Part shown: one piece after another, positions 1 through 64,000 of the stretch
Layout of the letters: every line of letters starts with the position of its first letter
How positions within the stretch are numbered: position 1 is the first letter of the stretch
NCBI GenBank assembly: GCA_965222235.1
Contig: OZ244939.1
Location: 493,942 to 557,941, forward strand
DNA length: 64,000 nt
Direction of reading: 5' to 3'
Source of the DNA: Minisyncoccota bacterium
GTDB lineage: Bacteria > Patescibacteriota > Minisyncoccia > Phycocordibacterales > JABAAK01
The notes under the pieces: generated by a model
What the model was told of the DNA's origin: nothing
What the model saw: the letters and a program-made list of their open reading frames with translations, nothing else
Database searches by the model: none
Translations under genes and position numbers: made by a program

Positions 1-359
1 ACAACACGTCATTTGAGCGTGCGGTTGCGGCCGAATGCGCGGCACAGCACGGAGGAGAAGAGGCATATTTCGCTTTTGCGGAATATCTGTACAAAAACCA
101 GCGCACCATCAAACCGCAGGAGTTGGCAAGCAGGATAACAGAGCTGGGCGTGGACGCGGAACGCTTTGACCTCTGTTTAAGTGACGGGGAGATGAACCGG
201 CGCGTGCGGCGGGATTATGATGAGGCGGTGCGGCTGGGAGCCACCGGCACGCCGTTTATTGTCATTATTCACGATGAGATACCGGTCGGTATTTCGTATG
301 CCCTGGAATACAAAGCCTTTTTGAGCAGGGTGTCCAAATTAACGGGCGTTGTGTGGTAG
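1..359 (+). CDS. DsbA-like thioredoxin-fold protein, C-terminal part (5' end outside window)
   Basis: The reading frame is open from nt 3 (NTSFERAVAAECAAQHGGEEAYFAFAEYLYKNQ...) and runs into the listed ORF 123..359. The C-terminal region resembles a DsbA-family domain and sits next to a second DsbA paralog. Confidence 0.45.
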   Translation, partial: NTSFERAVAAECAAQHGGEEAYFAFAEYLYKNQRTIKPQELASRITELGVDAERFDLCLSDGEMNRRVRRDYDEAVRLGATGTPFIVIIHDEIPVGISYALEYKAFLSRVSKLTGVVW

Positions 360-424
360 GAGTGTGGAAAACAGATTGCGCGTTCGCGGGCGACGTGTTA
401 CACTTATCCGTATAATTAAGGTAT

Positions 425-1150
425 ATGATGAAGGGCGACCAGGATACAAAAAATATTATTCTCACACTCGCGATATTAATTATTATCGTGCTGCTCGGTT
501 TTAACTCCGGCATATTGGGCAGCGCACCTTCTTCTTCCGGCGGCAATAGTAACAACAGAGACAGCGGATCGTCTGATGTTATAGGTGATAATAAGACAGG
601 TATTGAAATTCTCGGTGTGCGTAAAAATGATGCGATAATGGGTTCGGGTCCGTTCCTGCTCATTGAATATTCCGATTATGAGTGTCCGTTCTGTCAGCGC
701 TTCCACAAAGTTGTTCAGCAACTCGTGGACAGCGGAGAGGTGACCTGGGTGTACCGCCATCTCCCACTGCCATTCCATGAAACGGCTGAACGGGGATCCC
801 GCATCGGTGAATGTGTGCGAAGCATAAAGGGGAACAATGCGTTTTGGACCTACACAGACGGCGTGTTTGCGGTCGAAACTCCTTCACTGAGTCTCTACCG
901 CTCGCTCGGGCAGCAGGCAGGTCTTTCTTCGGCGCAGATTGACGGATGTCTCGGTCCCGACAGTGATGCGGCAGCACTGGTCGCCTCGCATGTGAATGAA
1001 GCGGGTCTGTTCGGTATCAACGGTACGCCGGGATCGTTCGTGGTGAACACAAAAACAGGTGAATACAAGCGGGTGCCGGGTGCGTTTCCTCTGGACGGTC
1101 CCGAGGGCGACCAGAACACGATGCGCTATATCCTGAATTCAATCCGATGA
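425..1150 (+). CDS. DsbA-family thiol:disulfide oxidoreductase with N-terminal membrane anchor
   Basis: N-terminal TM helix followed by the thioredoxin active-site motif YECPFCQRFH (CPFC). Its stop overlaps the next gene in ATGA, suggesting an operon. Confidence 0.75.
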   Translation: MMKGDQDTKNIILTLAILIIIVLLGFNSGILGSAPSSSGGNSNNRDSGSSDVIGDNKTGIEILGVRKNDAIMGSGPFLLIEYSDYECPFCQRFHKVVQQLVDSGEVTWVYRHLPLPFHETAERGSRIGECVRSIKGNNAFWTYTDGVFAVETPSLSLYRSLGQQAGLSSAQIDGCLGPDSDAAALVASHVNEAGLFGINGTPGSFVVNTKTGEYKRVPGAFPLDGPEGDQNTMRYILNSIR

Positions 1151-1884
1151 TTGAAACTATTTCGCTGATTGCTCTCGCATCAATATTGCTTGCGGGTGTA
1201 ATCACGGCGCTATTGCCGTGTACCTATCCGATGCTCATCGGCTATATTGCGCTGATTATAGGAGAGAAAGAGAGCGGTACGGGGCATTTGCTTCGTGTCA
1301 TGTGGTCATTCCTTGCCGGATTTACGCTCGTGTATATACTCTTCGGCAGTGTCGCCGGCCTGTTCGGACAGTTCAGCAGGGAAGCACTCATATTCAACAG
1401 CGGCAAACCGATTCTGCTGACGCTCGGCGCACTCTTTTTCATAACTGTCGGTCTGGTAATGCTGGATGTCATCCCGCTGCCCCGGAAGATGCGGGGCATA
1501 CAGTTCATCCCGCTGCCGAAAAAGATCTCAAGCCGCTCATGGTGGCGCGCGTTCTTTATCGGCACCATCTTCGCCGCGGGGTGGTCACCCTGTATCGGGC
1601 CGGTACTTGCCGCCATTCTGGTGCTTGCCGGGACGCCGGGGTCGGTGCTCATCGGCGCATCTCTTATGCTGCTGTTCGCGCTCGGTATGGCCGTCCCGTT
1701 TATCATCCTCACCCTGCTCTACGCCCGCGCATCCGCGTACATTCAGATTATCGGAACATACACCTCTGTAATGCGGGTCGCCGCCGGCCTTCTTTTCATC
1801 CTTCTCGGCGTATCGTTCATGATCAACGATTTCTCGTTTCTGAGTACGGTGCAGCCGTTCGGATTTCTCGGGCGGTATATTTGA
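1147..1884 (+). CDS. ccdA: CcdA/DsbD-family transmembrane disulfide electron transporter
   Basis: Polytopic membrane protein with the two conserved TM cysteines (LLPCTYPML and GWSPCIGPVLAAIL) typical of CcdA/DsbD. Translationally coupled to the upstream DsbA. Confidence 0.7.
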   Translation: MIETISLIALASILLAGVITALLPCTYPMLIGYIALIIGEKESGTGHLLRVMWSFLAGFTLVYILFGSVAGLFGQFSREALIFNSGKPILLTLGALFFITVGLVMLDVIPLPRKMRGIQFIPLPKKISSRSWWRAFFIGTIFAAGWSPCIGPVLAAILVLAGTPGSVLIGASLMLLFALGMAVPFIILTLLYARASAYIQIIGTYTSVMRVAAGLLFILLGVSFMINDFSFLSTVQPFGFLGRYI

Positions 1885-1915
1885 CCTGACCGCTGTTACC
1901 GAGTAATATATATTC

Positions 1916-2089
1916 ATGTTCCGATATCTCGCAGGAGTTAAGCAGGAGTTCGCGTATATACGATGGCTTTCAATTCGCCGCGCTTTGGTACTGACTCTCG
2001 CGATCATCGCCGTCGGCTTTTTCGCCGGCTTCGTGCTCGGAGCGATTGACAGAGGGCTGTCTGAGATTTTAAGCGCCGTCGTCCTCTGA
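1916..2089 (+). CDS. secE: preprotein translocase subunit SecE (57 aa; absent from the ORF track because it is under 60 aa)
   Basis: Manual translation gives MFRYLAGVKQEFAYIRWLSIRRALVLTLAIIAVGFFAGFVLGAIDRGLSEILSAVVL*. It is a single-TM SecE-like protein lying immediately upstream of nusG-rplK, the conserved secE-nusG-rplK synteny. Confidence 0.6.
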   Translation: MFRYLAGVKQEFAYIRWLSIRRALVLTLAIIAVGFFAGFVLGAIDRGLSEILSAVVL

Positions 2090-2100
2090 ATCATGAATAT

Positions 2101-2643
2101 ATGACCGAAGAACAACACAAAGAACCGGCGTGGTATGTGGTGAAAGTGCACAGCGGCTTTGAGCAGCCGGTGAAATCCAGCATTGAGCAGACTATTGAGG
2201 CGCTTGACCTGCAGGACCGGATATTTGACATCATCATTCCCATAGAAAAACGGGTGCGCATCAAGGGGGGTAAGCGAATTGAAAAAGATGAGCGCATCTA
2301 TCCCGGCTATATTCTCGTGCACATGGTCATTGATGACCAAACCTGGTATGCGATTAATAATATTGAATACGTGTCCGGCTTTCTCGGCTCCCGTTCGCAT
2401 GCCGAATCGCTGTCGCAGGAGGAAGTGGATACCATCAAAGAACGGATGCGGGGGGATGTGGTGCAGCATCAGACGGAATACAGTGTAGGCGATGTGGTGA
2501 AAATTATTGAGGGGCCGTTTGCGGATTTGGACGGAAAGATCAGCGAAATTGATCCGAACAGGGGGCAGGCGACCGTGCTGATTCCCATGTTCGGCAGGGA
2601 AACGCCCATCAAACTGGATATTTTCCAGATTAGAAGTATATAA
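2101..2643 (+). CDS. nusG: transcription termination/antitermination factor NusG
   Basis: NGN domain (WYVVKVHSGFEQ) followed by a KOW motif (VGDVVKIIEGPFADLDGKISEID); conserved gene order. Confidence 0.9.
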   Translation: MTEEQHKEPAWYVVKVHSGFEQPVKSSIEQTIEALDLQDRIFDIIIPIEKRVRIKGGKRIEKDERIYPGYILVHMVIDDQTWYAINNIEYVSGFLGSRSHAESLSQEEVDTIKERMRGDVVQHQTEYSVGDVVKIIEGPFADLDGKISEIDPNRGQATVLIPMFGRETPIKLDIFQIRSI

Positions 2644-2653
2644 TACAGGAGAT

Positions 2654-3079
2654 ATGGCTAAGAACATACAGCAAATAATTAAACTTCAGATTGAGGCGGG
2701 CAAGGCGACACCGGCACCTCCGGTCGGCACCGCACTCGGCCCGGTCGGCATTAACATCGGCGATTTCTGTACGCAGTTCAACTCAGCATCAAAGGACAGA
2801 CAGGGGGAGATTGTGCCGGTGCTGCTCAATGTCTATGATGACCGGTCGTTTGACTTTATTCTCAAAACACCGCCCGCCTCATTCCTTCTGCGGAGGGCCG
2901 CGGATATTAAAAAAGGATCCGGCAAAAATCTCGTCAAAAAGGCCGGCACGGTGACGGAAGCGGATGTGCGCGCAATCGCCGAGAAAAAAATGGAAGATTT
3001 AAATGCGAGAGATGTTGACGCTGCCATGCAGGTTATCAAAGGCACCGCGCGGTCAATGGGCATAGAAGTGCGTGCGTAG
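2654..3079 (+). CDS. rplK: 50S ribosomal protein L11
   Basis: MAKNIQQIIKLQIEAGKATPAPPVGTALGPVGINIGDFC is the canonical L11 N-terminus. Confidence 0.95.
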   Translation: MAKNIQQIIKLQIEAGKATPAPPVGTALGPVGINIGDFCTQFNSASKDRQGEIVPVLLNVYDDRSFDFILKTPPASFLLRRAADIKKGSGKNLVKKAGTVTEADVRAIAEKKMEDLNARDVDAAMQVIKGTARSMGIEVRA

Positions 3080-3102
3080 TCGGAGAAATATCGCCGTGTG
3101 GT

Positions 3103-6100
3103 ATGATGTGCGGTATGACCGGCAGGAATGATGAACGGGAACGTGTATCCGACAGAGAAAAAAGCGTTCTTGCATTTTGGCGGGAAAACAATATTTTTGA
3201 AAAGAGCGAAAACGGCATTCGGTTGAGCGGACTGGACGCATATATATACCGTTTTTTAAAAAAAAGAAGCTTCGTCTTCTATGACGGACCGCCGTTTGCA
3301 ACCGGTCTGCCGCACTACGGTCACCTGTTAGTGAGCGCGGTAAAGGACGCCGTTTCGCGGTACAAAACCATGCGGGGGCACACCGTCCGCCGCCGGTGGG
3401 GGTGGGACTGCCACGGTCTGCCGCTTGAGGTTGAAATGGAAAAAAAGATCGGCAGCACCTCCCGGAAGGATATTGAAGCATACGGCATTGAAAAGTTTAA
3501 CAGCGGCATACGTGACACCGTTTTCACCTATGCCGATGAGTGGAAAAAAATCATTCCCCGCATCGGCCGGTGGGTTGATATGGAGAATGACTACCGTACA
3601 GTCAGCACCTCATATATGGAGTCGGTGTGGTCGGTATTTCACCGCCTGCACAAAAACGGATTCGTAAGCAGGGGGTTCAAGTCGCTGCATCTCTGTCCGC
3701 GATGCTCCACTACTGTGTCAAATGCCGAGGTCGCCGACAGCTATGACACACTCACCGACAGCGCGGTGTATGTGCTGTTCCCGCTCAGAGAGGATCCGAC
3801 GGTGCGCCTGGTCGCGTGGACGACGACGCCGTGGACCCTGTTCGGCAATATTGCGCTCGGTGTTGATGAGAATATGAAATATACGGTCATCAGCCGGAAC
3901 GGCGGACAGTATGTGGTGCATGAGCATGCACTGCATCTATTTAAAGACGGTGAGGTTGTCGGCACGAAACAGGGATCCGAGCTCATCGGCAAGGAATACA
4001 TACCGCCGTTTGACTACCTCTATGCGGATCAGCGGGGATTGAGCCCGGAGGTGCGGGAAAAACTAAAGAACGCATGGCGCGTCTACGGTGTGCCGTATGT
4101 GGATAGCGGGGTCGGCACCGGCATCGTGCATCTTGCACCGGCATACGGCTCAGATGACATGGAGACTGCCCGCCGGTACAATCTGCCGATTCACCACCAT
4201 GTGACGAAAGACGGAATGTTCGTTCCCGAGCTCGGTCCGTTCGCCGGGCTGCGGCCGAAACAGAAAGGAAATCCGGGGGAGACGGATGAAAAGATTCTCG
4301 CCGCGCTCCGTGAAAAAGGGGTTCTGCTGCACAGCGAGAATATTGAACACAGCTACCCGGTCTGCTGGCGCTGCGACACGCCGCTTCTGAACTACGCGGC
4401 TGATTCCTGGTTCGTGCATACCGACGCATATCGGGACAGGATGGTCGCTGAGAACAGGAAAGTTGCCTGGGTGCCGGCGCATGTTCGGGACGGTCGTTTC
4501 GGCAACTGGCTTCGGAACGCGCAGCCGTGGGCGGTGTCGCGGAGCCGTTTTTGGGGCGCGCCGCTGCCGATATGGCAGGTTGAAAAGACCGGCGAATACC
4601 TGATTATTGAATCTCTGGAAGAGATGTTCAGAAGGATGCGCGCGAACAACACCTTCACCTTTATCCGCCACGGACATGCCTTCAGTAATGAGCCGCGAAT
4701 ACTGAGCTGTTTTCCGGACGACGGGGTCGGTCTGACGGAGAAGGGAAAACAACAGGCGCAGGAGGTTGCGGAGAAGGTGCGGGACATGAAACCGACGGTC
4801 ATCTTCTGTTCGCCGCTGCAGCGAACTCGTGAAACGGCGGAGTACATAGCGCGTGCAACCGGAGCGGAAATACACGAAGATCCGCTTCTGACTGAAATTC
4901 AGATTCCCGAAATGCACGGCAGGCCGTACAACGAGATGCGTGAACTTGTGAAAACGAGCGGCGCCGACCGTGATATACGCCGAAACATCGGCACCGGAGA
5001 GTCATACCTTGATGTCTTTAAGCGGACACTGGAGTTTCTTGAGAAAGTTGACCGACAGTATACCGACGCCCATATCATCGTTGTAACGCACAAAATAGTG
5101 ATGACGAACGCGCGCATGGTTGAATCCATCACCGCGGCGAAAAATGATCATATGCGGAGGTACACCCTGCCCGGGAACGGCAACACCGCGATGTTCACCC
5201 TGCACTACAAGCAGGTGAAGCGGACGGACGACGGGGAAATTGATCTGCATCGGCCGTATATTGATTCAGTGGTGCTCTATGATGACGACGGCAATCCGGC
5301 GCGCCATATCGGCGAGGTGTTTGACTGCTGGTTTGAATCGGGCGCGATGCCGTACGGATCAAACCAGTATCCGTTTCTCAAAACGCCGTTTTTCAATCCG
5401 CTGAAGAATATCGGCTTCCCCGCGGATTTTGTGTGCGAAGCGATGGATCAGACCAGGGGCTGGTTCTACAGTCTCATGGCCATCGGTGTCGGCGCGTTCG
5501 GCAAGATGCCGTACCGCCGGGTGATTGCAACCGGGCTCATCCACGCTGAAGACGGAAAAAAGATGAGCAAAAGTCTGAAAAACTATTCCGATCCCATGGA
5601 CATCGTTGAGCGGTACGGGGCCGATTCACTCCGCCACTATCTGCTTGCCTCGCCGGTCACGCGCGGGGAAACGCTGAATTTCAAGGACAGTCAGGTTGAT
5701 GAGATCTATAAGAAAGTATACACCCGCCTGCATAACTGCTATAACTTTTATACCACCTATGGGCACCTGCCGCATGAGAAGGGGAGCACCCATCCGCTTG
5801 ATATATATATCCTTTCCCGTCTCGGTGAAATGCACCGCGCTATGACCCGGGGATTTGAGCGATACCGTCTTGACGAAGCCGCGACACCGATCGGCGGATT
5901 TGTGGAGGATCTGTCCGTATGGTATCTCCGCCGTTCACGGAACAGGATGCGGCATGATACGAAGGATGGTGCTCATGCGCGCGAAACGATGCGGACGGTA
6001 CTGACCGAGTGCGCGAAATGCATCGCCCCGGTTGCCCCTTTCCATGCCGAGCATCTGTTCCTGAGGATGCGGAAGCACAGTCCGAACATACTGCCAGAAA

Positions 6101-6648
6101 GTGTGCATCTGTGTTCCTGGCCGAAAAAGATGCCTATTAATACAAAGGCTGTAGCGATGATGGATACAGTCAGGGATGTCGTATCGGCGGCGCATGAACA
6201 GCGCGCGCAGGCAGGAATCAAGGTGCGACAGCCGCTGGCGCGCGTAACGATACAAACTGATATACCCGAACATCTGAGGGAGATTATCGCGGAGGAGATA
6301 CATGTGAAGCAGGTTGCCGTTGCGAAGGATGCCGGAAAAAAAGTTGTGCTGGATACCGAACTGACACCCGAACTGATTGCCGAAGGGTTCGTTCGTGAGT
6401 ATGTCAGATCCGTGCAGAACCTCAGAAAAGAGCAGCAGCTCTCAATGACCGAGACAGTTGCGGCGGTCCGCACCCATCTTCCTGACGAGCAGCGGGCATA
6501 CCTTCAGCGGCATGAGGACAGTGTGAAGGCGGAAATCCGCGCGGAGCGCATCATCTATGACGATCGTCCGATTGACGACGGACAGACGGTCACGATCGGA
6601 GATGTTCCGGTTTCACTCCTGCTGAAGAGGAGGCAGGAACAGTCCTGA
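3103..6648 (+). CDS. ileS: isoleucyl-tRNA synthetase carrying an inserted histidine-phosphatase (PGAM-like) domain
   Basis: HIGH motif (PHYGHLL), KMSKS motif and the class I IleS core (WFESGAMPY, DLHRPYID) are present. Residues ~520-680 (FIRHGHAFSNE ... IIVVTHKIVM) have the RHG and C-terminal His signature of the histidine phosphatase fold. Confidence 0.85.
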   Translation: MMCGMTGRNDERERVSDREKSVLAFWRENNIFEKSENGIRLSGLDAYIYRFLKKRSFVFYDGPPFATGLPHYGHLLVSAVKDAVSRYKTMRGHTVRRRWGWDCHGLPLEVEMEKKIGSTSRKDIEAYGIEKFNSGIRDTVFTYADEWKKIIPRIGRWVDMENDYRTVSTSYMESVWSVFHRLHKNGFVSRGFKSLHLCPRCSTTVSNAEVADSYDTLTDSAVYVLFPLREDPTVRLVAWTTTPWTLFGNIALGVDENMKYTVISRNGGQYVVHEHALHLFKDGEVVGTKQGSELIGKEYIPPFDYLYADQRGLSPEVREKLKNAWRVYGVPYVDSGVGTGIVHLAPAYGSDDMETARRYNLPIHHHVTKDGMFVPELGPFAGLRPKQKGNPGETDEKILAALREKGVLLHSENIEHSYPVCWRCDTPLLNYAADSWFVHTDAYRDRMVAENRKVAWVPAHVRDGRFGNWLRNAQPWAVSRSRFWGAPLPIWQVEKTGEYLIIESLEEMFRRMRANNTFTFIRHGHAFSNEPRILSCFPDDGVGLTEKGKQQAQEVAEKVRDMKPTVIFCSPLQRTRETAEYIARATGAEIHEDPLLTEIQIPEMHGRPYNEMRELVKTSGADRDIRRNIGTGESYLDVFKRTLEFLEKVDRQYTDAHIIVVTHKIVMTNARMVESITAAKNDHMRRYTLPGNGNTAMFTLHYKQVKRTDDGEIDLHRPYIDSVVLYDDDGNPARHIGEVFDCWFESGAMPYGSNQYPFLKTPFFNPLKNIGFPADFVCEAMDQTRGWFYSLMAIGVGAFGKMPYRRVIATGLIHAEDGKKMSKSLKNYSDPMDIVERYGADSLRHYLLASPVTRGETLNFKDSQVDEIYKKVYTRLHNCYNFYTTYGHLPHEKGSTHPLDIYILSRLGEMHRAMTRGFERYRLDEAATPIGGFVEDLSVWYLRRSRNRMRHDTKDGAHARETMRTVLTECAKCIAPVAPFHAEHLFLRMRKHSPNILPESVHLCSWPKKMPINTKAVAMMDTVRDVVSAAHEQRAQAGIKVRQPLARVTIQTDIPEHLREIIAEEIHVKQVAVAKDAGKKVVLDTELTPELIAEGFVREYVRSVQNLRKEQQLSMTETVAAVRTHLPDEQRAYLQRHEDSVKAEIRAERIIYDDRPIDDGQTVTIGDVPVSLLLKRRQEQS

Positions 6649-6651
6649 GCG

Positions 6652-7227
6652 CTACTGATGCAGCAGCGCGGTGTGCAGATGCCGTTCAAATTCACGGCGT
6701 GCGTCAGCGGATGACAGAACCTGATCAAGGATATCGGTGAACATGGTATGGCGTATAACAATATCGGGAACGTAGCCGAGTGCAGAGAGAGACATAACCT
6801 GTGCAACGAGCAGCACGGCACCGGCATGTTCGGCGGGTGACCGCTGCAGCTGCTGAACCGCGGTTTCAACGGTGTCAAACAACGCCACATCTCTGTCGCC
6901 GACGGGCGGCACGAGCGCATTAATATGAAGCAACAGGCGCACCAGTGCGGTATATTTCGTCTCATCTGACCATACATCGGCGAGTGTGTCGGTAACAGTG
7001 ATATCTTTCAGAACATTTCTTTTCCCCTGAACGGCGGAAAGGTACACCCGAGCGTACGGCTTCATTGCGGAGCGCATCTTGGCTCCCTCCCGCCGGATGC
7101 TCCGGGCATATATGCTGACAACGCCGCTTTCCCGGGTCAGTGCGTTGATAATCCGGTCCGCTTCGCCGACCCCTCTGGTGTGCAGGATAAAGGCGTCGGT
7201 CATAAGAATGGAGTATGCGCCGGTCAT
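6652..7227 (-). CDS. recO: DNA repair protein RecO-like (short form)
   Basis: The N-terminal OB-fold region (AFILHTRGVGEADRIINALTRESGVVSIYARSIRR) resembles the RecO N-terminus. Lies convergent with ileS. Confidence 0.45.
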   Translation of the reverse strand: MTGAYSILMTDAFILHTRGVGEADRIINALTRESGVVSIYARSIRREGAKMRSAMKPYARVYLSAVQGKRNVLKDITVTDTLADVWSDETKYTALVRLLLHINALVPPVGDRDVALFDTVETAVQQLQRSPAEHAGAVLLVAQVMSLSALGYVPDIVIRHTMFTDILDQVLSSADARREFERHLHTALLHQ

Positions 7228-7316
7228 ATCGGTATTCTACCGTCCGCGCTCGGAAAAAACGAACGAACCGGTCGGAAGCGAAATATAGGTATAGTATGTA
7301 ACCATAGTGAGCATAT

Positions 7317-9188
7317 ATGCGATTGAAAGATGTTTCAAAAATACTGCACCACGATATCGGAAAAAAGCCTGCCGACAGAAAAGCTGTGCTGCGGCAGGAT
7401 ACGACGACGGCAAAGGATGACTGGGAGCAGGATCCCGCACCGCCGATACGGTCCAGGTATCTGATGTATCTCACACTTATCACCTTCGTCTTCTTTCTCG
7501 CCACCGCCGGCATAGCATATTTCGTCCAGATTTCCGGATCCGACCGGTCTGTATCAACAAGCAAAATATCAATCAGTACGCAGGGGGCGTCAGTGGTTGA
7601 CGGCGGGCGTGTCGTGCCGCTCTCCGTGCGGATTGCGAACAGGAACCCCGTTGCGATACAGAATGTCAAATTTGTCATCACCTATCCGCCCGGAACGTAC
7701 AAGAAGGGAGAACCTGTCACCCGCCTGCCGACCGAGGAATTTAAGTGGAGCGCCGTCAAATCGGGTGAGGTGGTCAGCATCCGCATCGCGCCGCTGCTCT
7801 ACGGCACGGTGGGAGAGAGAAAAGAGCTGCGGTATTACCTTGAATATCAGGCGGAAGGATCATCCCAGCCGACACAAATCAATGAAACCTACGCGGTACA
7901 GATACGGTCTGCGCCGCTGGTGATAAGTACACTGCGGCACACCACTCCGGTCGCCGGAAAAAATATGACGCTCACCGTCGGTGTGCGGCACAATACGGCG
8001 GAAAAAACTCCCGGAGCCGTTGTTGAGCTGGTGTATCCCCGCGGATTTACGCCGACATCATTTTCAACCGAACCGATCAACCGGGAAAAAACAGTATGGC
8101 GGGTGAAAACGCTTCGTCCCGATGAGGAGCAGATTATACGAATAACCGGCATTCTGCAGGGGAAAGAATCCGATGAGCAGTCCGCTGTTGCGCGGATATA
8201 TGCCGCGCCGTCAGACAGGAAAAGTACAGTCATAGCCGAGAAGAATGTTGTTTTTTCAGTAAGCAAATCATTTCTCAGCGTTGCGCTGAAGATGGAAGGG
8301 AATGCCGATAACCGCATCACCGTATCACCCGGCGATGAAATTGAGGTGAAACTTGACTGGAAGAATGAGGACACGGCGCAGCTGCAGAATTTGGTGATCA
8401 CCGCCGCGCTTTCAGGCACAGGGCTTAATGAGAGCAGTATCCGCCCGGGTAGCGGCGGCTATTTCAATGAAGTTGCGAGACAGATTGTATGGGACAGGCG
8501 GCAGATAGACGGTTTCACATCGGTTGCCGCCGGCGGAACAGGTGCGCTCCGTTTCAGATTCCGCGCGCTTTCAAATCAGGTGGAATTTGCGCAGGCGGAA
8601 AAGACGGTACAGATTAGTATTTCAGCGCAGGCGCGTCGGGTGGTGAACGGTCAGACGGAAAAAATTCAGAATATCGCCGTCGGTCGGATTGATCTGAGAA
8701 GTGTGCTGCGGACGGTGGGGAATACGCTGTACGCGACCAGCTCCATTAAAAACCGGGGACCGATACCGCCGCGTGTCGGCGAGAAGACCTCGTATGTTCT
8801 CAAATATTTCATTAAAAACGACGGCAACACCCTCTCAGATGTGGTTATGCGCATACCGCTTGAACGCGATGTGGAGCTGACCGGTCAGATAAACGGGATT
8901 ACCCGCGAAGAATGGGAATACGATGAGGATACGCACACATTCACGGTCCGCATACCGTCGCTTGCGCCGGTCGGTCCGCAGTCAAGCAGGCTGTTTGAGC
9001 TGCAGGTGGTCATCGAACCGACGGCAAGGGATGTCGGCAAAGAGATTGCATTGACGAAACAGTCGGACTACGAGGCGTACGATACATATGTGGATGAGAC
9101 ATTCACCGGAACACTTTCCGAGTTCACCAGCAGAATCACTGCCGAGCCGCTGGGGTACCGTTCGGCATTTGTAGTGGAGTCCGAATAA
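7317..9188 (+). CDS. hypothetical membrane-anchored large extracytoplasmic protein
   Basis: A single N-terminal TM helix (YLMYLTLITFVFFLATAGIAYFV) is followed by ~550 aa with no motif I recognise. The exact start is uncertain. Confidence 0.5.
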   Translation: MRLKDVSKILHHDIGKKPADRKAVLRQDTTTAKDDWEQDPAPPIRSRYLMYLTLITFVFFLATAGIAYFVQISGSDRSVSTSKISISTQGASVVDGGRVVPLSVRIANRNPVAIQNVKFVITYPPGTYKKGEPVTRLPTEEFKWSAVKSGEVVSIRIAPLLYGTVGERKELRYYLEYQAEGSSQPTQINETYAVQIRSAPLVISTLRHTTPVAGKNMTLTVGVRHNTAEKTPGAVVELVYPRGFTPTSFSTEPINREKTVWRVKTLRPDEEQIIRITGILQGKESDEQSAVARIYAAPSDRKSTVIAEKNVVFSVSKSFLSVALKMEGNADNRITVSPGDEIEVKLDWKNEDTAQLQNLVITAALSGTGLNESSIRPGSGGYFNEVARQIVWDRRQIDGFTSVAAGGTGALRFRFRALSNQVEFAQAEKTVQISISAQARRVVNGQTEKIQNIAVGRIDLRSVLRTVGNTLYATSSIKNRGPIPPRVGEKTSYVLKYFIKNDGNTLSDVVMRIPLERDVELTGQINGITREEWEYDEDTHTFTVRIPSLAPVGPQSSRLFELQVVIEPTARDVGKEIALTKQSDYEAYDTYVDETFTGTLSEFTSRITAEPLGYRSAFVVESE

Positions 9189-9194
9189 TCTATT

Positions 9195-10286
9195 TTGGCG
9201 GACGGGAAGTGTGCTACACTGAACATCATGAAAAAAGAAAATCATATCATGATTCGTATATCAACCGGAACGATAATGATTTTTTTCTTTTTACTGATTC
9301 TCGGCTGGTTCTTATATGAAACCAGATCGCTGGTTCTGATTATCATCGCCGCCGTCATATTTTCATTGGCCTTTGATCCGGGGAAGCGCTTTCTTGCCCG
9401 GCTGAAGATACCGGAGCCGATAGCGGTACTGATACTGTATATGGTGGTGTTTTTCATACTCATCTTTTTCCTGTATTCATTCATACCGATATTTATACAG
9501 CAGTATCAGGTCTTCTTAAACACACTTCCCGTTGCCGCGGAGACGGTGCAGGATTTCCTTGCCGGCACTATTCTGGAGGGTGTTATTATCACCGATGAAC
9601 TGGGAGCGTTTCTTAAAAACGCGGAATATGTAACGCAGCCGCTTCAGGCGATTATCAAGGCGCTCGGGGTGAGCGTATCGTCAACATTCGGCGGGCTGGT
9701 TAATATAGTACTGTTTCTCCTGCTCACGTTTCTTTTCTCGATCAATCCGAAGTCGCTTGATAATTTTCTCTTTGTTATCACGCCGAAACAGTACCGGAAG
9801 TATGTGAACAATCTTTGGGGCAGGACAAAAGTTAAAATGGGACAGTGGTTTCAGGGGCAGATGGTGCTCGTCTTCCTCATCAGCGTGCTCACATACTTCT
9901 CTCTTCTCATTATCGGCGTACCGAACGCGCTGTTCCTCGCGATTTTTGCCGGTGCGATGGAGATTGTGCCGATATTCGGTCCGCTGATCGGCGCCATCCC
10001 CGCGGTGCTCATGGCGCTGACAACCGGCGATCTGACCACAGTGATCCTCACTGTAACCGTGTTTGTCATCATCCAGCAGCTTGAAAATACGCTCATCTAC
10101 CCGCTCGTTGTCAGTAAGGTGGTGGGCATTTCATCCGTGCTCATCGTGCTCGCTATTGTTATCGGCGGATCCATCGGCGGCTTCATCGGGGTGCTCATTG
10201 CCGTTCCGCTCGCAGCGGTGATACAGGAATTTTTCAATGATGTGAAGTCGGGGAATCTTCAGAAACTGAGCGAATCCGACACGTAG
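9195..10286 (+). CDS. AI-2E family transporter (UPF0118 / PerM-like)
   Basis: Eight-TM topology with the characteristic EIVPIFGPLIGAIPAVLMAL motif. Confidence 0.7.
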   Translation: MADGKCATLNIMKKENHIMIRISTGTIMIFFFLLILGWFLYETRSLVLIIIAAVIFSLAFDPGKRFLARLKIPEPIAVLILYMVVFFILIFFLYSFIPIFIQQYQVFLNTLPVAAETVQDFLAGTILEGVIITDELGAFLKNAEYVTQPLQAIIKALGVSVSSTFGGLVNIVLFLLLTFLFSINPKSLDNFLFVITPKQYRKYVNNLWGRTKVKMGQWFQGQMVLVFLISVLTYFSLLIIGVPNALFLAIFAGAMEIVPIFGPLIGAIPAVLMALTTGDLTTVILTVTVFVIIQQLENTLIYPLVVSKVVGISSVLIVLAIVIGGSIGGFIGVLIAVPLAAVIQEFFNDVKSGNLQKLSESDT

Positions 10287-10295
10287 TCCGTCCCT

Positions 10296-11439
10296 ACATT
10301 CAAACTTCTAATTGAACACCTGTCAGTTTGTAATATGCCATCCTCTGGAGATTGACACCGGTCATGCGGTAGAATACCTCGTAAGGGGTCAGACCAGTAA
10401 GGCGTTTCCTGGGACGGGTATTCAATAGGTACTCAACCTTGGCAATGTCACGGTCATTGCTTTTGTCAAAGTCAGTCCCCTTCGGGAAACACCGACGGAA
10501 CAATCCGTTGGTGTTCTCGTTTGATCCTCTTTCATGAGAGCAGTACGGATGGGCGAAGTAGCAGGAGAGACTGAGTTCTTTTTCAACGGTGCGGTACCCC
10601 CTATTCTCCGCCCCTCTGTCCTGGGTGAGGGTCTTGCGGTATCTCGGAGGGACAGCGCGCATTCGTCTGATGATTGCCGCGTCACAGGACTCAGCGGTAC
10701 CGTCTTTTGTTTTCTCAAAGAATGCCAGACCGGTCATCTTTTCATTCATACTCTTTACCCTAACGCTGCTTTTCCTTGAGAGCATGGTGTCACCTTCCCA
10801 ATGACCGATTACCCCCTCTATCCCCGGTCTCTCCTCAATGGAGGGCAAGGCCGCTCTTCGTTCTGTTTTCTGTGTGTTTCTCACTCCTTGCCGTATGCGT
10901 CTCTTCCTTCTTCTCGGCAGAAGAGACCGTAAGTCTAGATACCCCGGTTTCACGATACCGTGTCCGCTTTGGTGAATCTGCGCATATATGAAGGTATATA
11001 TCGTCTCATGAGATACCCGCATGGTTGTGTCCTCCGGAAACTCCCGGGGAAGACGAATACTCACCTGCTCGGGAGACCATCCTTCCTCCATCTTCTCCCG
11101 CACATACCCAAGGAGTGCTCTGTCGGTCAGCACTCCTTTCCTCCCCCGGGTGTGTATCCTTTTCTCTGCTTCCCGCTGTGCCCTCAGCGCGCAGTACCGT
11201 CCGACTCCTTTTCTCGGTTTTCCCCCTATTTCCCGATGTATGGTTCCCGGTGACCTGCCCAACTCTTTCGCTATCTCCCGCAGGGATCTCTTGTCAGCAC
11301 AGTATCTCACTTCAATACTACTCCGTTCATGAATATTCAGACGGGTGAACGGTTCCCGTCTCTTTTTCTTTGCTTTTGTCATATGTCTCCAGTATTACTT
11401 GGTATATGACAGGTGTTCTATTATTTGTTTGAACTTAGG
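10296..11439 (-). mobile_element. IS30-family insertion sequence (~1.14 kb) with imperfect terminal inverted repeats
   Basis: Encodes a complete IS30 transposase. The ends share an imperfect inverted repeat with a conserved core (left ...ttcaaac..gaacacctgtca..; right ..tgacaggtgttc..gtttgaac..). The right-end 51 bp recurs identically at 20718-20768. Confidence 0.75.
10300..11382 (-). CDS. IS30-family DDE transposase
   Basis: N-terminal HTH followed by a DDE region with the IS30 signature IGHWEGDTM ... LTQDRGAEN ... SNENTNGLFRRCFPKGTDF. Confidence 0.9.
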   Translation of the reverse strand: MTKAKKKRREPFTRLNIHERSSIEVRYCADKRSLREIAKELGRSPGTIHREIGGKPRKGVGRYCALRAQREAEKRIHTRGRKGVLTDRALLGYVREKMEEGWSPEQVSIRLPREFPEDTTMRVSHETIYTFIYAQIHQSGHGIVKPGYLDLRSLLPRRRKRRIRQGVRNTQKTERRAALPSIEERPGIEGVIGHWEGDTMLSRKSSVRVKSMNEKMTGLAFFEKTKDGTAESCDAAIIRRMRAVPPRYRKTLTQDRGAENRGYRTVEKELSLSCYFAHPYCSHERGSNENTNGLFRRCFPKGTDFDKSNDRDIAKVEYLLNTRPRKRLTGLTPYEVFYRMTGVNLQRMAYYKLTGVQLEV

Positions 11440-11489
11440 GTCCCGCTGTTTGCGCCGCCCGACCATATGTGCTACTGTTACCCGTATAT

Positions 11490-11939
11490 ATGGGAAACAA
11501 AAAAACGGAGCATATCTATGAAGTCAGTTACCATTTGCTCCCGTCATTGTCTGATGATGAACGGGAGCGTATCGTTGCCGATATCCGCGGCGGTGTGGCC
11601 CAGGAAGGGGAGATATTGTCCGTTGAGGAGCTGCTGCGTGTTGATTTGGCATACACCATCCGGCATACGGTCCGGCAGGGCGACGGCTCGTACATGAAAT
11701 ATGACGACGCATATTTCGGATCCGTGAAGCTCCGCGCACCGCAGGAATATATGCAAAAACTGCATCAGCATTTGCAGTCAAATGAATCCGTGCTGCGCTT
11801 TCTCATTGTTGAAACTGTTGCGGAGGATACGCGCATCGGCGAACCGCTCCCCGGCGAAGCGCAGCCGGAAAACGCAGCTCCGGCGGAAAAAGAGTCAGAG
11901 CGGCGGGTAGTGAGAAATACGGCGCAGTATCAGGTATAA
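11490..11939 (+). CDS. rpsF: 30S ribosomal protein S6 with an acidic C-terminal extension
   Basis: The S6-like core is YEVSYHLLPSLSDDERERIVADIRGGVAQEGEI...VDLAYTIRH and sits in the rpsF-ssb-rpsR gene order. Start set at the in-frame ATG at 11490 (MGNKK) rather than the track's 11469. Confidence 0.75.
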   Translation: MGNKKTEHIYEVSYHLLPSLSDDERERIVADIRGGVAQEGEILSVEELLRVDLAYTIRHTVRQGDGSYMKYDDAYFGSVKLRAPQEYMQKLHQHLQSNESVLRFLIVETVAEDTRIGEPLPGEAQPENAAPAEKESERRVVRNTAQYQV

Positions 11940-11942
11940 TAA

Positions 11943-12413
11943 TTGGGTATGAATATAAATAAGGTAATGATATACGGCAATCTGACGCGCGACCCCGAAA
12001 TTCGCCAGCTCCCGAGCGGCATGAATGTTGCCAATCTCGGTATAGCGACCAACCGATACTATAACAACCAGGAGGGAAATCGGGTGGAGGAAGTTGAATA
12101 TCACAATGTTGTGCTGTTCGGCCGGCTTGCCGATCTCGCGCAGCAGTATATGTCGCGGGGGAAGAGTGTGTTCATAGAGGGACGGCTTCGCACGGGCAGC
12201 TGGGATGACAAGGAAACGGGACAGAAGCGGTACAAGACCGAAATCGTCGGTGAGCAGATGCAGTTCGGACCCCGGCGCGACGGGGAAAACGCCGCTCCGG
12301 CACCGGCGGCGAAAGGTGCGGCTCCCGCACAGTCCGCTCCGGCGGCGAAAGGTGCGGCTCCCGCGCCCGACTATCCGGAAGCGACCATCAACCCCGATGA
12401 CATTCCGTTTTAA
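11943..12413 (+). CDS. ssb: single-stranded DNA-binding protein
   Basis: OB-fold (VMIYGNLTRDPEIRQLPSG...NVVLFGRLADLAQQY) with a Gly/Ala/Pro-rich tail ending in the conserved acidic tip DDIPF. The tail contains a 30-bp direct repeat (APAAKGAAPA x2). Confidence 0.9.
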   Translation: MGMNINKVMIYGNLTRDPEIRQLPSGMNVANLGIATNRYYNNQEGNRVEEVEYHNVVLFGRLADLAQQYMSRGKSVFIEGRLRTGSWDDKETGQKRYKTEIVGEQMQFGPRRDGENAAPAPAAKGAAPAQSAPAAKGAAPAPDYPEATINPDDIPF

Positions 12414-12414
12414 T

Positions 12415-12630
12415 ATGAAGCATTGGGGAAAGAAAAAGTGTTATTTTTTGTCAAACAGTATAACTCATGTTGACTATCGCGACACGCATCTGCTGCAGCG
12501 GTTTACGGATCCGCACGGCAGGCTGTTCCCGCGGAAGAGAACGGGACTGTGCGCCAAATACCAGCGGAAAGTCGCGTTGGCCGTAAAGCGGGCGCGGTAC
12601 ATGGCACTGTTGCCGTATGTGCGGCAGTAG
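12415..12630 (+). CDS. rpsR: 30S ribosomal protein S18
   Basis: MKHWGKKKCYFLSNSITHVDYRDTHLLQRFTDPHGRLFPRKRTGLCAKYQRKVALAVKRARYMALLPY matches the S18 consensus. It forms the 3' part of listed ORF 12205..12630, in the same frame. Confidence 0.85.
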   Translation: MKHWGKKKCYFLSNSITHVDYRDTHLLQRFTDPHGRLFPRKRTGLCAKYQRKVALAVKRARYMALLPYVRQ

Positions 12631-13197
12631 TTATTTCACCCGTTCGACATATTCACCGGTTTCGGTGTTGACTCTGATATATTCGCCGGCTTGTATAAAC
12701 AGGGGTGTTGTAACTGACGCGCCAGTTTCCGTAACGACCCGCTTGGTGCCGCCTTGCGCAGTGTTGCCGCGCACGCCCGGAGGTGCTTCTTTCACCAGCA
12801 GATCAACCTTAATCGGCAGCCGAACGGTGAGGACGGCGGTATCTTCAAACAATGCGGTAATGGGAGTGCCCGCCGGCACAAGATCAACGCCCCGCAGGGT
12901 GCCCGCCGGCACCTCAATCCTCCCCGATGCCTTTCCGGCGGGGTGTATCATCAGCATACCTCCTTTCGCATATACGAAAACATAGTCTTTCTTTTCAATA
13001 CTGACCGATTCAAAGGTGTCTGACGGGTGCAGCGTTTTCGTCACCACGGCGCCGGTTTTCACATTCCTGATGCGCACCTGATTTGATCCTTTCTGCCTGC
13101 TTTTCTTTGAAAAGACGGCATCCACGGTTTCATAGACCGTTCCGTCTGTTTTAAAAAAGACACCCTGCTGTATATCCGTGTACTTCAACAAAGACAT
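12631..13197 (-). CDS. efp: elongation factor P
   Basis: Full-length EF-P-like sequence with three beta-barrel domains; the loop KGGMLMIHPAGKASGRIEVPAG aligns to the KPGKG modification-loop region. Confidence 0.85.
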   Translation of the reverse strand: MSLLKYTDIQQGVFFKTDGTVYETVDAVFSKKSRQKGSNQVRIRNVKTGAVVTKTLHPSDTFESVSIEKKDYVFVYAKGGMLMIHPAGKASGRIEVPAGTLRGVDLVPAGTPITALFEDTAVLTVRLPIKVDLLVKEAPPGVRGNTAQGGTKRVVTETGASVTTPLFIQAGEYIRVNTETGEYVERVK

Positions 13198-13203
13198 GCG
13201 CCG

Positions 13204-14235
13204 TTATTCGTTAATTTTTTTCCGTATTTCCCGCTCAAGATCATGTTTGAGCTTGGTGTTTTCCGCAAGGGTCGTGCGCGCCGCGTCATAGCCGCGGCCC
13301 AGTTTCTCCTCGCCGTATGAATATGACGCACCGCCTTTCTTCTCAACCAGTCCGTATTTTTCTCCGAGCGCAAGCAGTTCACCCTCGCGGGTGATGCCCT
13401 CGTTGTACATCAGGTCAAACTCGGCGGTGCGATACGGCGCACCGACCTTATTCTTCACCACTTTGACACGCACCCGGTTGCCTTTCACTTCATCGCCCTT
13501 CTTGATCTGTGCGATGCGCCGCACATCCATTCTCAGCGAGCTGTAGAATTTCAGCGCCTTGCCGCCCGGGGTGGTTTCTGGATTGCCGAACATAACGCCG
13601 ATCTGCATGCGGATCTGGTTGATAAATACGATTGCCGTTGAGGAACGGGCGACAATCGCCGTGAGCTTTCTGAGCGCCTGGCTCATCAGCCGCGCCTGGC
13701 GCCCGACATGATGTTCTCCCATATCCCCCTCAATCTCCGCCTTCGGCGTGAGCGCGGCGACAGAGTCAATGACGATGACATCCACGGTGTTGGTGCGCAC
13801 GAGCGAATCGGTAATATCCAGCGCCTGCTCTCCGGTATCCGGCTGGGATACCAGAAGATCTTTCACTTTCACGCCGATGCGACGCGCATATTCCGGATCA
13901 AGCGCGTGCTCGGCATCCACGAAAGCACACACACCGCCCAGTTTCTGTGCCTCGGCGACAATGTGGAGTGCGAGTGTTGTCTTACCGGACGATTCAGGGC
14001 CGAATATTTCAATGATTCTTCCGCGCGGCACACCGCCGACACCGATTGCGGCATCCAGTCCGAGGGAGCCGGTGGGAACCGCATTAATTTTTTGCTTCGG
14101 CATCTCGCCCATGATCATGATGGAGTCCTCGCCGAATTTTGTTTTAATATTCGCGAGTGCGTTCCGTAACACTTCGCTGTCTTTCTTCGCTTCCTTCTTA
14201 TCTCTCGTCTTCGCTGTTTTCTTCGTTGATGTCAT
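13204..14235 (-). CDS. recA: recombinase RecA with a Lys-rich N-terminal extension
   Basis: Walker [14 protein letters not shown], the L1/L2 loop regions and canonical RecA N-terminal helix ([15 protein letters not shown]). Preceded by ~20 Lys-rich residues. Confidence 0.95.
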
Positions 14236-14563
14236 ATGCTGTTATGGTTAGGGGTAGATGGATAATGGTTTCCCGTTTTTGTCTGCTTTCCGCATACACC
14301 TCCACTATACTATCTCCCACGGGAAGCAGCATCTTTTTCTCAAAAAAGCCGTCAGGGTTGGGAAATATCCGCTGGTCGTTCACCGTCAGGTAGACGGCGT
14401 GCTCGGCAAATCCCTGGAGGGTGAAGATCTGCGGCACGACGGCGTTAGGTTTCGGGGAATATATGGCAAGTTCGGGACCGAATAGGGTGGTCTGGGCCCG
14501 GGATATGCCGTAGGCGGCGGTGCCGATAACGAGGAGGAGTGCAAGGACAATATGGAGGCGCAT
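14198..14563 (-). CDS. hypothetical small secreted protein
   Basis: Signal-peptide-like N-terminus ([19 protein letters not shown]). Lies between ftsK and recA on the same strand and overlaps the recA start by 38 nt. Confidence 0.4.
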
Positions 14564-14576
14564 ATATCAATATATA

Positions 14577-16685
14577 CTACACTTCTTCGTGTTCCGGTTC
14601 GTTCCCGCTGTCCTCAACCAAGATTTCCCGCGGCTTGGAGCCGACCTGCGGACCGACAACCCCCCGTTCTTCCAGGATATCAATGAGCCGGGCGGCCCGG
14701 GAGTAGCCGATTTTCAGCTTGCGCTGCAGGAGCGAGGTAGACGCTTTCTGCGCCTGTATGACGGTCTCCCGCGCCTCAACATAGAGATCGTCATCCTCAT
14801 CGCCCGCTGTGAATGCGCCTCCTCCTCCGCTCTGTTTCTGAGTCACGTCAATCAGCCCCTCGGCGACACCGTTTTCCTTGATGATGTACTGCGTGACCTT
14901 CTTGACTTCCGCTTCGTCAATATATGCGGACTGTATACGCACCGGCTTCTTATTTTCGGCGGAGGAATAGAGGAGGTCGCCGCCGCCGATGAGATTTTCG
15001 GCGCCGGTGGCGTCAAGAATGGTTCGTGAATCAATACCGGATGCCACCTGCAGCGCGATACGCACCGGCACATTCGCCTTAACAATGCCGGTAATGATGT
15101 TCACCGACGGTCGTTGAGTGGAGATGATGAGGTGGATGCCGACGGCACGGCTTTTCTGGGTAATCCGCACAATATTACCCTCAATTTCACGGGGAAAACT
15201 CTGCATCAAATCGGCCAGCTCGTCAACGATGACGACCAGATACGGTATATATTCGTCATTATCCCGCACGGTGCTGTTGTATGACGAGATATCGCGCGCT
15301 CCCGCCCTCTCCAACAGCTCATACCGCCGCTCCATCTCGACGACAGTCCAGGCGAGCGCCTGCAGGGCTTTTTTCGGATCGGTAATGGGCTCGGTGTAGA
15401 GGTGGGGTATGCCCTTGTACAGCGTCAGCTCAACCCGCTTCGGATCAATGAATATGAAACGTAAATCCTGAGGACCGTAGGTGAAAAGCAGGGAGAGGAT
15501 GAAGTTGTGCACCAACACGCTCTTGCCCGATCCGGTTGTGCCGGCGACCAGCGCGTGGGGCATCTTTGACAGACTCTTTGTGAACACGGTGCCGTCAATG
15601 GTTTTACCGACTGCCAGTGGCAGGGAACCCTTGGTTTTGGCGAACGCCTGGGATTCAAGCAGGGTACGCAAACCGACGATTGCCCGGGCTGAGTTCGGCA
15701 CCTCAATGCCGACGAGGGATTCACCGGGTATTGGCGCCTCAATGCGGATAGGGTGAGCGGCGAGCGCCAGCTCCAGATTTTGCTGCAAACTGGTGATTTT
15801 TGATAGGCGGACGCCTTCGGCGGGCCGCACAGCGTACCGTGTGAAAGTCGGACCGACCGTGATTTCCTCAACTTCCACATCAATTTTGAAGTTCTGGAGC
15901 GTTCTGGTAATCGTCTGTGCCTGTGCTTTGGTATTTTCAGCCCGTCCCTTGCCCTTTTCGGCGCTCAGAAGTGAGAGCGGAGGGGCAACATATTCGACAA
16001 AATGCTGCTGCCGGCGCAGATCCTCCTCATCCTCATCTTCCTCTTCTTCATCCTCCTCATCCTCATCATCTTCCTCTTCTTCATCCTCCTCCTCATCCTC
16101 ATCATCATATTCATCCTCATCTTCCTCATCCTCTTCTTCATCCTCATCATCATATTCCTCTTCCTCTTTCACATTATTCAGCCATTTCCATAGCGCAACC
16201 GGTGAAAAGATGGTCAGTATGTAGAGCGCACCGAGTATGCCGAGGGGAATGAGGATATAGGCGAATGTGCCGAGTATCCGCGACAGGTTGGTGAACAGCA
16301 TGTTGCCGAGCACGCCGCCGAGTGTATCAGAACTTGCTCCCAGTATTGCCGCGATGCTGAGAAAGCCGAGCACGCCGCCGAGCCAGAGCCGTCGTTGTGA
16401 TATGGGTCGTATGGTAGTTATCAAATACGCGCCGTAGACGGCGAGAAAGAATATAAGCAGGATAAAATTCCAGCCGAGCAGTGCCGGACTGTCCGGTCGC
16501 ATGAACAGAAACTCCCGGACGGCGATGCCGAACGATCCGGCACCGTTCAGAGCGACAAATGAGAAAAACAGCACGAGCAACAGAAAAAAAGTGCCGATGC
16601 TGATTTCACATACGCGGGCGGGGATTGATTGGAACCACGCGATACATCTTCGAATGAGTAATTGTTTTTTTTGTCTCCTCGGCAT
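14577..16685 (-). CDS. ftsK: DNA translocase FtsK/SpoIIIE with a ~50-residue poly-Asp/Glu insert
   Basis: N-terminal TM helices, a Walker A motif (GTTGSGKS) and an FtsK gamma-like winged-helix C-terminus. An acidic low-complexity stretch EEEEYDDEDEEEDEEDEDEYDDEDEEEDEEEEDDEDEEDEEEEDEDEED is encoded by a GAA/GAG/GAT simple-sequence tract. Confidence 0.9.
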   Translation of the reverse strand: MPRRQKKQLLIRRCIAWFQSIPARVCEISIGTFFLLLVLFFSFVALNGAGSFGIAVREFLFMRPDSPALLGWNFILLIFFLAVYGAYLITTIRPISQRRLWLGGVLGFLSIAAILGASSDTLGGVLGNMLFTNLSRILGTFAYILIPLGILGALYILTIFSPVALWKWLNNVKEEEEYDDEDEEEDEEDEDEYDDEDEEEDEEEEDDEDEEDEEEEDEDEEDLRRQQHFVEYVAPPLSLLSAEKGKGRAENTKAQAQTITRTLQNFKIDVEVEEITVGPTFTRYAVRPAEGVRLSKITSLQQNLELALAAHPIRIEAPIPGESLVGIEVPNSARAIVGLRTLLESQAFAKTKGSLPLAVGKTIDGTVFTKSLSKMPHALVAGTTGSGKSVLVHNFILSLLFTYGPQDLRFIFIDPKRVELTLYKGIPHLYTEPITDPKKALQALAWTVVEMERRYELLERAGARDISSYNSTVRDNDEYIPYLVVIVDELADLMQSFPREIEGNIVRITQKSRAVGIHLIISTQRPSVNIITGIVKANVPVRIALQVASGIDSRTILDATGAENLIGGGDLLYSSAENKKPVRIQSAYIDEAEVKKVTQYIIKENGVAEGLIDVTQKQSGGGGAFTAGDEDDDLYVEARETVIQAQKASTSLLQRKLKIGYSRAARLIDILEERGVVGPQVGSKPREILVEDSGNEPEHEEV
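15990..16170 (-). repeat. GAn/GAT simple-sequence tract encoding the acidic FtsK linker
   Basis: Visible on the + strand as (tcctc/atcctc/ttcctc)n. It produces spurious poly-S/L/R/K antisense ORFs in the track (15793..16224 and others). Confidence 0.7.
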
Positions 16686-16821
16686 ACCTATGAACTATAT
16701 ATCATCACCATATCACACACTTTGCCCGCTAACCGTGCCCCGGGCACCGATGGCGGAAATCCGGTATGTATGGTCTGAACATACGGCGATACAGGCAAAA
16801 GGCATGTTTTCCACAGGTATT

Positions 16822-16849
16822 TTGACAGGGGTGTAGAAATGGATACAAT
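16822..16849 (+). promoter_or_regulatory. near-consensus sigma70 promoter (TTGACA-16-TACAAT) upstream of the 1229-aa surface protein gene
   Basis: ttgaca at 16822-16827 and tacaat at 16844-16849 with a 16-nt spacer, lying ~90 nt upstream of the ATG at 16940. Confidence 0.45.
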
Positions 16850-16939
16850 GTATCTATCGCACAATAACGGCAGTTCCTGTTGTTTTTATGCGACACAAGA
16901 AATTATTATTTCTAATTAATAGTAAATTCCTAATCGATT

Positions 16940-19900
16940 ATGAAGATTGCAAATAAATTAACTGTAGGGTTGGTTTCTATTGCTTTTGTTACCTCGTCAG
17001 TGATTGCGTTCTCAGCGACAACGTTCGCTCAGGATCCGGTTGCTGATCTGCAGGCACAGCTCGCCGCTTTGACGGCACAGCTGGCTGCGCTGGAGGGAGC
17101 ACCGACCGTGACGACAACGTCAACGGGCGGATCAAGCAATGCAGCATGTCCATACACATGGGCAAGAAACCTTACCATCGGATCTACTGGCGATGACGTC
17201 CGCCAGTTGCAAAGATTCCTTAATGGTAACCCTCAGACTCAAGTAGCGACCTCAGGCACCGGATCTCCGGGCAATGAGACCAGCTACTACGGACCTGCGA
17301 CTGCTCGAGCGGTCAGCAAGTTCCAAGAGATGTACGCTGCACAGATCTTGACCCCCTTGGGATTGACGAAGGGTACCGGCGGATTCTACACATCCACGCG
17401 AAATCATGCGAACAACCTGTGTAGAGTTGCCACACAGAGGGCTCCGAGCCCTCGTCCTGCTCCAGGAACACCCCGTCCTCCCACATATCCGGAAACCCCT
17501 CGACCGACAGTACCGACGGGTGATACATTGGCGGTGGCTGCCGGAAAGCACCCCGGCGATTCATTCGCAGTGTTGGGTGCTCAGCGAGTACCGTTCACTT
17601 CAATCGTGCTCACTGCCGGAGGCAGTAATGTTCGTGTAGAAGGTATCCGGGTGAAGCAGTTCGGTCTGTCTTCCTCTGATAACTTTGACAGTGTCGCGCT
17701 CGTTGATGTAAACGGCGTGCAGATTGGTTCCTCAAGGAGCCTCAACAGCCGTGACGAAGCACTACTCGGCGGTAACTTTGTTATCCCGAAAAACCGTTCA
17801 GTAACTCTGGCGGTTGTCGGTAACATTGCTGACACTGTTAAGACCGCCAGTCAGTCAGGTCTTCAGTCAGGTGCCGTTGCGGGACTTGAAGTTGTGGAAA
17901 TTTCCGCTGACACGAATGTGGGCGGACAGTTCCCGATTCGAGGTGCCGCACATGTCATGTCTGACAGCATCACACTGCAGAAAGTTGAAGTGGATATTGA
18001 TCGTGCAGAAGGTGAGGTTGAGCTGAACACTGACACCGAAGTCACTTCTATCAAGATCGGCTTCGGCGGAGCAGCTGACGAAGAAGACGGCTATCTCCGA
18101 TCAATCACCCTTGAACAGGACGGAACCGCCGACGAAGACGAAGTCGGTGATGTGGAGATTCTCATAGACGGCGACGAGGTTGAACACAGCATTGTTGTTG
18201 ACGGCGACCGATATGTCATTAACTTTGACAGTCCCGGCGTTATGATTGAAGAGAACGAGGACATTGAAGTTTCGTTGCAGATCAACACCGGAACCGGCGC
18301 AGGAGAAACCGTCAGGTTTATCCTTGACGACCCTGCTGACATCTATGTTGTCGGTAGTAAGTACGGCTATGGTCTGCCGATTGACACTGACGCAAACGGC
18401 GATTTGGCGGCTGATGATGCCGGTACCGGTGAAGAATACACCACCATTCAGGCAGGAGAGATATCGGGAGGTAAAGTGGGTGACTTTGAAGATGAGATTA
18501 CCTACGGCAAAGATCGAGTCCTCGGTGCTCTTGAAGTTGAATTTGAAGGTGAAGACATTCACATGGAAGACCTTACCTTCAGCGTTACACTGGATGCGGA
18601 GCCGTATACCGATGCAAATGATAATGCGTGGGTAGAAGCCGAAGAAGATGAGGTTCGACTGAGCGGTCTGCACCTGCGAATTGACGGTGAGCGAGTGGCT
18701 TCTGCAGATGAAGATGTTGAATTCAAGAAGACCGAAGGCACAGACGGATTAATAACAAAGTCGGTTGATTTCTCTGACAGATTTGAGGTTGATGTCCGCG
18801 GAACTCGCGAGGTATTGTTTGAGATTGTTGCAGACCTTGATGAGGACTGGAGTAACTTTGATAGTTCCACCATTGAGTTCATACTGACTGATGTTGATGA
18901 AGCCGAAGGTGAGGTTTCCGAAGATGACTACACCGCAAATGGTAAGTACTTCTACCCTGACCTAAAATTTGAGAGTGTTACGATCAAAGGAAATCTTGTT
19001 GACTTCAATATCAGCAACAACGGCGTTGACGAAGTGTCATATGTCCACGGTGCTGAAGATGTTGTCTTTGCTACGCTTGAGGTTGACACCGATGACGCGA
19101 TTGATGATATAGAGATTAATGATCTGTATATTTCATTTGAGGCAACGGTAGGTGCTAATCTCCGCGATTTGCGCGATTGTCGTATTCTTGACGAGGGTGG
19201 AAAAGAGATTGGAGACGCAAGCTCTCTGAAGGGTTCGCATGTCAGGTTTGAATCTGACGATTCAACAGCAAACACGACCCCGGTATATGATGACAATGTA
19301 CGGTTCAGGTTTGACAGCGGCGGCTACACAGTAGAAGCCGGCAAGGAGATTGACCTTGATATTGTCTGTGACATTGACGATGATGCAAATGAAGATGACA
19401 CCTACCAGGTGCTTGTGAGAACAGCAACAGACATTCCCAATAAAGATGACGGCAGCAGAGTCAGGTACGAAGTTGGTCGTGATGACTTTACCTTTGATTT
19501 TGAAGACGGTGACTCCGACGAGATTAAGGTATCAGGATCCGGCACGCTGTCCGTTACCACTGACAGTCCCTCTGACGACTTTGTTTTTGCTGTAGCAACC
19601 GGTAAAAGCGGAGGAGCAGACAATGTTGAAGTTCTGGAGATTGATTTGGAAGCCGAAGACGAAGATATTGTCATCAAGGCCATATATCTTGCTGAAGTGA
19701 AGATCAAGGGTGTCGCTGCAACTAAAGAATCACTCGGAAATCTCATTGATACGGCTCGGTTCCGCCTCAACAAGATGGTAACTGCTCGTCCCGGTGACTT
19801 CAAGGAAGTAGATCTTGACACTGATAACGACGCAGAAACCGCTGACGAGAAGGTCCTCGCTCTTGAATTCGACAACATCAGTGGGACCATCAAAGCTGGT

Positions 19901-20629
19901 ACTGAAAAGACCATCACGATAGGTCTTGATCTTGACAGTATTGGTGAGCGAGATAGAGATCACGCAGGTTTGTACCTGACAGCAGGTAAGATCTATGTTG
20001 AGTGGGAAGGTAAGGAGAGTGACCGTGAACAGATAACCGAGTACGACATACCGTCATCTGACTTTGCTAAAGCGGTTGTGTTCCCGAATACTATTTCGGT
20101 GAATGCAAATGCAAACAGCAATGACAATCTGAAGAATGGTAGCAACAAAAAGATCTATGAGTTCAGCGTGACTAACGGAGGCACTGGAGATGCATATCTC
20201 AGACAGGTTGGCCTTGACTTCTCAATATCGGCCGGAGTAACACTTACAAAGGTTACGATTCACAGAGGAACAAGCGCAAGCAATCCCGAGGTAACTGCGT
20301 CACAGACCATTACATCAGGACCGAATAAGAAGTTTGAGTTTACCAGAGCTGAAGAAGTGGAGGGTAAGAAAACACTTCGCTACTCTGTGTACGCCACCAT
20401 TGCCGGTGTAGGCACAGACGATTCGCTCGTAACTGAGTTGTCAATTGACTCTGAAACAGCCAGCCCGGTAGTTGGTCAGGAGTTCGCAACCATCAAGGGT
20501 GGTAAAAACTTTGTATGGTCTCCGAACACCTACGACAAGGATGGCGCGAAAACCGACAATGCAGACTGGTTCAGCGGATGGGGTATCTTTGATGACGGAG
20601 ATGTTGACGACTGGTCACTGAATAAGTAA
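16940..20629 (+). CDS. large secreted acidic cell-surface protein with N-terminal coiled coil and peptidoglycan-binding-like domain
   Basis: Signal peptide, a heptad-like repeat (LQAQLAALTAQLAALEG) and a PG_binding_1-like segment (TIGSTGDDVRQLQRFLN...YGPATARAVSKFQ). A Pro-rich linker (PSPRPAPGTPRPPTYPETPRPTVP) follows, then ~900 aa of extremely Asp/Glu-rich beta-rich sequence. Confidence 0.6.
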   Translation: MKIANKLTVGLVSIAFVTSSVIAFSATTFAQDPVADLQAQLAALTAQLAALEGAPTVTTTSTGGSSNAACPYTWARNLTIGSTGDDVRQLQRFLNGNPQTQVATSGTGSPGNETSYYGPATARAVSKFQEMYAAQILTPLGLTKGTGGFYTSTRNHANNLCRVATQRAPSPRPAPGTPRPPTYPETPRPTVPTGDTLAVAAGKHPGDSFAVLGAQRVPFTSIVLTAGGSNVRVEGIRVKQFGLSSSDNFDSVALVDVNGVQIGSSRSLNSRDEALLGGNFVIPKNRSVTLAVVGNIADTVKTASQSGLQSGAVAGLEVVEISADTNVGGQFPIRGAAHVMSDSITLQKVEVDIDRAEGEVELNTDTEVTSIKIGFGGAADEEDGYLRSITLEQDGTADEDEVGDVEILIDGDEVEHSIVVDGDRYVINFDSPGVMIEENEDIEVSLQINTGTGAGETVRFILDDPADIYVVGSKYGYGLPIDTDANGDLAADDAGTGEEYTTIQAGEISGGKVGDFEDEITYGKDRVLGALEVEFEGEDIHMEDLTFSVTLDAEPYTDANDNAWVEAEEDEVRLSGLHLRIDGERVASADEDVEFKKTEGTDGLITKSVDFSDRFEVDVRGTREVLFEIVADLDEDWSNFDSSTIEFILTDVDEAEGEVSEDDYTANGKYFYPDLKFESVTIKGNLVDFNISNNGVDEVSYVHGAEDVVFATLEVDTDDAIDDIEINDLYISFEATVGANLRDLRDCRILDEGGKEIGDASSLKGSHVRFESDDSTANTTPVYDDNVRFRFDSGGYTVEAGKEIDLDIVCDIDDDANEDDTYQVLVRTATDIPNKDDGSRVRYEVGRDDFTFDFEDGDSDEIKVSGSGTLSVTTDSPSDDFVFAVATGKSGGADNVEVLEIDLEAEDEDIVIKAIYLAEVKIKGVAATKESLGNLIDTARFRLNKMVTARPGDFKEVDLDTDNDAETADEKVLALEFDNISGTIKAGTEKTITIGLDLDSIGERDRDHAGLYLTAGKIYVEWEGKESDREQITEYDIPSSDFAKAVVFPNTISVNANANSNDNLKNGSNKKIYEFSVTNGGTGDAYLRQVGLDFSISAGVTLTKVTIHRGTSASNPEVTASQTITSGPNKKFEFTRAEEVEGKKTLRYSVYATIAGVGTDDSLVTELSIDSETASPVVGQEFATIKGGKNFVWSPNTYDKDGAKTDNADWFSGWGIFDDGDVDDWSLNK

Positions 20630-20677
20630 CGACAGACCAATCTGAATATCTCTGCCTGAAAAGGTAGTAAGACACCA

Positions 20678-20710
20678 AGAGCACCCCGAAAGGGGTGCTC
20701 TTGGTTGTAT
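20678..20710 (+). terminator. rho-independent terminator hairpin
   Basis: agagcacccc-gaaa-ggggtgctct is a perfect 10-bp stem with a GAAA loop followed by ttggttgtatat, located 50 nt after the stop of the surface protein gene. Confidence 0.6.
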
Positions 20711-20717
20711 ATATCCA

Positions 20718-20768
20718 CCAGTATTACTTGGTATATGACAGGTGTTCTATTATTTGTTTGAACTTAGG
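20718..20768 (+). repeat. solo 51-bp copy of the IS30 transposase-proximal terminal repeat (IS remnant)
   Basis: ccagtattacttggtatatgacaggtgttctattatttgtttgaacttagg is identical to 11389-11439, the transposase-proximal end of the intact IS30 element. No transposase gene is adjacent to this copy. Confidence 0.8.
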
Positions 20769-20907
20769 CATCAGGATTTTGAAAAATGGGTCATATTGTG
20801 CTACTCTAGAAGCAAGGTCCAAAGACAGCGGGTATCCGAATACATACGGAGTAAAGCCTGCCGAGGTCACTCAATTTTTGCAGAGCCGGACCTTAAGCAC
20901 AAAAAAT

Positions 20908-21396
20908 ATGGCAATAACACGAACAAAGAAAGAATCTGTTGTTGAGAAAATAAAGAATATAATTTCAGATGCACACACTGTCGTTTTCGTCCGCTTTGAC
21001 GCGGTTACCTCGGAGGAGGTGAATACACTGCGCGGCGCGTGCGACACCGAGGAAGTGGGGTATCTGGTTGCCAAGAAAACACTGATAAAAAAAGCATGCG
21101 GAAAAGCGGATATTGACGGAGAGTTTCCCGTATTGGACGGAGAGATTGCCGTTGCATACGGCGCCGATATCCTCGCCCCCGCCCGGATTATGGGCGAACA
21201 GGGAAAGAAGCTGGGCGACCGCGTACACATTCTCGGCGGCATATTTGACGGAACATATGTGTCGCAGGAATACATGCAGTCCGTTGCTGACATCCCGCCG
21301 CTCAAAACGCTCTATGCCCAGTTCCTCATGGTCATCCGTGATCCGATACGGGGCTGCGCATCCGCACTCAGCCAGACTGCCGACAGGAAAGCATAA
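20908..21396 (+). CDS. rplJ: 50S ribosomal protein L10
   Basis: MAITRTKKESVVEKIKNIISDAHTVVFVRFDAVTSEEVNTLRGAC... is followed directly by rplL. Start taken at the in-frame ATG at 20908 within listed ORF 20695..21396. Confidence 0.85.
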   Translation: MAITRTKKESVVEKIKNIISDAHTVVFVRFDAVTSEEVNTLRGACDTEEVGYLVAKKTLIKKACGKADIDGEFPVLDGEIAVAYGADILAPARIMGEQGKKLGDRVHILGGIFDGTYVSQEYMQSVADIPPLKTLYAQFLMVIRDPIRGCASALSQTADRKA

Positions 21397-21417
21397 TATT
21401 CACCACCATCATTACAT

Positions 21418-21900
21418 ATGACAGAAGAAGAAAAAAACAAAACACAGACCGAAGAAACACAGACGGAAGCACCGGCCGAAGCTCCGAAAGAAAAAACACC
21501 CGACGAGCCGGAAAGCAAAGAAGTTGAAGTACCGGAAAAATTCAAGAGTATCGTCGGGGAGATAGAGAGTATGAGCGTGCTTGATCTTCATGAGCTGGTC
21601 AAAATATTTGAAAAGAAATTTGATGTCTCGGCAACCGCGGTTGCAGCGGCGCCTGCAGCGGCGGGAGACGGCGATGATGATTCAGGCGGCGGTCTGGTTA
21701 CCGTTACCCTTGAGGATGCCGGCGCGAACAAGATACAGGTCATCAAGATTGTGAAAGAAACCCTCGGTCTCGGCCTGAAGGAGGCGAAGGATATCGTTGA
21801 TGCGGCGCCGAAACCCCTGAAAGAGGGCATCGTACAGGATGAGGCGAACGAGCTGAAAGAGAAACTTGAAGGAGTCGGCGCGAAGATCAGCATCGGATAG
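21418..21900 (+). CDS. rplL: 50S ribosomal protein L7/L12 with a ~40-aa acidic N-terminal extension
   Basis: Canonical L12 C-terminal domain ([53 protein letters not shown]) with an Ala/Gly hinge. It is preceded by [38 protein letters not shown]. Confidence 0.9.
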
Positions 21901-21922
21901 CGAACATATATTCTCAGCACCG

Positions 21923-21954
21923 GCACACAAAGCACCTTCGGGTGCTTTGTGTGC
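21923..21954 (+). terminator. hairpin after the rplJ-rplL operon
   Basis: gcacacaaagcacc-ttcg-ggtgctttgtgtgc is a 14-bp stem with a TTCG loop; the downstream T-tract is weak. Confidence 0.5.
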
Positions 21955-21968
21955 GTGTGATACAATGT

Positions 21969-22610
21969 ATGGATATGAACAATAAAGATCCGCTCAACAC
22001 CATCATCGGCGACCCGGTTCGCGTGAAAATGTTGCGGCTTTTTGCGCTCAATCAGGATACGATATATACCGTGAAGGAATTCATCAAAAGTCTCAAAAAA
22101 CGTGAGAATACGGTGAGGGAAACATTGCGCGACCTGGAAAAAGACGGCATCATTAAAAAGAAGAAAATACCGCAGACACGGAGAAAGAGCGAAGGTATCC
22201 GTGAAATGACGGGATACGGGTTTAATAAGCGGTATGCACATCAGAATATCCTGGAAAAAGTTATCAGAGAATCAATACCGACGGAACGGGACATGCTTGC
22301 GAAGAAGCTGTCGCGGGTCCCGGGCGTGCAGTGCGTCATTACCATGAATATATTTGTTGACACGCCGGATGTGCCGGCGGATGTCATCGTCGCCTCGTCG
22401 CAGAACAATGAACCGCTGCTGCAGGGGCTTGTCCGGGAAACAGAGAAGTCAATCGGCAGGGAGCTGCGCTGCGTGTTTATGACGGTCAATGACCTGGTGC
22501 ACCGTATTCAGGTCAATGATAAATTTATCAGGGATATACTGAACGGCCAGCACTCCGTTCATCTTGACCGTCCGGGCGTTTTCAGTAATTGGGCGGAGCG
22601 TGTCCTGTAG
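21969..22610 (+). CDS. hypothetical protein with winged-helix-like N-terminal region
   Basis: The segment LRLFALNQDTIYTVKEFIKSLKKRENTVRETLRDLEKDGIIKKK resembles a wHTH. Start moved downstream of the terminator hairpin; the exact start is uncertain. Confidence 0.35.
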   Translation: MDMNNKDPLNTIIGDPVRVKMLRLFALNQDTIYTVKEFIKSLKKRENTVRETLRDLEKDGIIKKKKIPQTRRKSEGIREMTGYGFNKRYAHQNILEKVIRESIPTERDMLAKKLSRVPGVQCVITMNIFVDTPDVPADVIVASSQNNEPLLQGLVRETEKSIGRELRCVFMTVNDLVHRIQVNDKFIRDILNGQHSVHLDRPGVFSNWAERVL

Positions 22611-22742
22611 CACGGCGCGGTCTCAGGACGTTTTTCACAGGTATTGACGGATGGAAAAGAACCCTGAAAAATAGCGGTATACTGTATTTGTAGCGGGCCG
22701 GACGGCTCTCTACGGAATTATTATAGATCTATAAGAATTAAT

Positions 22743-23420
22743 ATGGTAAATTTAGATTTTCTTTCAAATAGTGCGCGTGAACTGGTGGAGATTCCGTTTT
22801 ACGTGATACCGGAACTGATAATCGCAGTGGCCATCTTTGTCATAGGTTGGATTGTCGGATGGTTGGTGGAGCGGGTTGTTCATTCAGTATTTCGTGCGCT
22901 GCCGTTCTTCGATGAAGCATTGAAGAATATCGGACTGGAAGAAGTGCTGAAACGGGCAAATATCCGGGTTGATCTCGGAAAATTCTTCGGGGTGCTGCTG
23001 AAGGTGTTCATCATCTTCATCTTCCTCGTCGCCGCCCTGGAAGTTCTCGGACTGGAATCAGTTAACCAGTTCTTGACTGAACAGGTGCTTAATTACATTC
23101 CGAATATCGTCTCCGCAGCCCTGATTGTAGTGATCGGTCTCATCGCCGCGAACTTTGCCAGCAAATTTGTTGCCGGCTCCAGTCGGGCCGCCAAGGTTGA
23201 AGGAGGTGTTGCCGCGAAAATCACCCAGTGGGCGATTGTCGTTTTCTCCATCCTCATCGCTCTCGGTGAGCTCGGTATCGCCAATGAGATTATCCAGAGC
23301 ATGATTGTCGGCATCATTGCCGCACTCTCGCTCGGGATCGGTCTGGCATTCGGTTTGGGCGGTCAGCAGGTCGCTGCCGACTTCCTTAACCGACTGAGGA
23401 ATGACATTGAACGGGGATAG
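22743..23420 (+). CDS. membrane protein with repeated conserved TM-helix motifs (MscS-N-terminal-like)
   Basis: Four to five TM helices with an internal repeat pattern (IAVAIFVIGWIVGWLVERVV / ALIVVIGLIAANFASKFVAG / IVGIIAALSLGIGLAFGLGG). Confidence 0.4.
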   Translation: MVNLDFLSNSARELVEIPFYVIPELIIAVAIFVIGWIVGWLVERVVHSVFRALPFFDEALKNIGLEEVLKRANIRVDLGKFFGVLLKVFIIFIFLVAALEVLGLESVNQFLTEQVLNYIPNIVSAALIVVIGLIAANFASKFVAGSSRAAKVEGGVAAKITQWAIVVFSILIALGELGIANEIIQSMIVGIIAALSLGIGLAFGLGGQQVAADFLNRLRNDIERG

Positions 23421-23447
23421 CACTGAGAATCACCTGCTATGCAAAAT

Positions 23448-23475
23448 GCTCCGCGTTATGCGGGGCATTTTGTTG
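23448..23475 (+). terminator. putative rho-independent terminator
   Basis: gctccgcg-ttat-gcggggc forms a 7-bp stem with a G:U pair, followed by attttgttg. Confidence 0.35.
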
Positions 23476-23588
23476 TATATACCCAATACGCCACACTATT
23501 CAGCGGTGAATAGCATTGTGGAGTTCCTTCGATACCGTGACAGAATGGTGATATATTCTATATACCTGAACGATGATATACTGCCGGT

Positions 23589-25958
23589 ATGTATGATCAT
23601 AAGGATATAGAGAAGAGATGGCGGAAGCGCTGGGAGGAGGACAACACATATACCACCGATGACGATCCGGTGAAAAAGAAGTGCTATACGCTGGTGATGT
23701 TTCCGTATCCGTCCGGAGACGGGCTGCATGTCGGTCATGCGCGCATCTACATCGGTGCTGATATCTATGCCCGCCTGAAACGGATGCAGGGATACCGGGT
23801 ACTCCATCCTATGGGGTGGGATGCATTCGGTCTGCCGGCGGAGGAATACGCCATCAGGCACAAACAACATCCCCGGGAATCGGTCGAAAAGAATATAGCG
23901 ACATTCAAGGAGCAGTGCAGACACCTCGGACTGTCATATGACTGGGACCGGGAAATCAACACCACCGATCCCTCGTTCTATACCTGGACACAGTGGATTT
24001 TTCTCAAACTTTTCAAAAGGGGGCTGGCGTATGAGTCAAACGCACCGGTGAACTGGTGTCCGTCCTGCAAAACAGGCCTTGCCAATGAGGATCTGGAGGG
24101 GGGGCGCTGCGAGCGGTGCGGCTCGTCAGTGGAGCGCAGGTCAATCCGGCAGTGGGTCCTGCGGATCACGGACTATGCCGACCGCCTGCTGGATGATCTG
24201 AACTCGCTGCCCGGATGGTTTGATTCGGTGAAGGAGGTGCAGCGGAACTGGATCGGCAGAAGCGGGGGGTACACAATCCCTTTCACACTCCGGCCGGTCA
24301 ATACGACAATTGATATATTCACCACCCGACCGGACACACTCTACGGCTGCTCTTTCATCGCCCTCTCCCCGGAAAATCCGGTCATCGCCGCCCTGCTCCC
24401 CCATACGAAAAACAGGGAGGAGGCGGAGGCATACCGCACCCGGGCATTTACCGCCAAAGCGCAGGAGACGGAGAAGGAACAGACCGGTGTGCGGCTGCTG
24501 GGCATTCATGCACTGCATCCGATAACTAAAAAAGAGATTCCGGTATATATCGCGGATTTCGTACTCGGAGGATACGGCACCGGCACCCTATTCGGCTCAC
24601 CGGCGCATGACGAACGGGATTTCGCCTTTGCGAAACGGTACGACCTTCCCATTACGCAGGTAGTCGCCGGTACGGGCGACCTTCCGCTGACTGACACGAC
24701 TCCCGACGCGCCGCTGATGCATTCGGAGGAATACAACGGCATGCCGTCGGAGCGGGCGAAGCCGGTGCTCACTGATGCCGCCGGCGGAAAGAAAACGACG
24801 GCATACCGGCTGCAGGACTGGGTATTTTCCCGACAGCGGTACTGGGGCGAACCTATACCGCTCATCCATTGCGGGCAGTGCGGTATTGTACCCGTGCCCG
24901 AAGAGGATCTGCCGGTGGTCCTGCCGGACATTGATGCATATGAGCCGACCGGAACGGGCGAATCGCCGCTTGCCCTGGTGGAGGATTGGGTGAATGTTCC
25001 CTGTCCGTCCTGCGGGGCGCCGGGCAGGCGGGAGACGAACACCATGCCACAGTGGGCGGGGTCATCCTGGTACCATCTGCGGTATATTGATCCGCACAAC
25101 AACACCGAACTATGTGCAGCAGACCGGGAAAAGGAATGGATGCCGGTTGATATATACACCGGCGGCATGGAGCATGCAGCGCGGCATCTCATTTACGCCC
25201 GCTTCTGGCACAAGGTACTCAGGGACATCGGCGCGGTGAGCACGGATGAGCCGTACAGCAAGCTCAGAACGGTCGGTATCGTGCAGGCGGAAGGCGGCGG
25301 CAAAATGAGCAAGCGTCTCGGCAATGTTATCAATCCGATCTCCGTTGCCGACGCAGTCGGTACCGATGCACTGCGCATATATATTGCACACATTGCGCCG
25401 TTCTCTCAGACCGTGGCATGGGACAGCCGTGCCGTGGCCGGACCGAGACGGTTCCTTGAGCGTGTCTGCACGCTGCGGAAGCGCGTTCAGGACGGTGTGC
25501 CGGATCGGGAAACAGAGCAGCTGCAGCATCAGACGATTCGTTCAGTGGTCGGTGATATTGAGACGTACCGTTTTAACACGGCTGTCTCGGCGCTGATGAT
25601 TTTTGCCAAGGCGCTGTCAGAGGCGGATACCGTTTCCCGGGACAGCTATACCGTCCTCATACAGCTGCTCGCGCCGTTTGCGCCGTATCTCGCGGAGGAG
25701 CTGTGGAGCGGTATGGGGCATATCGGATCGGTACACCGCTCAGGGATGCCGGTCGGAGACGAAATGCTTGCCCGGAAGGATACAGTGGCTGTGGCCGTAC
25801 AGATTAAGGGCAAAACCAGGGGTACCGTCACGGTTCCCCGGGGGAGCGGACAGCTCCTGGTTAGGGAACAAATAGCCCAGAATAAGCGTTTGTCAGCCGC
25901 CACAGCAGATCTGTCGGTCAGGGCATATGTGGAGGACAGAATCATCAGTTTTGTGTGA
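23589..25958 (+). CDS. leuS: leucyl-tRNA synthetase
   Basis: HIGH-region PYPSGDGLHVGHARIY, KMSKS-type GKMSKRLGNVI, the CP1 editing region and a Zn-knuckle (CPSC...CERCG). Confidence 0.95.
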   Translation: MYDHKDIEKRWRKRWEEDNTYTTDDDPVKKKCYTLVMFPYPSGDGLHVGHARIYIGADIYARLKRMQGYRVLHPMGWDAFGLPAEEYAIRHKQHPRESVEKNIATFKEQCRHLGLSYDWDREINTTDPSFYTWTQWIFLKLFKRGLAYESNAPVNWCPSCKTGLANEDLEGGRCERCGSSVERRSIRQWVLRITDYADRLLDDLNSLPGWFDSVKEVQRNWIGRSGGYTIPFTLRPVNTTIDIFTTRPDTLYGCSFIALSPENPVIAALLPHTKNREEAEAYRTRAFTAKAQETEKEQTGVRLLGIHALHPITKKEIPVYIADFVLGGYGTGTLFGSPAHDERDFAFAKRYDLPITQVVAGTGDLPLTDTTPDAPLMHSEEYNGMPSERAKPVLTDAAGGKKTTAYRLQDWVFSRQRYWGEPIPLIHCGQCGIVPVPEEDLPVVLPDIDAYEPTGTGESPLALVEDWVNVPCPSCGAPGRRETNTMPQWAGSSWYHLRYIDPHNNTELCAADREKEWMPVDIYTGGMEHAARHLIYARFWHKVLRDIGAVSTDEPYSKLRTVGIVQAEGGGKMSKRLGNVINPISVADAVGTDALRIYIAHIAPFSQTVAWDSRAVAGPRRFLERVCTLRKRVQDGVPDRETEQLQHQTIRSVVGDIETYRFNTAVSALMIFAKALSEADTVSRDSYTVLIQLLAPFAPYLAEELWSGMGHIGSVHRSGMPVGDEMLARKDTVAVAVQIKGKTRGTVTVPRGSGQLLVREQIAQNKRLSAATADLSVRAYVEDRIISFV

Positions 25959-26109
25959 GAAACGAGCGGTTGGGCAGGAAACATTGAAAAATAAGGGTTT
26001 TATACCGTTTTTTCCGAAAAAAGTTGTGTATTATGAGGATTTGTTATAGTATATACTCATACAACCATATATAAACGAACCCCGGGTCTCACAGTCAGAC
26101 CCCCGATTT

Positions 26110-27144
26110 GTGTGGTTGTTATACACAGGTATGAAACTACAAATAAAAGAAATCGTAGACAAGTCCATGGAAGCGCTCACAAAACAGCAGCGTGAGGTTC
26201 TCACGTTGCGGTACGGGCTGAACGGCAGGAAGCGGCTGGTGCTGCAGGAAATAGCCGATGAATACTCGCTCACCAGGGAGCGTATCCGGCAGATAGAGGT
26301 AAGTGCTCTTGAGCGTCTGCGCCGGGATGACTGCATTCAGCTGCTTGCGGAGACCATTGAGCATCTTGAAAAGACGCTGTATGCCTGCGGCGGTATTGCC
26401 GACGAAGACAGCATATGCCTGTCCTGCAGCCTCGCGACCAGGGTTGAAAAGAAATATATACACCTTCTCCTGCACATCAGCGACACATTCCACCTCTCAG
26501 CGAAGACGGACAGTATGGAGCCGTACTGGTTCACCGATGCGGAGCGAAACAGGGCGGTGGGTGCCGTTATGGACGAGATGCATGACATGTTTGAAAAGAA
26601 CAGCGGTCTGGTGGTCAGCGAAGAGGAACTGCGGGACATGTTTGATGATGTCGCGAAAAAGCATGACGGTTCGCTGGACTGCATGAACACGATCAAGTTT
26701 TCCAAAAAGATTAAGAAAAATATACGCGATCAGTGGGGATCAAAAAAGAACCCCGAAATCTCACTGTCCCGTCTGGCGGGCTACATCCACATCGTGCTGC
26801 GCGAGGCGGGTGAGCCGCTGCATTTTAATGAAATCGCGAGGCGGGTCATTGAGATTAAAGGTGCGCCGTGCAATCCGGGCAGCTGTCATAACGAACTGGT
26901 GCGGTCCGATGACTTTACGCTCGTCGGCCGGGGACTGTACACCCTGAAACAGGCCGGCTACCAGTCCGGATCTATATATGATGTTATCATCGCCGCCATG
27001 AAAGAGCGGGGACCGATGCGCAAGGAGGAGATACTCAGGCATATAAGCGGGCAGCGACAGGTGAAACCCGAGTCGGTCATCCTGACGCTGTACAAGAAGA
27101 AGTTCAAAAAGAACGACGACGGCACCTACTATTTCATCACATAA
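26110..27144 (+). CDS. protein with N-terminal sigma-70 region-4-like HTH and C-terminal HARE-HTH-like winged helix
   Basis: N-terminus QQREVLTLRYGLNGRKRLVLQEIADEYSLTRERIRQIEVSALERLRR resembles sigma70 region 4. The C-terminus LAGYIHIVLREAGEPLHFNEIARRVIEI...FTLVGRGLYTL resembles the HARE-HTH of RNA polymerase delta. Start is ambiguous (26110 or 26131). Confidence 0.45.
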   Translation: MWLLYTGMKLQIKEIVDKSMEALTKQQREVLTLRYGLNGRKRLVLQEIADEYSLTRERIRQIEVSALERLRRDDCIQLLAETIEHLEKTLYACGGIADEDSICLSCSLATRVEKKYIHLLLHISDTFHLSAKTDSMEPYWFTDAERNRAVGAVMDEMHDMFEKNSGLVVSEEELRDMFDDVAKKHDGSLDCMNTIKFSKKIKKNIRDQWGSKKNPEISLSRLAGYIHIVLREAGEPLHFNEIARRVIEIKGAPCNPGSCHNELVRSDDFTLVGRGLYTLKQAGYQSGSIYDVIIAAMKERGPMRKEEILRHISGQRQVKPESVILTLYKKKFKKNDDGTYYFIT

Positions 27145-27197
27145 GCAAAAAATACGCAGGGTGTCGCTGTGCCGGCGGAGGGTGCGGTATACTGAAA

Positions 27198-28679
27198 GTG
27201 TTTACCGAAAATACCGTGTTCACTATATTCAGAGACAGTATCCATATTCCGTTCGCCAAGATTGGCTTCATGTCCCTATTTCTCGCCTACGGCTCCTGGA
27301 TTCTGTACAACATCATCACGCCGACCTACACGGTCAATGCGTTCTTTTCCAACCCGTCATCGTTTATCGCCCTGAAGTTTCTGGTGGTGTATCTGGCCTT
27401 TTCAACTGTTATCATTCTGCTTGTCGCTGCGGCGCTCTATGCCTACATTGAAATCGGCCGCTATAAACAGCAGGTCGCGTTTCTTTCCGAGAAACGGTCC
27501 CTTCTGGAAGTTCGCATGCCGGAGGACACACCGGAGACCCTGGCGGCCATGGAGGCGGTGCTGGAAATGATCTCGTACGGCACCGGAGAAGGGCTGTGGT
27601 TCCCGGTCTGGTGGAACGGGATGAAACGGCCGGTGTATTCCTTTGAGATTGTCTCCCGCGGCGGCGCGGTGTCATTCATCATTAACACGCGTGAAAGTCT
27701 TGTTGATGCGATTCGCTCCGCCATTTTCGCCTTCTATCCGAAAGCACAGGTGCTTGAAACAGATGAATATGCATATGATGTTGAATATACCGAGGAGACG
27801 CACAGCCTATTTTCATTTGAATGGAAGTTCTCAAAAGACGGCGCGCTGCCGATAAAGACATATGTTGAGTTTCAGCTGGAGAAAAGAAACAACCCCGGGG
27901 CATTGGAGAGAACGGATCTGCAGCGGCAGCCGTCGCCGCTCGTTGATCCGCTCGCGTCGCTCTATGATCTGCTCGGATCAATACGGGGAGATGAGCAGAT
28001 ATGGGTGCAGTATGTGTTCCGCACGCAGAAGTATGCCCGCCCGAAGGAAGGGGACGCGGACGATCCGACGGAGCAGGGATACTGGAAAAAACAGAAACTG
28101 CCGGAGGAAATTCAGGACGCTCTCATCGCGTTGGAGAAGAAAGCACGGGAAGCGGATAGTGATAATCCGGTGGTACTGACTGAATCGGAGAAGCGACTCC
28201 GGGAGATAGGGCCGCGACTCCGGGAGAAGCAGGCGCTTGAAGTCGGCATCCGGGTAGTGTACATAGCATCCAAGGAGCACTTCACACCCGTTCGTATAGC
28301 ACCCATGATCACGATATACAAACTGACAAACACCGGTGACAATTCGCTCATACCGCACAGCACGATACTTGACAATGTATACCAGATTCCCGCTCTTGAG
28401 CCGCCCAGAAAGGATAAGGACGCGGAGAAAAAGCTCCTCCTCCAGCTGTTCCGTGACCGTATGTTCTGGTTCGCCCCCGCGCTTTATGCGTACCAGGCAT
28501 CGGACGAGAGGCCGTTCTCAAAAAAACTGGGTGATCCGTCAAAGAAGCGAATCAGCACGGTGATGACGACCGAAACCCTCGCGACCATCTGTCATTTTCC
28601 GACAGTACATATTAAAACCCCGTCAGTACAGCGCGTACTCTCCACGGTCGTCGAGCCGCCGGAAAATCTGCCCGTGTAG
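27198..28679 (+). CDS. hypothetical membrane protein (two N-terminal TM helices, large soluble domain)
   Basis: TM helices at ~25-45 and ~60-85; no motif recognised in the remainder. Confidence 0.45.
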   Translation: MFTENTVFTIFRDSIHIPFAKIGFMSLFLAYGSWILYNIITPTYTVNAFFSNPSSFIALKFLVVYLAFSTVIILLVAAALYAYIEIGRYKQQVAFLSEKRSLLEVRMPEDTPETLAAMEAVLEMISYGTGEGLWFPVWWNGMKRPVYSFEIVSRGGAVSFIINTRESLVDAIRSAIFAFYPKAQVLETDEYAYDVEYTEETHSLFSFEWKFSKDGALPIKTYVEFQLEKRNNPGALERTDLQRQPSPLVDPLASLYDLLGSIRGDEQIWVQYVFRTQKYARPKEGDADDPTEQGYWKKQKLPEEIQDALIALEKKAREADSDNPVVLTESEKRLREIGPRLREKQALEVGIRVVYIASKEHFTPVRIAPMITIYKLTNTGDNSLIPHSTILDNVYQIPALEPPRKDKDAEKKLLLQLFRDRMFWFAPALYAYQASDERPFSKKLGDPSKKRISTVMTTETLATICHFPTVHIKTPSVQRVLSTVVEPPENLPV

Positions 28680-28715
28680 CGCATATGTAAGGTATACTGC
28701 ACACGATATGCATCT

Positions 28716-29735
28716 ATGAATCTCCCAGCGTTTTTGTATAAATACAGAGTACTCCTCCGGTCGCCGTATGCAACAGGCGTCGCCGCTTTTTCCGTGCTCT
28801 GCGTCGGTATCCTACTGTTCTCCGCACCGCTTGAAAAGGATGCCTTCTATCCCCAGGTATTTGTCGTCTCAAAAGGGGAGAGTATCCGTTCCGTCGCCGA
28901 ATCGCTCCGGGAAAGGCATCTCATCAGTTCTCCCTCGCTGTTCATTCTTGTAAACTACGCGGTCGGCGGGAAGATTCTATACGGTTCATACCATTTCTCG
29001 GAGCCGAAAGGGATGCTCTCCCGCGCCCGCGAGCTGTATTTCGGCGAGAACAACACGCTTCTGCATCGCGTAATCATACCCGAAGGCAGCAATCTGTATG
29101 ACATAGCGGATGTGTTTGAGGACAGGTTCCCCGCGTTTAATCGTGAGAAATTTGAAGCGGATGCGCTGGAAAAGCACGGCTATCTGTATCCTGACACCTA
29201 TTTCCTTGCCAATGACGATATACAACGGACCGATCAGATCATAGACATCATGACCGAGACATTTAACAGCCGTGCGGGGGATCTGCTCGCAACATATCGC
29301 GGTGATTTCTCGAGGAATGAGATCATCACGCTTGCCTCCATCGTTGAGCTTGAGGCGCACCGGCAGGATGACCGTCGGCGCATAGCGGGCGTACTGTTCA
29401 ACCGTCTGGAACAGGGGCTGCCGCTGCAGGTGGATGTCTCATTCCTCTTCATCAGCGGCAAGGACACCTTTGATCTCAGCCGGACCGATCTAAGCACGAG
29501 CGATCCGTCAAATACCTACAAGTATCGCGGCATACCGCCGATACCGATCACCAATCCGAGCAGGGAGGCGATAGAGGCGGTGCTGGATCCTATACCATCT
29601 GACGATCTCTTTTTCCTTGCTGACTTCTACGGTACAACCCACTTCAGCGAGACCTACGAGGAGCACCTCAGGAAGAAGTATAAATATATTGACAGGGTCA
29701 AAAACAGCATTACAAAAAAGAAGCAGGAGGAATAG
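28716..29735 (+). CDS. mltG: endolytic murein transglycosylase MltG (YceG family)
   Basis: N-terminal TM helix and a YceG-like domain including YKYRGIPPIPITNPSREAIEAVLDP (the GLPPGPI-type catalytic region). Confidence 0.75.
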   Translation: MNLPAFLYKYRVLLRSPYATGVAAFSVLCVGILLFSAPLEKDAFYPQVFVVSKGESIRSVAESLRERHLISSPSLFILVNYAVGGKILYGSYHFSEPKGMLSRARELYFGENNTLLHRVIIPEGSNLYDIADVFEDRFPAFNREKFEADALEKHGYLYPDTYFLANDDIQRTDQIIDIMTETFNSRAGDLLATYRGDFSRNEIITLASIVELEAHRQDDRRRIAGVLFNRLEQGLPLQVDVSFLFISGKDTFDLSRTDLSTSDPSNTYKYRGIPPIPITNPSREAIEAVLDPIPSDDLFFLADFYGTTHFSETYEEHLRKKYKYIDRVKNSITKKKQEE

Positions 29736-29776
29736 CTGACGAAATTTCACGCAGACTCACCGGAACTTTTAGTATG

Positions 29777-29782
29777 TATAAT
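29777..29782 (+). promoter_or_regulatory. possible extended -10 element (TGTATAAT) upstream of mnmA
   Basis: atgtataat lies 75 nt upstream of the mnmA ATG; no good -35 element. Confidence 0.25.
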
Positions 29783-29857
29783 CTGACAGGTAAGCAATAC
29801 CCCCAATTGAATCGCGGGAAGCTGGCATAGCGTCCGTTAAATACATATAGTGGGGAT

Positions 29858-30925
29858 ATGAGACATAGCGGCAAAACAATAGCGGTTGCCATGTCCGGCG
29901 GCGTGGATTCGTCCGTCGCCGTGTACCTGCTGCAGCGGCAGGGATACGGCGTGCACGGCATCTTCATATACATACAGTCTCCGCCGCATGTGCCGTGTAC
30001 GGCCGCACGGGACCGGCAGGACGCTATGCGCGCCTGTGCCGCGATCGGCATACCGTTCACGGAATACGATGCCACGGCGGCGTATGAGAAAACGGTCATC
30101 AGACCGTTTGTTGAGGCATACCGCAGGGGAGACACGCCGAATCCGGATGTGCTGTGCAACACCCGCATCAAATTCGGTGTCGTGTATGATTTCCTGCGTG
30201 ATAGGGGGTTTGAGACGGTGGCGACCGGCCACTATGCGCAGATACGGAAGGAAGAGGGGCAGAACAGACTGTACCGTTCAGTTGACGAAGAGAAAGACCA
30301 GACATATTTCATCTACACGCTCCCGCGGGAGATACTGGACACCGTCATGTTCCCGGTCGGCGGGTACACAAAAGCGCAGGTGCGCGACATTGCCAAAAGG
30401 GTGCGTCTGCCGGCGGCGGACAAAAAGGACAGCGCAGGACTCTGTTTTCTCGGATCCGTTTCAATGAAGGAGTTTCTGTCCGCATATATGGAACTGAAGG
30501 AGGGTGAGGTGCGCCTGGCAGAAAGCGGGGAAACGGTCGGATCGCACAGCGGCGTTGCGGCGTACACAATCGGTCAGCGGCACGGCTTCACCACCACCGA
30601 CACCTTTCCGTATATCGTCATCAGAAAAGATATGCGAACAAACACGCTGTATGTCGCGAAACAGTACGAGCATGTGCCGTCTGAAACATCATTTCGTATT
30701 ATCGATACCGTCTTCCGCCGCGAACCGGAAGGAGAATTGACCGCGCGGCACCGGCACCGGGGCGAACTGTATCCGGTTGAAGTGAAAAAGGAAGATTCTT
30801 CAGCGACAGTTTCATTCCCGCACCCCCTCCATATCGCTCCCGGTCAGTCGATTGTCATCTACACACAGGCGGGGGAATGTATCGGCGGCGGTGTTGTGAG
30901 CGGTGCGGATCGGCATGTTTCCTGA
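29858..30925 (+). CDS. mnmA: tRNA-specific 2-thiouridylase MnmA
   Basis: PP-loop AVAMSGGVDSSVA and the conserved Cys residues and C-terminal barrel of MnmA. Confidence 0.9.
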   Translation: MRHSGKTIAVAMSGGVDSSVAVYLLQRQGYGVHGIFIYIQSPPHVPCTAARDRQDAMRACAAIGIPFTEYDATAAYEKTVIRPFVEAYRRGDTPNPDVLCNTRIKFGVVYDFLRDRGFETVATGHYAQIRKEEGQNRLYRSVDEEKDQTYFIYTLPREILDTVMFPVGGYTKAQVRDIAKRVRLPAADKKDSAGLCFLGSVSMKEFLSAYMELKEGEVRLAESGETVGSHSGVAAYTIGQRHGFTTTDTFPYIVIRKDMRTNTLYVAKQYEHVPSETSFRIIDTVFRREPEGELTARHRHRGELYPVEVKKEDSSATVSFPHPLHIAPGQSIVIYTQAGECIGGGVVSGADRHVS

Positions 30926-30971
30926 TTCATATATACTCCTTCTGTTGCGGAAGTGATATATACTGTAATCA

Positions 30972-31793
30972 GTGACAAAGAATATAGTAAAGCGAAGCGG
31001 CGCTCTGGTTACTTTTGACCGGTCAATTCTGGAACGTTCCCTGCGCCGTGCCGGCGCACCGGGTTCTTTGGCGAAGCATATATCAACTGAGGTTGAAAAA
31101 GACATGAAAGACGGTGATACAACCGGTGAGGTGTACAGAAAGGCATTTGAGATGCTCTCCGGCAATGCCAGGCATGTTGCCATGCGGTATTCGCTGAAGA
31201 AGGCGCTGTTCTCCCTCGGTCCGACCGGATTTCCGTTTGAAAAGTTCGTTGCGGAACTGTTCAGAAGAAAGGGGTACGTCGTGGCGACGAATGTGCACCT
31301 CAAAGGCCACTGTGTCAGTCATGAGGTTGATGTGCTGGCAACCGAGCCGGAACGGATAGCGATGGAGGTGAAATTTCACAATGATATGCACACACGCTCC
31401 GATGTCAAAGCGGTTCTATATATCAAGGCGCGGTTTGACGATCTGACCGGCACCGGCTTTTTCAAAAAAGGGGTGGTTGACCGCTGTATTCTGGTAACGA
31501 ACACGAAGTTCACAAAAAACGCCATTGCCTACGCGAACTGCTCGGGCGTGTCGCTGCTCGGGTGGGGGTATCCGTTCCGCAGCAACCTGCAGACATATAT
31601 TGAGGAGGTGGACGCACACCCCGTCACCTGCCTGCCGTCCGTCACCGTCTCGCTCGCGAAGAATCTGTTCGCCGAGGGCATCATCACCTGCAGGGGGCTG
31701 CTGGAGAATCAGGCGGTGCTTGAGGCGCTGCCGAATGCCGATCAGATCATCACTGAGGCGGAACTGCTGTGCGTGCCGTCGGGAAGACGCTGA
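30972..31793 (+). CDS. ATP-cone domain fused to a restriction-endonuclease-like (Mrr_cat-like) domain
   Basis: N-terminal ATP-cone (IVKRSGALVTFDRSILERSLRRAG) followed by a region with E/D...K catalytic-like residues (HEVDVLATE...EVKFHN). Confidence 0.45.
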   Translation: MTKNIVKRSGALVTFDRSILERSLRRAGAPGSLAKHISTEVEKDMKDGDTTGEVYRKAFEMLSGNARHVAMRYSLKKALFSLGPTGFPFEKFVAELFRRKGYVVATNVHLKGHCVSHEVDVLATEPERIAMEVKFHNDMHTRSDVKAVLYIKARFDDLTGTGFFKKGVVDRCILVTNTKFTKNAIAYANCSGVSLLGWGYPFRSNLQTYIEEVDAHPVTCLPSVTVSLAKNLFAEGIITCRGLLENQAVLEALPNADQIITEAELLCVPSGRR

Positions 31794-31821
31794 GAAGCGG
31801 AATAGCGTATACTGTTCATAT

Positions 31822-32586
31822 ATGAATGTTCACGCGACCCGCAGGCGGAATATATTTAATCCGGCAGGCGATGCGCCGTTTGAGCTCTCCCGCAGCAAGA
31901 TACAGCTGTTTTTGAACTGTCCCCGCTGTTTCTATCTTGACCGCCGCTTAGGCGTCGCACCGCCGAGAGGGTTTCCGTTCAATATCAATGAGGCGGTGGA
32001 TATATTGCTCAAGAAGGAATTTGATACCTTTCGAGAAAAACAGGAAGCGCATCCGCTGCTGCGTGAACATGACCTGTCATTAGTGCCGTTCCGGCACGAT
32101 GATCTGAACACCTGGCGCGATCCGTTCAAAGGCATTCGGTATCATCACACCGAATCCAACTTCATTGTCTTCGGCGGCGTGGATGATGTGTGGACAGATG
32201 CGGACGGCACGCTCTCTATTGTTGACTACAAGGCGACCAGCAAGGACGGGGAAGTGGACATCTCCGCTAAATGGCAGCGGTCGTACAAAAATCAGATTGA
32301 GATATATCAGTGGCTGTTCAGAAACAATACGTTCACTGTTTCGGACACGGGGTATTTCGTCTATGTAAACGGCGATCGTGATCGCGAGGCGTTCAACGGT
32401 ACGTTGTTCTTCAAAACCAAGCTCATCCCCTACACCGGCAGCGATACATGGATACCGGATGTGCTGATGCGCGCAAAAGAAACATTGACGGACGATGCGA
32501 TTCCTCCGGCAGGAACATACTGCGATTTTTGCCCGTACCGCGATGCGGCGGGGAAGTCATTCCGTGTGCATATGACCGGAGCCTGA
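31822..32586 (+). CDS. PD-(D/E)XK-family nuclease (Cas4/RecB-like fold) with N- and C-terminal Cys clusters
   Basis: GVDDVWTDADGTLSIVDYKATSK gives a D...D-x-K catalytic signature. CPRC near the N-terminus and CDFCPYRD at the C-terminus suggest an Fe-S or Zn site. Start taken at the in-frame ATG at 31822 within ORF 31525..32586. Confidence 0.55.
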   Translation: MNVHATRRRNIFNPAGDAPFELSRSKIQLFLNCPRCFYLDRRLGVAPPRGFPFNINEAVDILLKKEFDTFREKQEAHPLLREHDLSLVPFRHDDLNTWRDPFKGIRYHHTESNFIVFGGVDDVWTDADGTLSIVDYKATSKDGEVDISAKWQRSYKNQIEIYQWLFRNNTFTVSDTGYFVYVNGDRDREAFNGTLFFKTKLIPYTGSDTWIPDVLMRAKETLTDDAIPPAGTYCDFCPYRDAAGKSFRVHMTGA

Positions 32587-32601
32587 GGTTTCAGATTTGT
32601 A

Positions 32602-35600
32602 TTACCGCGCACAATTTCCCGGGTCAGTAACACTACTACAAGTACCACCAGATATTGACCATCTTCCGTTAGAACAACGAACTGTTGCAGATCCACCGGT
32701 TTCAGTACCACAAGAACTATAGTTAATTGTATCAGTTACAGATCTAATTGATCCATTACTACCCCTTTGAACGGATCCAGAGCACCATCTTGTAGAACAG
32801 TATTTGTCTTTGCCGCTCCCGGAACATGAGGTTACTCTCCAAGATACATTTTTCCTTTCACAATCACCCGGATATCTGCAAAACTTACTGCAAGTAGAAG
32901 TGGCATCCTTACAACCAACTCCTCCCCAGAAACCAAATCTATCTGTTCTCCATCTTACAGTGCAACTGCCACCCAAAGCTGGTTCACAACATCGTCTTTG
33001 GCCTGCATGCCCACCGCATTCATTTGTTTTACAACACGAACCAGTGGTTACAACACTTCCTCCGGGACCACAAGGATTTTTCACCACACTACACAAACTA
33101 GTGAGCCGTCTCCCCGCTGAAGCCGGACCTTGACACCTCCATTTCTCATGGGTGGAGGTGTCATGTTGGGTTGTCTGTACCGCACTCCAACCACTCTTGC
33201 ATCTGTCTCGGGTTGTACCACACCGACCAATTATACTACATGCCCCCGTCGTCTTGGTACCCGTTTTGGATCTGGATTGGCTTGTGGATTTTGAGGACGA
33301 ACAGCCCGTGCAGGAGCGTGTCCGTGTCTGGGTAAAGCTGACACCTTTACACTCTGTTGATGTCGCCGGTGTCCAGGATGTCCAGGAGCCGCAGGAGCAG
33401 GTGGAGCTGCAGCTCGTATCACTCACACTCCAGCTCCCGGTATCACACGAAAAAGTCGCCGAACCGGTATAGTAGCTTTTATCATTGGTCGCACTGAATG
33501 AGGAGCCGTGAGATTTCAGGGATACATAATCACTGCAGTTGGTGGACCAGGTCTGTCTTCCTCCGGTACATCTGCAGCCGACCGCGGAGGCAGACTTGGT
33601 GCCGGTTGTGGATCTGGATTTTGGTGTACTTGACGGACAGCCCGTGCAGGTGCGTGTCTGGGTAAGGGAGTTCCCGGAGCACGCTGTTGATCTCGCCGGT
33701 GTCCAGGAGCCGCAGGAGCAGGTGGAGCTGCAGCTCGTATCACTCACACTCCAGCTCCTGGTATCACACGAAAAAGTCGCCGAACCGGTATAGTAGCTTT
33801 TATCATTGGTCGCACTGAATGAGGAGCCGTGAGATTTCAGGGATACATAATCACTGCAGTTGGTGGACCAGGTCTGTCTTCCTCCGGTACATCTGCAGCC
33901 GACCGCGGAGGCAGACTTGGTGCCGGTTGTGGATCTGGATTTTGGTGTACTTGACGGACAGCCCGTGCAGGTGCGTGTCTGGGTAAGGGAGTTCCCGGAG
34001 CACGCTGTTGATCTCGCCGGTGTCCAGGAGCCGCAGGAGCAGGTGGAGCTGCAGCTCGTATCACTCACACTCCAGCTCCCGGTATCACACGAAAAAGTCG
34101 CCGAACCGGTATAGTAGCTTTTATCATTGGTCGCACTGAATGAGGAGCCGTGAGATTTCAGGGATACATAATCACTGCAGTTGGTGGACCAGGTCTGTCT
34201 TCCTCCGGTACATCTGCAGCCGACCGCGGAGGCAGACTTGGTGCCGGTTGTGGATCTGGATTTTGGTGTACTTGACGGACAGCCCGTGCAGGTGCGTGTC
34301 TGGGTAAGGGAGTTCCCGGAGCACGCTGTTGATCTCGCCGGTGTCCAGGAGCCGCAGGAGCAGGTGGGCGGCGCGACATATCTCTCACAGTTCTCGTCGG
34401 TATATGTCAGCACCGTGCTGCTGCAGCTGTAGGAGACGGATCCCCGGGAGCCGCCACTGGTGTCTTCAAAGGTGCCCGAGCTGCCGTGTGCGACTTTGGT
34501 ATAGTTCGGGGGGTAGCAGGTACGGCTTCCCTCTGTCCATGAGGTGGGGGTGCATGTGCAGGTTTTGGTGCCGGAGATTGTTCTGGTTTCTGTTCTGTTT
34601 GAAGCGGTGGTTGTGGTACCGTTTTCTCTGCTGCACTCAGTGCCGCCGTTCCGTGGTGATGGGTTATTACACCTGCGGGTCTGGGTGACCGTGTCCGTTG
34701 AGCAGGTCAGCGAGGTTGAGGGGGTCCAGGAGGACCAGCCGCCGTGTGTCACAACCGGCGCGACATATCTCTCACAGTTCTCGTCGGTATATGTCAGCAC
34801 CGTGCTGCTGCAGCTGTAGGAGACGGATCCCCGGGAGCCGCCACTGGTGTCTTCAAAGGTGCCCGAGCTGCCGTGTGCGACTTTGGTATAGTTCGGGGGG
34901 TAGCAGGTACGGCTTCCCTCTGTCCATGAGGTGGGGGTGCATGTGCAGGTTTTGGTGCCGGAGACCTCCTCCTGTTCTATACCACAGGCACTGCCGGAGG
35001 GACAGGTGCGGGTCTGGGTGACCGTGTCCGTTGAGCAGGTCAGCGAGGTTGAGGGGGTCCAGGAGCTGCAGGAGCTCTCAATACATCGGTTCCGTGAGGC
35101 GGAGCAGGTTGGTGAATGTCCGTCGCAGGTTCCTTCACATACCCAGTTATAGGTATAGGTACCGTCAGGAGCAGCAGCGTCATTAGCGTTGCCGGCGGCG
35201 CATTGATTCCTGCCGGAGCCACATTGACCGGCAACGGGTGTACAGTGCGTATGCGATTTTTCACACAAACTGGAAGATATTCCGCTCGGGTGATATTCGA
35301 AGAAGGAGCACAGTTCTTCGGCGGTGGTATTGCCGACAAAGACATCACTGTTGGTATTGTTAGTGATATTTCTGCATCGCCACACACCGTTATGCGTTGC
35401 TGATACCTCCTCGGCACTATTGGCTTCAACCCGCACCCCTCTGCCGGAAGAAACGAGACCAGGGTTTGCTATGGTGGTACAGCTTTCATTGCCATGATAC
35501 TGAGTATCAGCCGTTACCACATTGGCGGAGGACGTGGCAATCAGAATACATACAAGAGAGAAAAGTCCCAGACATAATGCCAATTTGGGATGTGCTACAT

Positions 35601-35613
35601 GCATATGTACCAT
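32602..35613 (-). CDS. secreted cysteine-rich tandem-repeat protein, the only full-length family member with ATG start and signal peptide (copy A)
   Basis: True ATG at 35613 and signal peptide MHVAHPKLALCLGLFSLVCILIATSSA, then a ~100-aa unique N-terminal region. Two ~115-aa repeats follow, then three perfect 107-aa repeats (CSCGSWTPARSTACSGNSLTQTRTCTGC...DTSCSST) plus a variant terminal unit and a unique Cys-rich C-terminal tail. Ser/Thr/Cys content is very high. Confidence 0.8.
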   Translation of the reverse strand: MVHMHVAHPKLALCLGLFSLVCILIATSSANVVTADTQYHGNESCTTIANPGLVSSGRGVRVEANSAEEVSATHNGVWRCRNITNNTNSDVFVGNTTAEELCSFFEYHPSGISSSLCEKSHTHCTPVAGQCGSGRNQCAAGNANDAAAPDGTYTYNWVCEGTCDGHSPTCSASRNRCIESSCSSWTPSTSLTCSTDTVTQTRTCPSGSACGIEQEEVSGTKTCTCTPTSWTEGSRTCYPPNYTKVAHGSSGTFEDTSGGSRGSVSYSCSSTVLTYTDENCERYVAPVVTHGGWSSWTPSTSLTCSTDTVTQTRRCNNPSPRNGGTECSRENGTTTTASNRTETRTISGTKTCTCTPTSWTEGSRTCYPPNYTKVAHGSSGTFEDTSGGSRGSVSYSCSSTVLTYTDENCERYVAPPTCSCGSWTPARSTACSGNSLTQTRTCTGCPSSTPKSRSTTGTKSASAVGCRCTGGRQTWSTNCSDYVSLKSHGSSFSATNDKSYYTGSATFSCDTGSWSVSDTSCSSTCSCGSWTPARSTACSGNSLTQTRTCTGCPSSTPKSRSTTGTKSASAVGCRCTGGRQTWSTNCSDYVSLKSHGSSFSATNDKSYYTGSATFSCDTRSWSVSDTSCSSTCSCGSWTPARSTACSGNSLTQTRTCTGCPSSTPKSRSTTGTKSASAVGCRCTGGRQTWSTNCSDYVSLKSHGSSFSATNDKSYYTGSATFSCDTGSWSVSDTSCSSTCSCGSWTSWTPATSTECKGVSFTQTRTRSCTGCSSSKSTSQSRSKTGTKTTGACSIIGRCGTTRDRCKSGWSAVQTTQHDTSTHEKWRCQGPASAGRRLTSLCSVVKNPCGPGGSVVTTGSCCKTNECGGHAGQRRCCEPALGGSCTVRWRTDRFGFWGGVGCKDATSTCSKFCRYPGDCERKNVSWRVTSCSGSGKDKYCSTRWCSGSVQRGSNGSIRSVTDTINYSSCGTETGGSATVRCSNGRWSISGGTCSSVTDPGNCAR
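33390..34420 (-). repeat. near-perfect 321-bp tandem repeat array (3 units plus flanking variant units) inside copy A
   Basis: The six-frame track shows identical ORF translations recurring with a 321-bp period on both strands (33516/33837/34158 and 33539/33860/34181). Confidence 0.85.
34797..35308 (-). repeat. inverted-repeat arm L (~512 bp, within 5' coding region of copy A)
   Basis: Near-identical in reverse complement to 35672-36183. Both strands yield identical ORF translations in the track (34931..35152 vs 35824..36045, and 35116..35403 vs 35669..35860). Confidence 0.85.
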
Positions 35614-35671
35614 ATTACTTTATTTTATACAGAAACATACACACTGATGTGTAAAAATAGAAATTTACCTA
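35309..35671 (-). promoter_or_regulatory. unique 363-bp segment between the inverted arms carrying copy A start codon, signal-peptide/N-terminal coding and upstream AT-rich putative promoter (candidate invertible segment)
   Basis: Contains A's ATG (35613) with upstream minus-strand sequence ...tgtataaaataaagtaatATG (TATAAA/TAAAGT -10-like elements). It is flanked on both sides by the ~512-bp inverted arms. Confidence 0.5.
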
Positions 35672-36183
35672 TTCTTCGAATATCACCCGAGCGGAATATC
35701 TTCCAGTTTGTGTGAAAAATCGCATACGCACTGTACACCCGTTGCCGGTCAATGTGGCTCCGGCAGGAATCAATGCGCCGCCGGCAACGCTAATGACGCT
35801 GCTGCTCCTGACGGTACCTATACCTATAACTGGGTATGTGAAGGAACCTGCGACGGACATTCACCAACCTGCTCCGCCTCACGGAACCGATGTATTGAGA
35901 GCTCCTGCAGCTCCTGGACCCCCTCAACCTCGCTGACCTGCTCAACGGACACGGTCACCCAGACCCGCACCTGTCCCTCCGGCAGTGCCTGTGGTATAGA
36001 ACAGGAGGAGGTCTCCGGCACCAAAACCTGCACATGCACCCCCACCTCATGGACAGAGGGAAGCCGTACCTGCTACCCCCCGAACTATACCAAAGTCGCA
36101 CACGGCAGCTCGGGCACCTTTGAAGACACCAGTGGCGGCTCCCGGGGATCCGTCTCCTACAGCTGCAGCAGCACGGTGCTTGA
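35672..36183 (+). repeat. inverted-repeat arm R (~512 bp, forms the 5' end of copy B)
   Basis: Reverse complement of 34797-35308. Homology begins at ttcttcgaatatcacccgag (FFEYHPSGISSSLCEKSHTHC in both genes) and ends after ...SYSCSSTVL, where A and B diverge. Confidence 0.85.
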
Positions 36184-37198
36184 ATACAGCAATGTTGACT
36201 GCCACACCGCTACCAAAGCCTGCCTCCCGACAAGACGGACCTGGCTCAATACCTGCAGTGGTATTAGTCCGGCACGGGCTCACAACAGCAGTGTTGAAGT
36301 GACCAATGATCAGTCAGGTTACACCGGCGAAGCTTTCTTTTCGTGTGATAACGGGAGCTGGAGTGTGAGTGATACGAGCTGCAGCTCCACCTGCTCCTGC
36401 GGCTCCTGGACACCGGCGAGATCAACAGCGTGCTCCGGGAACTCCCTTACCCAGACACGCACCTGCACGGGCTGTCCGTCAAGTACACCAAAATCCAGAT
36501 CCACAACCGGCACCAAGTCTGCCTCCGCGGTCGGCTGCAGATGTACCGGAGGAAGACAGACCTGGTCCACCAACTGCAGTGATTATGTATCCCTGAAATC
36601 TCACGGCTCCTCATTCAGTGCGACCAATGATAAAAGCTACTATACCGGTTCGGCGACTTTTTCGTGTGATACCGGGAGCTGGAGTGTGAGTGATACGAGC
36701 TGCAGCTCCACCTGCTCCTGCGGCTCCTGGACATCCTGGACACCGGCGACATCAACAGAGTGTAAAGGTGTCAGCTTTACCCAGACACGGACACGCTCCT
36801 GCACGGGCTGTTCGTCCTCAAAATCCACAAGCCAATCCAGATCCAAAACGGGTACCAAGACGACGGGGGCATGTAGTATAATTGGTCGGTGTGGTACAAC
36901 CCGAGACAGATGCAAGAGTGGTTGGAGTGCGGTACAGACAACCCAACATGACACCTCCACCCATGAGAAATGGAGGTGTCAAGGTCCGGCTTCAGCGGGG
37001 AGGCGGCTCACTAGTTTGTGTAGTGTGATAACTGGAGTCAGGCCCAGGTGTGGTTCTTGGAAGAGACCACATAATCCGTGTCCCCGTGGTGAAGAGCAAA
37101 ATAGCCGGAAAGCAGATACCTGTAAATATAGATGGGAATGTAGAGGGACCGGAATTTATCAAACGCAAGTCGTGTCATGCAGCCGAAAAGAAGGATAA
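35708..37198 (+). CDS. 5'-truncated paralog (copy B) of the Cys-rich repeat protein with its own distinct C-terminal tail
   Basis: The track 'M' at 35708 is TTG. The frame is open upstream only to a TGA at 35645, with no ATG or signal peptide. The body matches A residues ~100-260, then one 107-aa repeat, a variant unit and a unique tail (...CSVITGVRPRCGSWKRPHNPCPRGEE...). Confidence 0.6.
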   Translation: MCEKSHTHCTPVAGQCGSGRNQCAAGNANDAAAPDGTYTYNWVCEGTCDGHSPTCSASRNRCIESSCSSWTPSTSLTCSTDTVTQTRTCPSGSACGIEQEEVSGTKTCTCTPTSWTEGSRTCYPPNYTKVAHGSSGTFEDTSGGSRGSVSYSCSSTVLEYSNVDCHTATKACLPTRRTWLNTCSGISPARAHNSSVEVTNDQSGYTGEAFFSCDNGSWSVSDTSCSSTCSCGSWTPARSTACSGNSLTQTRTCTGCPSSTPKSRSTTGTKSASAVGCRCTGGRQTWSTNCSDYVSLKSHGSSFSATNDKSYYTGSATFSCDTGSWSVSDTSCSSTCSCGSWTSWTPATSTECKGVSFTQTRTRSCTGCSSSKSTSQSRSKTGTKTTGACSIIGRCGTTRDRCKSGWSAVQTTQHDTSTHEKWRCQGPASAGRRLTSLCSVITGVRPRCGSWKRPHNPCPRGEEQNSRKADTCKYRWECRGTGIYQTQVVSCSRKEG

Positions 37199-37293
37199 AT
37201 ATAGTAAGTATGCGTACGGAAAAACAAAATTATGCGGAATCATTGCCATGAAAACAAGTCCCGCATGTATTAAAAAATAACTACACATTAAAT

Positions 37294-38565
37294 ATGAACA
37301 AAATAATTCTAATAATTTTGCCGTTTGCGTTACTGATCATTACAGCGGTATGGTTCAACATCAGGATAAGTAGTGAGCGCGACGGAATTGAACAAACAAT
37401 ACAAGAACTGCCAGATCCGCATGAAGCACACTCAGTATCGTATCTGACAAACAACGGTATTGCACTGTTCGGCTCTCTACGACATACACACAGCGGAACA
37501 ACAGATAATCCTGAGGAGGAAGACGGGCATGATGATGAAAATGATGAAGACGACGATGCCATCTCAGAGATATTCCTCTTCTCGCCAGATAACATCCTGC
37601 TTGATTCATTACGGGACGAAACCAACACCGGAATGGGACGAAGTGTTATTGGGTTTGATGATACGCTTCTTATTTCATTCCCGGAAGCGAATGATCGTTC
37701 CGGTTTTATCGGAGTATACCGGATTACCGATGAAAAACTGAAGAAAGTCGGTGAAATCAAATCATCTGATGACGGTAATGAACTTGACTTCGGCGGATCA
37801 ATGGATATAGCCGGAACCCTGTTATTCGTTGGTGCTGATGACAGGTCGGTTAACGGCAAGGAGGAGGTTGGCGGCGTGTATATCATAGACTTGAAAAGTG
37901 GGAGGGAGGTATCGGCGTTCAGTCCGATTGTCAGTGAAGAACATGAATTCGGAGCGAAAGTATTTGCACATGCGGATACCAAAACATTGTTTGTTGCCTC
38001 CGAGGGTGTTATCAGTTCCGCAATCGGAGGCGGATCTGTGGATGTCTTTTCATACTCGGATGCCGGTGAATTGACACATCTGCAACACATTGCTCGTCCT
38101 GACAATTTTGCAGGTTTGTTTGGTCACTCACTGACGCACACGGATGACTACCTGCTCATAGGGTCTATTTCAGAGCTGGAGAACGAAGACCGGCGGATGT
38201 CAGGAACACGCGGCAGAGTGTATGTGTATAGGCGTAACGGAGATATGTACCGGTATGTCAGCCATACGGAGGGCACGGAACATTCTAACTTCGGCTTTGC
38301 GATGAAATATGATAATGATACAGATGAGATTCTCATTTCGTCACCGACAATGAACACGATAGGGGTCTATGAAATCACCCGGGACACACTGCAACTCAAA
38401 TACGAAATCATCCATGAAGCAACATTTTTTGGTCATTCCTTTGATATCAGTGGTGGGCGACTGGCATCCACTGCACTGGGCACCGAGATTGGTGACGAGA
38501 AGTTCGTCTTCTGCAGGAAGAATGGTGCTGGGAAATACACCAACTGTGTGGTGAACGGTAAATGA
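37294..38565 (+). CDS. membrane-anchored FG-GAP beta-propeller protein (paralog P1)
   Basis: ATG start, N-terminal TM anchor and an acidic tract EEEDGHDDENDEDDD. Repeated FG-x-x motifs (FGGSMDIAG, FGAKVFAH, FGHSLTHTDDYLLIGS, FGFAMKYD, FGHSFDISGGRLAS) are typical of FG-GAP/integrin-alpha-like propellers. About 70% identical to 44111..45388. Confidence 0.6.
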   Translation: MNKIILIILPFALLIITAVWFNIRISSERDGIEQTIQELPDPHEAHSVSYLTNNGIALFGSLRHTHSGTTDNPEEEDGHDDENDEDDDAISEIFLFSPDNILLDSLRDETNTGMGRSVIGFDDTLLISFPEANDRSGFIGVYRITDEKLKKVGEIKSSDDGNELDFGGSMDIAGTLLFVGADDRSVNGKEEVGGVYIIDLKSGREVSAFSPIVSEEHEFGAKVFAHADTKTLFVASEGVISSAIGGGSVDVFSYSDAGELTHLQHIARPDNFAGLFGHSLTHTDDYLLIGSISELENEDRRMSGTRGRVYVYRRNGDMYRYVSHTEGTEHSNFGFAMKYDNDTDEILISSPTMNTIGVYEITRDTLQLKYEIIHEATFFGHSFDISGGRLASTALGTEIGDEKFVFCRKNGAGKYTNCVVNGK

Positions 38566-38569
38566 CATA

Positions 38570-39682
38570 TCATCTCCTCACACATCCTATCTGATATCGA
38601 TACGCATTACCACGGCACCTCCAGTTATCGCTCCCCCAGATTCCGCCGGAGTGATCATGTTCATAACAGGTTTCAACAGCCCTATCTCTCCATCCATGAC
38701 CGCCGCTGTTGGAAGAATCATTATCCTTACACCCCGGACGACCGTCACAGAATACTGAGTAAGTTGCTGACCAATCCCTATATTGTGTCCAGCCGGAAGG
38801 ACAGTTGAGACTTTTCGGGGCTCGTGAATCGGCGGTACATATAGAAACATTACCGCATGTTTGAGGTGCTTGATGCCTTCTGCAACATCGATCACCCTTA
38901 TCGCAATTGTACCACTCTAAACAAGTTCCTGCACCACAGTCCTTACCGGTACAGGGGCGACACGCATATCTGGAACTAGAACGAGTGGCGTTATTACACT
39001 GACCGGAATAATGTCCTGTCGCCAATCTGCCACTCGGCGTTGGGTTGGAAAACTTACATATCTTACAACTCCCTGTATTATACAGAGATCCCCCGGCCGC
39101 CGCACACTCCGCCTCCCTACCATTGTTACCGCATAGATACTTTATATCACATGCCCCCGTCGTCTTGGTACCCGTTTTGGATCTGGATTGGCTTGTGGAT
39201 TTTGAGGCCGGACAGCCCGTGCAGGAGCGTGTCCGTGTCTGGGTAAAGCTGACACCTTTACACTTTGTTGATGTCGCCGGTGTCCAGGATGTCCAGGCGC
39301 CGCAGGAGCAGGTGGAGCTGCAGCTCGTATCACTCACACTCCAGCTCCCGGTATCACACGAAAAAGTCGCCGAACCGGTATAGTAGCTTTTATCATTGGT
39401 CGCACTGAATGAGGAGCCGTGAGATTTCAGGGATACATAATCACTGCAGTTGGTGGACCAGGTCTGTCTTCCTCCGGTACATCTGCAGCCGACCGCGGAG
39501 GCAGACTTGGTGCCGGTTGTGGATCTGGATTTTGGTGTACTTGACGGACAACCCGTGCAGGTGCGTGTCTGGGTAAGGGAGTTCCCGGAGCACGCTGTTG
39601 ATCTCGCCGGTGTCCAGGAGCCGCAGGAGCAGGTGGGCGGCGCGACATATCTCTCACAGTTCTCGTCGGTATATGTCAGCAC
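38570..39682 (-). CDS. 5'-truncated paralog (copy C) of the Cys-rich repeat protein with a third distinct C-terminal Cys-rich domain
   Basis: The track start at 39682 is GTG inside the family sequence (VLTYTDENCERYVAPPT). Nucleotide homology to A begins abruptly at ...cctgttctata| (A coordinate ~34965). Contains one 107-aa repeat, a variant unit and a ~190-aa unique Cys-rich tail. Confidence 0.55.
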   Translation of the reverse strand: MLTYTDENCERYVAPPTCSCGSWTPARSTACSGNSLTQTRTCTGCPSSTPKSRSTTGTKSASAVGCRCTGGRQTWSTNCSDYVSLKSHGSSFSATNDKSYYTGSATFSCDTGSWSVSDTSCSSTCSCGAWTSWTPATSTKCKGVSFTQTRTRSCTGCPASKSTSQSRSKTGTKTTGACDIKYLCGNNGREAECAAAGGSLYNTGSCKICKFSNPTPSGRLATGHYSGQCNNATRSSSRYACRPCTGKDCGAGTCLEWYNCDKGDRCCRRHQAPQTCGNVSICTADSRAPKSLNCPSGWTQYRDWSATYSVFCDGRPGCKDNDSSNSGGHGWRDRAVETCYEHDHSGGIWGSDNWRCRGNAYRYQIGCVRR

Positions 39683-39926
39683 CGTGCTGCTGCAGCTGTA
39701 GGAGACGGATCCCCGGGAGCCGCCACTGGTGTCTTCAAAGGTGCCCGAGCTGCCGTGTGCGACTTTGGTATAGTTCGGGGGGTAGCAGGTACGGCTTCCC
39801 TCTGTCCATGAGGTGGGGGTGCATGTGCAGGTTTTGGTGCCGGAGACCTCCTCCTGTTCTATATCTATAATGACTATTGCTGTGGATTCATCATGTCAGT
39901 TCATTCTATTTTGAATATGTAAAAGA

Positions 39927-39952
39927 AGAGAGCCCCCGCGTATGCGGGGGCT
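39927..39952 (-). terminator. rho-independent terminator of the subtilase gene
   Basis: agagcccccgcg-ta-tgcgggggctct is a perfect 12-bp GC-rich stem, followed on the minus strand by ttcttttac. It lies 20 nt past the subtilase stop. Confidence 0.6.
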
Positions 39953-39972
39953 CTGAAAGAGCGAGGAGCAGG

Positions 39973-41595
39973 TCAGAAACGGAGACGATATGCTGCATGG
40001 AAGTCGCTGGTGTCGCCGGCGCTGAACTGGCTGTGGTTGGCCATGATCTCGAGAGATTCATGCTCACCCAGGTTGTAGGTCGCGGCGATGCCGGCGCGGC
40101 GGTTCCATCCGTCGCTTCCCTTGATGTCAACATCTCCGAAGACGGTGTCCGCGGAGCCGCCGAGGAACTTGCTGAGGTCCCCCGACAGATTGACTGAGAA
40201 GTTGCCGTCGGTGTACACATCGTACTGCCCGCTGAATCCGAGTGCCCGACCCCGTGCCTTGTGGATGAGGTCGGTCGGATCAGATTGCTGCCAGGTCATC
40301 CTGACGAACAGATTCTGATGCCCGAAGTCGGCATCAAAGGACATCGCTCCGCGATACCCGAACTCACGTCCGAGACCGAAGAACTCGTTCCGGCTCCCGT
40401 ATGCCACGCGACCGAAGAGGTCGTTTGCCATGGCATATCCGACACCGGCGACATATTCGTCGTCATTGCCGGCAACAATCGGGAACAGTCCGACCGCCTT
40501 TCCGTTTTCCAGAATCGGCACACCCGGGGTGAACTGGAACAGTCCAAGAGATGTGTGGCTCAGGGTGACCTCGCGGGCATGACCGCTGTTTGCATGGGTG
40601 AATGTCCCGGAGATGCTTGCTTTCCCAGGGAATGTCATAGCCCGCATGTGCGCGGGGGTAACACTGCCGATGACACTGTCCACGCCGACCACCTGCCAGC
40701 GACCGTCACGCATGACGGTCATGCAGGTGAAGTCTGCCCGACCGAGACCTTCCAGGGCCGATTCCCTGATCGCGCAGGCTTTCGCCAGCTTGATCAGGTT
40801 GTTCCGGGAGGTGTCCGGAAACACCATCAAGACGGATCCCAGAGCAGCCGCGACCTGCGGTACGGATACCGAGGTGCCGGGAAGCACCGCGTCACCCAAC
40901 TCAAACCTGAACGGTGCATAGATGCACTGGTCACCAACACCCTCGCAGCTCACCGAATACGGGTCGCGAACAACCCGACCGTTCTCCACCGCGTATCCGG
41001 CGACGAACAGAACCCTGTCCTCCCGGATTGCGGCAAGAATGTCCGGATCGGTTATGTTCTTGAGATCAACCTCGGAATTGGGATCAATGCCGTTCTGTCC
41101 GTTGCCCGTTCCCTGGATGAGCGCAAACGGTGTTTGCTGACGATGCAGTTCTTGAAGTGCACCCCTGTCGACAGCAAATGAGCCCGAAACGATCTTGGTG
41201 GTGGACGGGATGACATCGGCGTAGACTCCTGCTGGGCCGCCGTGACCTGCGGTAAGGCTGGAATCGATGACGGTGAAAGGCTCGCCGTCGCCACAGCCGA
41301 CGATGAATGCCTTGCAGGAAATCTGTGCCATCTGGCTCGCATGACCGTTCGGGTCGTCCCGATCGGATGCAAACTCAAGGATGGTGTACATCCCCGCCAC
41401 CTCAGCAACGGTTGCCTTCAGTTCGCTCCGCGGGATGCGACCGATGCCGGGAAGTGGACCTGTACCGACGGCCGGTACTTCTGGACCCGGCGGCACTGGC
41501 GGTTTCACGGGCGGTGGATCGGTTCTGGTATTGCCACCACCACCACAACCAGCAAGGAAGAGCAGCATGAGTGCTGCGGAAAGGTATTGTTTCAC
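39973..41595 (-). CDS. subtilisin-like (S8) serine protease lipoprotein with C-terminal beta-rich domain
   Basis: Lipoprotein signal with lipobox (V/M)KQYLSAALMLLFLAGC. The start is probably GTG at 41595, preceded by a gagagga Shine-Dalgarno; the track's TTG start is at 41625. S8-like motifs: Asp region TVIDSS, His region AGHGG, oxyanion region VAGYAVENG and Ser motif GTSVSVPQVAAALGSV. A C-terminal ~170-aa domain of alternating hydrophobic residues ends in ...YRLRF. Confidence 0.55.
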   Translation of the reverse strand: MKQYLSAALMLLFLAGCGGGGNTRTDPPPVKPPVPPGPEVPAVGTGPLPGIGRIPRSELKATVAEVAGMYTILEFASDRDDPNGHASQMAQISCKAFIVGCGDGEPFTVIDSSLTAGHGGPAGVYADVIPSTTKIVSGSFAVDRGALQELHRQQTPFALIQGTGNGQNGIDPNSEVDLKNITDPDILAAIREDRVLFVAGYAVENGRVVRDPYSVSCEGVGDQCIYAPFRFELGDAVLPGTSVSVPQVAAALGSVLMVFPDTSRNNLIKLAKACAIRESALEGLGRADFTCMTVMRDGRWQVVGVDSVIGSVTPAHMRAMTFPGKASISGTFTHANSGHAREVTLSHTSLGLFQFTPGVPILENGKAVGLFPIVAGNDDEYVAGVGYAMANDLFGRVAYGSRNEFFGLGREFGYRGAMSFDADFGHQNLFVRMTWQQSDPTDLIHKARGRALGFSGQYDVYTDGNFSVNLSGDLSKFLGGSADTVFGDVDIKGSDGWNRRAGIAATYNLGEHESLEIMANHSQFSAGDTSDFHAAYRLRF

Positions 41596-41831
41596 GTCGG
41601 TTTCCTCTCGTGTGTGAATGGACAAGTATGATTTACTCTAATGCCTATTTTACCACACTATCTATTTATATACAATTTTTGTGGATTTTGCCCTGAAACC
41701 TTTTAGATACAAAGGCTATCTGTCCGTGCTGTGATGTGTCGCAGAAATCGTTTCCCAAACGGACACTGTGTCTAGAATTCTTCTCTCTTGTATGTATTCT
41801 GATTGCCGCATCCTCCACCAATGTGGCAATG

Positions 41832-44067
41832 ATGGACAGAGGGAAGCCGTACCTGCTACCCCCCGAACTATACCAAAGTCGCACACGGCAGCTCGGGCAC
41901 CTTTGAAGACACCAGTGGCGGCTCCCGGGGATCCGTCTCCTACAGCTGCAGCAGCACGGTGCTTGAATACAGCAATGTTGACTGCCACACCGCTACCAAA
42001 GCCTGCCCCCCGACAAGACGGACCTGGCTCAATACCTGCAGTGGTATTAGTCCGGCACGGGCTCACAACAGCAGTGTTGAAGTGACCAATGATCAGTCAG
42101 GTTACACCGGCGAAGCTGTCTTTTCGTGTGATAACGGGAGCTGGAGTGTGAGTGATACGAGCTGCAGCTCCACCTGCTCCTGCGGCTCCTGGACACCGGC
42201 GAGATCAACAGCGTGCTCCGGGAACTCCCTTACCCAGACACGCACCTGCACGGGCTGTCCGTCAAGTACACCAAAATCCAGATCCACAACCGGCACCAAG
42301 TCTGCCTCCGCGGTCGGCTGCAGATGTACCGGAGGAAGACAGACCTGGTCCACCAACTGCAGTGATTATGTATCCCTGAAATCTCACGGCTCCTCATTCA
42401 GTGCGACCAATGATAAAAGCTACTATACCGGTTCGGCGACTTTTTCGTGTGATACCGGGAGCTGGAGTGTGAGTGATACGAGCTGCAGCTCCACCTGCTC
42501 CTGCGGCTCCTGGACACCGGCGAGATCAACAGCGTGCTCCGGGAACTCCCTTACCCAGACACGCACCTGCACGGGCTGTCCGTCAAGTACACCAAAATCC
42601 AGATCCACAACCGGCACCAAGTCTGCCTCCGCGGTCGGCTGCAGATGTACCGGAGGAAGACAGACCTGGTCCACCAACTGCAGTGATTATGTATCCCTGA
42701 AATCTCACGGCTCCTCATTCAGTGCGACCAATGATAAAAGCTACTATACCGGTTCGGCGACTTTTTCGTGTGATACCGGGAGCTGGAGTGTGAGTGATAC
42801 GAGCTGCAGCTCCACCTGCTCCTGCGGCTCCTGGACACCGGCGAGATCAACAGCGTGCTCCGGGAACTCCCTTACCCAGACACGCACCTGCACGGGCTGT
42901 CCGTCAAGTACACCAAAATCCAGATCCACAACCGGCACCAAGTCTGCCTCCGCGGTCGGCTGCAGATGTACCGGAGGAAGACAGACCTGGTCCACCAACT
43001 GCAGTGATTATGTATCCCTGAAATCTCACGGCTCCTCATTCAGTGCGACCAATGATAAAAGCTACTATACCGGTTCGGCGACTTTTTCGTGTGATACCGG
43101 GAGCTGGAGTGTGAGTGATACGAGCTGCAGCTCCACCTGCTCCTGCGGCTCCTGGACACCGGCGAGATCAACAGCGTGCTCCGGGAACTCCCTTACCCAG
43201 ACACGCACCTGCACGGGCTGTCCGTCAAGTACACCAAAATCCAGATCCACAACCGGCACCAAGTCTGCCTCCGCGGTCGGCTGCAGATGTACCGGAGGAA
43301 GACAGACCTGGTCCACCAACTGCAGTGATTATGTATCCCTGAAATCTCACGGCTCCTCATTCAGTGCGACCAATGATAAAAGCTACTATACCGGTTCGGC
43401 GACTTTTTCGTGTGATACCGGGAGCTGGAGTGTGAGTGATACGAGCTGCAGCTCCACCTGCTCCTGCGGCTCCTGGACATCCTGGACACCGGCGACATCA
43501 ACAGAGTGTAAAGGTGTCAGCTTTACCCAGACACGGACACGCTCCTGCACGGGCTGTTCGTCCTCAAAATCCACAAGCCAATCCAGATCCAAAACGGGTA
43601 CCAAGACGACGGGGGCATGTAGTATAATTGGTCGGTGTGGTACAACCCGAGACAGATGCAAGAGTGGTTGGAGTGCGGTACAGACAACCCAACATGACAC
43701 CTCCACCCATGAGAAATGGAGGTGTCAAGGTCCGGCTTCAGCGGGGAGGCGGCTCACTAGTTTGTGTAGTGTGATAACTGGAGTCAGGCCCAGTTGTGGT
43801 CCTTCAACTACATATAACATTGCCAGACCATATCAATGCATTCGATGGGGTACTTGTACACAGGGTAAATCTGGTGAAAGTGTGAGCTGTTGCAAGCAAT
43901 ATAGAGGCGGGCTGGGTAGTAGCGCAACTTCTTTGTGCTCAAGTGGTGTTGGATCGGGTTGGAGAAAAAAACCCGGTGATACTACTTGTAAATGGGTTTG
44001 GGAATGTAGAGGAACTGGAGCTTACAGCAGTGAAGTTAGAGTTTGCGGGAGGAGAAAGAAAGATTAG
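41832..44067 (+). CDS. 5'-truncated paralog (copy D) of the Cys-rich repeat protein with four perfect 107-aa repeats and a fourth distinct C-terminal tail
   Basis: Nucleotide homology to A/B starts at 41832 immediately after an in-frame TGA. The track 'M' at 41959 is GTG; there is no ATG or signal peptide. Four identical 321-bp units (ORF periodicity 42102/42423/42744/43065) are followed by a variant unit and a unique tail (...CIRWGTCTQGKSGESVSCCKQYRGG...). Confidence 0.6.
42150..43440 (+). repeat. perfect 321-bp tandem repeat array (4 units) inside copy D
   Basis: The same translations recur every 321 bp on both strands in the track, and are identical to the units in copies A, B and C. Confidence 0.85.
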
Positions 44068-44110
44068 GATGATTCCGATTATTATTTATATTAATTAAAG
44101 TAAAAAACAT

Positions 44111-45388
44111 ATGACTAAAAAGAAAATAATTATCACCGTATTATCACTCGCATTGATTACCTTTGCAATGTTTGTCCTTATGGCAAACAACCGGACATCC
44201 GACACAGATATAATATATGGTCTGCCGAATCCACATGATGCACACTCGGTTTCGCACCTAACAGACGGTGGTGTTGCGCTACTCGGCTCTCTTCGACATT
44301 TGCATGAAGAGACATATTCAGAGGAGGATGAGTACGGGCACGAAAATGAAGAAGAGGAGGATGAAGAGGAAGATGACAATACCGTATCAGAAGTATTTCT
44401 CTTCTCGTCTGAAGGAATTTTACTTGATTCACTGAAAGATGAGACTAACACAGGAATGGGACGAAGTGTCGTCGGGTTTGACAATACAATCCTCATCTCA
44501 TTCCCGGAAGCGAATGATCGTTCCGGTTTTATCGGAATATACCGAGTTAGCAGCGGGAAACTTGAAAAAACTGGTGAGATCAGACCGTCTGAGGATGGTA
44601 ATGAACTTGACTTCGGTGGATCAATGGATATAGCAGGCGATCTGTTGTTCATCGGAGCTGATGACAGATCAGTTGGCGACAGAGAAGAGGTGGGCGGCGT
44701 GTATGTCTTAGATCTGAATAGCGGGAGGGAGTTGTCAATTTTCAGTCCGGATGCCGTTGAAGAGCATGAATTCGGGGCAAAAGTACTCGCGCATGAGGAT
44801 ACCGGGACATTGATTGTTGCCTCAGAAGGCATCGTTAGCGCGGTAGGCGGAGGCGGGTCTGTGGATATTTTCTCATATTCAGATGCCGGGACACTGACTT
44901 ATCTGCAGCATATTCCTCACCCCGACAACTTCGCCGGCTTGTTTGCCCATTCATTAGTACATACAGATGACCATTTGCTTATAGGATCTGTTTCAGACTT
45001 GGAGAATGTTGAGAATGAGCAATTGTCAGGAACGCACGGCAGGGTGTATATGTATAAACGAAACGGGGATTTGTACAAGTATGTCGGCTACACGCAGGGC
45101 ACAAAACACTCAGGATTTGGGTTTGAAATGAAATATGACAATGAAACAGACGAGGTTCTTATTTCTTCGCCGGCGATACACACAATAGGGGTGTATACAA
45201 TCGTACAAGATGCCCTGCGACACCAATACAACATCACCGCCAACGCAATATTCTTCGGTCATTCTTTTGATATAGAAGGCGATCGACTGGCATCCACTGC
45301 ACTGGGTATTGAGATTGGTGACGAAAAGTTCGTCTTCTGTGAAAAAACCATTACCGGTCGGTACGGCAATTGTACGGAGAAGAAATAG
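44111..45388 (+). CDS. membrane-anchored FG-GAP beta-propeller protein (paralog P2)
   Basis: ATG start, TM anchor, an acidic tract EEDEYGHENEEEEDEEEDD and the same FG-GAP-like repeat pattern as P1. Lies immediately downstream of copy D, as P1 lies downstream of copy B. Confidence 0.6.
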   Translation: MTKKKIIITVLSLALITFAMFVLMANNRTSDTDIIYGLPNPHDAHSVSHLTDGGVALLGSLRHLHEETYSEEDEYGHENEEEEDEEEDDNTVSEVFLFSSEGILLDSLKDETNTGMGRSVVGFDNTILISFPEANDRSGFIGIYRVSSGKLEKTGEIRPSEDGNELDFGGSMDIAGDLLFIGADDRSVGDREEVGGVYVLDLNSGRELSIFSPDAVEEHEFGAKVLAHEDTGTLIVASEGIVSAVGGGGSVDIFSYSDAGTLTYLQHIPHPDNFAGLFAHSLVHTDDHLLIGSVSDLENVENEQLSGTHGRVYMYKRNGDLYKYVGYTQGTKHSGFGFEMKYDNETDEVLISSPAIHTIGVYTIVQDALRHQYNITANAIFFGHSFDIEGDRLASTALGIEIGDEKFVFCEKTITGRYGNCTEKK

Positions 45389-45394
45389 TATTCG

Positions 45395-46156
45395 GTGTGC
45401 AGATCGGGCAGTACATATGATATACTTCACAGATATATGGAACCGCTTGATGTACTGGCATTCGGTCCGCACCCGGACGATGTTGAATTCGGCTGTGGCG
45501 GATATGTCATAAAGGCGGTGAAAGAAGGGAAGAGGGTCGGCATCATTGACCTGACGCAGGGTGAAATGGGCACGAACGGCACGCCCGAAGAGCGGCAGAA
45601 AGAGGCACAGGAAGCGGCGCGCATTATGGGCGTGACGGTACGGGAGAATCTGATGCTCCCGAACGGCCGCCTGTACAACTCGCCGGAGGTGCAGAAAACA
45701 ATCATCACCGCAATCCGCACCCATCGCCCCGGCACGATACTGATCCCGTACGACTATGACCGCCATCCGGATCACGAGAACGCCTCCCGCCTCGTTCGCG
45801 AGGCGGTCTTCACCACGGGGCTCGTGAAATACAGAACGGGAGACCTGCCGCCTCACCGCCCGACACATTTCCTCTACTATTCCCTCTGGATTGAATTTGA
45901 TCCGTCGTTCATTCTGAACATCACGGATGAATATGACACAAAAATCAGGGCTCTCATGGCGCACGAATCACAGTTCACCGCAAGGGAGGGAAGCATCGCG
46001 ACCGTTGACACGGGCGACGAGGTGAAGAAATTCTGGGAAGCCCGGGCCAGGCACTGCGGATTCATGGCGGGCGTGACCTTCGGCGAACCGTACAGGAGCG
46101 TCTACTTCCCGATTGCGCTTGACAAAACAGATGCAATGTTGCCTAACTTGTTTTAA
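45395..46156 (+). CDS. PIG-L/LmbE-family N-acetylglucosaminyl deacetylase (BshB/MshB-like)
   Basis: LAFGPHPDDVEFGCGG matches the AHPDDE zinc-binding motif, and conserved HPDH is present later. The true start is probably the in-frame Met at 45437 (MEPLDVLAF). Confidence 0.65.
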   Translation: MCRSGSTYDILHRYMEPLDVLAFGPHPDDVEFGCGGYVIKAVKEGKRVGIIDLTQGEMGTNGTPEERQKEAQEAARIMGVTVRENLMLPNGRLYNSPEVQKTIITAIRTHRPGTILIPYDYDRHPDHENASRLVREAVFTTGLVKYRTGDLPPHRPTHFLYYSLWIEFDPSFILNITDEYDTKIRALMAHESQFTAREGSIATVDTGDEVKKFWEARARHCGFMAGVTFGEPYRSVYFPIALDKTDAMLPNLF

Positions 46157-46269
46157 CCGTAAAAACAGGCAGAAAAATTGATTTTATACAAAATATATGG
46201 TATATTCTGGTTGGATGTACACACGTTGACATATCCCCACCTTTTCCACACAACACACGGAGAAGTTCC

Positions 46270-47106
46270 ATGACAAGAGATAAACCCGAACAGTCCGGCG
46301 GCACGTCCGGTCGACGCCGACGCGGTGCCGGCAAAACAGCGCAGTCTGCCGACAAGGCCCCACAGCAGCAGCCCGATCCTGCCGAAACGGCACCGGGCAC
46401 GTCCGCAGACGGCGAAGCGACATCGGCCGTTGAGTGGAAATGGCATGCGTTCATCGGACGAATCGTCGATGGTGAGCGTTACAAACACTGGTTCATGTCT
46501 GCATGCCAGCGTTGCAAACACTGGTTCATGTCTGCGTGCAGCCGGTGTGTGGCGGTCTGGTCAGTCTCACCCGGGACGACAAACCGGGCTAGAGTTGCCG
46601 TATTGGTTGCATTTGTTGGGCTCCTGGTGCTGGTAACGGTGGTGTCTATAGTGAAGTTGATGCAGGTGGAAACCAGTCCTTCGGCAGCACAGCAGATTGC
46701 CGCGAAGAATGAATGCACCATATTCCGCCCGCAGTATCAGCAGCATCTGAGTCCGGTACTCACCGAAGGGGGTGTGAAACGGTACAACAGGTCAGTCTGG
46801 TGTCAGTACAACCATGAGCTTGCCGGATGGTTCGCCGGACAGCTGGCGATTGGCATGCCGGAAAACAGCGAGTGGACAAGGCTGCATATATCTGATGAGC
46901 GGACGGTGTCATTCGCCTCCTGCACGGAAGATTTGCCGTTCCACGCCGGTCCGAGCGCAGCCTCGCGGCTGTGCACCGCACTGTTCGCCGTCTATGAGGA
47001 ACGGACGAGTCGGGAGAACGTGCTGGAAAATCTGAACAGTGCGGGACTGCCAACCCTCACCGTTGCCGATCTGAGGCGTTTCATCCCGACCCTGAACACG
47101 GAATAG
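46270..47106 (+). CDS. hypothetical membrane protein with Ser/Ala/Pro-rich N-terminal region and an internal 24-bp tandem duplication
   Basis: One TM helix (VAVLVAFVGLLVLVTVVSIV). A duplicated octapeptide KHWFMSACQRC / KHWFMSACSRC is encoded by a tandem direct repeat at ~46488-46548. Confidence 0.4.
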   Translation: MTRDKPEQSGGTSGRRRRGAGKTAQSADKAPQQQPDPAETAPGTSADGEATSAVEWKWHAFIGRIVDGERYKHWFMSACQRCKHWFMSACSRCVAVWSVSPGTTNRARVAVLVAFVGLLVLVTVVSIVKLMQVETSPSAAQQIAAKNECTIFRPQYQQHLSPVLTEGGVKRYNRSVWCQYNHELAGWFAGQLAIGMPENSEWTRLHISDERTVSFASCTEDLPFHAGPSAASRLCTALFAVYEERTSRENVLENLNSAGLPTLTVADLRRFIPTLNTE

Positions 47107-47126
47107 GGAAAAGCGTCGCACGCACA

Positions 47127-47158
47127 GAAGGAGGGTTCGTTTGAACCCTCCTTTTTCT
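47127..47158 (+). terminator. rho-independent terminator
   Basis: gaaggagggttc-gttt-gaaccctccttttt is a 12-bp stem followed by a T-run. Confidence 0.7.
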
Positions 47159-47246
47159 TTTACAGAACCCGACGATGTGTGGTATAACATAGATGGGTAT
47201 TGCGGATGTCCCGTAATGCCGTGAACAAACAAGTAAGGAGATACCG

Positions 47247-48230
47247 TTGGTTAAAAAAATCTTTCTTGGGGATCAGTCTCCGTGGAACGGCGGCTGGCTG
47301 CGCGTTGATGCGGCGAGAGAACTGCTGAAAACGGAAAAAGACATGGAAATCGTGTACATGCGGCAGGATGTGGATCCCCCGTGGGTTCCCAGCGCACAGC
47401 CGGGAACTGATGTACGGCAGCGCGAAGGGTTCATTAAGTACGCATCCGTCGCCACACGGGTTCCGTGGACACTGGAAACGCCGAGGGTCCGCCTAACAGA
47501 CCCACTCCAGAGCATGAGCCTTCGGAGCGGGTTTCAATATCTGGTGGGACCGCCGACGAACCGAACGCTGTGGGGCTTTCGGCAGGATTCCGTGTACAGG
47601 GACGTGTTTCACGGCCTGTTGCGCACGGATGCCGAGCATGCAGCACGGCTTAAACGAATTATCACAAACGAGTCGTACGGCGGAAGTATGAAAATAGTTG
47701 AGCAGCAGCTGGACACCGTTTCGGACACCTGCAGGCAGGAATTGTCGCTCGTGGAGTACTTCCGGGAAAAGAAACCGGAGCTCCTCGGCACCCTGCCCGC
47801 GGCACAGTTCTGGGAGGTGGAGCCGGAAGAGGGGCGCAGGGTGACGTTTAGCGGACAGGTTGACCCCTCCCGAACGTATGTTCCCAAGGGGATTGCCCTC
47901 ATTCTTGAGCTCTCAGTCCGGGGATTCGCCGTCGGTCACTCAAATCTTCCGTACCTGTCCGAGGTGATGCGTCTGCGGGACGCATTTCTGCCCGACCATC
48001 CCGTCTCTCTCTGTCGGATTGCCTTTGACTGGCATCCGCACCAGGATCCGTTGCCACCGCTCCTCAGCGAATGGAATCGGAAACGGGAGCGGGCCGGCAG
48101 GAAATCCGGATGGGTGAACAAGGGGGATTTGCAGCTGATATATGAATACTGGAGAAGGCATCCGACCTTCATTTCTCTGGACATTCTCGGCGGCGATGTA
48201 CGGCCGTCACTGACCTGGGAAACCTGCTGA
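47247..48230 (+). CDS. hypothetical protein
   Basis: A 327-aa ORF with an in-frame GTG/TTG-type start (track M); no recognised motifs. Confidence 0.35.
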   Translation: MVKKIFLGDQSPWNGGWLRVDAARELLKTEKDMEIVYMRQDVDPPWVPSAQPGTDVRQREGFIKYASVATRVPWTLETPRVRLTDPLQSMSLRSGFQYLVGPPTNRTLWGFRQDSVYRDVFHGLLRTDAEHAARLKRIITNESYGGSMKIVEQQLDTVSDTCRQELSLVEYFREKKPELLGTLPAAQFWEVEPEEGRRVTFSGQVDPSRTYVPKGIALILELSVRGFAVGHSNLPYLSEVMRLRDAFLPDHPVSLCRIAFDWHPHQDPLPPLLSEWNRKRERAGRKSGWVNKGDLQLIYEYWRRHPTFISLDILGGDVRPSLTWETC

Positions 48231-48242
48231 CACGCATCCCTG

Positions 48243-49376
48243 CTACGGCCGCCGGATACCCGGCGGCCTTTTTCTTGTCCCGATCACCCGTGCATACAGG
48301 TCATGGTACTGCCGGTACACGGTCGTATGCGAAAACCGGAGCGCCCGTTCCCGCGCCTTCGCGCCGAATGTGCCGTCGCCCGACAGCAGATCACCGATGC
48401 GCGCGGCAAACGCTGATATATCATGCGGATCATTGATCAGATACCCTGTCTCACCGTCTGCAACAACTTCGGCAAGACCGCCGACCCGGGACGCGACAAC
48501 CGGCACGCCGCACGCCTGCGCTTCAAGCGCCGCAAGAGAAAAACTTTCATACAATGAGGGCAGAAGCAGCACCCGCGACCGCTGCAGCTGCCGCACCACC
48601 CCCCGCTCGGGAAGACTTCCCGTGAACGATACCGACTGCGATATGCCAAGGCGGTCAGCCAGACGCTTCGTCTTCTCCAGCGCCGGTCCGCCGCCGACAC
48701 ATACCAGCTCGGTATCCGGATGCGTCCGGAGCACCTCGACGAAAACGGCAATGACCATATCCGGCTGCTTGATAGGTTTGAAATTGGAAACATGAATCAT
48801 CCGCCTGCCGGCATCGGTACCGGGCGTGAACACCGAGGTGTCAACGCCGTTCGGTATCACACACACGCCGTCGCGGACGGTGCCGTAGATCCGTTCCGCC
48901 TCCTCCCGCAAACTGCGCGACACGAACGACACAGCATCGGCATCCCGCAACAGCGCGCGGTTGAGTTCCGAAAACACATCCGCCCCCGGGTTGCTGCCGT
49001 CGGGTCCGATGACATCCGTGCCGTGAAAGGTGACGACCAGCGAAACGGGATTCGTGCCGGCAAGAATCTGTCTCGCGAACAGTCCCGCGTGCCCGCAGGA
49101 TATACCGTAGTGCGCGTGGATAATGTCAATGCGGTGCTCAGTGCAGCAGCGCAATATATCCTCAACGAACGACATCTCAATGAGCGGATAGCGGAATGAC
49201 GGGTACTGTCGGACGGTCACCGTTGACACTGCGATGTCGCCTGAATCGTGGAACGGCCGCTCGTAGCTCAGGAAACGGGAATAGATACCCGGCTGCTGTG
49301 CGAGGTGTGCGGCGATACGGAACGCGACGGTGCCGCTGCCGCCGAGCCAGGGCAGTGCGACGGTTAAGATGCGCAT
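48243..49376 (-). CDS. GT4-family glycosyltransferase (BshA/MshA-like)
   Basis: The N-terminus ILTVALPWLGGSGTVAFRIAAHLA resembles the BshA P-loop-like GGSG motif. The C-terminal GT-B region EAQACGVPVVASRVGGLAEVV corresponds to the E-x7-E region. Confidence 0.6.
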   Translation of the reverse strand: MRILTVALPWLGGSGTVAFRIAAHLAQQPGIYSRFLSYERPFHDSGDIAVSTVTVRQYPSFRYPLIEMSFVEDILRCCTEHRIDIIHAHYGISCGHAGLFARQILAGTNPVSLVVTFHGTDVIGPDGSNPGADVFSELNRALLRDADAVSFVSRSLREEAERIYGTVRDGVCVIPNGVDTSVFTPGTDAGRRMIHVSNFKPIKQPDMVIAVFVEVLRTHPDTELVCVGGGPALEKTKRLADRLGISQSVSFTGSLPERGVVRQLQRSRVLLLPSLYESFSLAALEAQACGVPVVASRVGGLAEVVADGETGYLINDPHDISAFAARIGDLLSGDGTFGAKARERALRFSHTTVYRQYHDLYARVIGTRKRPPGIRRP

Positions 49377-49467
49377 AATTCAGGCAATAGTACCACATAC
49401 CGCCGTTCCCGTTCAAGCGTCCGCGCCTGAAAAAGAGCGGCGGCGTGTGATATAATCAGAAGTACCT

Positions 49468-51321
49468 ATGCGGCTGAACGAAGTACGGAAGCGATACATA
49501 CAATATATGCGGTCGCGCGGGCACAGCATACTTGCATCCGCGCCGCTTATCCCGCAGAACGATGCCACGACACTGTTCACCGGCTCCGGTATGCAGCCGC
49601 TCGTTCCGTATCTGCTTGGCAGGGAGCACCAGCAGGGAGCGAGGCTCGCCGACTCGCAAAAATGCTTCCGCGCCAACGACATAGATGAAGTCGGCGACAA
49701 CCGGCACACCACCTTCTTTGAAATGCTCGGCAACTGGTCGCTCGGCGACTATTTCAAAGAAGAGCAGATACGGCAGTGCTTTGCATTCTTCACGGACAGC
49801 GACACCGGACTCGGCCTGGATCCGAACCGCCTGTATGTTACGGCATTCGCCGGCGACGACACGCTCGGCATCCCCCGGGATGACACCGCCGCCGATATGT
49901 GGAAACAGCTCTTCAGCGAAGCGGGTGTCAGCGCGGAGACGGCACACATCGGCTCGCAGGAAGACGGTGACCGCCGCGGCATGAAGCCCGGTGAGAGAAT
50001 ATTTTTCTATGACGCCGGAAAGAACTGGTGGAGCAGGTCGGGACCGCCGGAGAGCATGCCTTCGGGAGAGCCGGGAGGCCCCGATACCGAAGTGTTCTAC
50101 GATTTCGGCGACGAGCATGTCGACCCGGCATATGCGCACCTCAAACCGCATCCGAATTCCGATTCCGGACGGTTCATTGAAATATGCAACTCCGTGTTCA
50201 TGGAATATCTCCGCACCGCTGACGGCTTCAAGCCGCTGCCGAAAAAAAATGTTGACTTCGGCGCCGGACTGGAGCGGCTGACCGCCGTGACCGAACGGAC
50301 ACCGGACATCTTCGCCGTTGACGTCTTTGCCCCCTGCATACGGGCGCTTGAGGAAAAAACCGACAGTACATATATTGACAATCCGACACCCTTCCGGGTC
50401 ATAGCCGATCATCTGCGGAGCGCGATCTTCATCCTTGCGGACGGTGTGACACCGTCAAACACCGACCGCGGCTATGTGCTCCGGAGACTCATACGCGAAG
50501 CGGTGTACCGTCTGCGGTATGCGCTGCGGATAGAAGATATGAATCTTGCCGAGCTCGTCCCGCATTTCGTCGCCGTGTATGAAAAGCAGTATCCGGAGAC
50601 GGCCGCGGAACATATACAGAAACATATTGCCGAAGAGGAGGAGCGGTTTTCCCGTACGCTCAGAAAGGGCATGAACATATTTAATGCGCTCGCGGAGAAA
50701 AAAACAGTTACCGGCGGGGATGTATTCACGCTCCAGAGCACGTACGGATTTCCGAAAGAACTGACCGCCGCGCTCGCGGAGGAGCGGGGCATCGTCGTCT
50801 CACTTGAGACATATGACGAGGCGATGCGGAAACACAAAGAATTCTCGGGGCGGGGGGGAGAAAAAAAATTCAAGGGCGGCCTTGCCGACACGGACGGCAT
50901 GAGCGTGAAATATCACACGGCAACTCATCTGCTGCATCAGGCGTTGCGGGATGTGCTGGGGGATGCCGCTGAGCAGCGGGGATCCAACATCACGCCGAAG
51001 CGGCTGCGGTTTGACTTTGTACACGACGGTAGAATGACCGACGAAGAAAAGAAGCGCGTTGAAGATATCGTCAACGGGAAAATACGCGAAGGGCTGGACA
51101 TCACATATACGGACATGCCGCGTGCGGAGGCGGAGAACATCGGTGCCATCGGTATCTTCACCTACGACGATCCGGTCAGGGTATATTCCGTGGGAAACTA
51201 CAGCAAAGAATACTGCGGCGGACCGCATGTCAGAAATACCCGGGAACTCGGCACCTTCAGTATCATCAGGGAGGAGGCGGTCTCCGCGGGCGTGCGCCGT
51301 ATCAGGGCGGTGCTGCGGTAG
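49468..51321 (+). CDS. alaS: alanyl-tRNA synthetase, short form lacking the C-terminal C-Ala domain
   Basis: Class II catalytic core (FTGSGMQPLVPY, KCFRANDIDEVGDNRHTTFFEMLGNWSLGDYFK) and editing-domain HxxxH (HTATHLLHQALRDVLG). The protein ends at 617 aa. Confidence 0.85.
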   Translation: MRLNEVRKRYIQYMRSRGHSILASAPLIPQNDATTLFTGSGMQPLVPYLLGREHQQGARLADSQKCFRANDIDEVGDNRHTTFFEMLGNWSLGDYFKEEQIRQCFAFFTDSDTGLGLDPNRLYVTAFAGDDTLGIPRDDTAADMWKQLFSEAGVSAETAHIGSQEDGDRRGMKPGERIFFYDAGKNWWSRSGPPESMPSGEPGGPDTEVFYDFGDEHVDPAYAHLKPHPNSDSGRFIEICNSVFMEYLRTADGFKPLPKKNVDFGAGLERLTAVTERTPDIFAVDVFAPCIRALEEKTDSTYIDNPTPFRVIADHLRSAIFILADGVTPSNTDRGYVLRRLIREAVYRLRYALRIEDMNLAELVPHFVAVYEKQYPETAAEHIQKHIAEEEERFSRTLRKGMNIFNALAEKKTVTGGDVFTLQSTYGFPKELTAALAEERGIVVSLETYDEAMRKHKEFSGRGGEKKFKGGLADTDGMSVKYHTATHLLHQALRDVLGDAAEQRGSNITPKRLRFDFVHDGRMTDEEKKRVEDIVNGKIREGLDITYTDMPRAEAENIGAIGIFTYDDPVRVYSVGNYSKEYCGGPHVRNTRELGTFSIIREEAVSAGVRRIRAVLR

Positions 51322-51390
51322 ATATAGTAAATGGTATTCTCCACATTGCGTCTATCATCTTTTACGGAGGCAGGGTATAATAACGGGCAT

Positions 51391-52734
51391 ATGGAAAATG
51401 ATGAAAATAATGGCGGGCTCCGTTCTATTGAACGTTCAAATCTCAGTGGCGCGAAAAACCGCACTGTTGCGAGAAAGAAACGTGTTCAGCCAAGGGTGGC
51501 GGAGGCACCTGTCCGTCCGAAATCAGGCGGCAGACGGAGAAACGGCACGATAAAACGCTTTATTATATTCGGCACGGTACTGGTCGGCACCATACTCCTG
51601 CTCATCAGCACGGTGTTCAGCAGCGCGAAGCTGGATCTGACGCTGGCGAATGCCGATGTGCAGATTGACGGCATCTTCTCCGCCGTCCGCGAACCGGCCC
51701 AGTCAAAGGATATATCGTACAGCAAGCTCGGACCGTTCACTGAAACGAAAAACGCCACGATCACAGACATCACCCGTGAGGTTCAGAATACCTATGCCGA
51801 AGGCACCATCATCGTATTCAACGCGAACCGGTCGGGGGAGAAGCTTGATCTGGTGAACCGCACGAGATTCCAGACTGAGGACGGTCGGCTGTACCGCCTC
51901 AGCGGCAAGCAGGTCATCCCCGGCGGCAGAACGGTGGGGGGTGAGTTTGTACCCGGCAGAAAAGAGGTGACCGTGGTCGCCGACAAGATAGGGAACGGAT
52001 ATAATATTGAAAAGAAAGGGGAGCGGTTCTCCATCCCCGGCCTCGCAAAATATAAGGAGTTTGCGAGCTCATATGCGGAATCAAAGACGAAAATAGTCGG
52101 CGGATTCAGCGGCGAACGCTTTATCCCCGATTCAAAAAAGGAGCGGGAAATGCGGGAAGAGTTGCGCAAGGGCATGAAAAAGACCGTGGAAGAGAAACTT
52201 ATGGAAGTGCTGGACACCAACACACTTTCCCAGAAAGTTGTCTTCAGCACCGGCAAATTCTTTACCTACGAATCCCTGGAAAATGAACAGACCGACAACG
52301 GTGTCATCATACAGGAGCGGGTATCGCTGTACGCGGTCTCATTCCGTGAGTCCGATCTTGCGGCGCTGCTTGCCGAATCGGGAACTATGCCGCATGACGC
52401 CCCGGTCACCATTGACCCGACATCTGTTGACGCGAAAAACCTGGTTATGGATATCATCGGTGCGGATGACTTTGATATCGTCTCATCAACCGAATTTAAA
52501 TTCCGTCTTCGCGGATCCGCCAGGGTGTTCTGGAGCATTGACGAAACGTTGTTCAAGATGGACATTGAAGGAAAAACTAAGAACGAGGTGAATGCCGTCC
52601 GGCTTGAACAGTATCCCCAAATTATCAACATACACAAGATTTCACGGTTCCCGGTGTGGCGCAGCTCGCTTCCCGGTAAAGGCGAAAAGATCACGGTCAA
52701 TATACGGTATCAGGACGACACGGATGAGGAGTAG
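51391..52734 (+). CDS. hypothetical membrane-anchored protein
   Basis: Lys/Arg-rich N-terminus then one TM helix (FIIFGTVLVGTILLLISTVF). Start taken at the in-frame ATG at 51391 (MENDENNG) within ORF 51331..52734. Confidence 0.4.
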   Translation: MENDENNGGLRSIERSNLSGAKNRTVARKKRVQPRVAEAPVRPKSGGRRRNGTIKRFIIFGTVLVGTILLLISTVFSSAKLDLTLANADVQIDGIFSAVREPAQSKDISYSKLGPFTETKNATITDITREVQNTYAEGTIIVFNANRSGEKLDLVNRTRFQTEDGRLYRLSGKQVIPGGRTVGGEFVPGRKEVTVVADKIGNGYNIEKKGERFSIPGLAKYKEFASSYAESKTKIVGGFSGERFIPDSKKEREMREELRKGMKKTVEEKLMEVLDTNTLSQKVVFSTGKFFTYESLENEQTDNGVIIQERVSLYAVSFRESDLAALLAESGTMPHDAPVTIDPTSVDAKNLVMDIIGADDFDIVSSTEFKFRLRGSARVFWSIDETLFKMDIEGKTKNEVNAVRLEQYPQIINIHKISRFPVWRSSLPGKGEKITVNIRYQDDTDEE

Positions 52735-52796
52735 CGGCGGCGGATGTGTGCAAAAATCCCCGCCCGAAACGGTGAATATCTGATACAATAAAGAAC

Positions 52797-53657
52797 ATGT
52801 ACAGACCTGAAGTTCTGAGGAAAAAGCACGATGTTCCGTCCGCGGACGACGGGATGCAGCAGGAGACCCATCGCGAAGAGTCAGTCACGGAAACACTTGA
52901 TGCGCTTGAGGAAAAAAGCAAAAGAGGCGAAGAACTCACCCGCGAAGAACTCGTGTTTCTCTACAGTCTGGATGCCGGAACCCCCGGTTTTGAGCGTGAC
53001 GAGGGTCAGCGTGTTCTGGAGATGCGGGACACACGGGACATCCGTAAGGATATTGCCCGTGCGCTGAACTGCGGTGAAGATCAGATCTCCCGCACGGAAG
53101 AAGAAGCACTCTCGGGCAATAGCATATATCACTACGGAAACCTGTTTCTGCGCAGCCGAACCTCGGCCGAAGGGCTGTGGCTGCCCGAGAAGGTGGGCGG
53201 AGATGTTATTCTGGACAGTCTCACCTCAGTTGAGGGGCTGGAGCTGCCGAACGAGATCGGAGGGGGGCTGTTCTTGGGCAGCCTCACCTCAATTGAAGGG
53301 CTGCGGATGCCTGAAATAGTGCGGGGAGATGTGACGCTTGACAGAATCATCTCCGCTCCGGGACTGCGTTTGCCCAGGAAAGTCGGAAAGAGCGTATACC
53401 TGAATAACCTCGCCGCCGCCGAGGAACTGGAGCTGCCGAACGAGGTGGGAAGAAGTGTATTTCTGGACAGCCTCACCTCAGCCGAAGGGTTGCGATTGCC
53501 CGAGAAGGTGGGCGCGGATCTGTCTCTGAACGGTCTCACATCCGCTGAGGGACTGGAGCTGCCGAGCGAGGTGGGAAAGCGGGTATTCCTAAAAGGACTT
53601 GACGCAAAAGAACGGGATGATGTCAGAGCACGGCGACCGGATCTAGTAATTGTTTGA
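52797..53657 (+). CDS. hypothetical protein with ~8 tandem 20-aa repeats (LTS-x-EGL-x-LP-x-x-VG-x-x-x-x-L)
   Basis: The motif recurs at a regular 20-residue spacing: LTSVEGLELPNEIGGGLFLGS / LTSIEGLRMPEIVRGDVTLDR / ... / LTSAEGLELPSEVGKRVFLKG. The pattern is leucine-rich-repeat-like. Confidence 0.5.
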   Translation: MYRPEVLRKKHDVPSADDGMQQETHREESVTETLDALEEKSKRGEELTREELVFLYSLDAGTPGFERDEGQRVLEMRDTRDIRKDIARALNCGEDQISRTEEEALSGNSIYHYGNLFLRSRTSAEGLWLPEKVGGDVILDSLTSVEGLELPNEIGGGLFLGSLTSIEGLRMPEIVRGDVTLDRIISAPGLRLPRKVGKSVYLNNLAAAEELELPNEVGRSVFLDSLTSAEGLRLPEKVGADLSLNGLTSAEGLELPSEVGKRVFLKGLDAKERDDVRARRPDLVIV

Positions 53658-53750
53658 AGCCCGGAGATGTCTGTTTATACACAGGATATACCCGATTCAT
53701 CCCGTTGTTACTGGATAAAATTGATATATACGCAATGTGTACAAAGGGGG

Positions 53751-53779
53751 TTGACAGAATAGGAACGTATATATACAAT
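53751..53779 (+). promoter_or_regulatory. perfect consensus sigma70 promoter TTGACA-17-TACAAT in a convergent intergenic region
   Basis: ttgaca at 53751-53756 and tacaat at 53774-53779 with a 17-nt spacer. No + strand gene follows; only a strong hairpin at 53813-53840. Confidence 0.4.
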
Positions 53780-53812
53780 ACCCCTGTGTCTTTTCTTCGG
53801 AAAAGGCACATC

Positions 53813-53840
53813 AAGGGGGGCATCTTCGGGTGCCCCCCTT
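53813..53840. terminator. strong GC-rich hairpin between convergent genes (bidirectional terminator candidate)
   Basis: aaggggggca-tcttcggg-tgcccccctt is a 10-bp stem. It lies 22 nt from the comFC stop (minus strand) and ~155 nt from the stop of the upstream + gene. Confidence 0.55.
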
Positions 53841-53861
53841 GATGTATATATACCGACCGTT

Positions 53862-54557
53862 TCAATGAGCCAGCGCCACGGTCAGAATCACGCCGGCTCC
53901 GGCAGCTCGGAGCGCGCGCCGGGCTTCATTCAGTGTTGCGCCGGAAGTGACAACATCGTCAATGACGATGACCGAACAACCCACAACCGGCGATGCGTGC
54001 AGTGCGCCCGCGACATTCTTTTTTCTTGCATGAGCATCCGGCATTCTGCTCTGCCGCTCCGCCGCTCTCTGCCACCGCAGCACATCCCGCGCATCCCGCA
54101 TCCCGTCCGGATACCCCGCATCCCGTACAGCATTCAGAACGGCATGCAGATGATGATATTGCTCGCGGCTCCGCCGCACGGATGATGCGGGCACCGCGCA
54201 GAGCAGATAGTCCGTATAGGTGCGTGCGCGGAGGTTAAAAAGAAACTGCCGCAGTATGTGCGCGGCAATACGGATGCTGCGTGCATCTTTTTCATATTTT
54301 ATGGCAAGTATGCAGTCCCGCACCACACCTGTTCGGTACGGCAGCAGAAAGGTATGCCCGCCGAACTGTTTCGGCAGAACGTGCGCGTACAGATCCTCAT
54401 CGCGGCACCGGCGCATGCGCGCGGTGTGCCGGCGATACGGGAGAATGCTCTGCAGCAGTGTATTGAGTGCGGCAACGATACGCATACGATATATTCCGCA
54501 GTGTAGCACCCGTGGTATGATGCGTGTACATGTCAATACTGTCGCCGATACAATCAC
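53862..54557 (-). CDS. comFC: ComF-family protein with phosphoribosyltransferase domain (ComFC-like)
   Basis: C-terminal PRTase motif VIVIDDVVTSGATLNEA. Adjacent to, and divergent from, the type IV pilus genes. Confidence 0.7.
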   Translation of the reverse strand: MIVSATVLTCTRIIPRVLHCGIYRMRIVAALNTLLQSILPYRRHTARMRRCRDEDLYAHVLPKQFGGHTFLLPYRTGVVRDCILAIKYEKDARSIRIAAHILRQFLFNLRARTYTDYLLCAVPASSVRRSREQYHHLHAVLNAVRDAGYPDGMRDARDVLRWQRAAERQSRMPDAHARKKNVAGALHASPVVGCSVIVIDDVVTSGATLNEARRALRAAGAGVILTVALAH

Positions 54558-55654
54558 TGTTCAGAAGAGGACAGCGAAGCGCTCTCGGTATTGATATCGG
54601 CTCTTCGGCGGTGAAGGTGGTGCAGGCGCGCCGGGAGAAAGGCACAGCGGTGCTTGAAACATACGGATCACTCGCTATCGGTCCGTATGTGGAGGGGGCG
54701 GAGATCGGGCAGTGCGCGAATGCCAATGACGAGGTCCTGTACACAGTGCTCACCGCGCTTCTGAAGGAGGCGAAGGTTACCGCCACATCGGTCTGCATCG
54801 CGATACCGTTCCACTCAAGCCTGATATCCCTCATTGAAGTGCCGCCGCTGTCCGATGAAAAAATCGGGCAGGTGGTGCCGTTTGAGGCGAAACGATATAT
54901 CCCGGTTCCCCTTGAAGATGTCTCCATTGACTGGTTTGTGGTGCCGCGTGCCCTGCTTGAGCGGGACGATCAGTCAATGTTCCAGGAGGACGGGGAGAAA
55001 GCCATGCCGGTGAAAGAGGAAAAAAGAAAGGTGCTCCTCATCGCCATCCATAACCACGAGCTGCTGAAACACAAGAATATTCTCAGCCGCACCAATCTCA
55101 ATGTGAAGTTTTTTGAGATAGAAATATTCAGCACGCTCCGTTCGTCGGTGTACGAGAACCGGTTGCCGTTCATTATCATTGATATCGGCGCCAGAACCAG
55201 TAAGTTCTACATCGTGGAGCACGGCATCATTCTCCGCTCCCTCTTTATCAATCAGGGAGGGGAGGCGATTACGAACGCCATAGCGAAGACGGAGAACATT
55301 CCGTTCAAGGAGGCGGAATACAAAAAAAGAGAGTCCGGTTTCGGCATGCCGGAGAGCACCACCCGCCACGCGATGGCGCTGGTGACGGACGAAATCTTCA
55401 CCGAGGCGAATAATGCGATAGTCAATTTTGAACAGAAGTACCGTCAGTCCATATCCAAGGCCATTCTCACCGGCGGCGGCGCTTCCATGACCGGTATGCT
55501 TGAGGAAGCGAAAGCGAAAACGAACATAGAGGTGGAAGTGGCGAATCCGTTCGGACGCCTCCGGCATCCCGCATTTCTCAGCGAAACGCTTCAGAAGAGC
55601 GGTTCGGAATTTACCGTGGCGGTCGGCAGTGTGCTGCGCGCGCTGGGGGAATAA
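54524..55654 (+). CDS. pilM: type IV pilus assembly protein PilM (actin-like ATPase fold)
   Basis: N-terminal LGIDIGSSAVKVVQ phosphate-1 motif and C-terminal ILTGGGASMTGMLEEA; the first gene of a pilM-N-O-like run. Confidence 0.8.
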   Translation: MYMSILSPIQSLFRRGQRSALGIDIGSSAVKVVQARREKGTAVLETYGSLAIGPYVEGAEIGQCANANDEVLYTVLTALLKEAKVTATSVCIAIPFHSSLISLIEVPPLSDEKIGQVVPFEAKRYIPVPLEDVSIDWFVVPRALLERDDQSMFQEDGEKAMPVKEEKRKVLLIAIHNHELLKHKNILSRTNLNVKFFEIEIFSTLRSSVYENRLPFIIIDIGARTSKFYIVEHGIILRSLFINQGGEAITNAIAKTENIPFKEAEYKKRESGFGMPESTTRHAMALVTDEIFTEANNAIVNFEQKYRQSISKAILTGGGASMTGMLEEAKAKTNIEVEVANPFGRLRHPAFLSETLQKSGSEFTVAVGSVLRALGE

Positions 55655-55775
55655 TAGTTAACCACACATCACCGTTTACACATTTTTTACTGGTATACTG
55701 ACGGTGTATTGCACTATGTTACCGGACTTTTCAAAAAATTTTGCCAAGCAGACGATATCTCCCGGCGACGGAGAC

Positions 55776-56345
55776 ATGAGGAAACAGAATGCCGACGCGG
55801 CAGCCGTTCATACGGATCGGAGGGATGTGCGGGTTATTATCGCATGGGCGATATTCATCGTGTCCCTCATTACCATTGCCGCTTCATACGGCGCCATTTT
55901 CTATTTCAACAGGATAATACAGGATATTGAGCTGCAGATAGAGGAGCAGGAAACCGCCATTCAGACCAGAACGATAGGAGAAATCATTCTCTTTAACGAG
56001 CAGATTGAGACGAGAAAATCCCTCGCCGCATCACGGGCCGGGTATCTCACGATAATCACTGAAGTGGCGAACATTATCATACCGTCGGTGCGCTTCTCAT
56101 CACTGGCTGTATCACTCAAGGACGATGCATATATTGTGAAGATTGACGCAGTGGCGGAGAGCCTGGTTGCGTATCTGCAGCAGGCGAATGTACTCAGAAT
56201 CTCCGAACATCCGCTGATTCAGCGAATAATGATAGATGAATACGCCATCCGCCGGGATGATGCGGGGCGGAACACGGTCACCTTCTCACTCAGCCTGCAG
56301 GTACCGATCAGCAAGGTCGCCGCACCGGCACAAAAAAGCATATGA
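55776..56345 (+). CDS. pilN: PilN-like type IV pilus biogenesis protein
   Basis: Short cytoplasmic N-terminus, one TM helix (VIIAWAIFIVSLITIAASYGAIFYF) and a coiled-coil periplasmic region. Start set at the in-frame Met (MRKQN) within ORF 55704..56345. Confidence 0.55.
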   Translation: MRKQNADAAAVHTDRRDVRVIIAWAIFIVSLITIAASYGAIFYFNRIIQDIELQIEEQETAIQTRTIGEIILFNEQIETRKSLAASRAGYLTIITEVANIIIPSVRFSSLAVSLKDDAYIVKIDAVAESLVAYLQQANVLRISEHPLIQRIMIDEYAIRRDDAGRNTVTFSLSLQVPISKVAAPAQKSI

Positions 56346-56896
56346 CAAACAGATTTTTACCAATACTCCTCCTACTCGCTCTCTCCGCAACGCTGTATGC
56401 GTTCATCATTGTGCCGGTGTCCGGAACGGCCCGCACGAAGTATAAGTTTGTGAACAACCTGCAGGAAGTGCTTTCGCAGGCCGAAGAGTTGCACCGGCGC
56501 CGTGATGAACTGCTGGCCCAGAAAAACAGCGTACCGGTCCAGCAGCGGGAAATGCTGAAACGCTCAATTTCACCCCACAACTACAGCGAAGTGGTGCGGT
56601 TCGTCATAGCACTTGAAACGGTCATCGGCAGAAGCGGTTTGGGGGCTGATATCCCGTATACTATCGGACGGGAGAAGAAAGAGGAAAACGGGTTGATTGT
56701 CGTTCCGATCACCTTTAACTTTGATCGGATAGGATACGCCGATCTGCTCAGATTCATTGAGCGGCTTCGCGATTGGGATCGTGGCGCCCGGATTGTGTCC
56801 GTTCGCATCCTCTCCTCCGATTCCGATACCGGCACATCTACGGTGAGGGCGTCAATAACAATAGAAGGGCTCTTCCTGGAAGAATTCAAGACATAA
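56342..56896 (+). CDS. pilO: PilO-like type IV pilus biogenesis protein
   Basis: TM helix (FLPILLLLALSATLYAFIIV), a coiled-coil and a C-terminal globular domain; the start overlaps the pilN stop (ATGA). Confidence 0.5.
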   Translation: MTNRFLPILLLLALSATLYAFIIVPVSGTARTKYKFVNNLQEVLSQAEELHRRRDELLAQKNSVPVQQREMLKRSISPHNYSEVVRFVIALETVIGRSGLGADIPYTIGREKKEENGLIVVPITFNFDRIGYADLLRFIERLRDWDRGARIVSVRILSSDSDTGTSTVRASITIEGLFLEEFKT

Positions 56897-56903
56897 TACG
56901 CAT

Positions 56904-57263
56904 ATGTACAGACAGACAATAAAATCACTCATCATATTCATCGCCCTCATCGCCATCATGTTCTATATAGCCCACTCATTCGCGCGCGAATCAAAGACGG
57001 AGCACACCCTGAACGAAACACGGGCATCCACATTTCTTGATCTGACCCTCAAACTGCAGGGAATCACCTTTGACATTGATTTTGTCAAAAGCCTGTCTGC
57101 CGTAGGAACGGCGGAGCCGGCAATCGCCGAAACCCTGTCGCGTTCGCAGGTGGGAAGGCCGAATCCGTTCTCGTCAGCCAGGGGGCAGCGTATCGGTCCC
57201 GCCCCGACGCCGCAGAAACCGCCCGCACCCGTCGCCGAACCGCAGGTATTGATACTGCCGTAA
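56904..57263 (+). CDS. small TM protein in the pilus operon (PilP-like?)
   Basis: One TM helix then a Pro-rich C-terminus (PAPTPQKPPAPVAEPQ); positioned where pilP/pilQ-associated genes usually sit. Confidence 0.3.
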   Translation: MYRQTIKSLIIFIALIAIMFYIAHSFARESKTEHTLNETRASTFLDLTLKLQGITFDIDFVKSLSAVGTAEPAIAETLSRSQVGRPNPFSSARGQRIGPAPTPQKPPAPVAEPQVLILP

Positions 57264-57266
57264 TAT

Positions 57267-59021
57267 ATGCCGACCACATCAGCACAATCAGCAGCACCGA
57301 AGCCGAAGAAGAATGTCGTCGTGGCGAAAAAATCCGCCGAGCGGAAAAAGAAAGACAGCATCACTATCACGAAAAACTATAAAGTGCCGGGTGAAGTGTT
57401 CAGTTTTATACCCCGCGAATCAGCCGAGCTGTACAAGATCGTACCGCTGGCGAGACGGGGGGATGTGCTCCATATCGGCACTATTGATATGTCAAACCTG
57501 GACGCCCGTGACGCGCTCAACTTCATTACCACCAGTCAGGGGCTCGACTATGCCATGCAGCAGATAACGGAGGAACAGTTTGAGACCATACTTAACCAGT
57601 ACGGTCAGGCGCACTCGGCGATGAGCGAGGCGCTTGAGCAGCTGGAAGAACAGCACGATGTCGTGCTCAGCATTGACGAGGATCAGGATGACGGCGGAGA
57701 CAATGTCATTCGCGAGGAGGCCCCCATCATCAAACTGGTGGGAACGATTCTTTCTCAGGCGGTTGATAAGGAGGCGTCTGATGTGCACATAGAGGCGTTT
57801 GAAACATTCTCAATCGTACGGTACCGCCTTGACGGCGTGCTGCAGGAGCAGCTGCGCTTTGCCCGCAGGATACACGACTCCCTCATCGCCCGCATCAAAA
57901 TTATCTCAAACCTCCGCCTGGACGAGCGCCGTCGCCCGCAGGACGGCAGGTTCGCCAGTAAAATCAGAAACAATCGCGTTGACTTCCGTGTCGCGACGCT
58001 GCCGACGGCGAACGGGGAAAAGGTGGTGCTCAGGGTGCTTGACCGGCAGCGGGGTTTGCGCGATCTCAGCGATCTCGGTCTCAACGAAAACGTGCATGAA
58101 AAACTGCTACGTGCCGTGAAACGCCCCTTCGGACTTATTCTCGCCACCGGTCCGACCGGGTCCGGTAAGACAACAACGCTCTACGCGCTGCTCAACATTC
58201 TGGACCGCGACTCGCAGAACATCGTGTCGCTGGAAGATCCGGTTGAGTACAAGATAGACGGCGTCAACCAATCAAACATCCGCCCGGAAATCGGCTACAC
58301 CTTTGCGACGGGGCTGCGCTCCGTGCTCCGCGGCGACCCCGATCAGATACTGGTCGGTGAGATTCGGGACAAGGAGACGGCGCACCTCGCTATACAGGCG
58401 GCACTGACCGGACACCTGGTGTACTCAACGCTCCACACCAACACCGCCGTCGGCGCGATATCCCGGCTCATGAACTTCGGCATTGATCCGTTCCTGCTGG
58501 CGCCGACGCTCTCGCTCGTCATCGGACAGCGCATGATGCGCCGCCTGGACGGAGAGGGCAAAGATATGCCGATCACGGGAGCGCTCTACACACGGCTGGA
58601 AACCATGTTTGAAACACTGCCGCAGCGGTACCGAAGCAGGGTGCCGGACTTCACCGCGTTTAAGGAGCCGCAACCGACCGAGGAAAACCCCGCCGGCATG
58701 CGCGGGAGAATCGGCGCGTTTGAGGCGCTGGAGATAGATGACGAAGTCCGCGGCATTATCCTCAGTAACCCGGCGGAGGCGGAAATATATGCCGCGGTGC
58801 GTAAAAAGGGATTCATCGGCATCGGCGAGGATGCCGTTATCAAAGGACTGCGCGGCATTGTGCCGTTTTCCGAGGTCGCAAAAATCAGCAACGAGAGCGC
58901 GCTGGCGGAAACCGCGGCGGATGAATTCCGCGATTCGATGCCGGATGTCGCTGAACCGGCGCCGAAGACCGCAAGCGATGACACGGATGAGAGCGGTGTA
59001 TTCACCGTTGCGGAAGCGTAG
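57267..59021 (+). CDS. pilB: type IV pilus assembly ATPase PilB (GspE family)
   Basis: Walker A ATGPTGSGKTTTLYA, Asp box, Walker B, His box and a GspE_N-like N-terminal domain. Confidence 0.9.
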   Translation: MPTTSAQSAAPKPKKNVVVAKKSAERKKKDSITITKNYKVPGEVFSFIPRESAELYKIVPLARRGDVLHIGTIDMSNLDARDALNFITTSQGLDYAMQQITEEQFETILNQYGQAHSAMSEALEQLEEQHDVVLSIDEDQDDGGDNVIREEAPIIKLVGTILSQAVDKEASDVHIEAFETFSIVRYRLDGVLQEQLRFARRIHDSLIARIKIISNLRLDERRRPQDGRFASKIRNNRVDFRVATLPTANGEKVVLRVLDRQRGLRDLSDLGLNENVHEKLLRAVKRPFGLILATGPTGSGKTTTLYALLNILDRDSQNIVSLEDPVEYKIDGVNQSNIRPEIGYTFATGLRSVLRGDPDQILVGEIRDKETAHLAIQAALTGHLVYSTLHTNTAVGAISRLMNFGIDPFLLAPTLSLVIGQRMMRRLDGEGKDMPITGALYTRLETMFETLPQRYRSRVPDFTAFKEPQPTEENPAGMRGRIGAFEALEIDDEVRGIILSNPAEAEIYAAVRKKGFIGIGEDAVIKGLRGIVPFSEVAKISNESALAETAADEFRDSMPDVAEPAPKTASDDTDESGVFTVAEA

Positions 59022-59076
59022 TAACCATGTTGAAAGTGCCGCATGCGCCGCAAAGCGCATAGTATACTGACATTGC

Positions 59077-60159
59077 ATGCAGTACACTGAAGAATTACAG
59101 GATTACATCAATACCGTCATCACCCGTTCCGCATCGGACATCCATCTCATCGTCAATTCCAAGCCGCTGTTCCGGGTGAAGCGGGAGCTGACACCGTTCA
59201 TTCAGAAGGAGGTGCTGACCGAACAGGACACGCTGTCGTTCCTTGCGCTCATACTGAAAACTGACGTGAAGCAGGCGGAAACGGAAATACGGCAGCGGAA
59301 GCATCTGCTGTTCAGCTATCGCCACAAGACGATGCAGGATGCGACGGTTAATTTCAGGGTAACCGCGTACCTGGAACAGGGAAACATCGCCGTTGCAATG
59401 CGCCTCATTGAAGAGACGGAACGCACACTTGAGGAACTGAATCTTCCGCTCATACTGAAAAATGTGATGCGGGAGCCGCATGGGCTGTTTCTTGTCGTCG
59501 GTCCGGCGGGGAACGGCAAATCAACGACGCTGGCGGCGATGGTCAACCACTGCAACACCACGCAGCGCAAGCATATTCTCACCATTGAAGATCCGGTTGA
59601 GTTCATTTTTCATGACAAAAAGTCCGTCATTACCCAGCGGGAGGTGCCGTTTGACACACCGACATTCCGGTCGGGGCTGGACAGTGCCCTGCGCGCCGAC
59701 GCTGACATCCTCATGATCGGTGAAATGCGCGAGACGGCGACCATGCAGGCGGTGATGACGGCCGCTGAGGTCGGGCACCTGGTGCTCTCAACAGTGCATG
59801 CCAGCCATGCGCACGGTGTCGTGCACCGTATTGTAGATTCATTTCCGCCGGATCATCAGCAGCAGATAGCATATCAACTTGCGGAGTCGCTCCTCGGCAT
59901 CTGCTCAATTCACCTGTTGCCGCGCACCTCGGGCGGGCTGATTCCCGCATGTGAGGTGCTCTTCAACACCAACGCGGTCGCAAACCTCATCAGGGAGGGC
60001 AGGGTTGCGAGTATCAAAACGGTCATTGAAACGGGAAGAGAGGAGGGAATGATCAGCCTGGAGCACTCGCTCGCTGATTTGGTGAAACGGAATGAAATTC
60101 TGCTGGAAACGGCAAGATTATACGCGCGGGACGAGCAGGTGCTCATGAAGCACCTCTGA
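59077..60159 (+). CDS. pilT: twitching-motility/retraction ATPase PilT
   Basis: Walker A VVGPAGNGKSTTLAAM, the typical PilT length of ~360 aa and an AIRNLIREG-like motif (VANLIREGRVASI). Confidence 0.85.
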   Translation: MQYTEELQDYINTVITRSASDIHLIVNSKPLFRVKRELTPFIQKEVLTEQDTLSFLALILKTDVKQAETEIRQRKHLLFSYRHKTMQDATVNFRVTAYLEQGNIAVAMRLIEETERTLEELNLPLILKNVMREPHGLFLVVGPAGNGKSTTLAAMVNHCNTTQRKHILTIEDPVEFIFHDKKSVITQREVPFDTPTFRSGLDSALRADADILMIGEMRETATMQAVMTAAEVGHLVLSTVHASHAHGVVHRIVDSFPPDHQQQIAYQLAESLLGICSIHLLPRTSGGLIPACEVLFNTNAVANLIREGRVASIKTVIETGREEGMISLEHSLADLVKRNEILLETARLYARDEQVLMKHL

Positions 60160-60164
60160 TACAT

Positions 60165-61361
60165 ATGTTTTTTAAATACAAAGTCATAGATAAGGAAGGC
60201 AGGGAAGCGCAGGGGCGTATTGAGGCGTTCAACCGGACGAATGCAATCACCGAGCTGCTCAATAACGGGTACACGGTACTCGGGCTGGAGGAGGAGAAAA
60301 GCGGGCTGCTACAGATAGGGCTGTTTAACCGCGTTCGCCGGCAGGACCTCGTCATTTTTTCCCGACAGATCGCAACACTGTTTGAGGCCGAAATATCGGC
60401 GCTCCGGGCGTTCAATCTCATTGCGGAAAATGTGCAGAATAAATATTTTCAGAGCATCCTTCAGGACATCGCGAGGAATATTGAGCAGGGATTTTCCGTT
60501 GAAAAATCATTCCAGCGGCATCAGGAGATATTCGGCGATTTCTTCATCGCCGTCGTCGGTGTCGGCGAACGATCAGGAACACTGCCGCGGTCGTTTCTGT
60601 ATCTCGCCGACTACACCGAACGGAACGCCGACATCATCGCCCGCATCCGCAAGGCTCTCACCTATCCCATTTTTGTTATTGTCATGTTCTTCGCCGTGAT
60701 GATACTGATGCTGGTTACCGTCATTCCGCAGATATCCTCCATTCTCGTGCAGTCAAATGTTGAGCTGCCGGTCATCACACAGATTGTCATCACGCTCAGC
60801 AATTTCTTCAAAGACAATATCAGCATTATCCTCATCGGCATGCTCGTTGCCGGCGTTGCCGCTGTCTATTGGGCGCGCACCGAAGACGGGCGGAAGGTCG
60901 TTGATGAAACCATTGTCACCATGCCGCTTATAGGCGGCCTGTTCCGCACGTTCTACCTCGTCCGTTTTGCAAACAACCTCAGTGTCATGCTCGCCAGCGG
61001 TGTGCCCATCGTCACCTCGCTGCAGACCATCAGCCGGGTGATGGGAAACAGGATATACATGACCATGGTGATGGAAGTTGAGGAGCGGGTGCGTCAGGGA
61101 ACCGCGCTGTCGGTGGCACTGGAGCAGCAGCACCTCATCAGCAGGAATGTGACGCAGATTATTAAAATCGGCGAGGAAACGGGAAAATTGTCGCACATGC
61201 TTGAAGTCATCACCTCGTTCTATGAAAAACAGCTGCAGGATACCATTGACATCCTGCTGGACCTGATTCAACCGACCGTCATTGTCGTGCTCGGCATCAG
61301 CGTCGGTCTCCTCATCGGCTCGGTTATCATTCCGATCTACTCAATCTCAAGCGGTATATAG
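60165..61361 (+). CDS. pilC: type IV pilus platform protein PilC (GspF family)
   Basis: Duplicated T2SSF domains with three TM segments. Confidence 0.85.
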   Translation: MFFKYKVIDKEGREAQGRIEAFNRTNAITELLNNGYTVLGLEEEKSGLLQIGLFNRVRRQDLVIFSRQIATLFEAEISALRAFNLIAENVQNKYFQSILQDIARNIEQGFSVEKSFQRHQEIFGDFFIAVVGVGERSGTLPRSFLYLADYTERNADIIARIRKALTYPIFVIVMFFAVMILMLVTVIPQISSILVQSNVELPVITQIVITLSNFFKDNISIILIGMLVAGVAAVYWARTEDGRKVVDETIVTMPLIGGLFRTFYLVRFANNLSVMLASGVPIVTSLQTISRVMGNRIYMTMVMEVEERVRQGTALSVALEQQHLISRNVTQIIKIGEETGKLSHMLEVITSFYEKQLQDTIDILLDLIQPTVIVVLGISVGLLIGSVIIPIYSISSGI

Positions 61362-61415
61362 CTTTCCCCCGGATACGGTTGTCCCCGGATGAACGGGTAT
61401 ATACTGCTGGTATAT

Positions 61416-61937
61416 ATGCAACGGAGAATAGATACAGGGTTTACGCTCATGGAGCTGCTGGTCACCATAGCCATCCTCGGCATTCTTGCCGGACTGGTGA
61501 CGGCTTCGCTTGCCGGCGAAAAGGACGATGCGCAGGACGCGGCGGTGATACTCAGCGTTGAATCAGTTGAGCCGTATGTTACGAAACAGGCATTCAGGCG
61601 CGGCAGCCTTTCGCGCTCGGAGATCTGCAGGAACGTACGCGACCAGATTAACCTTAACGACGACTATCTCAAAACCTGGACGACGACGACAATATGCGCG
61701 GGCAATGATGCCGATGAGGAGTTCGAGATATGCTGCGCATCAAGCGGTAGGGAGTGGATTGTGTGGGGACGGCTCAGCACCTACAACGATACCGCCGCAG
61801 CAGCAGAAGGTACACAGAAGGATATCTACTGCATAGACGATGACGGTTTCGGCGGAGAGGTTGACCTTACCGCGGCAGCGGCAGCGGGCGGCAGCGGGAA
61901 TTTTGCTGTGCAGGGCAGTAACCTGAAGTGCGAATAA
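61416..61937 (+). CDS. type IV (pre)pilin
   Basis: Class III signal RIDTG|FTLMELLVTIAILGILAGLV with Glu at +5. Start at the in-frame ATG at 61416 within ORF 61389..61937. Confidence 0.8.
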   Translation: MQRRIDTGFTLMELLVTIAILGILAGLVTASLAGEKDDAQDAAVILSVESVEPYVTKQAFRRGSLSRSEICRNVRDQINLNDDYLKTWTTTTICAGNDADEEFEICCASSGREWIVWGRLSTYNDTAAAAEGTQKDIYCIDDDGFGGEVDLTAAAAAGGSGNFAVQGSNLKCE

Positions 61938-61957
61938 AGGATATATACTGAAATCAT

Positions 61958-64000
61958 ATGCATACCGACATGCACGCAGGCGGTCGTTCCGGCTTCACGC
62001 TCCTTGAGATGCTGATCACCATATCCATCATCGTCATCATCGTCTCGGTGGTGCTCATAAACTACACGACATTCACGAGCCGCTCCGGGCTCCGCGTCCG
62101 CGCCGCTGAGGTGGCGGAGTTCATCCGGTTCGCGCAGGAGCGCTCCGCGTCAAGCGAGCTGCTGGATACATCGGATGCGGCACTGGCGCCGACGCGCGGA
62201 TTTCAAATCGTCCGGATGAAGGTGCGCGACGGCCTGCTGAACGAATTCCGCATTGAAAAGTTCGCCGGGCCATTCACAGGATTCGCTAATTTTGACACCG
62301 CCGGTTCCGGGGATGTGCCGAAAAACCGCATCACCACCCTTCCGCCGCAGGAGGAATATTTCGTTGATGTCTGCTATATCAACACGGACGGCTCCCCCGC
62401 ATATGTCAGAAAATCTTTGAAACAGGGTTCCGCGAACTGTACATCGGCGTCGCCGACATATATGCTCTGCGGCGAGCCGAACATTTCGGTGTCCGATGAT
62501 GTTGTTGCGCTTGAAGCGGCACAACGTAACAATTTTGATGTCCATTTTTCAGTTGAGCAACCGACGCGGGAGGTGCATGCGAATATCATATCCGTGAATG
62601 ATGCCGGTGCGCTGCAATATAACGCCGGCAATGTACAGCCGAACGGCCCGTCCGAACGCGAGTCGGACATATATGAAGGTGTCCGTGTCGTCCTGATCAC
62701 ACCGACCGGACTCAGGCGCAGCGTTGATGTGTACCGCACGGGGCTGATAACGACGAAGGCGGACAACACGACGGACGGCTGCGAAAGTTTGTCCCCTCCG
62801 GGGAATCTCAGCGCAAGCATCAGCAGCGGCATCGTGACGCTGTCGTGGGACAATCCGCCCGACACTTCTATCACAACCTATCAGTATCGGGTTAGCGAAA
62901 ACGGCGGCAGTTTCGGATCGTGGTCGGGGGAGATAACGCCGAGCAGGGGTACGACACGCACTGTCTACAGTTTTGCCGGGCTGGATATTGACAATTGGTA
63001 CACTTTTGAACTGCGGGCGGTGGCTGAGACGAGCACCGGACCGGAGGCGGTGTACACTCTCGCCCGGTCGTGTGCGGCAGATTCGTCGGTAACGATCGGC
63101 ACCTGCACGGGGTCACTGCCTTCCGGCAACCACGGCAACCAGGAGTCAATTACTCCGACCGGGGGCGACGGCACGGCGACGGGAACATATATCTGCACCA
63201 ACGGTGTGTGGGCTTCAACCGATGCCGGCTGCAGACCGGGACCGCAAGACGGTCAATGCGGCGAATCGGAAGATGTGTGTCTGGGGGGCACGTCAAGCAA
63301 CGAACATGTAGATGATGATGAGATATATTACCGATGGCAGTGTCTCGGGCAGAACGACGGGGCGAACGCGCCGCAGACCTGTACCGCACTGAGACCCGGT
63401 CAGTGCAACAATTCGGTACTGAACGATTGCACCACCGGTACCTCGGCTGATATAGATGACAGCACCACACACTATCTCTGGCAGTGTACCGGCATGGGGA
63501 ATCCTAACAACTGCTCCAAACTGAGGCCGGGCGAGTGTGACGAGACAGGGCAGTACGGTTGTACGACCGGCACATCAAACCCCGACGCTGAGCCGGACAC
63601 TACTACAGACCTGAACTGGCGCTGTGACGGTGATCCGCAGTCACGTCTCTGCACCAAACCGAAACCCGGTCAGTGCTCCGATCCGCTGGTATTGAACACG
63701 TGCTCTGTCGGCAACTATGCTTTTGTGAATAACAGCACCACACACTATCTCTGGCAGTGCACTGTTGACGGAGAGGATCCGACCGACTGCTCCCTGGAAC
63801 GCCCCGGCCAGTGTTCCAACCCGTCGGTGCTGAACCAATGCAATACCGGCAGTCTGAACGACATACCGGATTCTGACGAAAACCATCTCTGGCAGTGCAC
63901 CGGTGCGGGTTCGCCGGACAACTGCTCTTTGGCACGATCAAGACCCGGTCAGTGCTCCGATCCGCTGGTATTGAACACGTGCTCTGTCGGCAACTATGCT
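61958..64000 (+). CDS. giant pilin-like protein (prepilin N-terminus + FN3-like domain + Cys-containing ~45-aa repeats), 3' end outside window
   Basis: Not in the ORF track because there is no stop within the window. Manual translation is open from the ATG at 61958 to the window end (681+ aa): MHTDMHAGGRSG|FTLLEMLITISIIVIIVSVV prepilin signal; an FN3-like segment (GNLSASISSGIVTLSWDNPP...YTFELRAVAETSTGPEAV); then repeats of the form RPGQC-x-VLN-x-C-x-G-x-DIDDS-x-HYLWQCTG-x-NC. Confidence 0.7.
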   Translation, partial: MHTDMHAGGRSGFTLLEMLITISIIVIIVSVVLINYTTFTSRSGLRVRAAEVAEFIRFAQERSASSELLDTSDAALAPTRGFQIVRMKVRDGLLNEFRIEKFAGPFTGFANFDTAGSGDVPKNRITTLPPQEEYFVDVCYINTDGSPAYVRKSLKQGSANCTSASPTYMLCGEPNISVSDDVVALEAAQRNNFDVHFSVEQPTREVHANIISVNDAGALQYNAGNVQPNGPSERESDIYEGVRVVLITPTGLRRSVDVYRTGLITTKADNTTDGCESLSPPGNLSASISSGIVTLSWDNPPDTSITTYQYRVSENGGSFGSWSGEITPSRGTTRTVYSFAGLDIDNWYTFELRAVAETSTGPEAVYTLARSCAADSSVTIGTCTGSLPSGNHGNQESITPTGGDGTATGTYICTNGVWASTDAGCRPGPQDGQCGESEDVCLGGTSSNEHVDDDEIYYRWQCLGQNDGANAPQTCTALRPGQCNNSVLNDCTTGTSADIDDSTTHYLWQCTGMGNPNNCSKLRPGECDETGQYGCTTGTSNPDAEPDTTTDLNWRCDGDPQSRLCTKPKPGQCSDPLVLNTCSVGNYAFVNNSTTHYLWQCTVDGEDPTDCSLERPGQCSNPSVLNQCNTGSLNDIPDSDENHLWQCTGAGSPDNCSLARSRPGQCSDPLVLNTCSVGNYA

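What the first reader, a model, noticed from the sequence alone, without database searches (positions are those of the whole stretch)
4651..5140. Isoleucyl-tRNA synthetase with an inserted histidine-phosphatase (PGAM/SixA-like) domain
A ~160-aa segment with the hallmarks of the histidine phosphatase superfamily is inserted between the conserved IleS segments ...PIWQVEKTGEYLIIESLEEM and DLHRPYIDSVVLYDD...WFESGAMPY. The hallmarks are the N-terminal RHG motif (FIRHGHAFSNE), a central conserved Arg/Glu region (PLQRTRETAEYIA) and a C-terminal His (IIVVTHKIVM). This is a whole-domain insertion into an essential class I aaRS, not a short linker. It could add a phosphatase or nucleotide-processing side activity, or be a degenerate fold acquisition.
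Basis: seen in the sequence. Interest (0 to 1): 0.55.

Follow-up and report, generated by a model that had tools for sequence, protein, structure and literature searches.

The report
Isoleucyl-tRNA synthetase carrying a phosphatase domain
The essential enzyme that loads isoleucine onto tRNA here carries a complete, apparently active phosphatase domain spliced into one of its surface loops; this fusion is conserved across a large group of ultra-small (Parcubacteria) bacteria, and no paper describing it was found in the library searched.

Summary
Window ORF 3103-6648 (+, 1181 aa) is a type-2 isoleucyl-tRNA synthetase (IleRS; TIGR00392 750 bits, cut-off 621).

It sits in the CP3 subdomain, inside the former zinc-knuckle hairpin, where insert-free IleRS2 has only a few residues.

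It is not an artefact or a one-off. The 80 best species genomes (cap) are all Patescibacteria/Parcubacteria and all carry it in frame. More than 150 clusters at 50% identity match the whole region.

The catalytic set R522-H523, N529, R574, E598 and H663 is 96-100% conserved, although the insert is only about 27% identical to the window. dN/dS of the insert is 0.04-0.17. The model (pLDDT 89) matches PhoE, PspA and CobC-type phosphatases, not dPGM or SixA.

Relatives carry the same module at two other IleRS loops, or in 2-4 copies. A few also carry GNAT, NUDIX, kinase or hydrolase inserts. One lineage swapped the cassette.

Best reading: a working IleRS with a tethered, active phosphomonoesterase. 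Its substrate is unknown. No paper on it was found. Interest 0.65.

The parts
3103..6648 (+). ileS gene: type-2 isoleucyl-tRNA synthetase with an internal phosphatase domain (1181 aa plus stop)
   Evidence: ORF list. TIGR00392 ileS equivalog scores 750 bits against a 621 cut-off. The best PDB sequence match is P. megaterium IleRS2 8c8v, E 1e-182. The full-length AF2 model has pLDDT 90.6 and pTM 0.85 and superposes on IleRS2, ScIleRS and TtIleRS with TM(target) 0.81-0.89.
3103..4626 (+). IleRS N-terminal part (aa 1-508): first Rossmann half with the HIGH motif (HYGH, nt 3313-3324), CP core, CP1 editing domain, CP2 and the first strand of CP3
   Evidence: Pfam tRNA-synt_1 stretch at aa 53-512. 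Motif positions. Aligns to 8c8v residues 7-475. CP3 assigned from the CaIleRS domain limits in PMC7191050.
4627..5241 (+). Inserted histidine-phosphatase (His_Phos_1) domain, aa 509-713 (Pfam envelope aa 519-703 = nt 4657-5211)
   Evidence: Pfam E 2.9e-33. The domain AF2 model has pLDDT 89.1 and pTM 0.87. Foldseek top hits are PspA 4ij6, PhoE 1ebb/1h2e, 6s2q, Rv2419c and HFP 9mmh, TM about 0.74, E about 1e-13. phmmer aligns it to PhoE 1h2e.
4666..4674 (+). RHG motif: R522, H523 (predicted phospho-accepting nucleophile), G524
   Evidence: 80/80 conserved in the homologue alignment. Aligns with the RHG of PhoE.
4687..4689 (+). N529, conserved phosphate-pocket Asn
   Evidence: 79/80 conserved.
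4822..4824 (+). R574, second catalytic Arg (SPLQRTRETAE)
   Evidence: 80/80 conserved. Aligns with the Arg of PhoE 'SGRALETAE'.
4894..4896 (+). E598, predicted proton donor (LLTEIQIP)
   Evidence: 77/80 conserved. Aligns with the Glu of PhoE 'LREIHLG'.
5089..5091 (+). H663, second catalytic His (VVTHKIV)
   Evidence: 80/80 conserved. Aligns with the His of PhoE 'VTHGVV'.
5242..6648 (+). IleRS C-terminal part (aa 714-1181): rest of CP3 (DLHRPYID...), second Rossmann half (WFESG at nt 5329-5343, KMSKS at nt 5560-5574), anticodon-binding domain and DUF5915 C-terminal domain
   Evidence: Pfam Anticodon_1 at aa 900-1048 and DUF5915 at aa 1052-1175. Motif positions. Aligns to 8c8v residues 482-863.

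Best explanation
This is a bifunctional protein. It is a complete, working type-2 IleRS whose CP3 subdomain hairpin (formerly a Cys4 zinc knuckle) hosts an autonomously folding, catalytically competent histidine phosphatase of the PhoE, PspA and CobC type.

Inferred chemistry, as established for the superfamily: His523 attacks a phosphomonoester to form a phospho-histidine intermediate. R522, R574, N529 and H663 hold the phosphate, and E598 protonates the leaving group and then activates water.

The substrate is most likely a small, possibly nucleotide-like, phosphorylated metabolite rather than the aminoacylation intermediates. What selection maintains appears to be the physical and expression tethering of the phosphatase to IleRS, not a precise active-site geometry. 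The reason is that relatives carry the same module at two other surface loops and in tandem copies.

Shown here: domain identity, fold, insertion site, intact IleRS motifs, conservation, purifying selection and distribution.

Inferred, not shown: enzymatic activity, substrate class, and why the module is tethered to IleRS.
For: - Domain identity and IleRS integrity.
- Fold and nearest structures.
- Catalytic residues: R522, H523, G524, R574 and H663 are 80/80, N529 is 79/80 and E598 is 77/80. Median insert identity to the window is only 27%, against 51% for the core.
- Purifying selection: dN/dS of the insert is 0.04-0.17 against 0.03-0.10 for the core, in close pairs with unsaturated dS.
- Co-inheritance: insert and core distances co-vary (Mantel r 0.73, 0/999 permutations).
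- Distribution: all 80 best species genomes (cap) carry it in one uninterrupted alignment in a single reading frame in 79 of 80; one of these has an in-frame stop and the 80th a frameshift. More than 150 clusters at 50% identity match the whole profile at E <= 5e-92. 1044 clusters at 90% identity reach E <= 1e-20, and the best 120 all combine PF00133 with PF00300.
- Three insertion sites: A (CP3), B (between WFESG and DQTRGWF) and C (after KMSKS). Tandem copies of 2-4 occur, and all full-length copies keep R-H, R, E and H.
- Nearest free-standing relatives lie in cobalamin and serine-pathway gene contexts, that is, small-molecule phosphatases.
- The insert is not basic (median pI 6.3).
Against: - No activity or substrate was measured.
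- No NCBIfam equivalog of any characterised phosphatase reaches its cut-off (best is CobC, 89 against 162.9), so the substrate class is a guess.
- Repeated, site-independent capture by IleRS specifically, plus one cassette swap, hints at a functional link to IleRS or tRNA(Ile) that a generic housekeeping phosphatase does not explain.
- The residue after the catalytic His is usually E, D or N (K in the window) rather than the Gly seen in PhoE (VTHG). The meaning of this is unknown.
- I could not inspect model coordinates, so I do not know whether the phosphatase pocket faces the IleRS active site or the tRNA.
Confidence: 0.68

Rival explanations
1. tRNA-end healing or quality control. The module acts on tRNA(Ile) held by the synthetase. 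It would remove a 3'-phosphate or 3'-pyrophosphate (for example one left by nucleases, or added by toxSAS-type toxins) so that A76 can be aminoacylated. The phosphatase activity of the HD domain of some CCA-adding enzymes would be the analogue; that comparison rests on my own knowledge.
For: - The association is specifically with an aaRS and recurs at three sites.
- Rare relatives add a P-loop kinase of the AAA_33/Zeta type, an alpha/beta serine hydrolase, GNAT or NUDIX. These are all chemistries that can act on RNA ends or aminoacyl esters.
- The junction residues are modelled with high confidence (pLDDT about 95 at aa 491-520).
Against: - No histidine-phosphatase-superfamily member with RNA 3'-phosphatase activity is known to me.
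- The insert is not basic.
- The three insertion sites are far apart in sequence (CP3, second Rossmann half, anticodon-binding domain). That argues against a fixed geometry towards A76.
- LeuRS and AlaRS in the same window lack the module.
Confidence: 0.12
2. Conflict or detoxification module. The phosphatase, and the GNAT, kinase, esterase and NUDIX inserts of relatives, inactivate an IleRS-directed inhibitor or a toxic nucleotide at the target itself.
For: - The accessory inserts belong to classic small-molecule-modifying enzyme classes.
- GNATs are proven immunity enzymes against aaRS inhibitors (TfxH; bioRxiv 10.64898/2025.12.02.691738).
- NCBIfam curates an 'ileS_w_GNAT' family.
- The cassette swap between near-identical IleRS cores (L061/L065) resembles arms-race modularity.
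Against: - No IleRS inhibitor that a phosphomonoesterase would inactivate is known to me.
- No PADLOC defence model matches.
- The insert is under ordinary purifying selection and mostly tracks the core phylogeny.
- The other enzyme inserts are rare compared with His_Phos.
Confidence: 0.1
3. Protein phosphatase. The module dephosphorylates IleRS itself, for example after inhibitory phosphorylation by a HipA-like kinase near the ATP site, or it dephosphorylates a partner protein, as PGAM5, Sts-1 and SixA do.
For: - The superfamily includes protein phosphatases.
- The module is covalently tethered to one specific protein.
Against: - The sequence and fold neighbours are metabolite phosphatases. 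SixA scores 25.8 against a 74.5 cut-off.
- No kinase partner was seen in the neighbourhood, which is nusG-rplK-ileS-recO.
Confidence: 0.06
4. Non-catalytic graft. The fold is kept as a structural, tRNA-binding or regulatory (ligand-sensing) element, and phosphatase chemistry is irrelevant.
For: - The insert evolves faster than the core (27% against 51% identity to the window).
- About half of the carriers have lost the flanking zinc knuckle, so the insert may have taken over a structural role.
Against: All five catalytic positions are conserved in 77-80 of 80 sequences and in every full-length tandem copy. That is hard to explain without catalysis or at least phosphate binding.
Confidence: 0.04

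Closest known systems
Type-2 (eukaryote-like, mupirocin-resistant) IleRS, e.g. Priestia megaterium IleRS2 (PDB 8c8v/8c8u) and Thermus thermophilus IleRS (1ile)
   Same: Full-length homology outside the insert (E 1e-182). The core fold is the same (TM 0.81-0.89). HIGH, KMSKS, CP1 editing domain, anticodon-binding domain and DUF5915 C-terminal domain are all present. Many relatives keep the TtIleRS-type Cys4 zinc motif in CP3.
   Different: About 205 extra residues forming a phosphatase domain sit inside the CP3 hairpin, where 8c8v has about 6 residues (475 to 482). The window protein has lost the four zinc-binding Cys.
Broad-specificity and metabolite phosphatases of histidine-phosphatase branch 1: PhoE (1h2e/1ebb), PspA phosphoserine phosphatase (4ij5/4ij6), CobC alpha-ribazole phosphatase (6nru, TIGR03162)
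   Same: Same fold and the same catalytic R-H, R, E, H set. Similar size.
   Different: Identity is only about 20-26%. No equivalog cut-off is reached. The domain is not free-standing but spliced into another enzyme. The residue after the catalytic His is usually E, D, N or K rather than the Gly seen in PhoE (VTHG).
NCBIfam NF040702 'isoleucine--tRNA ligase, N-acetyltransferase domain-containing' (ileS_w_GNAT)
   Same: A curated precedent for an IleRS with an internal accessory enzyme domain. Some His_Phos-bearing relatives also carry GNAT inserts.
   Different: The window protein scores 285 against a cut-off of 1999 and has no GNAT. The inserted enzyme is a phosphatase.
Mycobacterial fusions of a histidine-phosphatase domain to nucleic-acid or nucleotide enzymes: RNase H/acid phosphatase (NF005567, Rv2228c type) and MutT1 NUDIX+HPD 8-oxo-(d)GTP phosphatase (NF052459)
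   Same: A CobC/PhoE-like histidine-phosphatase domain is covalently joined to an enzyme of nucleic-acid or nucleotide metabolism. One relative (P0184) even combines NUDIX and His_Phos in IleRS.
   Different: Those are end-to-end fusions, not loop insertions. The partner enzymes differ. Scores are far below cut-off (71 against 326; 20 against 475).

Membership tests
Histidine phosphatase superfamily, branch 1 (Pfam His_Phos_1 / PGAM-like) | Profile match above the curated threshold | tested here: met
   115.6 bits against 21.7, E 2.9e-33, covering profile positions 2-182 of 194.
Histidine phosphatase superfamily, branch 1 (Pfam His_Phos_1 / PGAM-like) | N-terminal RHG motif with the nucleophilic His, plus a second Arg, a second His and an acidic proton donor | tested here: met
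   R522-H523-G524, R574, H663 and E598 are present. They align with the corresponding PhoE residues and are conserved in 77-80 of 80 homologues.
Histidine phosphatase superfamily, branch 1 (Pfam His_Phos_1 / PGAM-like) | Alpha/beta/alpha fold of the superfamily | tested here: met
   AF2 pLDDT 89.1. Foldseek probability 1.00 and TM about 0.74 to PspA, PhoE, Rv2419c and TIGAR.
Histidine phosphatase superfamily, branch 1 (Pfam His_Phos_1 / PGAM-like) | Phosphatase or mutase activity through a phospho-His intermediate | not testable with these tools
   Needs an enzyme assay with an H523A control.
Cofactor-dependent phosphoglycerate mutase (dPGM) | Equivalog-level profile match | tested here: not met
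   dPGM_arch 76.8 against 225; pgm_1 24.2 against 81.7; GpmB 55.9 against 261. By eye, LTEIQIPEMHG replaces the mutase-type ERHYG context (sequence, own knowledge).
SixA phosphohistidine phosphatase | TIGR00249 equivalog match | tested here: not met
   25.8 bits against a 74.5 cut-off, and only the N-terminal 68 residues align.
CobC alpha-ribazole phosphatase | TIGR03162 equivalog match | tested here: not met
   This is the best NCBIfam hit but is below cut-off: 89.1 against 162.9.
Isoleucine--tRNA ligase (TIGR00392 ileS), type 2 | Equivalog profile match | tested here: met
   750.2 bits against 621.4, in two stretches split by the insert. Closest solved structure is the type-2 enzyme 8c8v.
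Isoleucine--tRNA ligase (TIGR00392 ileS), type 2 | Class I signature motifs HIGH and KMSKS, and the core fold | tested here: met
   HYGH at aa 71-74 and KMSKS at aa 820-824. The model superposes on IleRS structures with TM(target) 0.81-0.89.
Isoleucine--tRNA ligase (TIGR00392 ileS), type 2 | Ile-tRNA(Ile) synthesis activity; sole IleRS of the genome | not testable with these tools
   No second IleRS is found in the 64-kb window. The whole genome was not available.
ileS_w_GNAT (NF040702); MupA/MupB resistance IleRS (NF000257/8) | Exception-level profile match | tested here: not met
   285 against 1999; 570 and 617 against 1900.
Intein or other self-splicing insert | Hint-domain homology and nucleophilic junction residues | tested here: not met
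   The insert is a His_Phos fold. In relatives the residue after the conserved C-terminal 'PHN' is E, R, D or G, not C, S or T (alignment).

The most novel reading that the evidence does not exclude
Parcubacterial IleRS is a platform that has repeatedly captured enzymes acting on its own tRNA or ligands. On this reading the histidine phosphatase, and the kinase, esterase, GNAT and NUDIX modules in some relatives, form an on-board system. That system would heal or de-toxify the 3' end of tRNA(Ile), for example by removing 3'-(pyro)phosphate placed by toxins. Alternatively it would neutralise IleRS-directed inhibitors. Either way it would be a previously unrecognised layer of aaRS-embedded defence or repair in ultra-small symbiotic bacteria.
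Probability: 0.15. Interest if true: 0.85.

Novelty: new variant of a known kind. Interest (0 to 1): 0.65.

Why it matters
Aminoacyl-tRNA synthetases are among the most conserved enzymes. Whole catalytic domains inserted into the catalytic body are rare in bacteria.

Here an active-looking phosphatase has been maintained inside IleRS across a large part of the Parcubacteria under purifying selection. It has been captured or relocated at three different loops, duplicated in tandem, and at least once swapped as a cassette. That pattern implies a selected functional link between isoleucine charging and a dephosphorylation reaction, in organisms with minimal genomes and obligate host dependence.

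Identifying the substrate could reveal a new moonlighting or repair function of an aaRS. The insertion is also a lineage marker, and it probably explains why annotation pipelines name these proteins only 'class I tRNA ligase family protein' or 'histidine phosphatase family protein'.

Tried and rejected
- **Domain-only search.** A word-indexed homologue search with the domain alone returned a single hit. The index is too coarse for a 27%-identity family. The profile searches were needed.
- **Split IleRS genes.** Many 700-830-aa 'IleRS+His_Phos' proteins on long contigs looked like split genes. Loci L081 and L082 show contiguous fragments, with other genes fragmented as well. These are therefore frameshift artefacts of long-read assemblies, and the split-gene idea was rejected.
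- **Mapping extra insertions.** hmmalign smeared the extra insertions over match states. I replaced it with gaps between local HMM hits.
- **Domain tree.** A neighbour-joining tree of the domain copies is star-like and does not resolve whether the site-B and site-C copies derive from site A or from outside. Only HMM scores suggest they are closer to site-A copies than to the free-standing relatives sampled.
- **Intein or selfish insert.** Rejected: no Hint homology and the wrong junction residues.
- **Defence-system membership.** No PADLOC hit.
- **Nucleic-acid-binding signature.** The insert is not basic (median pI 6.3).
- **AFDB search.** The afdb50 fold library was not available.
- **Literature.** Seven searches aimed at this architecture found no paper describing it.
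- **Model geometry.** Model coordinates are not exposed, so the distance from the phosphatase pocket to the synthetic site or to A76 could not be measured.
Full report
**1. What is in the sequence**

The window has one long ORF at 3103-6648 on the + strand, encoding 1181 aa.

Pfam places tRNA-synt_1 in two stretches, with a His_Phos_1 domain between them at aa 519-703 (E 2.9e-33; 115.6 bits against a 21.7 cut-off). Anticodon_1 and DUF5915 follow. NCBIfam's ileS equivalog is passed (750 bits against 621), again in two stretches.

HIGH (HYGH, aa 71-74) and KMSKS (aa 820-824) are intact.

The inserted segment is aa 509-713 (nt 4627-5241), about 205 aa.

The identical protein was assembled independently from another sequencing run, with the same nusG-rplK-ileS-recO context. 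It is also on record on a 641-kb contig. Assembly chimerism is therefore excluded.

**2. Where the insert sits**

The best solved relative is P. megaterium type-2 IleRS (8c8v, E 1e-182). Window aa 12-509 align to its residues 7-475, and aa 709-1087 align to residues 482-863. About 200 residues therefore replace about 6.

By the Candida albicans IleRS domain limits (CP3 = 473-534), the site is in the CP3 subdomain. In T. thermophilus IleRS this subdomain carries a zinc motif (PMC7191050).

In 35 of 80 homologues the insert is bracketed by W-x-C-x2-C ... C-x-C, which is that zinc knuckle. The window protein and 33 others have lost all four Cys.

IleRS2 sequences without the insert have 68-96 aa between WGxPxP and WFESG, against 265 here.

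The full-length AF2 model is confident (pLDDT 90.6, pTM 0.85; junction residues 491-520 about 95). Its core superposes on IleRS2, yeast IleRS-tRNA and TtIleRS with TM(target) 0.81-0.89. The graft does not disturb the synthetase fold.

**3. What the insert is**

The domain model (pLDDT 89.1, pTM 0.87) matches metabolite phosphatases of histidine-phosphatase branch 1. These are PspA phosphoserine phosphatase, PhoE, mycobacterial hydrolases, glucosyl-3-phosphoglycerate phosphatase, the riboflavin-pathway HFP, TIGAR and CobC (TM about 0.74, E about 1e-13).

phmmer aligns RHG, the second Arg, the Glu and the second His with those of PhoE.

No NCBIfam equivalog is reached:
- CobC 89 against 162.9
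- dPGM_arch 77 against 225
- PspA 70 against 350
- SixA 26 against 74.5

It is therefore a bona fide family member of unassigned specificity, not a mutase and not SixA.

The nearest free-standing relatives found are about 26-28% identical. One lies in a cobalamin cluster and one lies next to serA/serC-like genes. A third lies in a miscellaneous context.

**4. How widespread it is, and whether it is selected**

Distribution:
- A scan of one genome per species returned at least 579 related stretches. All are Patescibacteria/Parcubacteria: Kaiser-, Taylor-, Lloyd- and Nomurabacteria, Paceibacterota, and bins labelled 'uncultured Saccharibacteria'.
- 79 of the 80 carry IleRS plus insert as one uninterrupted alignment in a single reading frame. 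One of these has an in-frame TAG and the 80th has a frameshift.
- An exhaustive profile search of 1.84 billion representatives gave more than 150 clusters at 50% identity matching the full region at E <= 5e-92.
- The word-indexed search gave 1044 clusters at 90% identity, and the best 120 all combine PF00133 with PF00300.
- Public names are 'Isoleucine-tRNA ligase', 'class I tRNA ligase family protein' or 'histidine phosphatase family protein, partial'.

Selection:
- In the 80-sequence alignment R522, H523, G524, R574 and H663 are invariant. N529 is 79/80 and E598 is 77/80. Median identity to the window is 27% in the insert and 51% in the core.
- For close pairs with unsaturated dS, dN/dS is 0.04-0.17 in the insert against 0.03-0.10 in the core.
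- Insert and core distances co-vary (Mantel r 0.73, 0/999 permutations).

This indicates an old insertion, mostly inherited vertically and kept under purifying selection.

**5. Unexpected variation in relatives**

Insertion sites:
- Some IleRS carry the module at site B instead of CP3. Site B lies between WFESG..YPF and FPADF..DQTRGWF (P0173, P0167, P0147).
- Some carry it at site C, after KMSKS at the start of the anticodon-binding helices (P0164, P0192).
- Some carry combinations: A+B in P0123, A+C in P0065 and P0180, B+C in P0169.

Tandem arrays of 2-4 copies occur. Every full-length copy keeps the catalytic set.

A few proteins add other enzyme domains in frame:
- NUDIX (P0184)
- GNAT (P0188; two copies in P0189)
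- a P-loop kinase of the AAA_18/AAA_33/Zeta/CPT type (P0159)
- an alpha/beta serine hydrolase (P0192)
- an IS200-like Y1 transposase fragment (P0063)

One cassette replacement is clear. L061 and L065 are 94% identical in the core but 36-39% in the insert, with sharp boundaries and higher dS inside the insert. L061's insert resembles those of lineages whose cores are only 61-65% identical to it.

**6. Interpretation**

Solid:
- The IleRS is intact and its core fold is unperturbed.
- It carries an inserted phosphatase that looks catalytically competent.
- The architecture is conserved across the Parcubacteria.

Inferred:
- The phosphatase works by the standard phospho-His mechanism on a phosphomonoester.
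- Because the module functions at three distant loops and in tandem, tethering to IleRS seems to matter more than fixed geometry.
- Its neighbours in sequence and fold are metabolite or nucleotide-like phosphatases, and it is not basic. I therefore favour a small-molecule substrate (confidence about 0.68 for the bifunctional, active-phosphatase reading).

The repeated IleRS-specific capture, the accessory enzyme classes and the cassette swap keep more exciting readings open: tRNA 3'-end healing, inhibitor detoxification, or a cis protein phosphatase. GNAT immunity against aaRS inhibitors is documented, but nothing here tests these ideas directly.

LeuRS (23589-25958) and AlaRS (49468-51321) in the same window have no such insert. 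There is no second IleRS or His_Phos in the window.

**7. Novelty**

No paper in the held library mentions this architecture. Sequences are public and auto-annotated.

It is a new variant of a known kind, namely an aaRS with an accessory domain. NCBIfam's ileS_w_GNAT is the nearest curated precedent. Interest 0.65.

Noticed in passing
relatives P0173, P0167, P0147, P0164, P0192, P0169, P0065, P0180, P0123: The same His_Phos module occurs at two other IleRS loops: between WFESG and DQTRGWF, and after KMSKS. Sometimes it is there instead of the CP3 site, sometimes in addition to it.
   Followed up: yes
relatives P0071, P0122, P0078, P0174, P0034: Tandem arrays of 2-4 His_Phos domains lie within one IleRS insert. 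All full-length copies keep the catalytic residues.
   Followed up: partly
relatives P0184, P0188, P0189, P0159, P0192, P0063: Additional in-frame enzyme inserts occur in His_Phos-bearing IleRS. They are NUDIX, GNAT (up to two), a P-loop kinase (AAA_18/AAA_33/Zeta/CPT-like), an alpha/beta Ser_hydrolase and an IS200-like Y1 transposase fragment. They sit at about window aa 229-306 (CP1) and about aa 760-767.
   Followed up: partly
L061 vs L065 (also L035 vs L046): Cassette-like replacement of the phosphatase insert. In L061 vs L065 the cores are 94% identical, the inserts 36-39%, the boundaries are sharp and dS is higher inside the insert. L035 vs L046 shows the same discordance (core 84%, insert 44% identical).
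   Followed up: partly
window 4567-4626 and 5242-5300; 80 loci: The CP3 zinc knuckle (CxxC...CxC) that brackets the insert is complete in 35 of 80 carriers. It is fully lost in 34, including the window protein.
   Followed up: yes
window 10300-11382 (-): A 360-aa ORF with an N-terminal HTH_38 domain and a transposase-like sequence (IS30-like by eye). It lies in a stretch with strongly negative GC skew.
   Followed up: no
window 16940-20629 (+), 32602-35613 (-), 41959-44067 (+), 39973-41625 (-): Four very large ORFs (1229, 1003, 702 and 550 aa) have no Pfam match at E <= 1e-5.
   Followed up: no
window 1-64000: No tRNA gene (ARAGORN) and no Rfam family at gathering score in the whole 64-kb window.
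   Followed up: no
window 49468-51321 (+): The AlaRS is only 617 aa. It ends right after the tRNA_SAD domain, so it appears to lack the usual C-terminal extension.
   Followed up: no
L017 (codon 124 of the HSP); L070; L081; L082: In public assemblies the IleRS of some relatives is interrupted. L017 has a TAG replacing a conserved Trp, and L070 has a frameshift. In the long-read contigs L081 and L082 the gene is split into 2-3 called genes. These look like sequencing or assembly errors rather than real split genes.
   Followed up: partly
window 2101-7227; L081, L082, L089: The local gene order nusG-rplK-ileS-recO recurs in the independent assembly. The ileS-recO adjacency is also seen in L082. 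An AI-2E-family transporter lies downstream in L081, and the 363-aa membrane ORF at window 9195-10286 may correspond to it.
   Followed up: partly

Follow-up and report, generated by a model that had tools for sequence, protein, structure and literature searches.

Positions 32602-45388 of the window, i.e. the whole stretch of 64,000 nucleotides that was analysed, hold four members (A, B, C and D) of one cysteine-rich protein family, in the alternating orientation -, +, -, +. The locus is read, with somewhat better than even confidence, as a "shufflon", in which inversions driven by homologous recombination would exchange the C-terminal tips of an expressed protein and change the number of its repeat units. 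The product would be a disulfide-rich protein of modular build, secreted or displayed on the surface by a Kaiserbacteria-like CPR bacterium with a tiny genome. In it, a signal peptide and a conserved head would precede arrays of G, TSR-like and sushi-like modules and, at the end, a variable Cys-rich tail. Coordinates are reported in Table 1.

Table 1. Features of the locus and of the surrounding window
Feature	Position	Strand	Basis or remark
IS30-family transposase, only other recombinase-type gene in the window	10300-11382		ORF scan
recA, candidate trans-acting recombination function	13204-14235	-	Pfam RecA, E=1e-132
Copy A, sole complete gene, 1003 aa	32602-35613	-	ORF list and module parsing
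A body repeat region (three 321-bp units and T-G)	33085-34367	-	repeat comparison
Left arm, 509-nt perfect inverted repeat	34796-35304	-	A codons 104-273: G, T, part of S'
Candidate invertible head segment, 367 bp	35305-35671	-	bracketed exactly by the perfect inverted repeat
Copy B, headless open frame, 516 codons	35648-37198	+	ORF list; family sequence from 35672
Right arm, 509-nt perfect inverted repeat	35672-36180	+	5' end of copy B
FG-GAP1, 423 aa, N-terminal hydrophobic anchor	37294-38565	+	Pfam PF14312
Copy C, headless open frame, 441 codons	38570-39895	-	family sequence from 39863
Strong terminator-like hairpin, 11-bp stem with 9 GC pairs, then T-rich run	39929-39954	-	hairpin scan
550-aa lipoprotein-like gene	39973-41625	-	between C and D, flanked by their inverted heads
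Fossil 5' end of D	41649-41826	+	promoter-like site and signal-peptide remnant
Copy D, open frame, 744 codons	41833-44067	+	TGA immediately upstream
FG-GAP2, 425 aa, paralogue of FG-GAP1	44111-45388	+	ORF list, Pfam, alignment

Copy A starts with an ATG and has a hydrophobic signal-like sequence at its N-terminus (MVHMHVAHPKLALCLGLFSLVCILIATSSA|NV); a unique head comes next, followed by the modules G, T, S', canonical TSR, S', three T-S units, T, G and tail A. Its protein is present in NCBI/ENA (P0001), with a start 3 codons later, on a contig of 641,294 bp. The order is G, T, S', S'', one T-S unit, T, G and tail B in copy B; S', one T-S unit, T and tail C in copy C; partial S', S'', four T-S units, T, G and tail D in copy D. 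Cysteine accounts for 8.8-9.3% of residues, Ser and Thr together for 29-38%. No usable start or signal peptide was found for B, C or D in any frame, and in B the TTG at 35708 is not preceded by any start codon. Coordinate and feature checks bear out what an earlier note on this DNA had claimed, namely that only A has an ATG, a signal peptide and a head, and that the others open inside family sequence (which starts at 35672 in B and 39863 in C). For D this is true of the upstream TGA and of the missing start, but a decayed remnant of signal-peptide coding sequence lies just upstream.

The 321-bp (107-aa) units, three in A, one each in B and C and four in D, form the near-perfect family that had been described: all nine together show only 2 variable sites, and arrays with a period of 321 and 99% matches were detected by Tandem Repeats Finder at 33379-34367 and 42121-43479. 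The unit had not been recognised as a described domain; profile searches indeed gave no Pfam or NCBIfam match, but it resolves into a TSR-like and a sushi/CCP-like module. Eukaryotic TSP1 (TSR) and sushi/CCP proteins, such as properdin and complement C6/C7, are among the closest known systems.

Identity between copies extends over long tracts. The two 509-nt arms in A and B show 0 mismatches; the A body forms inverted repeats of 1283 nt with D (42491-43773, 2 mismatches) and of 690 nt with B (36338-37027, 3 mismatches), while B/C and C/D share inverted repeats of 510 nt at 97%. Direct repeats join A and C (557 nt) and B and D (685-721 nt), tracts of 557 and 685 nt containing 2 mismatches each. 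The bodies of B and D match at 100% until a sharp break at about 37013; beyond it the tails are only about 50% identical. Since FG-GAP1 and FG-GAP2 share about 75% of their nucleotides, and the signal-peptide region of A and its fossil copy at D 84%, the duplications are old, and the bodies have been kept identical. This pattern indicates ongoing gene conversion between copies, and is strong evidence for the recombination or concerted evolution proposed earlier. Part of the perfect identity could stem from repeats having been polished to a consensus when the metagenome was assembled.

The head segment consists of 58 bp of AT-rich upstream DNA, the ATG at 35613, the signal peptide and the head domain (codons 1-103). 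Only one homologue of the head was found, P0010, whose N-terminus shares 46-47% identity with it, and the boundary of the 509-nt repeat coincides with the end of the sole region conserved between the two proteins. No sigma-70 consensus promoter was detected upstream of A, where the 58-bp region is AT-rich and no more, which counts against the switch. In the mechanism proposed, a single segment providing promoter, start, signal peptide and head would serve any of the four bodies with their tails. The DNA between two inverted copies would be flipped by homologous recombination, for which RecA is presumably required, each inversion joining the head to another body and tail and altering the number of 107-aa units; in the simplest switch, the 509-nt repeat would serve to flip the head segment from A to B or back. 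The accompanying gene conversion would hold the bodies identical. The mechanism supposes that inversion is frequent enough to be useful, that the promoter is located inside the head segment or symmetrically around it, and that the variable tip mediates binding, e.g. to host cells, in which case switching would change specificity or antigenicity.

The products to be expected were derived by in-silico inversions at gapless inverted repeats of at least 150 nt and at least 97% identity. One simulated step gives 6 new arrangements, and 21 distinct expressed proteins, all in frame, ending at a natural stop and containing 1 to 6 units, are obtained within two. Tails B and D are reached after one step, with FG-GAP1 or FG-GAP2 then directly downstream, and tail C after two, so that all four tails are accessible within at most two steps. 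Inversion to tail B or D would thereby also set the cognate FG-GAP gene behind the expressed copy. The public protein and contig collections searched contain one arrangement only, with no alternative arrangement or chimeric protein among them, short-read unitigs break at the repeats, and switching is therefore something we infer; likewise, of the cassette-based surface variation suggested by the earlier note, the layout is present (one expression-competent copy, three without start or signal peptide, both orientations), but alternative junctions were not seen. Recombination at the A/C and B/D direct repeats would also allow destructive deletions, which counts against the switch.

Each copy ends, as had been stated, in a different Cys-rich domain, tails B and D being remotely related. 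The unique part starts at about 37028 in B and at about 43805 in D, and spans 38570-39126 in C, whose tail is Cys-rich. In the silent copies these parts are open for 56, 184 and 97 codons (B, C and D, respectively), the other frames containing 1-22 stops, and tails B, C and D all terminate in the motif 'W.C.G......C'; both features argue that the tails are still used.

A cluster of decaying paralogs, in which three or four genes were once complete, B, C and D are 5'-deleted pseudogenes and conversion is incidental, with no functional switching, is possible, though on balance unlikely. Upstream of D, a promoter-like site (41649-41676) precedes a signal-peptide coding remnant (41753-41826), in sense but in the -1 frame relative to D and 84% identical to the corresponding region of A; the fossil junction also occurs in an independently assembled Logan contig (L001). 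The fossil suggests that B-D are formerly complete genes now decayed, rather than purpose-built cassettes, and this counts against the switch reading. The non-homologous junction preceding C is as expected of a deletion scar, the absence of B-D from the protein collection is consistent with their not being called as genes, and the locus itself encodes no recombinase. Simple decay, however, would not be expected to produce three lesions that are all 5'-terminal, removing start and export signals only, nor to spare unique tails of up to 184 codons from any stop or frameshift, with the terminal motif kept at nucleotide identities of about 50% or lower. The exact match between the perfect repeat and the head boundary, the strict alternation of orientation and the in-frame fusion of all simulated recombinants also speak against it.

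Non-reciprocal copying of the silent donors B-D into a fixed site A, as in pilE/pilS and without inversion, is improbable. The silent copies do lack their 5' ends, the near-identical bodies show that conversion occurs, and for A and C, which are directly oriented, conversion is the only non-destructive exchange. It would explain a change in unit number, but not the replacement of a tail: tails are homologous at their 5' side only, the sequence 3' of tail A being unrelated to that of B, C and D, so that two-sided conversion cannot patch a tail into A. This one-sided homology is better fitted by a reciprocal crossover, that is, by inversion.

Mis-assembly of a repeat-rich gene into partial and inverted copies, or their homogenization by polishing, is very unlikely. 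One contig, derived from a metagenome, is the only source of the locus, its perfect repeats are very long, and the contig of a relative ends inside its own repeat array. Against this, flanks and tail are unique to each copy, the FG-GAP genes beside B and D are identical at only about 75%, the locus is interior to the 641-kb contig, and an independent Logan contig, 100% identical, covers 39834-41861, including both repeat junctions and the frame-shifted fossil signal peptide of D. Least credible is a polymorphic-toxin-like system, also raised by the earlier note, in which A would deliver a C-terminal effector, B-D would be orphan effectors and the FG-GAP genes immunity or partner genes: conserved bodies do precede variable C-termini and a paralogous gene does follow two tails, but only two of the four, no toxin, Rhs, VENN or PT-type domain or demarcation motif was found in any tail, tails and body are built of the same modules, Cys-rich and of binding type, the FG-GAP products are exported repeat proteins of 423-425 aa rather than immunity proteins of the small cytoplasmic kind, and the cassettes, with their alternating orientation, do not trail the main gene.

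An inversion switch of the kind favoured here resembles several known systems. In Campylobacter fetus, Dworkin and Blaser (1996-97) reportedly described the RecA-dependent inversion of a single sapA promoter between opposed S-layer homologues. The two loci have in common a single promoter segment between opposed homologues sharing long identical regions, nested inversions reaching several cassettes, and homologous rather than site-specific recombination, RecA-dependent in sap and presumed so here; in sap, however, the promoter alone moves and the homologues are intact ORFs, whereas here the moving segment takes the start codon, signal peptide and head along with it, and the silent copies lack their 5' ends. 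In the R64 shufflon (PilV tips) and in the G and C segments of phages Mu and P1 (tail-fibre S/U inversion), Rci, Gin and Cin act on 19-34-bp sites. There too the N-terminal part of an adhesin stays constant while its C-terminal tip alternates, changing partner or host specificity. In Mu and P1 the switch of tip also brings in the matching downstream gene (U/U'), a role comparable to that envisaged here for FG-GAP1 and FG-GAP2; the recombinases are site-specific and the proteins unrelated. Neisseria pilE/pilS, Borrelia vlsE and Treponema tprK are RecA-dependent gene-conversion cassettes with non-reciprocal exchange. They share an expression site and promoter-less, 5'-truncated silent copies, but their variable segments are flanked by conserved ones on both sides.

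The vsa locus of Mycoplasma pulmonis switches surface antigens by inversion at short inverted repeats, through a dedicated tyrosine recombinase. In the Ureaplasma mba/UU172 elements, inversion-driven switching likewise relies on a tyrosine recombinase dedicated to it, which acts at specific inverted repeats only tens of bp long (PMC3047005). Both have an expression site with promoter and N-terminal signal part, inverted partners without 5' ends, chimeric genes formed by inversion, tandem repeats in the variable part and a small-genome, host-dependent carrier; here, in contrast, the repeats are coding and 150-1283 nt long, no such recombinase gene is found in the 64-kb window, the protein family is unrelated, and the organism is a CPR bacterium. 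In Streptococcus pneumoniae hsdS (Spn556II/cod/ivr), IR2/IR3 inversions persisted in a psrA mutant, direct-repeat deletions also occurred, and deletion of recA had no detectable effect (PMC4948785). An expressed gene likewise lies beside partial inverted silent copies, and several inverted repeats yield multiple chimeric alleles, but hsdS encodes a restriction-modification specificity subunit, not a surface protein, and its locus contains a tyrosine recombinase gene. Among the ORFs scanned across our window, no tyrosine or serine (invertase-type) recombinase was found, so that the rate of switching would depend on general recombination.

Besides what the earlier note had reported, the locus contains two FG-GAP genes, a 550-aa gene and the perfect inverted repeat around the 5' end of A. 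FG-GAP1 matches Pfam PF14312 with 24.6 bits (cutoff 23) and begins 95 bp downstream of B, FG-GAP2 43 bp downstream of D. The 550-aa gene, from whose transcription the strong terminator-like hairpin would isolate C, has no Pfam or PDB match; its product is 42% identical to that of the gene directly upstream, on the same strand, of the head-bearing P0010 in L002, and is a conserved partner of the family. Since in the relative this homologue precedes a head-bearing gene, and here the headless C follows it, 5' ends have been lost or rearranged in this lineage, which speaks for the switch reading. The DsbA-like and CcdA genes and the pilin-like ORF at 61958 onwards, which had also been pointed out, are both real.

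The presence of four repeat-bearing copies in the locus is real and far beyond chance. Their orientations alternate (A-, B+, C-, D+), and the ORF list and the frame checks agree with the earlier note that A is the sole copy with an ATG, a signal peptide and a unique N-terminal region, referred to here as the head. Copies B, C and D begin inside family sequence, as had been claimed: their frames are open, with no start codon or signal peptide upstream in frame, and no usable start was found for them in any frame. Five features come in addition to those already noted, namely a perfect 509-nt inverted repeat, the alternating orientation, two paralogous FG-GAP genes, a 550-aa lipoprotein-like gene and a fossil 5' end of D. 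FG-GAP1 matches PF14312 with 24.6 bits (cutoff 23); FG-GAP2, at 12.6 bits, is below the cutoff and is a clear paralogue of FG-GAP1. A strong terminator-like hairpin separates the 550-aa gene from C.

Positions of the features within and around the repeat locus, in window coordinates
Feature	Position	Strand	Remarks
A	32602-35613	-	1003-aa ORF, ATG, signal-peptide-like N-terminus, unique head
B	frame open from 35648; family sequence from 35672	+	'FFEYHPSG...' corresponds to A residue 104
C	frame open from 39895; family sequence from 39863	-	headless
D	frame starts at 41833	+	directly after TGA; headless
FG-GAP1	37294-38565	+	3' of B, same strand
FG-GAP2	44111-45388	+	3' of D, same strand
550-aa lipoprotein-like gene	39973-41625	-	between C and D
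Fossil 5' end of D	41649-41832	+	promoter-like site, possible GTG start, decayed signal-peptide remnant out of frame into D
Arms of perfect inverted repeat	34796-35304 / 35672-36180		509 nt
Head segment	35305-35671		367 bp, bracketed by the 509-nt arms; 58 bp AT-rich upstream, ATG of A, signal peptide, codons 1-103
Duplication inside A	34369-34577 and 34756-34964	-	209 nt, 100% identity; end of T module and S'
ORFs opposite the 321-bp units	33152-34432, 36319-36960, 39045-39701, 42102-43706		83-112 aa, 'MVDQVCLPPVHLQ...'
recA	13204-14235	-	
IS30-family transposase	10300-11382	-	NCBIfam NF033563, E=8e-65; ~21 kb from A
DsbA/CcdA genes	425-1884		~31 kb from family gene
Isoleucyl-tRNA synthetase	3103-6648	+	His_Phos_1 (histidine-phosphatase) domain inserted between catalytic parts
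Pilin-like ORF	61958-64000	+	prepilin-type N-terminus (GFTLLEML...); runs off window end

Tandem Repeats Finder reported arrays of 321-bp units, with 3.1 copies in A and 4.2 in D, and the nine units found across the four copies are variable at 2 of 321 sites. The near-perfect DNA identity over hundreds of bp, already pointed out in the earlier note, was confirmed. Inverted matches connect A and B at the head (509 nt, no mismatches by exact comparison) and in the body (690 nt, 3 mismatches), as well as the bodies of A and D (1283 nt, 2 mismatches), while B/C and C/D share inverted matches of 510 nt, with 14 mismatches each. Direct matches were found between B and D (685 nt with 2 mismatches and 721 nt with 3) and between A and C (557 nt with 2). 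The 509-nt inverted repeat has its edge where the sole region conserved with P0010, a head-bearing homologue encoded by a relative, comes to an end; the head would thus be constant, and everything distal to it exchangeable. The 209-nt copies inside A flank its single canonical TSR, and represent a further substrate for unequal recombination. The ORFs on the strand opposite the units are mirror-image by-products of the repeats, without independent support.

For the simulated inversions, the crossover was placed mid-arm in inverted matches without gaps, with a minimum of 150 nt and 97% identity. One step produced six new arrangements. The flip of the 367-bp segment yielded a head-B protein of 611 aa, and the one-step chimeras carrying the head of A included three with tail B (740, 792 and 899 aa) and two with tail D (1154 and 1261 aa); in every one-step product either FG-GAP1 or FG-GAP2 was directly downstream. 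With two steps, tail C was also reached (641 and 770 aa), together with tail-A variants containing 1-6 units. All together, 21 distinct proteins were obtained; each stayed in frame up to a natural stop.

One reciprocal crossover between copies of opposite orientation would flip the intervening DNA, and the flip would join the head to the distal part of another copy; RecA-dependent homologous recombination may drive the exchange, as in C. fetus sap. Pfam/NCBIfam scans of the window ORFs with a length of 200 aa or more identified neither a tyrosine nor a serine recombinase, and the only recombinase-type genes found in the window are recA and the IS30 transposase. This would make the RecA route the most economical; no evidence ties the IS30 transposase to the locus. 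On balance, we lean towards reading the locus as an inversion shufflon. The expression site with silent cassettes proposed in the earlier note is upheld as far as architecture and concerted evolution are concerned, both of which are shown; the switching we infer. More tentatively, a CPR/Patescibacteria episymbiont might possess a recombinase-free, multi-cassette inversion shufflon, driven by homologous recombination, through which a TSR/sushi-like adhesin would change its distal binding tip and its number of units, along with an FG-GAP partner gene switched together with them.

When aligned from their last unit, B and D show 100% identity up to ~37013, and then ~50% through the tails and the intergenic region; the FG-GAP paralogs 3' of them show ~70-80% identity. 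In addition, a decayed copy of the signal-peptide coding region of A (84% identity over 74 nt, sense, 1 nt out of frame) is present 5' of D, with a promoter-like site ~80 nt further upstream. The drop in identity 3' of the bodies and the 84% copy indicate that the duplications are old, and that gene conversion has maintained the identity of the bodies, in agreement with the ongoing concerted evolution or recombination suggested at first reading. An own 5' end for B, C or D, which the earlier note regarded as contrary to its proposal, was found in frame for none of them, and in D as the decayed out-of-frame copy. Translation of a 56-codon ORF from this fossil end would still be feasible.

The fossil signal peptide of D and a scar-like junction before C indicate that B, C and D descend from complete genes, a descent that would suit decaying paralogs subject to incidental conversion. 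This explanation deserves consideration but is unlikely: the lesions are purely 5'-terminal, the tails are intact and conserve their motif, the inverted repeat is exactly placed and the orientation alternates. The silent tails B, C and D are open over 56, 184 and 97 codons, respectively, with 1-22 stops in the other frames, and all three close with a divergent motif of G type (the last module of tail A is of S type). Judging from the sequences, open silent tails with a shared terminal motif would be hard to explain if they were never expressed. In terms of codon usage, the Cys/Ser/Thr/Gly bias makes tail A, the expressed one, score just as poorly as tails B-D.

Conversion of silent copies into A, as from pilS into pilE, is improbable. 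In pilE/pilS the variable segment is bounded on both sides by shared sequence, whereas here self-comparison showed no homology between the region 3' of tail A and those 3' of tails B, C and D; homology is limited to the 5' side of the tails, and a two-sided conversion therefore cannot patch a tail into A. Assembly polishing could exaggerate the identity of the copies, yet it cannot create sharp boundaries or unique flanks. An assembly artefact is highly improbable: the flanks are unique, the neighbours have diverged, and a Logan unitig assembled independently (L001, ~2 kb), which was found via exact look-up of the 550-aa gene, corresponds to 39834-41861 at 100%, D fossil junction included. Exact look-ups of A, FG-GAP1 and FG-GAP2 gave no entry in the gene-position index. 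This unitig confirms two junctions; as it stops 30 nt into the repeats, it cannot reveal inversions. A single arrangement of the locus was seen in the protein and contig collections searched. Orphan C-terminal cassettes of toxin type, the other possibility raised in the earlier note, are scarcely credible, since Pfam matches of the tails at E<=10 are noise only, with no toxin domain, and the partner gene expected after each tail is present after B and D only. A DGR was also considered and rejected, as no reverse transcriptase is present among the ORFs scanned.

The systems closest to the putative shufflon in function and architecture are the expression-site inversions of Mollicutes (Ureaplasma mba/UU172, PMC3047005, and M. 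pulmonis vsa), the promoter inversion of C. fetus sap, the pneumococcal hsdS inversions, and shufflons that switch tips (R64 PilV and Mu/P1 S-U). In vsa and mba/UU172 a single expression site holds the promoter and the 5' signal end, as A alone holds ATG, signal peptide and head, and the 5'-truncated silent copies are inverted, comparably to the alternation described here; however, they rely on short specific sites and a dedicated recombinase, whereas the repeats described here are coding and 150-1283 nt long, and no such enzyme was found among the window ORFs scanned. In C. fetus sap a unique promoter segment lies between opposed homologues, similarly to the 367-bp segment, which would carry a candidate promoter, between its perfect arms (no consensus sigma-70 promoter was detected upstream of A, where 58 bp are AT-rich); every sap homologue is, however, a complete ORF with its own start, unlike B, C and D. 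Polymorphic toxin cassettes carry a toxin domain or demarcation motif and an immunity gene per tail, and neither is seen here. In pneumococcal hsdS, two of the three inverted repeats still undergo inversion when the recombinase of that locus is missing (PMC4948785). None of the listed systems shares every defining feature of the locus described here: its inverted repeats are long and coding instead of short sites, its silent copies lack the head instead of being complete ORFs, no dedicated recombinase was seen, and both protein family and phylum are different. It is therefore not assigned to any of those families.

No paper on a cassette system in CPR/Patescibacteria was found in the literature searched, and antigenic variation in Patescibacteria is treated as speculation only (PMC11809585). 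If this is confirmed, and as far as the literature searches showed, no cassette-based system for varying surface or host range would have been described in CPR before; the adhesin whose tip the shufflon swaps would resemble eukaryotic module proteins, and in a genome of 0.64 Mb long coding inverted repeats and RecA would prove able to do the work of a dedicated invertase. Members of CPR/Patescibacteria are generally regarded as living attached to the cells of a host; to our knowledge, their host recognition, and variation in it, are largely unknown. The locus provides a concrete, testable hypothesis, with one head and four exchangeable tips.

Family proteins are composed of four module classes: G (~50 aa, pattern CG....C ... 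W.C.G......C), T (~45 aa, pattern W.P..S..C....TQTRT...GTK), S (~57 aa, with variants S' and S'') and a canonical TSR, found as one copy in A only. The 107-aa unit consists of T and S. Modules were modelled separately; a joint alignment of the whole unit put S fragments onto T. In HMM and structure searches of the kind advised in the earlier note, no module or tail matched Pfam or NCBIfam, neither the canonical TSR segment nor the T module matched PF00090 (TSP1) at E<=10, and Foldseek against PDB gave no significant match for S. An exhaustive phmmer search with A produced 430 matches at E<=0.001; among the matches listed, most cover A residues 278-341, TSP1-repeat proteins included (e.g. an amphioxus protein), and the head is common to P0010 alone. 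Among the 150 matches listed, T modules were present in 16 bacterial proteins, G in 13 and S in 5. In the pilin-like ORF, G modules occur at least six times and a sushi-like S module once, which suggests that G and S act as extracellular decoration modules in the source organism. Three bacterial extracellular module classes without Pfam coverage (G, TSR-like T and sushi-like S) are thereby defined, and recur in the giant pilin of the organism and in other bacterial surface proteins.

The window is part of a 641,294-bp contig in NCBI/ENA. Proteins named Candidatus Kaiserbacteria share 82-84% identity with its RecA, and the window genes (type IV pilus, ATP-cone/Mrr, sigma70_r4+HARE-HTH, DsbA/CcdA) are consistent with CPR/Patescibacteria; no rRNA, tRNA or Rfam element was found within the window. 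Scans of genomes and metagenome contigs with A and with the head alignment returned no same or related locus, the source genome lying outside the GTDB representatives and JGI contigs scanned. P0010 is encoded on a 22.6-kb contig (L002) of ENA assembly ERZ24894577, the same assembly that contains the closest RecA (87%). Its head, 47% identical to that of A, is followed by FG-GAP repeats and then by TSR-like repeats. The gene lies directly downstream, on the same strand, of one 42% identical to the 550-aa gene (L002 8218-9894), and the two genes make up a conserved pair. Here the 550-aa gene has the headless C downstream of it; 5' ends were therefore lost or relocated in this lineage. The fusion of FG-GAP to the family in the relative, versus separate cassette-linked genes here, is a link of the Rosetta-stone type. 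The contig ends inside its own repeat array; the P0010 ORF ends via a frameshift inside a TSR-like repeat (L002 12400-12635), which goes on in a different frame as far as the end of the contig; either the gene itself probably extends further, or the assembly is imperfect at that point. The contig of the closest relative by RecA (87%) ends at the LeuRS gene, before the region matching the locus. The sequence upstream of A showed no significant similarity to the region downstream of the 550-aa gene or to the intergenic region of the relative. The 550-aa protein matched nothing in Pfam or PDB; its C-terminus is aromatic (...YRLRF).

Thioredoxin/DsbA-like and CcdA/DsbD genes are found in the relative (L002 3439-4640), no more than ~5 kb away from the family gene, and in the window at ~31 kb from it, in keeping with a requirement for disulfide formation outside the cytoplasm. 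The His_Phos_1 insertion in isoleucyl-tRNA synthetase is also found in the contig of the closest relative (L003 17090-19966).

Follow-up and report, generated by a model that had tools for sequence, protein, structure and literature searches.

Sequence analysis of the 64-kb window, the whole stretch of DNA analysed here, which belongs to a tiny uncultured bacterium of the Patescibacteria (candidate phyla radiation), revealed a locus at 32602-45388 that we interpret, with a probability of about 0.5, as one expression site accompanied by silent cassettes for a modular surface protein, presumably rearranged by RecA-type homologous recombination. At one end of this locus, a short single-copy segment with the putative promoter and the 5' coding part of copy A is enclosed by two perfect inverted repeats, the right one of which belongs to a headless copy B on the opposite strand. 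Two further headless copies, C and D, lie at higher coordinates. The features of the locus are listed below.

32602-35613, minus strand: copy A, the sole complete gene, 1003 aa (open reading frame and translation)
34796-35304, minus strand: left arm, perfect 509-bp repeat, coding for residues 104-273 of A
35305-35671, no strand assigned: single-copy segment between the arms, the proposed invertible element, 367 bp
35614-35671, minus strand: upstream region of A, 58 bp, 77.6% AT, without a Shine-Dalgarno sequence
35672-36180, plus strand: right arm, perfect 509-bp repeat, the 5' end of silent copy B
35648-37198, plus strand: copy B, 5'-truncated silent cassette, 516-codon open frame without ATG or signal peptide
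37294-38565, plus strand: FG-GAP-repeat gene (Pfam FG-GAP_2), 423 aa, membrane or secreted, directly downstream of B
38570-39863, minus strand: copy C, 5'-truncated silent cassette with a unique Cys-rich tail of ~190 aa
39929-39954, minus strand: strong terminator-like hairpin of 11 pairs (9 GC) with a trailing T run, separating C from the 550-aa gene
39973-41625, minus strand: lipoprotein gene of 550 aa (531 aa being probable) that includes a degenerate subtilase-like region and occupies unique DNA separating C from D
41753-41829, plus strand: degenerate signal-peptide remnant at the 5' end of D, out of frame with the D body
41832-44067, plus strand: copy D, silent cassette with 4.2 repeats of 321 bp and a unique 97-aa tail
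44111-45388, plus strand: FG-GAP paralogue, 425 aa, downstream of D

Of the four copies, A alone has an ATG, signal peptide and N-terminal domain, and it is taken to be the expression site. The annotated protein P0001 is 100% identical to A and starts at its M4. From the N-terminus, A consists of the signal peptide, the N-terminal domain and a Cys-rich module of the CxxxRNxC type, followed by TSP1-like and sushi-like modules, 3.1 tandem repeats of 321 bp and a unique Cys-rich tail of 160 aa. Residues 279-334 match the thrombospondin-1 structures 1lsl and 3r6b in the PDB (E 2e-9), and the TSP1 repeat motif WSxW ... CSxTCG ... R.R.C is present together with CNNPxPxxGGxxC. Searches of Pfam and NCBIfam returned no family above threshold for A-D, indicating that most of the modules are divergent. 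The N-terminal domain is conserved in the proteins P0019 and P0043, P0019 being a single-chain fusion of this domain with FG-GAP and TSP1-like repeats; a 42% identical homologue of the 550-aa protein adjoins the P0019 gene in L083. AlphaFold prediction of the N-terminal 177 aa from a 3-sequence alignment gave a pLDDT of 51.6, too low for a fold search. Given its modules, the product of the A family is read as a probably secreted, Cys-rich modular surface protein with variable tails.

Comparison of the two strands showed that the perfect inverted repeat comprises 509 bp per arm, 34796-35304 against 35672-36180, lying within an imperfect extension of 97% identity (34775-35317 and 35659-36201). 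A perfect repeat of this length cannot have arisen by chance. The two arms share one in-frame peptide, FFEYHPSGISSSLCEKSHTHC...SYSCSSTVL, beyond which A continues with TYTDENC and B with EYSNVDC. An earlier note on this DNA had described an inverted repeat between A and B with arms of ~512 bp that share an in-frame peptide, and the repeat and the peptide are both confirmed. Its right arm starts exactly at 35672 and its lengths are nearly right, whereas its left arm is ~4 bp off. Compared literally, the ranges 34797-35308 and 35672-36183 are shifted by 4 nt against each other and mismatch at 384 of 512 positions; with one boundary exact and the lengths nearly right, this amounts to a small coordinate slip and not to a wrong observation. 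The distance between the perfect arms is thus 367 bp (35305-35671) instead of the 363 bp (35309-35671) given before. Even longer perfect inverted blocks occur in the same locus, 649 bp between A and B and 608 bp between A and D. A foldback chimera was considered as the source of the palindrome and ruled out, because the palindrome is bounded and its spacer is unique and coding.

The 367-bp segment contains the putative promoter region, ATG, signal peptide and N-terminal domain of A (aa 1-103), together with the ~58 bp of AT-rich upstream sequence previously ascribed to the spacer. Within the window it is single-copy, except for a 74-nt, 84% identical remnant at the 5' end of D. In the 58 bp between the ATG of A (35613) and the right arm the AT content reaches 77.6%, compared with 46.4% for the whole window. 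A -10-like hexamer, TAAAAT, is located at 35622-35627, 8 nt ahead of the ATG. Such a hexamer (at least 5 of 6 positions), ending 6-11 nt before the ATG, precedes 8 of the 23 window genes against a background rate of 3.9% (enrichment p = 1.5e-6), and Shine-Dalgarno-like 4-mers precede only two of the 23. The placement of TAAAAT ahead of A therefore appears to match the leaderless-type starts usual in this genome. A consensus promoter scan did not flag the spacer, and the -35 element is weak; the signal is best termed promoter-like, an assignment resting on the -10 pattern within the host genome.

Copies B, C and D all lack a start codon and a signal peptide, and all retain long open frames. The frame of B begins only past a TGA at 35645-35647, without a usable start, and B carries 1.x repeat units and a unique 56-aa tail. 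Copy C lies directly after the terminator of the 550-aa gene, in direct orientation relative to A. In D, a TGA stands directly before WTEGSR of the body, and the 84% identical remnant carries deletions. This decayed and frameshifted signal-peptide remnant indicates that family members do pseudogenise at the locus.

The history of the cassettes can be read from their neighbours. The FG-GAP partner genes of B and D share 75.8% nucleotide identity (dS 1.18, dN/dS 0.21), which makes the B/D cassette duplication an old one. The shared repeat parts of the cassettes are, nevertheless, 99.6-100% identical. Such identity beside 76% identical DNA needs repeated recombination, and this homogenisation argues for continuing recombination between the copies, inverted ones included. 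The unique tails have stayed open as well. That of C spans 567 nt with 0 stops, compared with 3 and 23 stops in the other two frames, and is open by chance in fewer than 1 in 2000 shuffles; the corresponding probabilities are 0.0005 for the tail of D and 0.03 for that of B. Moreover, the cysteine pattern of the family is kept in the unique tails of all three silent copies. The open tails argue for selection on the silent copies.

Simulated inversion of the 367-bp segment yielded an in-frame A-B fusion of 611 aa that ends at B's own stop, as expected from the earlier proposal that promoter, signal peptide and N-terminus would be fused in frame to B. The predicted difference between the two copies also holds, in repeats (1.x units in B versus 3.1 in A) and in tail (56 versus 160 aa). 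Counting as usable those inverted repeats between A and B or D that are perfect over at least 100 bp, we found that 16 of 16 give in-frame products of 611-1261 aa, each ending at the natural stop of B or D. The 509-bp pair is accordingly one among at least 16 usable pairs. Inversions of 6.9-9.3 kb reach D, in agreement with the larger inversion of ~7 kb suggested before. Copy C had been thought to need deletion or gene conversion; in simulation, two nested inversions suffice and give a 641-aa product. Taken together, every structural element of the DNA-inversion switch put forward in the earlier note that can be checked in silico holds, whereas its route to C, its view of a single repeat pair and its analogy to the Campylobacter fetus sap system need correcting.

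Three genes of the window are candidates for the recombination machinery, with recA at the position reported earlier.

13204-14235, minus strand: recA
6652-7227, minus strand: RecO
11943-12413, plus strand: SSB

No recombinase domain turned up when the ORFs of the 64-kb window (minimum length 90-200 aa) were searched, and its six frames contain no serine-recombinase motif, bearing out the earlier statement that no site-specific recombinase is encoded in this window.

These features enable us to outline a putative model for the switch. Homologous recombination between the 509-bp arms would flip the 367-bp segment, by which the same promoter and 5' exon would be joined in frame to cassette B. 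Transcription may afterwards continue into the 423-aa FG-GAP gene downstream of B, a possible co-switched partner. Recombination at the other A/B or A/D inverted repeats would lead to isoforms differing in repeat number and C-terminal tail, and C would become reachable once the bodies of B and C were swapped. Non-crossover outcomes of the same recombination would keep the repeats nearly identical. We infer a RecA-dependent recombination, inversion at a useful rate and products that act as functional surface variants. In its full form, the model assumes RecA-run combinatorial inversion without a dedicated recombinase, in which an ultra-small cell shuttles a promoter-leader exon among three cassettes through single and nested inversions to produce more than 12 isoforms, differing in size and tail, of a eukaryote-like thrombospondin-repeat adhesin, maybe with on/off control of a partner FG-GAP gene; in this form it is tentative, with odds somewhat short of even.

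Alternatively, B, C and D might be static relics, that is, decaying pseudogene fragments of past inverted and direct duplications, with only A being made and the arms owing their identity to a very recent duplication or to occasional gene conversion without adaptive switching. The decayed 5' end of D, with its deleted, out-of-frame and 84% identical remnant, agrees with this, as do the lack of a recombinase nearby within the window and the fact that the protein collection does not contain the ORFs of B, C and D, consistent with an annotation as pseudogenes. We consider it unlikely, albeit to be taken seriously, given that all three tails are open and keep their cysteine pattern in spite of the old B/D duplication (dS 1.18), that every inverted-repeat register gives an in-frame product, and that 99.6-100% identity beside 76% identical DNA requires repeated recombination. 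The same switch could also be the work of a site-specific recombinase, of the tyrosine or serine type, whose gene lies elsewhere in the genome and which acts on a short core inside the arms. The length of the arms would then be due solely to the identical protein modules encoded on either side. Such an enzyme is used in most of the characterised programmed inversions, some loci have none nearby (PMC9881135), and the window covers 64 kb of a ~641-kb contig. This version is distinctly improbable in our view: neither a recombinase domain nor a serine-recombinase motif occurs in the window, the perfect arms of 509-649 bp are ample substrates for RecA, and homogenisation spans whole repeats instead of a short core. 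A pilE/pilS-like mechanism, in which A varies chiefly through one-way gene conversion by the silent cassettes and not through reciprocal inversion, has in turn only a slim chance. The homogenised repeats are direct evidence of conversion tracts, and C is in direct orientation to A; the unique tails, however, form the 3' ends and are followed by no homology common to the copies, so that conversion of a tail into A would have no downstream anchor, whereas inversion needs one shared block. Furthermore, a head-to-head layout with minimal spacer is what inversion systems show (PMC9881135).

That a palindromic misjoin or collapsed repeat in the assembly created the head-to-head layout is scarcely credible, although inverted repeats are classic misassembly sites and the genome is a single metagenome-derived contig for which no second assembly was found for comparison. 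The arms flank a unique 367-bp segment with a proper signal peptide and a conserved domain, and both ends of this segment abut arm sequence, so an inverted copy beside the promoter must exist in the reads. The outer flanks run 28 kb on each side into different, sensible genes. Besides, the contig crosses near-perfect repeats of >1.2 kb and 321-bp tandem arrays, implying that long reads probably span them. An independent Logan assembly built with k = 31 is 100% identical and ends exactly 30 nt into the repeats of C and D, its contig L002 corresponding to 39834-41861 of the window and reproducing exactly the unique-to-repeat junctions at C and D. The spacer fragment expected from the Logan assembly was not found in the protein collection, nor were the ORFs of B, C and D, and there is consequently no independent contig for the spacer. 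Orientation cannot be taken from short k-mer assemblies and this approach was rejected: inversion between perfect repeats longer than k makes no new k-mers, leaving the k = 31 graph identical for both orientations.

Exact look-ups of A and P0001 on contigs and a GTDB scan with a 48-mer from the spacer gave no match, and JGI metagenome scans with alignments of the N-terminal domain and of the 550-aa protein gave no relatives; across the contig, protein, GTDB and JGI searches, no second assembly or strain of the source organism was found. Around L084 and L085, which are homologues of the 550-aa gene, neither family members nor comparable inverted repeats occur. Integrases near these two homologues look like parts of unrelated mobile elements. 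An Rfam search of the window returned no match.

The arrangement is reminiscent of the C. fetus sap system, in which nested, recA-dependent inversion moves a single sapA promoter between oppositely oriented sap homologues. All of these homologues are full ORFs with a start of their own. What moves is the promoter alone, borne on a 6.2-kb invertible element together with secretion genes; a conserved 5' block of ~0.5-0.6 kb serves as the recombination substrate without a dedicated invertase, and the product is an S-layer protein. Both loci have one promoter, here a putative one, on a segment flanked by oppositely oriented members of a surface family with variable C-terminal parts, a shared 5' block of ~0.5-0.6 kb (here the perfect 509-bp arms), no dedicated invertase (here within the 64-kb window) and further copies accessible via larger or nested inversions. 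The sapA geometry invoked in the earlier note thus stands in that opposed members share a long 5' block, and fails in that the silent copies here are not complete ORFs, lacking start codon and signal peptide. As a consequence, the moving piece would be a promoter together with a 5' coding exon, 367 bp that include the first 103 codons. The homology block here is, moreover, internal to the coding sequence, and the protein is TSP1-like and Cys-rich instead of an S-layer protein. References on the sap inversion are given in PMC1950947.

In this respect the locus resembles vsa of Mycoplasma pulmonis, where one expression site provides the promoter, start and 5' coding region, and inversion connects it with silent, 5'-truncated genes whose variable parts hold tandem repeats (PMC2268961; PMC4534519). 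A promoter and 5' exon joined to headless copies is common to both, for the present locus as a simulated geometry. The vsa system, however, relies on the tyrosine recombinase HvsR acting at short specific sites, and makes lipoproteins. The present locus has arms of 132-649 bp in perfect homology, no recombinase in the window and a protein without a lipobox. Milman, Yelin and Kishony (2023) reported four sequence predictors of gene-altering programmed inversions, namely long inverted repeats, short gene distance, repeat-approaching orientation and gene-pseudogene asymmetry, the last meaning that the stretch between transcription start site and first repeat is missing from the partner (PMC9881135). 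All four attributes are found at this locus. The cases which that survey confirmed by long reads came from Actinobacteria, Bacteroidetes, Firmicutes and Proteobacteria, and none from Patescibacteria (PMC9881135). Gene-altering programmed inversions are exemplified by the hsdS shufflons and the S. pneumoniae ivr locus (PMC4948785). Like these, the locus has a full-length gene beside inverted, 5'-truncated partial copies; unlike it, with none in the 64-kb window, they are usually accompanied by a recombinase gene. The A-D family is not among the inversion targets listed in PMC9881135. One expressed copy with promoterless partial cassettes and homologous recombination is also the pattern of Neisseria pilE/pilS, Borrelia vlsE and Anaplasma msp2 (PMC4534519). 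Those systems copy one-way into the expression site, whereas the geometry here, with homology on only one side of the variable tails, favours reciprocal inversion. Surface-changing inversion is a familiar bacterial device, and the kind of locus is already known.

With their tiny genomes, Patescibacteria are believed to grow attached to other cells, and the choice of hosts open to them should therefore depend on their surface proteins. Diversity-generating retroelements are the source of variation usually considered in this group, and our literature searches revealed no report of invertible switches in Patescibacteria. If the model is true, this locus, a concrete target easily testable by long reads, would be the first inversion-based programmed surface-variation switch described in this group. 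A minimal genome would then keep ~13 kb, ~2% of the 641-kb contig, for varying one adhesin-like protein, and would achieve this variation with general recombination functions alone. Such a switch would bear on host choice or evasion by Patescibacteria episymbionts.

The locus at 32602-45388 holds four copies, A to D, of a Cys-rich secreted-protein family, which are arranged with their neighboring genes as follows.

32602-35613, minus strand: copy A, 1003 aa, the sole complete gene; it starts with an ATG, and its hydrophobic N-terminus resembles a signal peptide (MVHMHVAHPKLALCLGLFSLVCILIATSSA)
to 37198, plus strand: copy B, whose frame opens only past a TGA at 35645-47, without an ATG or signal peptide
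39863 down to 38570, minus strand: copy C, without a start
39973-41625, minus strand: 550-aa lipoprotein gene, with an LAGC lipobox and a GTSVSVPQVAAALG motif
41832-44067, plus strand: copy D, preceded by a degenerate signal-peptide remnant
after B and after D, on the same strand as each: FG-GAP-repeat paralogues of 423 and 425 aa, respectively

All four copies have modules in common, among them 321-bp tandem repeats, of which A has 3.1 and D has 4.2; the Cys-rich C-terminal tail differs from copy to copy. In the AlphaFold model of A, residues 9-29 form a helix, though of low confidence. Copy C starts directly past a strong terminator-like hairpin (39954-39929) that closes the 550-aa gene. The signal-peptide remnant before D lies in another frame than the D body, and a TGA directly precedes the first shared codon. 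This remnant resembles an old expression site that small deletions have put out of use. The decay at the 5' end of D shows that members of this family do also lose their function. Within the FG-GAP genes, there are antisense ORFs of 274 aa (37281-38105, minus) and 245 aa (44095-44832, minus), which are conserved between the paralogues and are probably not genes but a result of codon composition.

Copies A and B share a perfect 509-bp inverted repeat (left arm 34796-35304, right arm 35672-36180), which reached 543 nt at 97% identity with its imperfect extensions in a repeat search of the window. The arms enclose a 367-bp spacer (35305-35671) that carries the ATG, signal peptide and N-terminal domain of A, and that is single-copy in the window save for an 84% identical, 74-nt remnant at 41753-41826. 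The earlier note had described this feature rightly, with left-arm coordinates about 4 nt off, and its ranges do not literally pair. It had also proposed that inversion would fuse the 5' segment in frame to B, which was borne out by simulation: flipping 35305-35671 joined the 5' end of A (start codon, signal peptide, N-terminal domain) in frame to B, yielding a 611-aa product that shares its first 273 residues with A and ends at B's own stop. Furthermore, the module GTKTCTCTPTSW...SYSCSSTVL is near-perfectly duplicated inside A (34409-34594 and 34796-34981). As a result, a second register is open to B's arm, which can pair with A over 169 bp of perfect inverted repeat, for a product of 740 aa. 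An enumeration between A and 35672-44067 yielded 16 perfect inverted repeats with a length of 100 bp or more. Each of them led to an in-frame product (611-1261 aa) whose stop was the native one of B or D; the inversions measure 1.4-2.6 kb for A/B and 6.9-9.3 kb for A/D. Copy C, for which the earlier note had suggested deletion or gene conversion, proved accessible by inversions alone. In the simulation, a perfect 186-bp inverted repeat (35995-36180 / 39678-39863) first serves to exchange the bodies of B and C, which inverts 36181-39677; the spacer flip that follows gives an in-frame 641-aa product with the C tail.

We asked whether the repeats could be an assembly artefact. Both ends of the spacer abut arm sequence, so the reads must contain an inverted arm beside the putative promoter; on either side, the flanks run on into normal genes. 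Logan, an independent k-mer assembly (k = 31) that is blind to the linkage of outer flank and arm, that is, to the switch state, contains a contig matching window positions 39834-41861 at 100%. Its two ends fall precisely 30 nt into the repeats of C and D, as expected if the repeat boundaries there are real. The loci of relatives with homologues of the 550-aa neighbor gene showed no comparable repeats.

The spacer was not flagged in a consensus promoter scan. Among 23 well-defined genes of the window, 8 have a -10 hexamer (at least 5 of 6 positions) ending 6-11 nt before the ATG, against 3.9% of all ATG triplets (p = 1.5e-6), and only 2 have a Shine-Dalgarno-like 4-mer. These frequencies indicate leaderless or near-leaderless mRNAs, and starts of this appearance are found window-wide, for example at 425, 23589, 49468, 52797 and 59077. 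Copy A follows the same pattern, with TAAAAT (35622-35627) 8 nt upstream of its ATG in a 58-bp stretch of 78% AT. Given the identical arms, the 567 bp upstream of the 5' exon are the same whichever way the spacer lies, and the model thus tolerates any promoter position not beyond 36180. A separate promoter-like site, TTTACC-16-TACAAT (41649-41676), lies upstream of D within 41626-41832.

As the earlier note had it, the window encodes no site-specific recombinase. Domain scans of its ORFs were negative for integrases, resolvases, invertases and Piv-type domains, and the serine-recombinase motif is absent from all six frames. The genes for RecA, RecO and SSB are all within the window, which makes homologous recombination the most economical mechanism, judged on the window alone. 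Inversion would then proceed by homologous recombination in a RecA-dependent manner. The sole mobile-element gene seen in the window, an IS30-family transposase (10300-11382, minus; NCBIfam E 8e-65), is 24 kb away.

The FG-GAP genes that accompany B and D share 75.8% identity (dS 1.18, dN/dS 0.21); the cassette duplication is thus old, and both partners are under purifying selection. Where B and D match each other and A, in contrast, identity is 99.6%-100%, which requires that the copies, those in inverted orientation among them, have recombined repeatedly. If the same intermediates are resolved by crossover, inversions result. The silent tails have stayed open in their coding frames, which are free of stops in all three. 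In the C tail (567 nt), the other frames hold 3 and 23 stops, and none of 2000 shuffles was open; the corresponding shuffle P values are 0.0005 for the D tail (291 nt) and 0.03 for the B tail (168 nt). With nucleotide identity down to about 76%, the tails of B and D still carry the family motif TCKxxWECRGTGxY...C. Open, motif-keeping tails are hard to reconcile with dead pseudogenes of such age. Both recombination activity and a coding value of the silent cassettes are supported by the sequence.

Copies A-D match no Pfam or NCBIfam family. Residues 279-334 of A match human thrombospondin-1 structures at their thrombospondin type 1 repeats (E 2e-9), and an exhaustive HMMER search with residues 1-272 revealed 64 relatives, most of which (e.g., P0011 and P0013) contain CxxxRNxCxAGxxND...YxWxCxG and WxPxxxxxCSGxxxTQTRTC modules. 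The product of A is best described as a putative secreted or surface, disulfide-rich, modular adhesin-like protein. One related protein, P0019 (metagenome contig L083:10001-12511), has a signal peptide and N-terminal domain as in A (47% identical over 114 residues), followed by FG-GAP repeats and then TSP1-like repeats, all in one protein. This fusion provides a Rosetta-stone link between the function of the A family and that of the FG-GAP genes after B and D. Directly upstream of the P0019 gene, L083:8218-9894 encodes a 42% identical homologue of the 550-aa lipoprotein, some homologues of which match Peptidase_S8; the neighborhood is thus ancestral and its linkage to the A family conserved. 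DsbA-like thioredoxin and DsbD-type genes occur in the window (425-1884, plus), and a thioredoxin/DsbD_2 pair lies near the P0019 gene (L083:3439-4640), which would fit the oxidation need of very Cys-rich secreted proteins.

RecA and leucyl-tRNA synthetase of the window are closest to Patescibacteria, the latter being 62%-66% identical to Candidatus Kaiserbacteria and up to 73% in ENA relatives. Identical proteins came only from one NCBI/ENA contig (641,294 nt) and the Logan run ERR13605531. In another class I tRNA synthetase, probably isoleucyl (3103-6648, plus), a histidine-phosphatase domain (His_Phos_1) occupies residues 519-703 as an insertion. Positions 54524-64000 hold a type IV pilus cluster of the sort typical of Patescibacteria, which encodes PilM, two T2SSE ATPases, a PilC-like T2SSF protein and several pilin-like N_methyl proteins, of which one contains an fn3 domain.

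The sap locus of Campylobacter fetus, to which the earlier note likened this geometry, relies on one promoter, on extensive conserved 5' homology and on nested inversions, and has no dedicated invertase. The present locus would work alike, with a putative single promoter and with nested inversions predicted from the sequence; however, its silent genes are incomplete, and it thus departs from sap in one defining feature. In gene architecture, the locus resembles Mycoplasma pulmonis vsa, in which silent genes without a 5' end receive a promoter, a ribosome-binding site and the first 714 nt (PMC2268961), but it lacks the short sites, and the window lacks a vsa-type recombinase. Milman et al. described four sequence attributes that predict gene-altering programmed inversions (PMC9881135), all of which are present here. 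We consider the locus a well-formed candidate for recombinational variation, and put at about 0.5 the probability that it comprises an expression site and silent cassettes for surface-protein variation by homologous-recombination inversion. Within this proposed switch, we infer the inversion, its rate, its RecA dependence and the expression of the fusions. Confirmed cases in the survey of Milman et al. came from four phyla, Patescibacteria not among them (PMC9881135), and our literature search found no report of an inversion switch in Patescibacteria. The locus would extend a known type of inversion locus to a phylum and a protein family that are both new to it.
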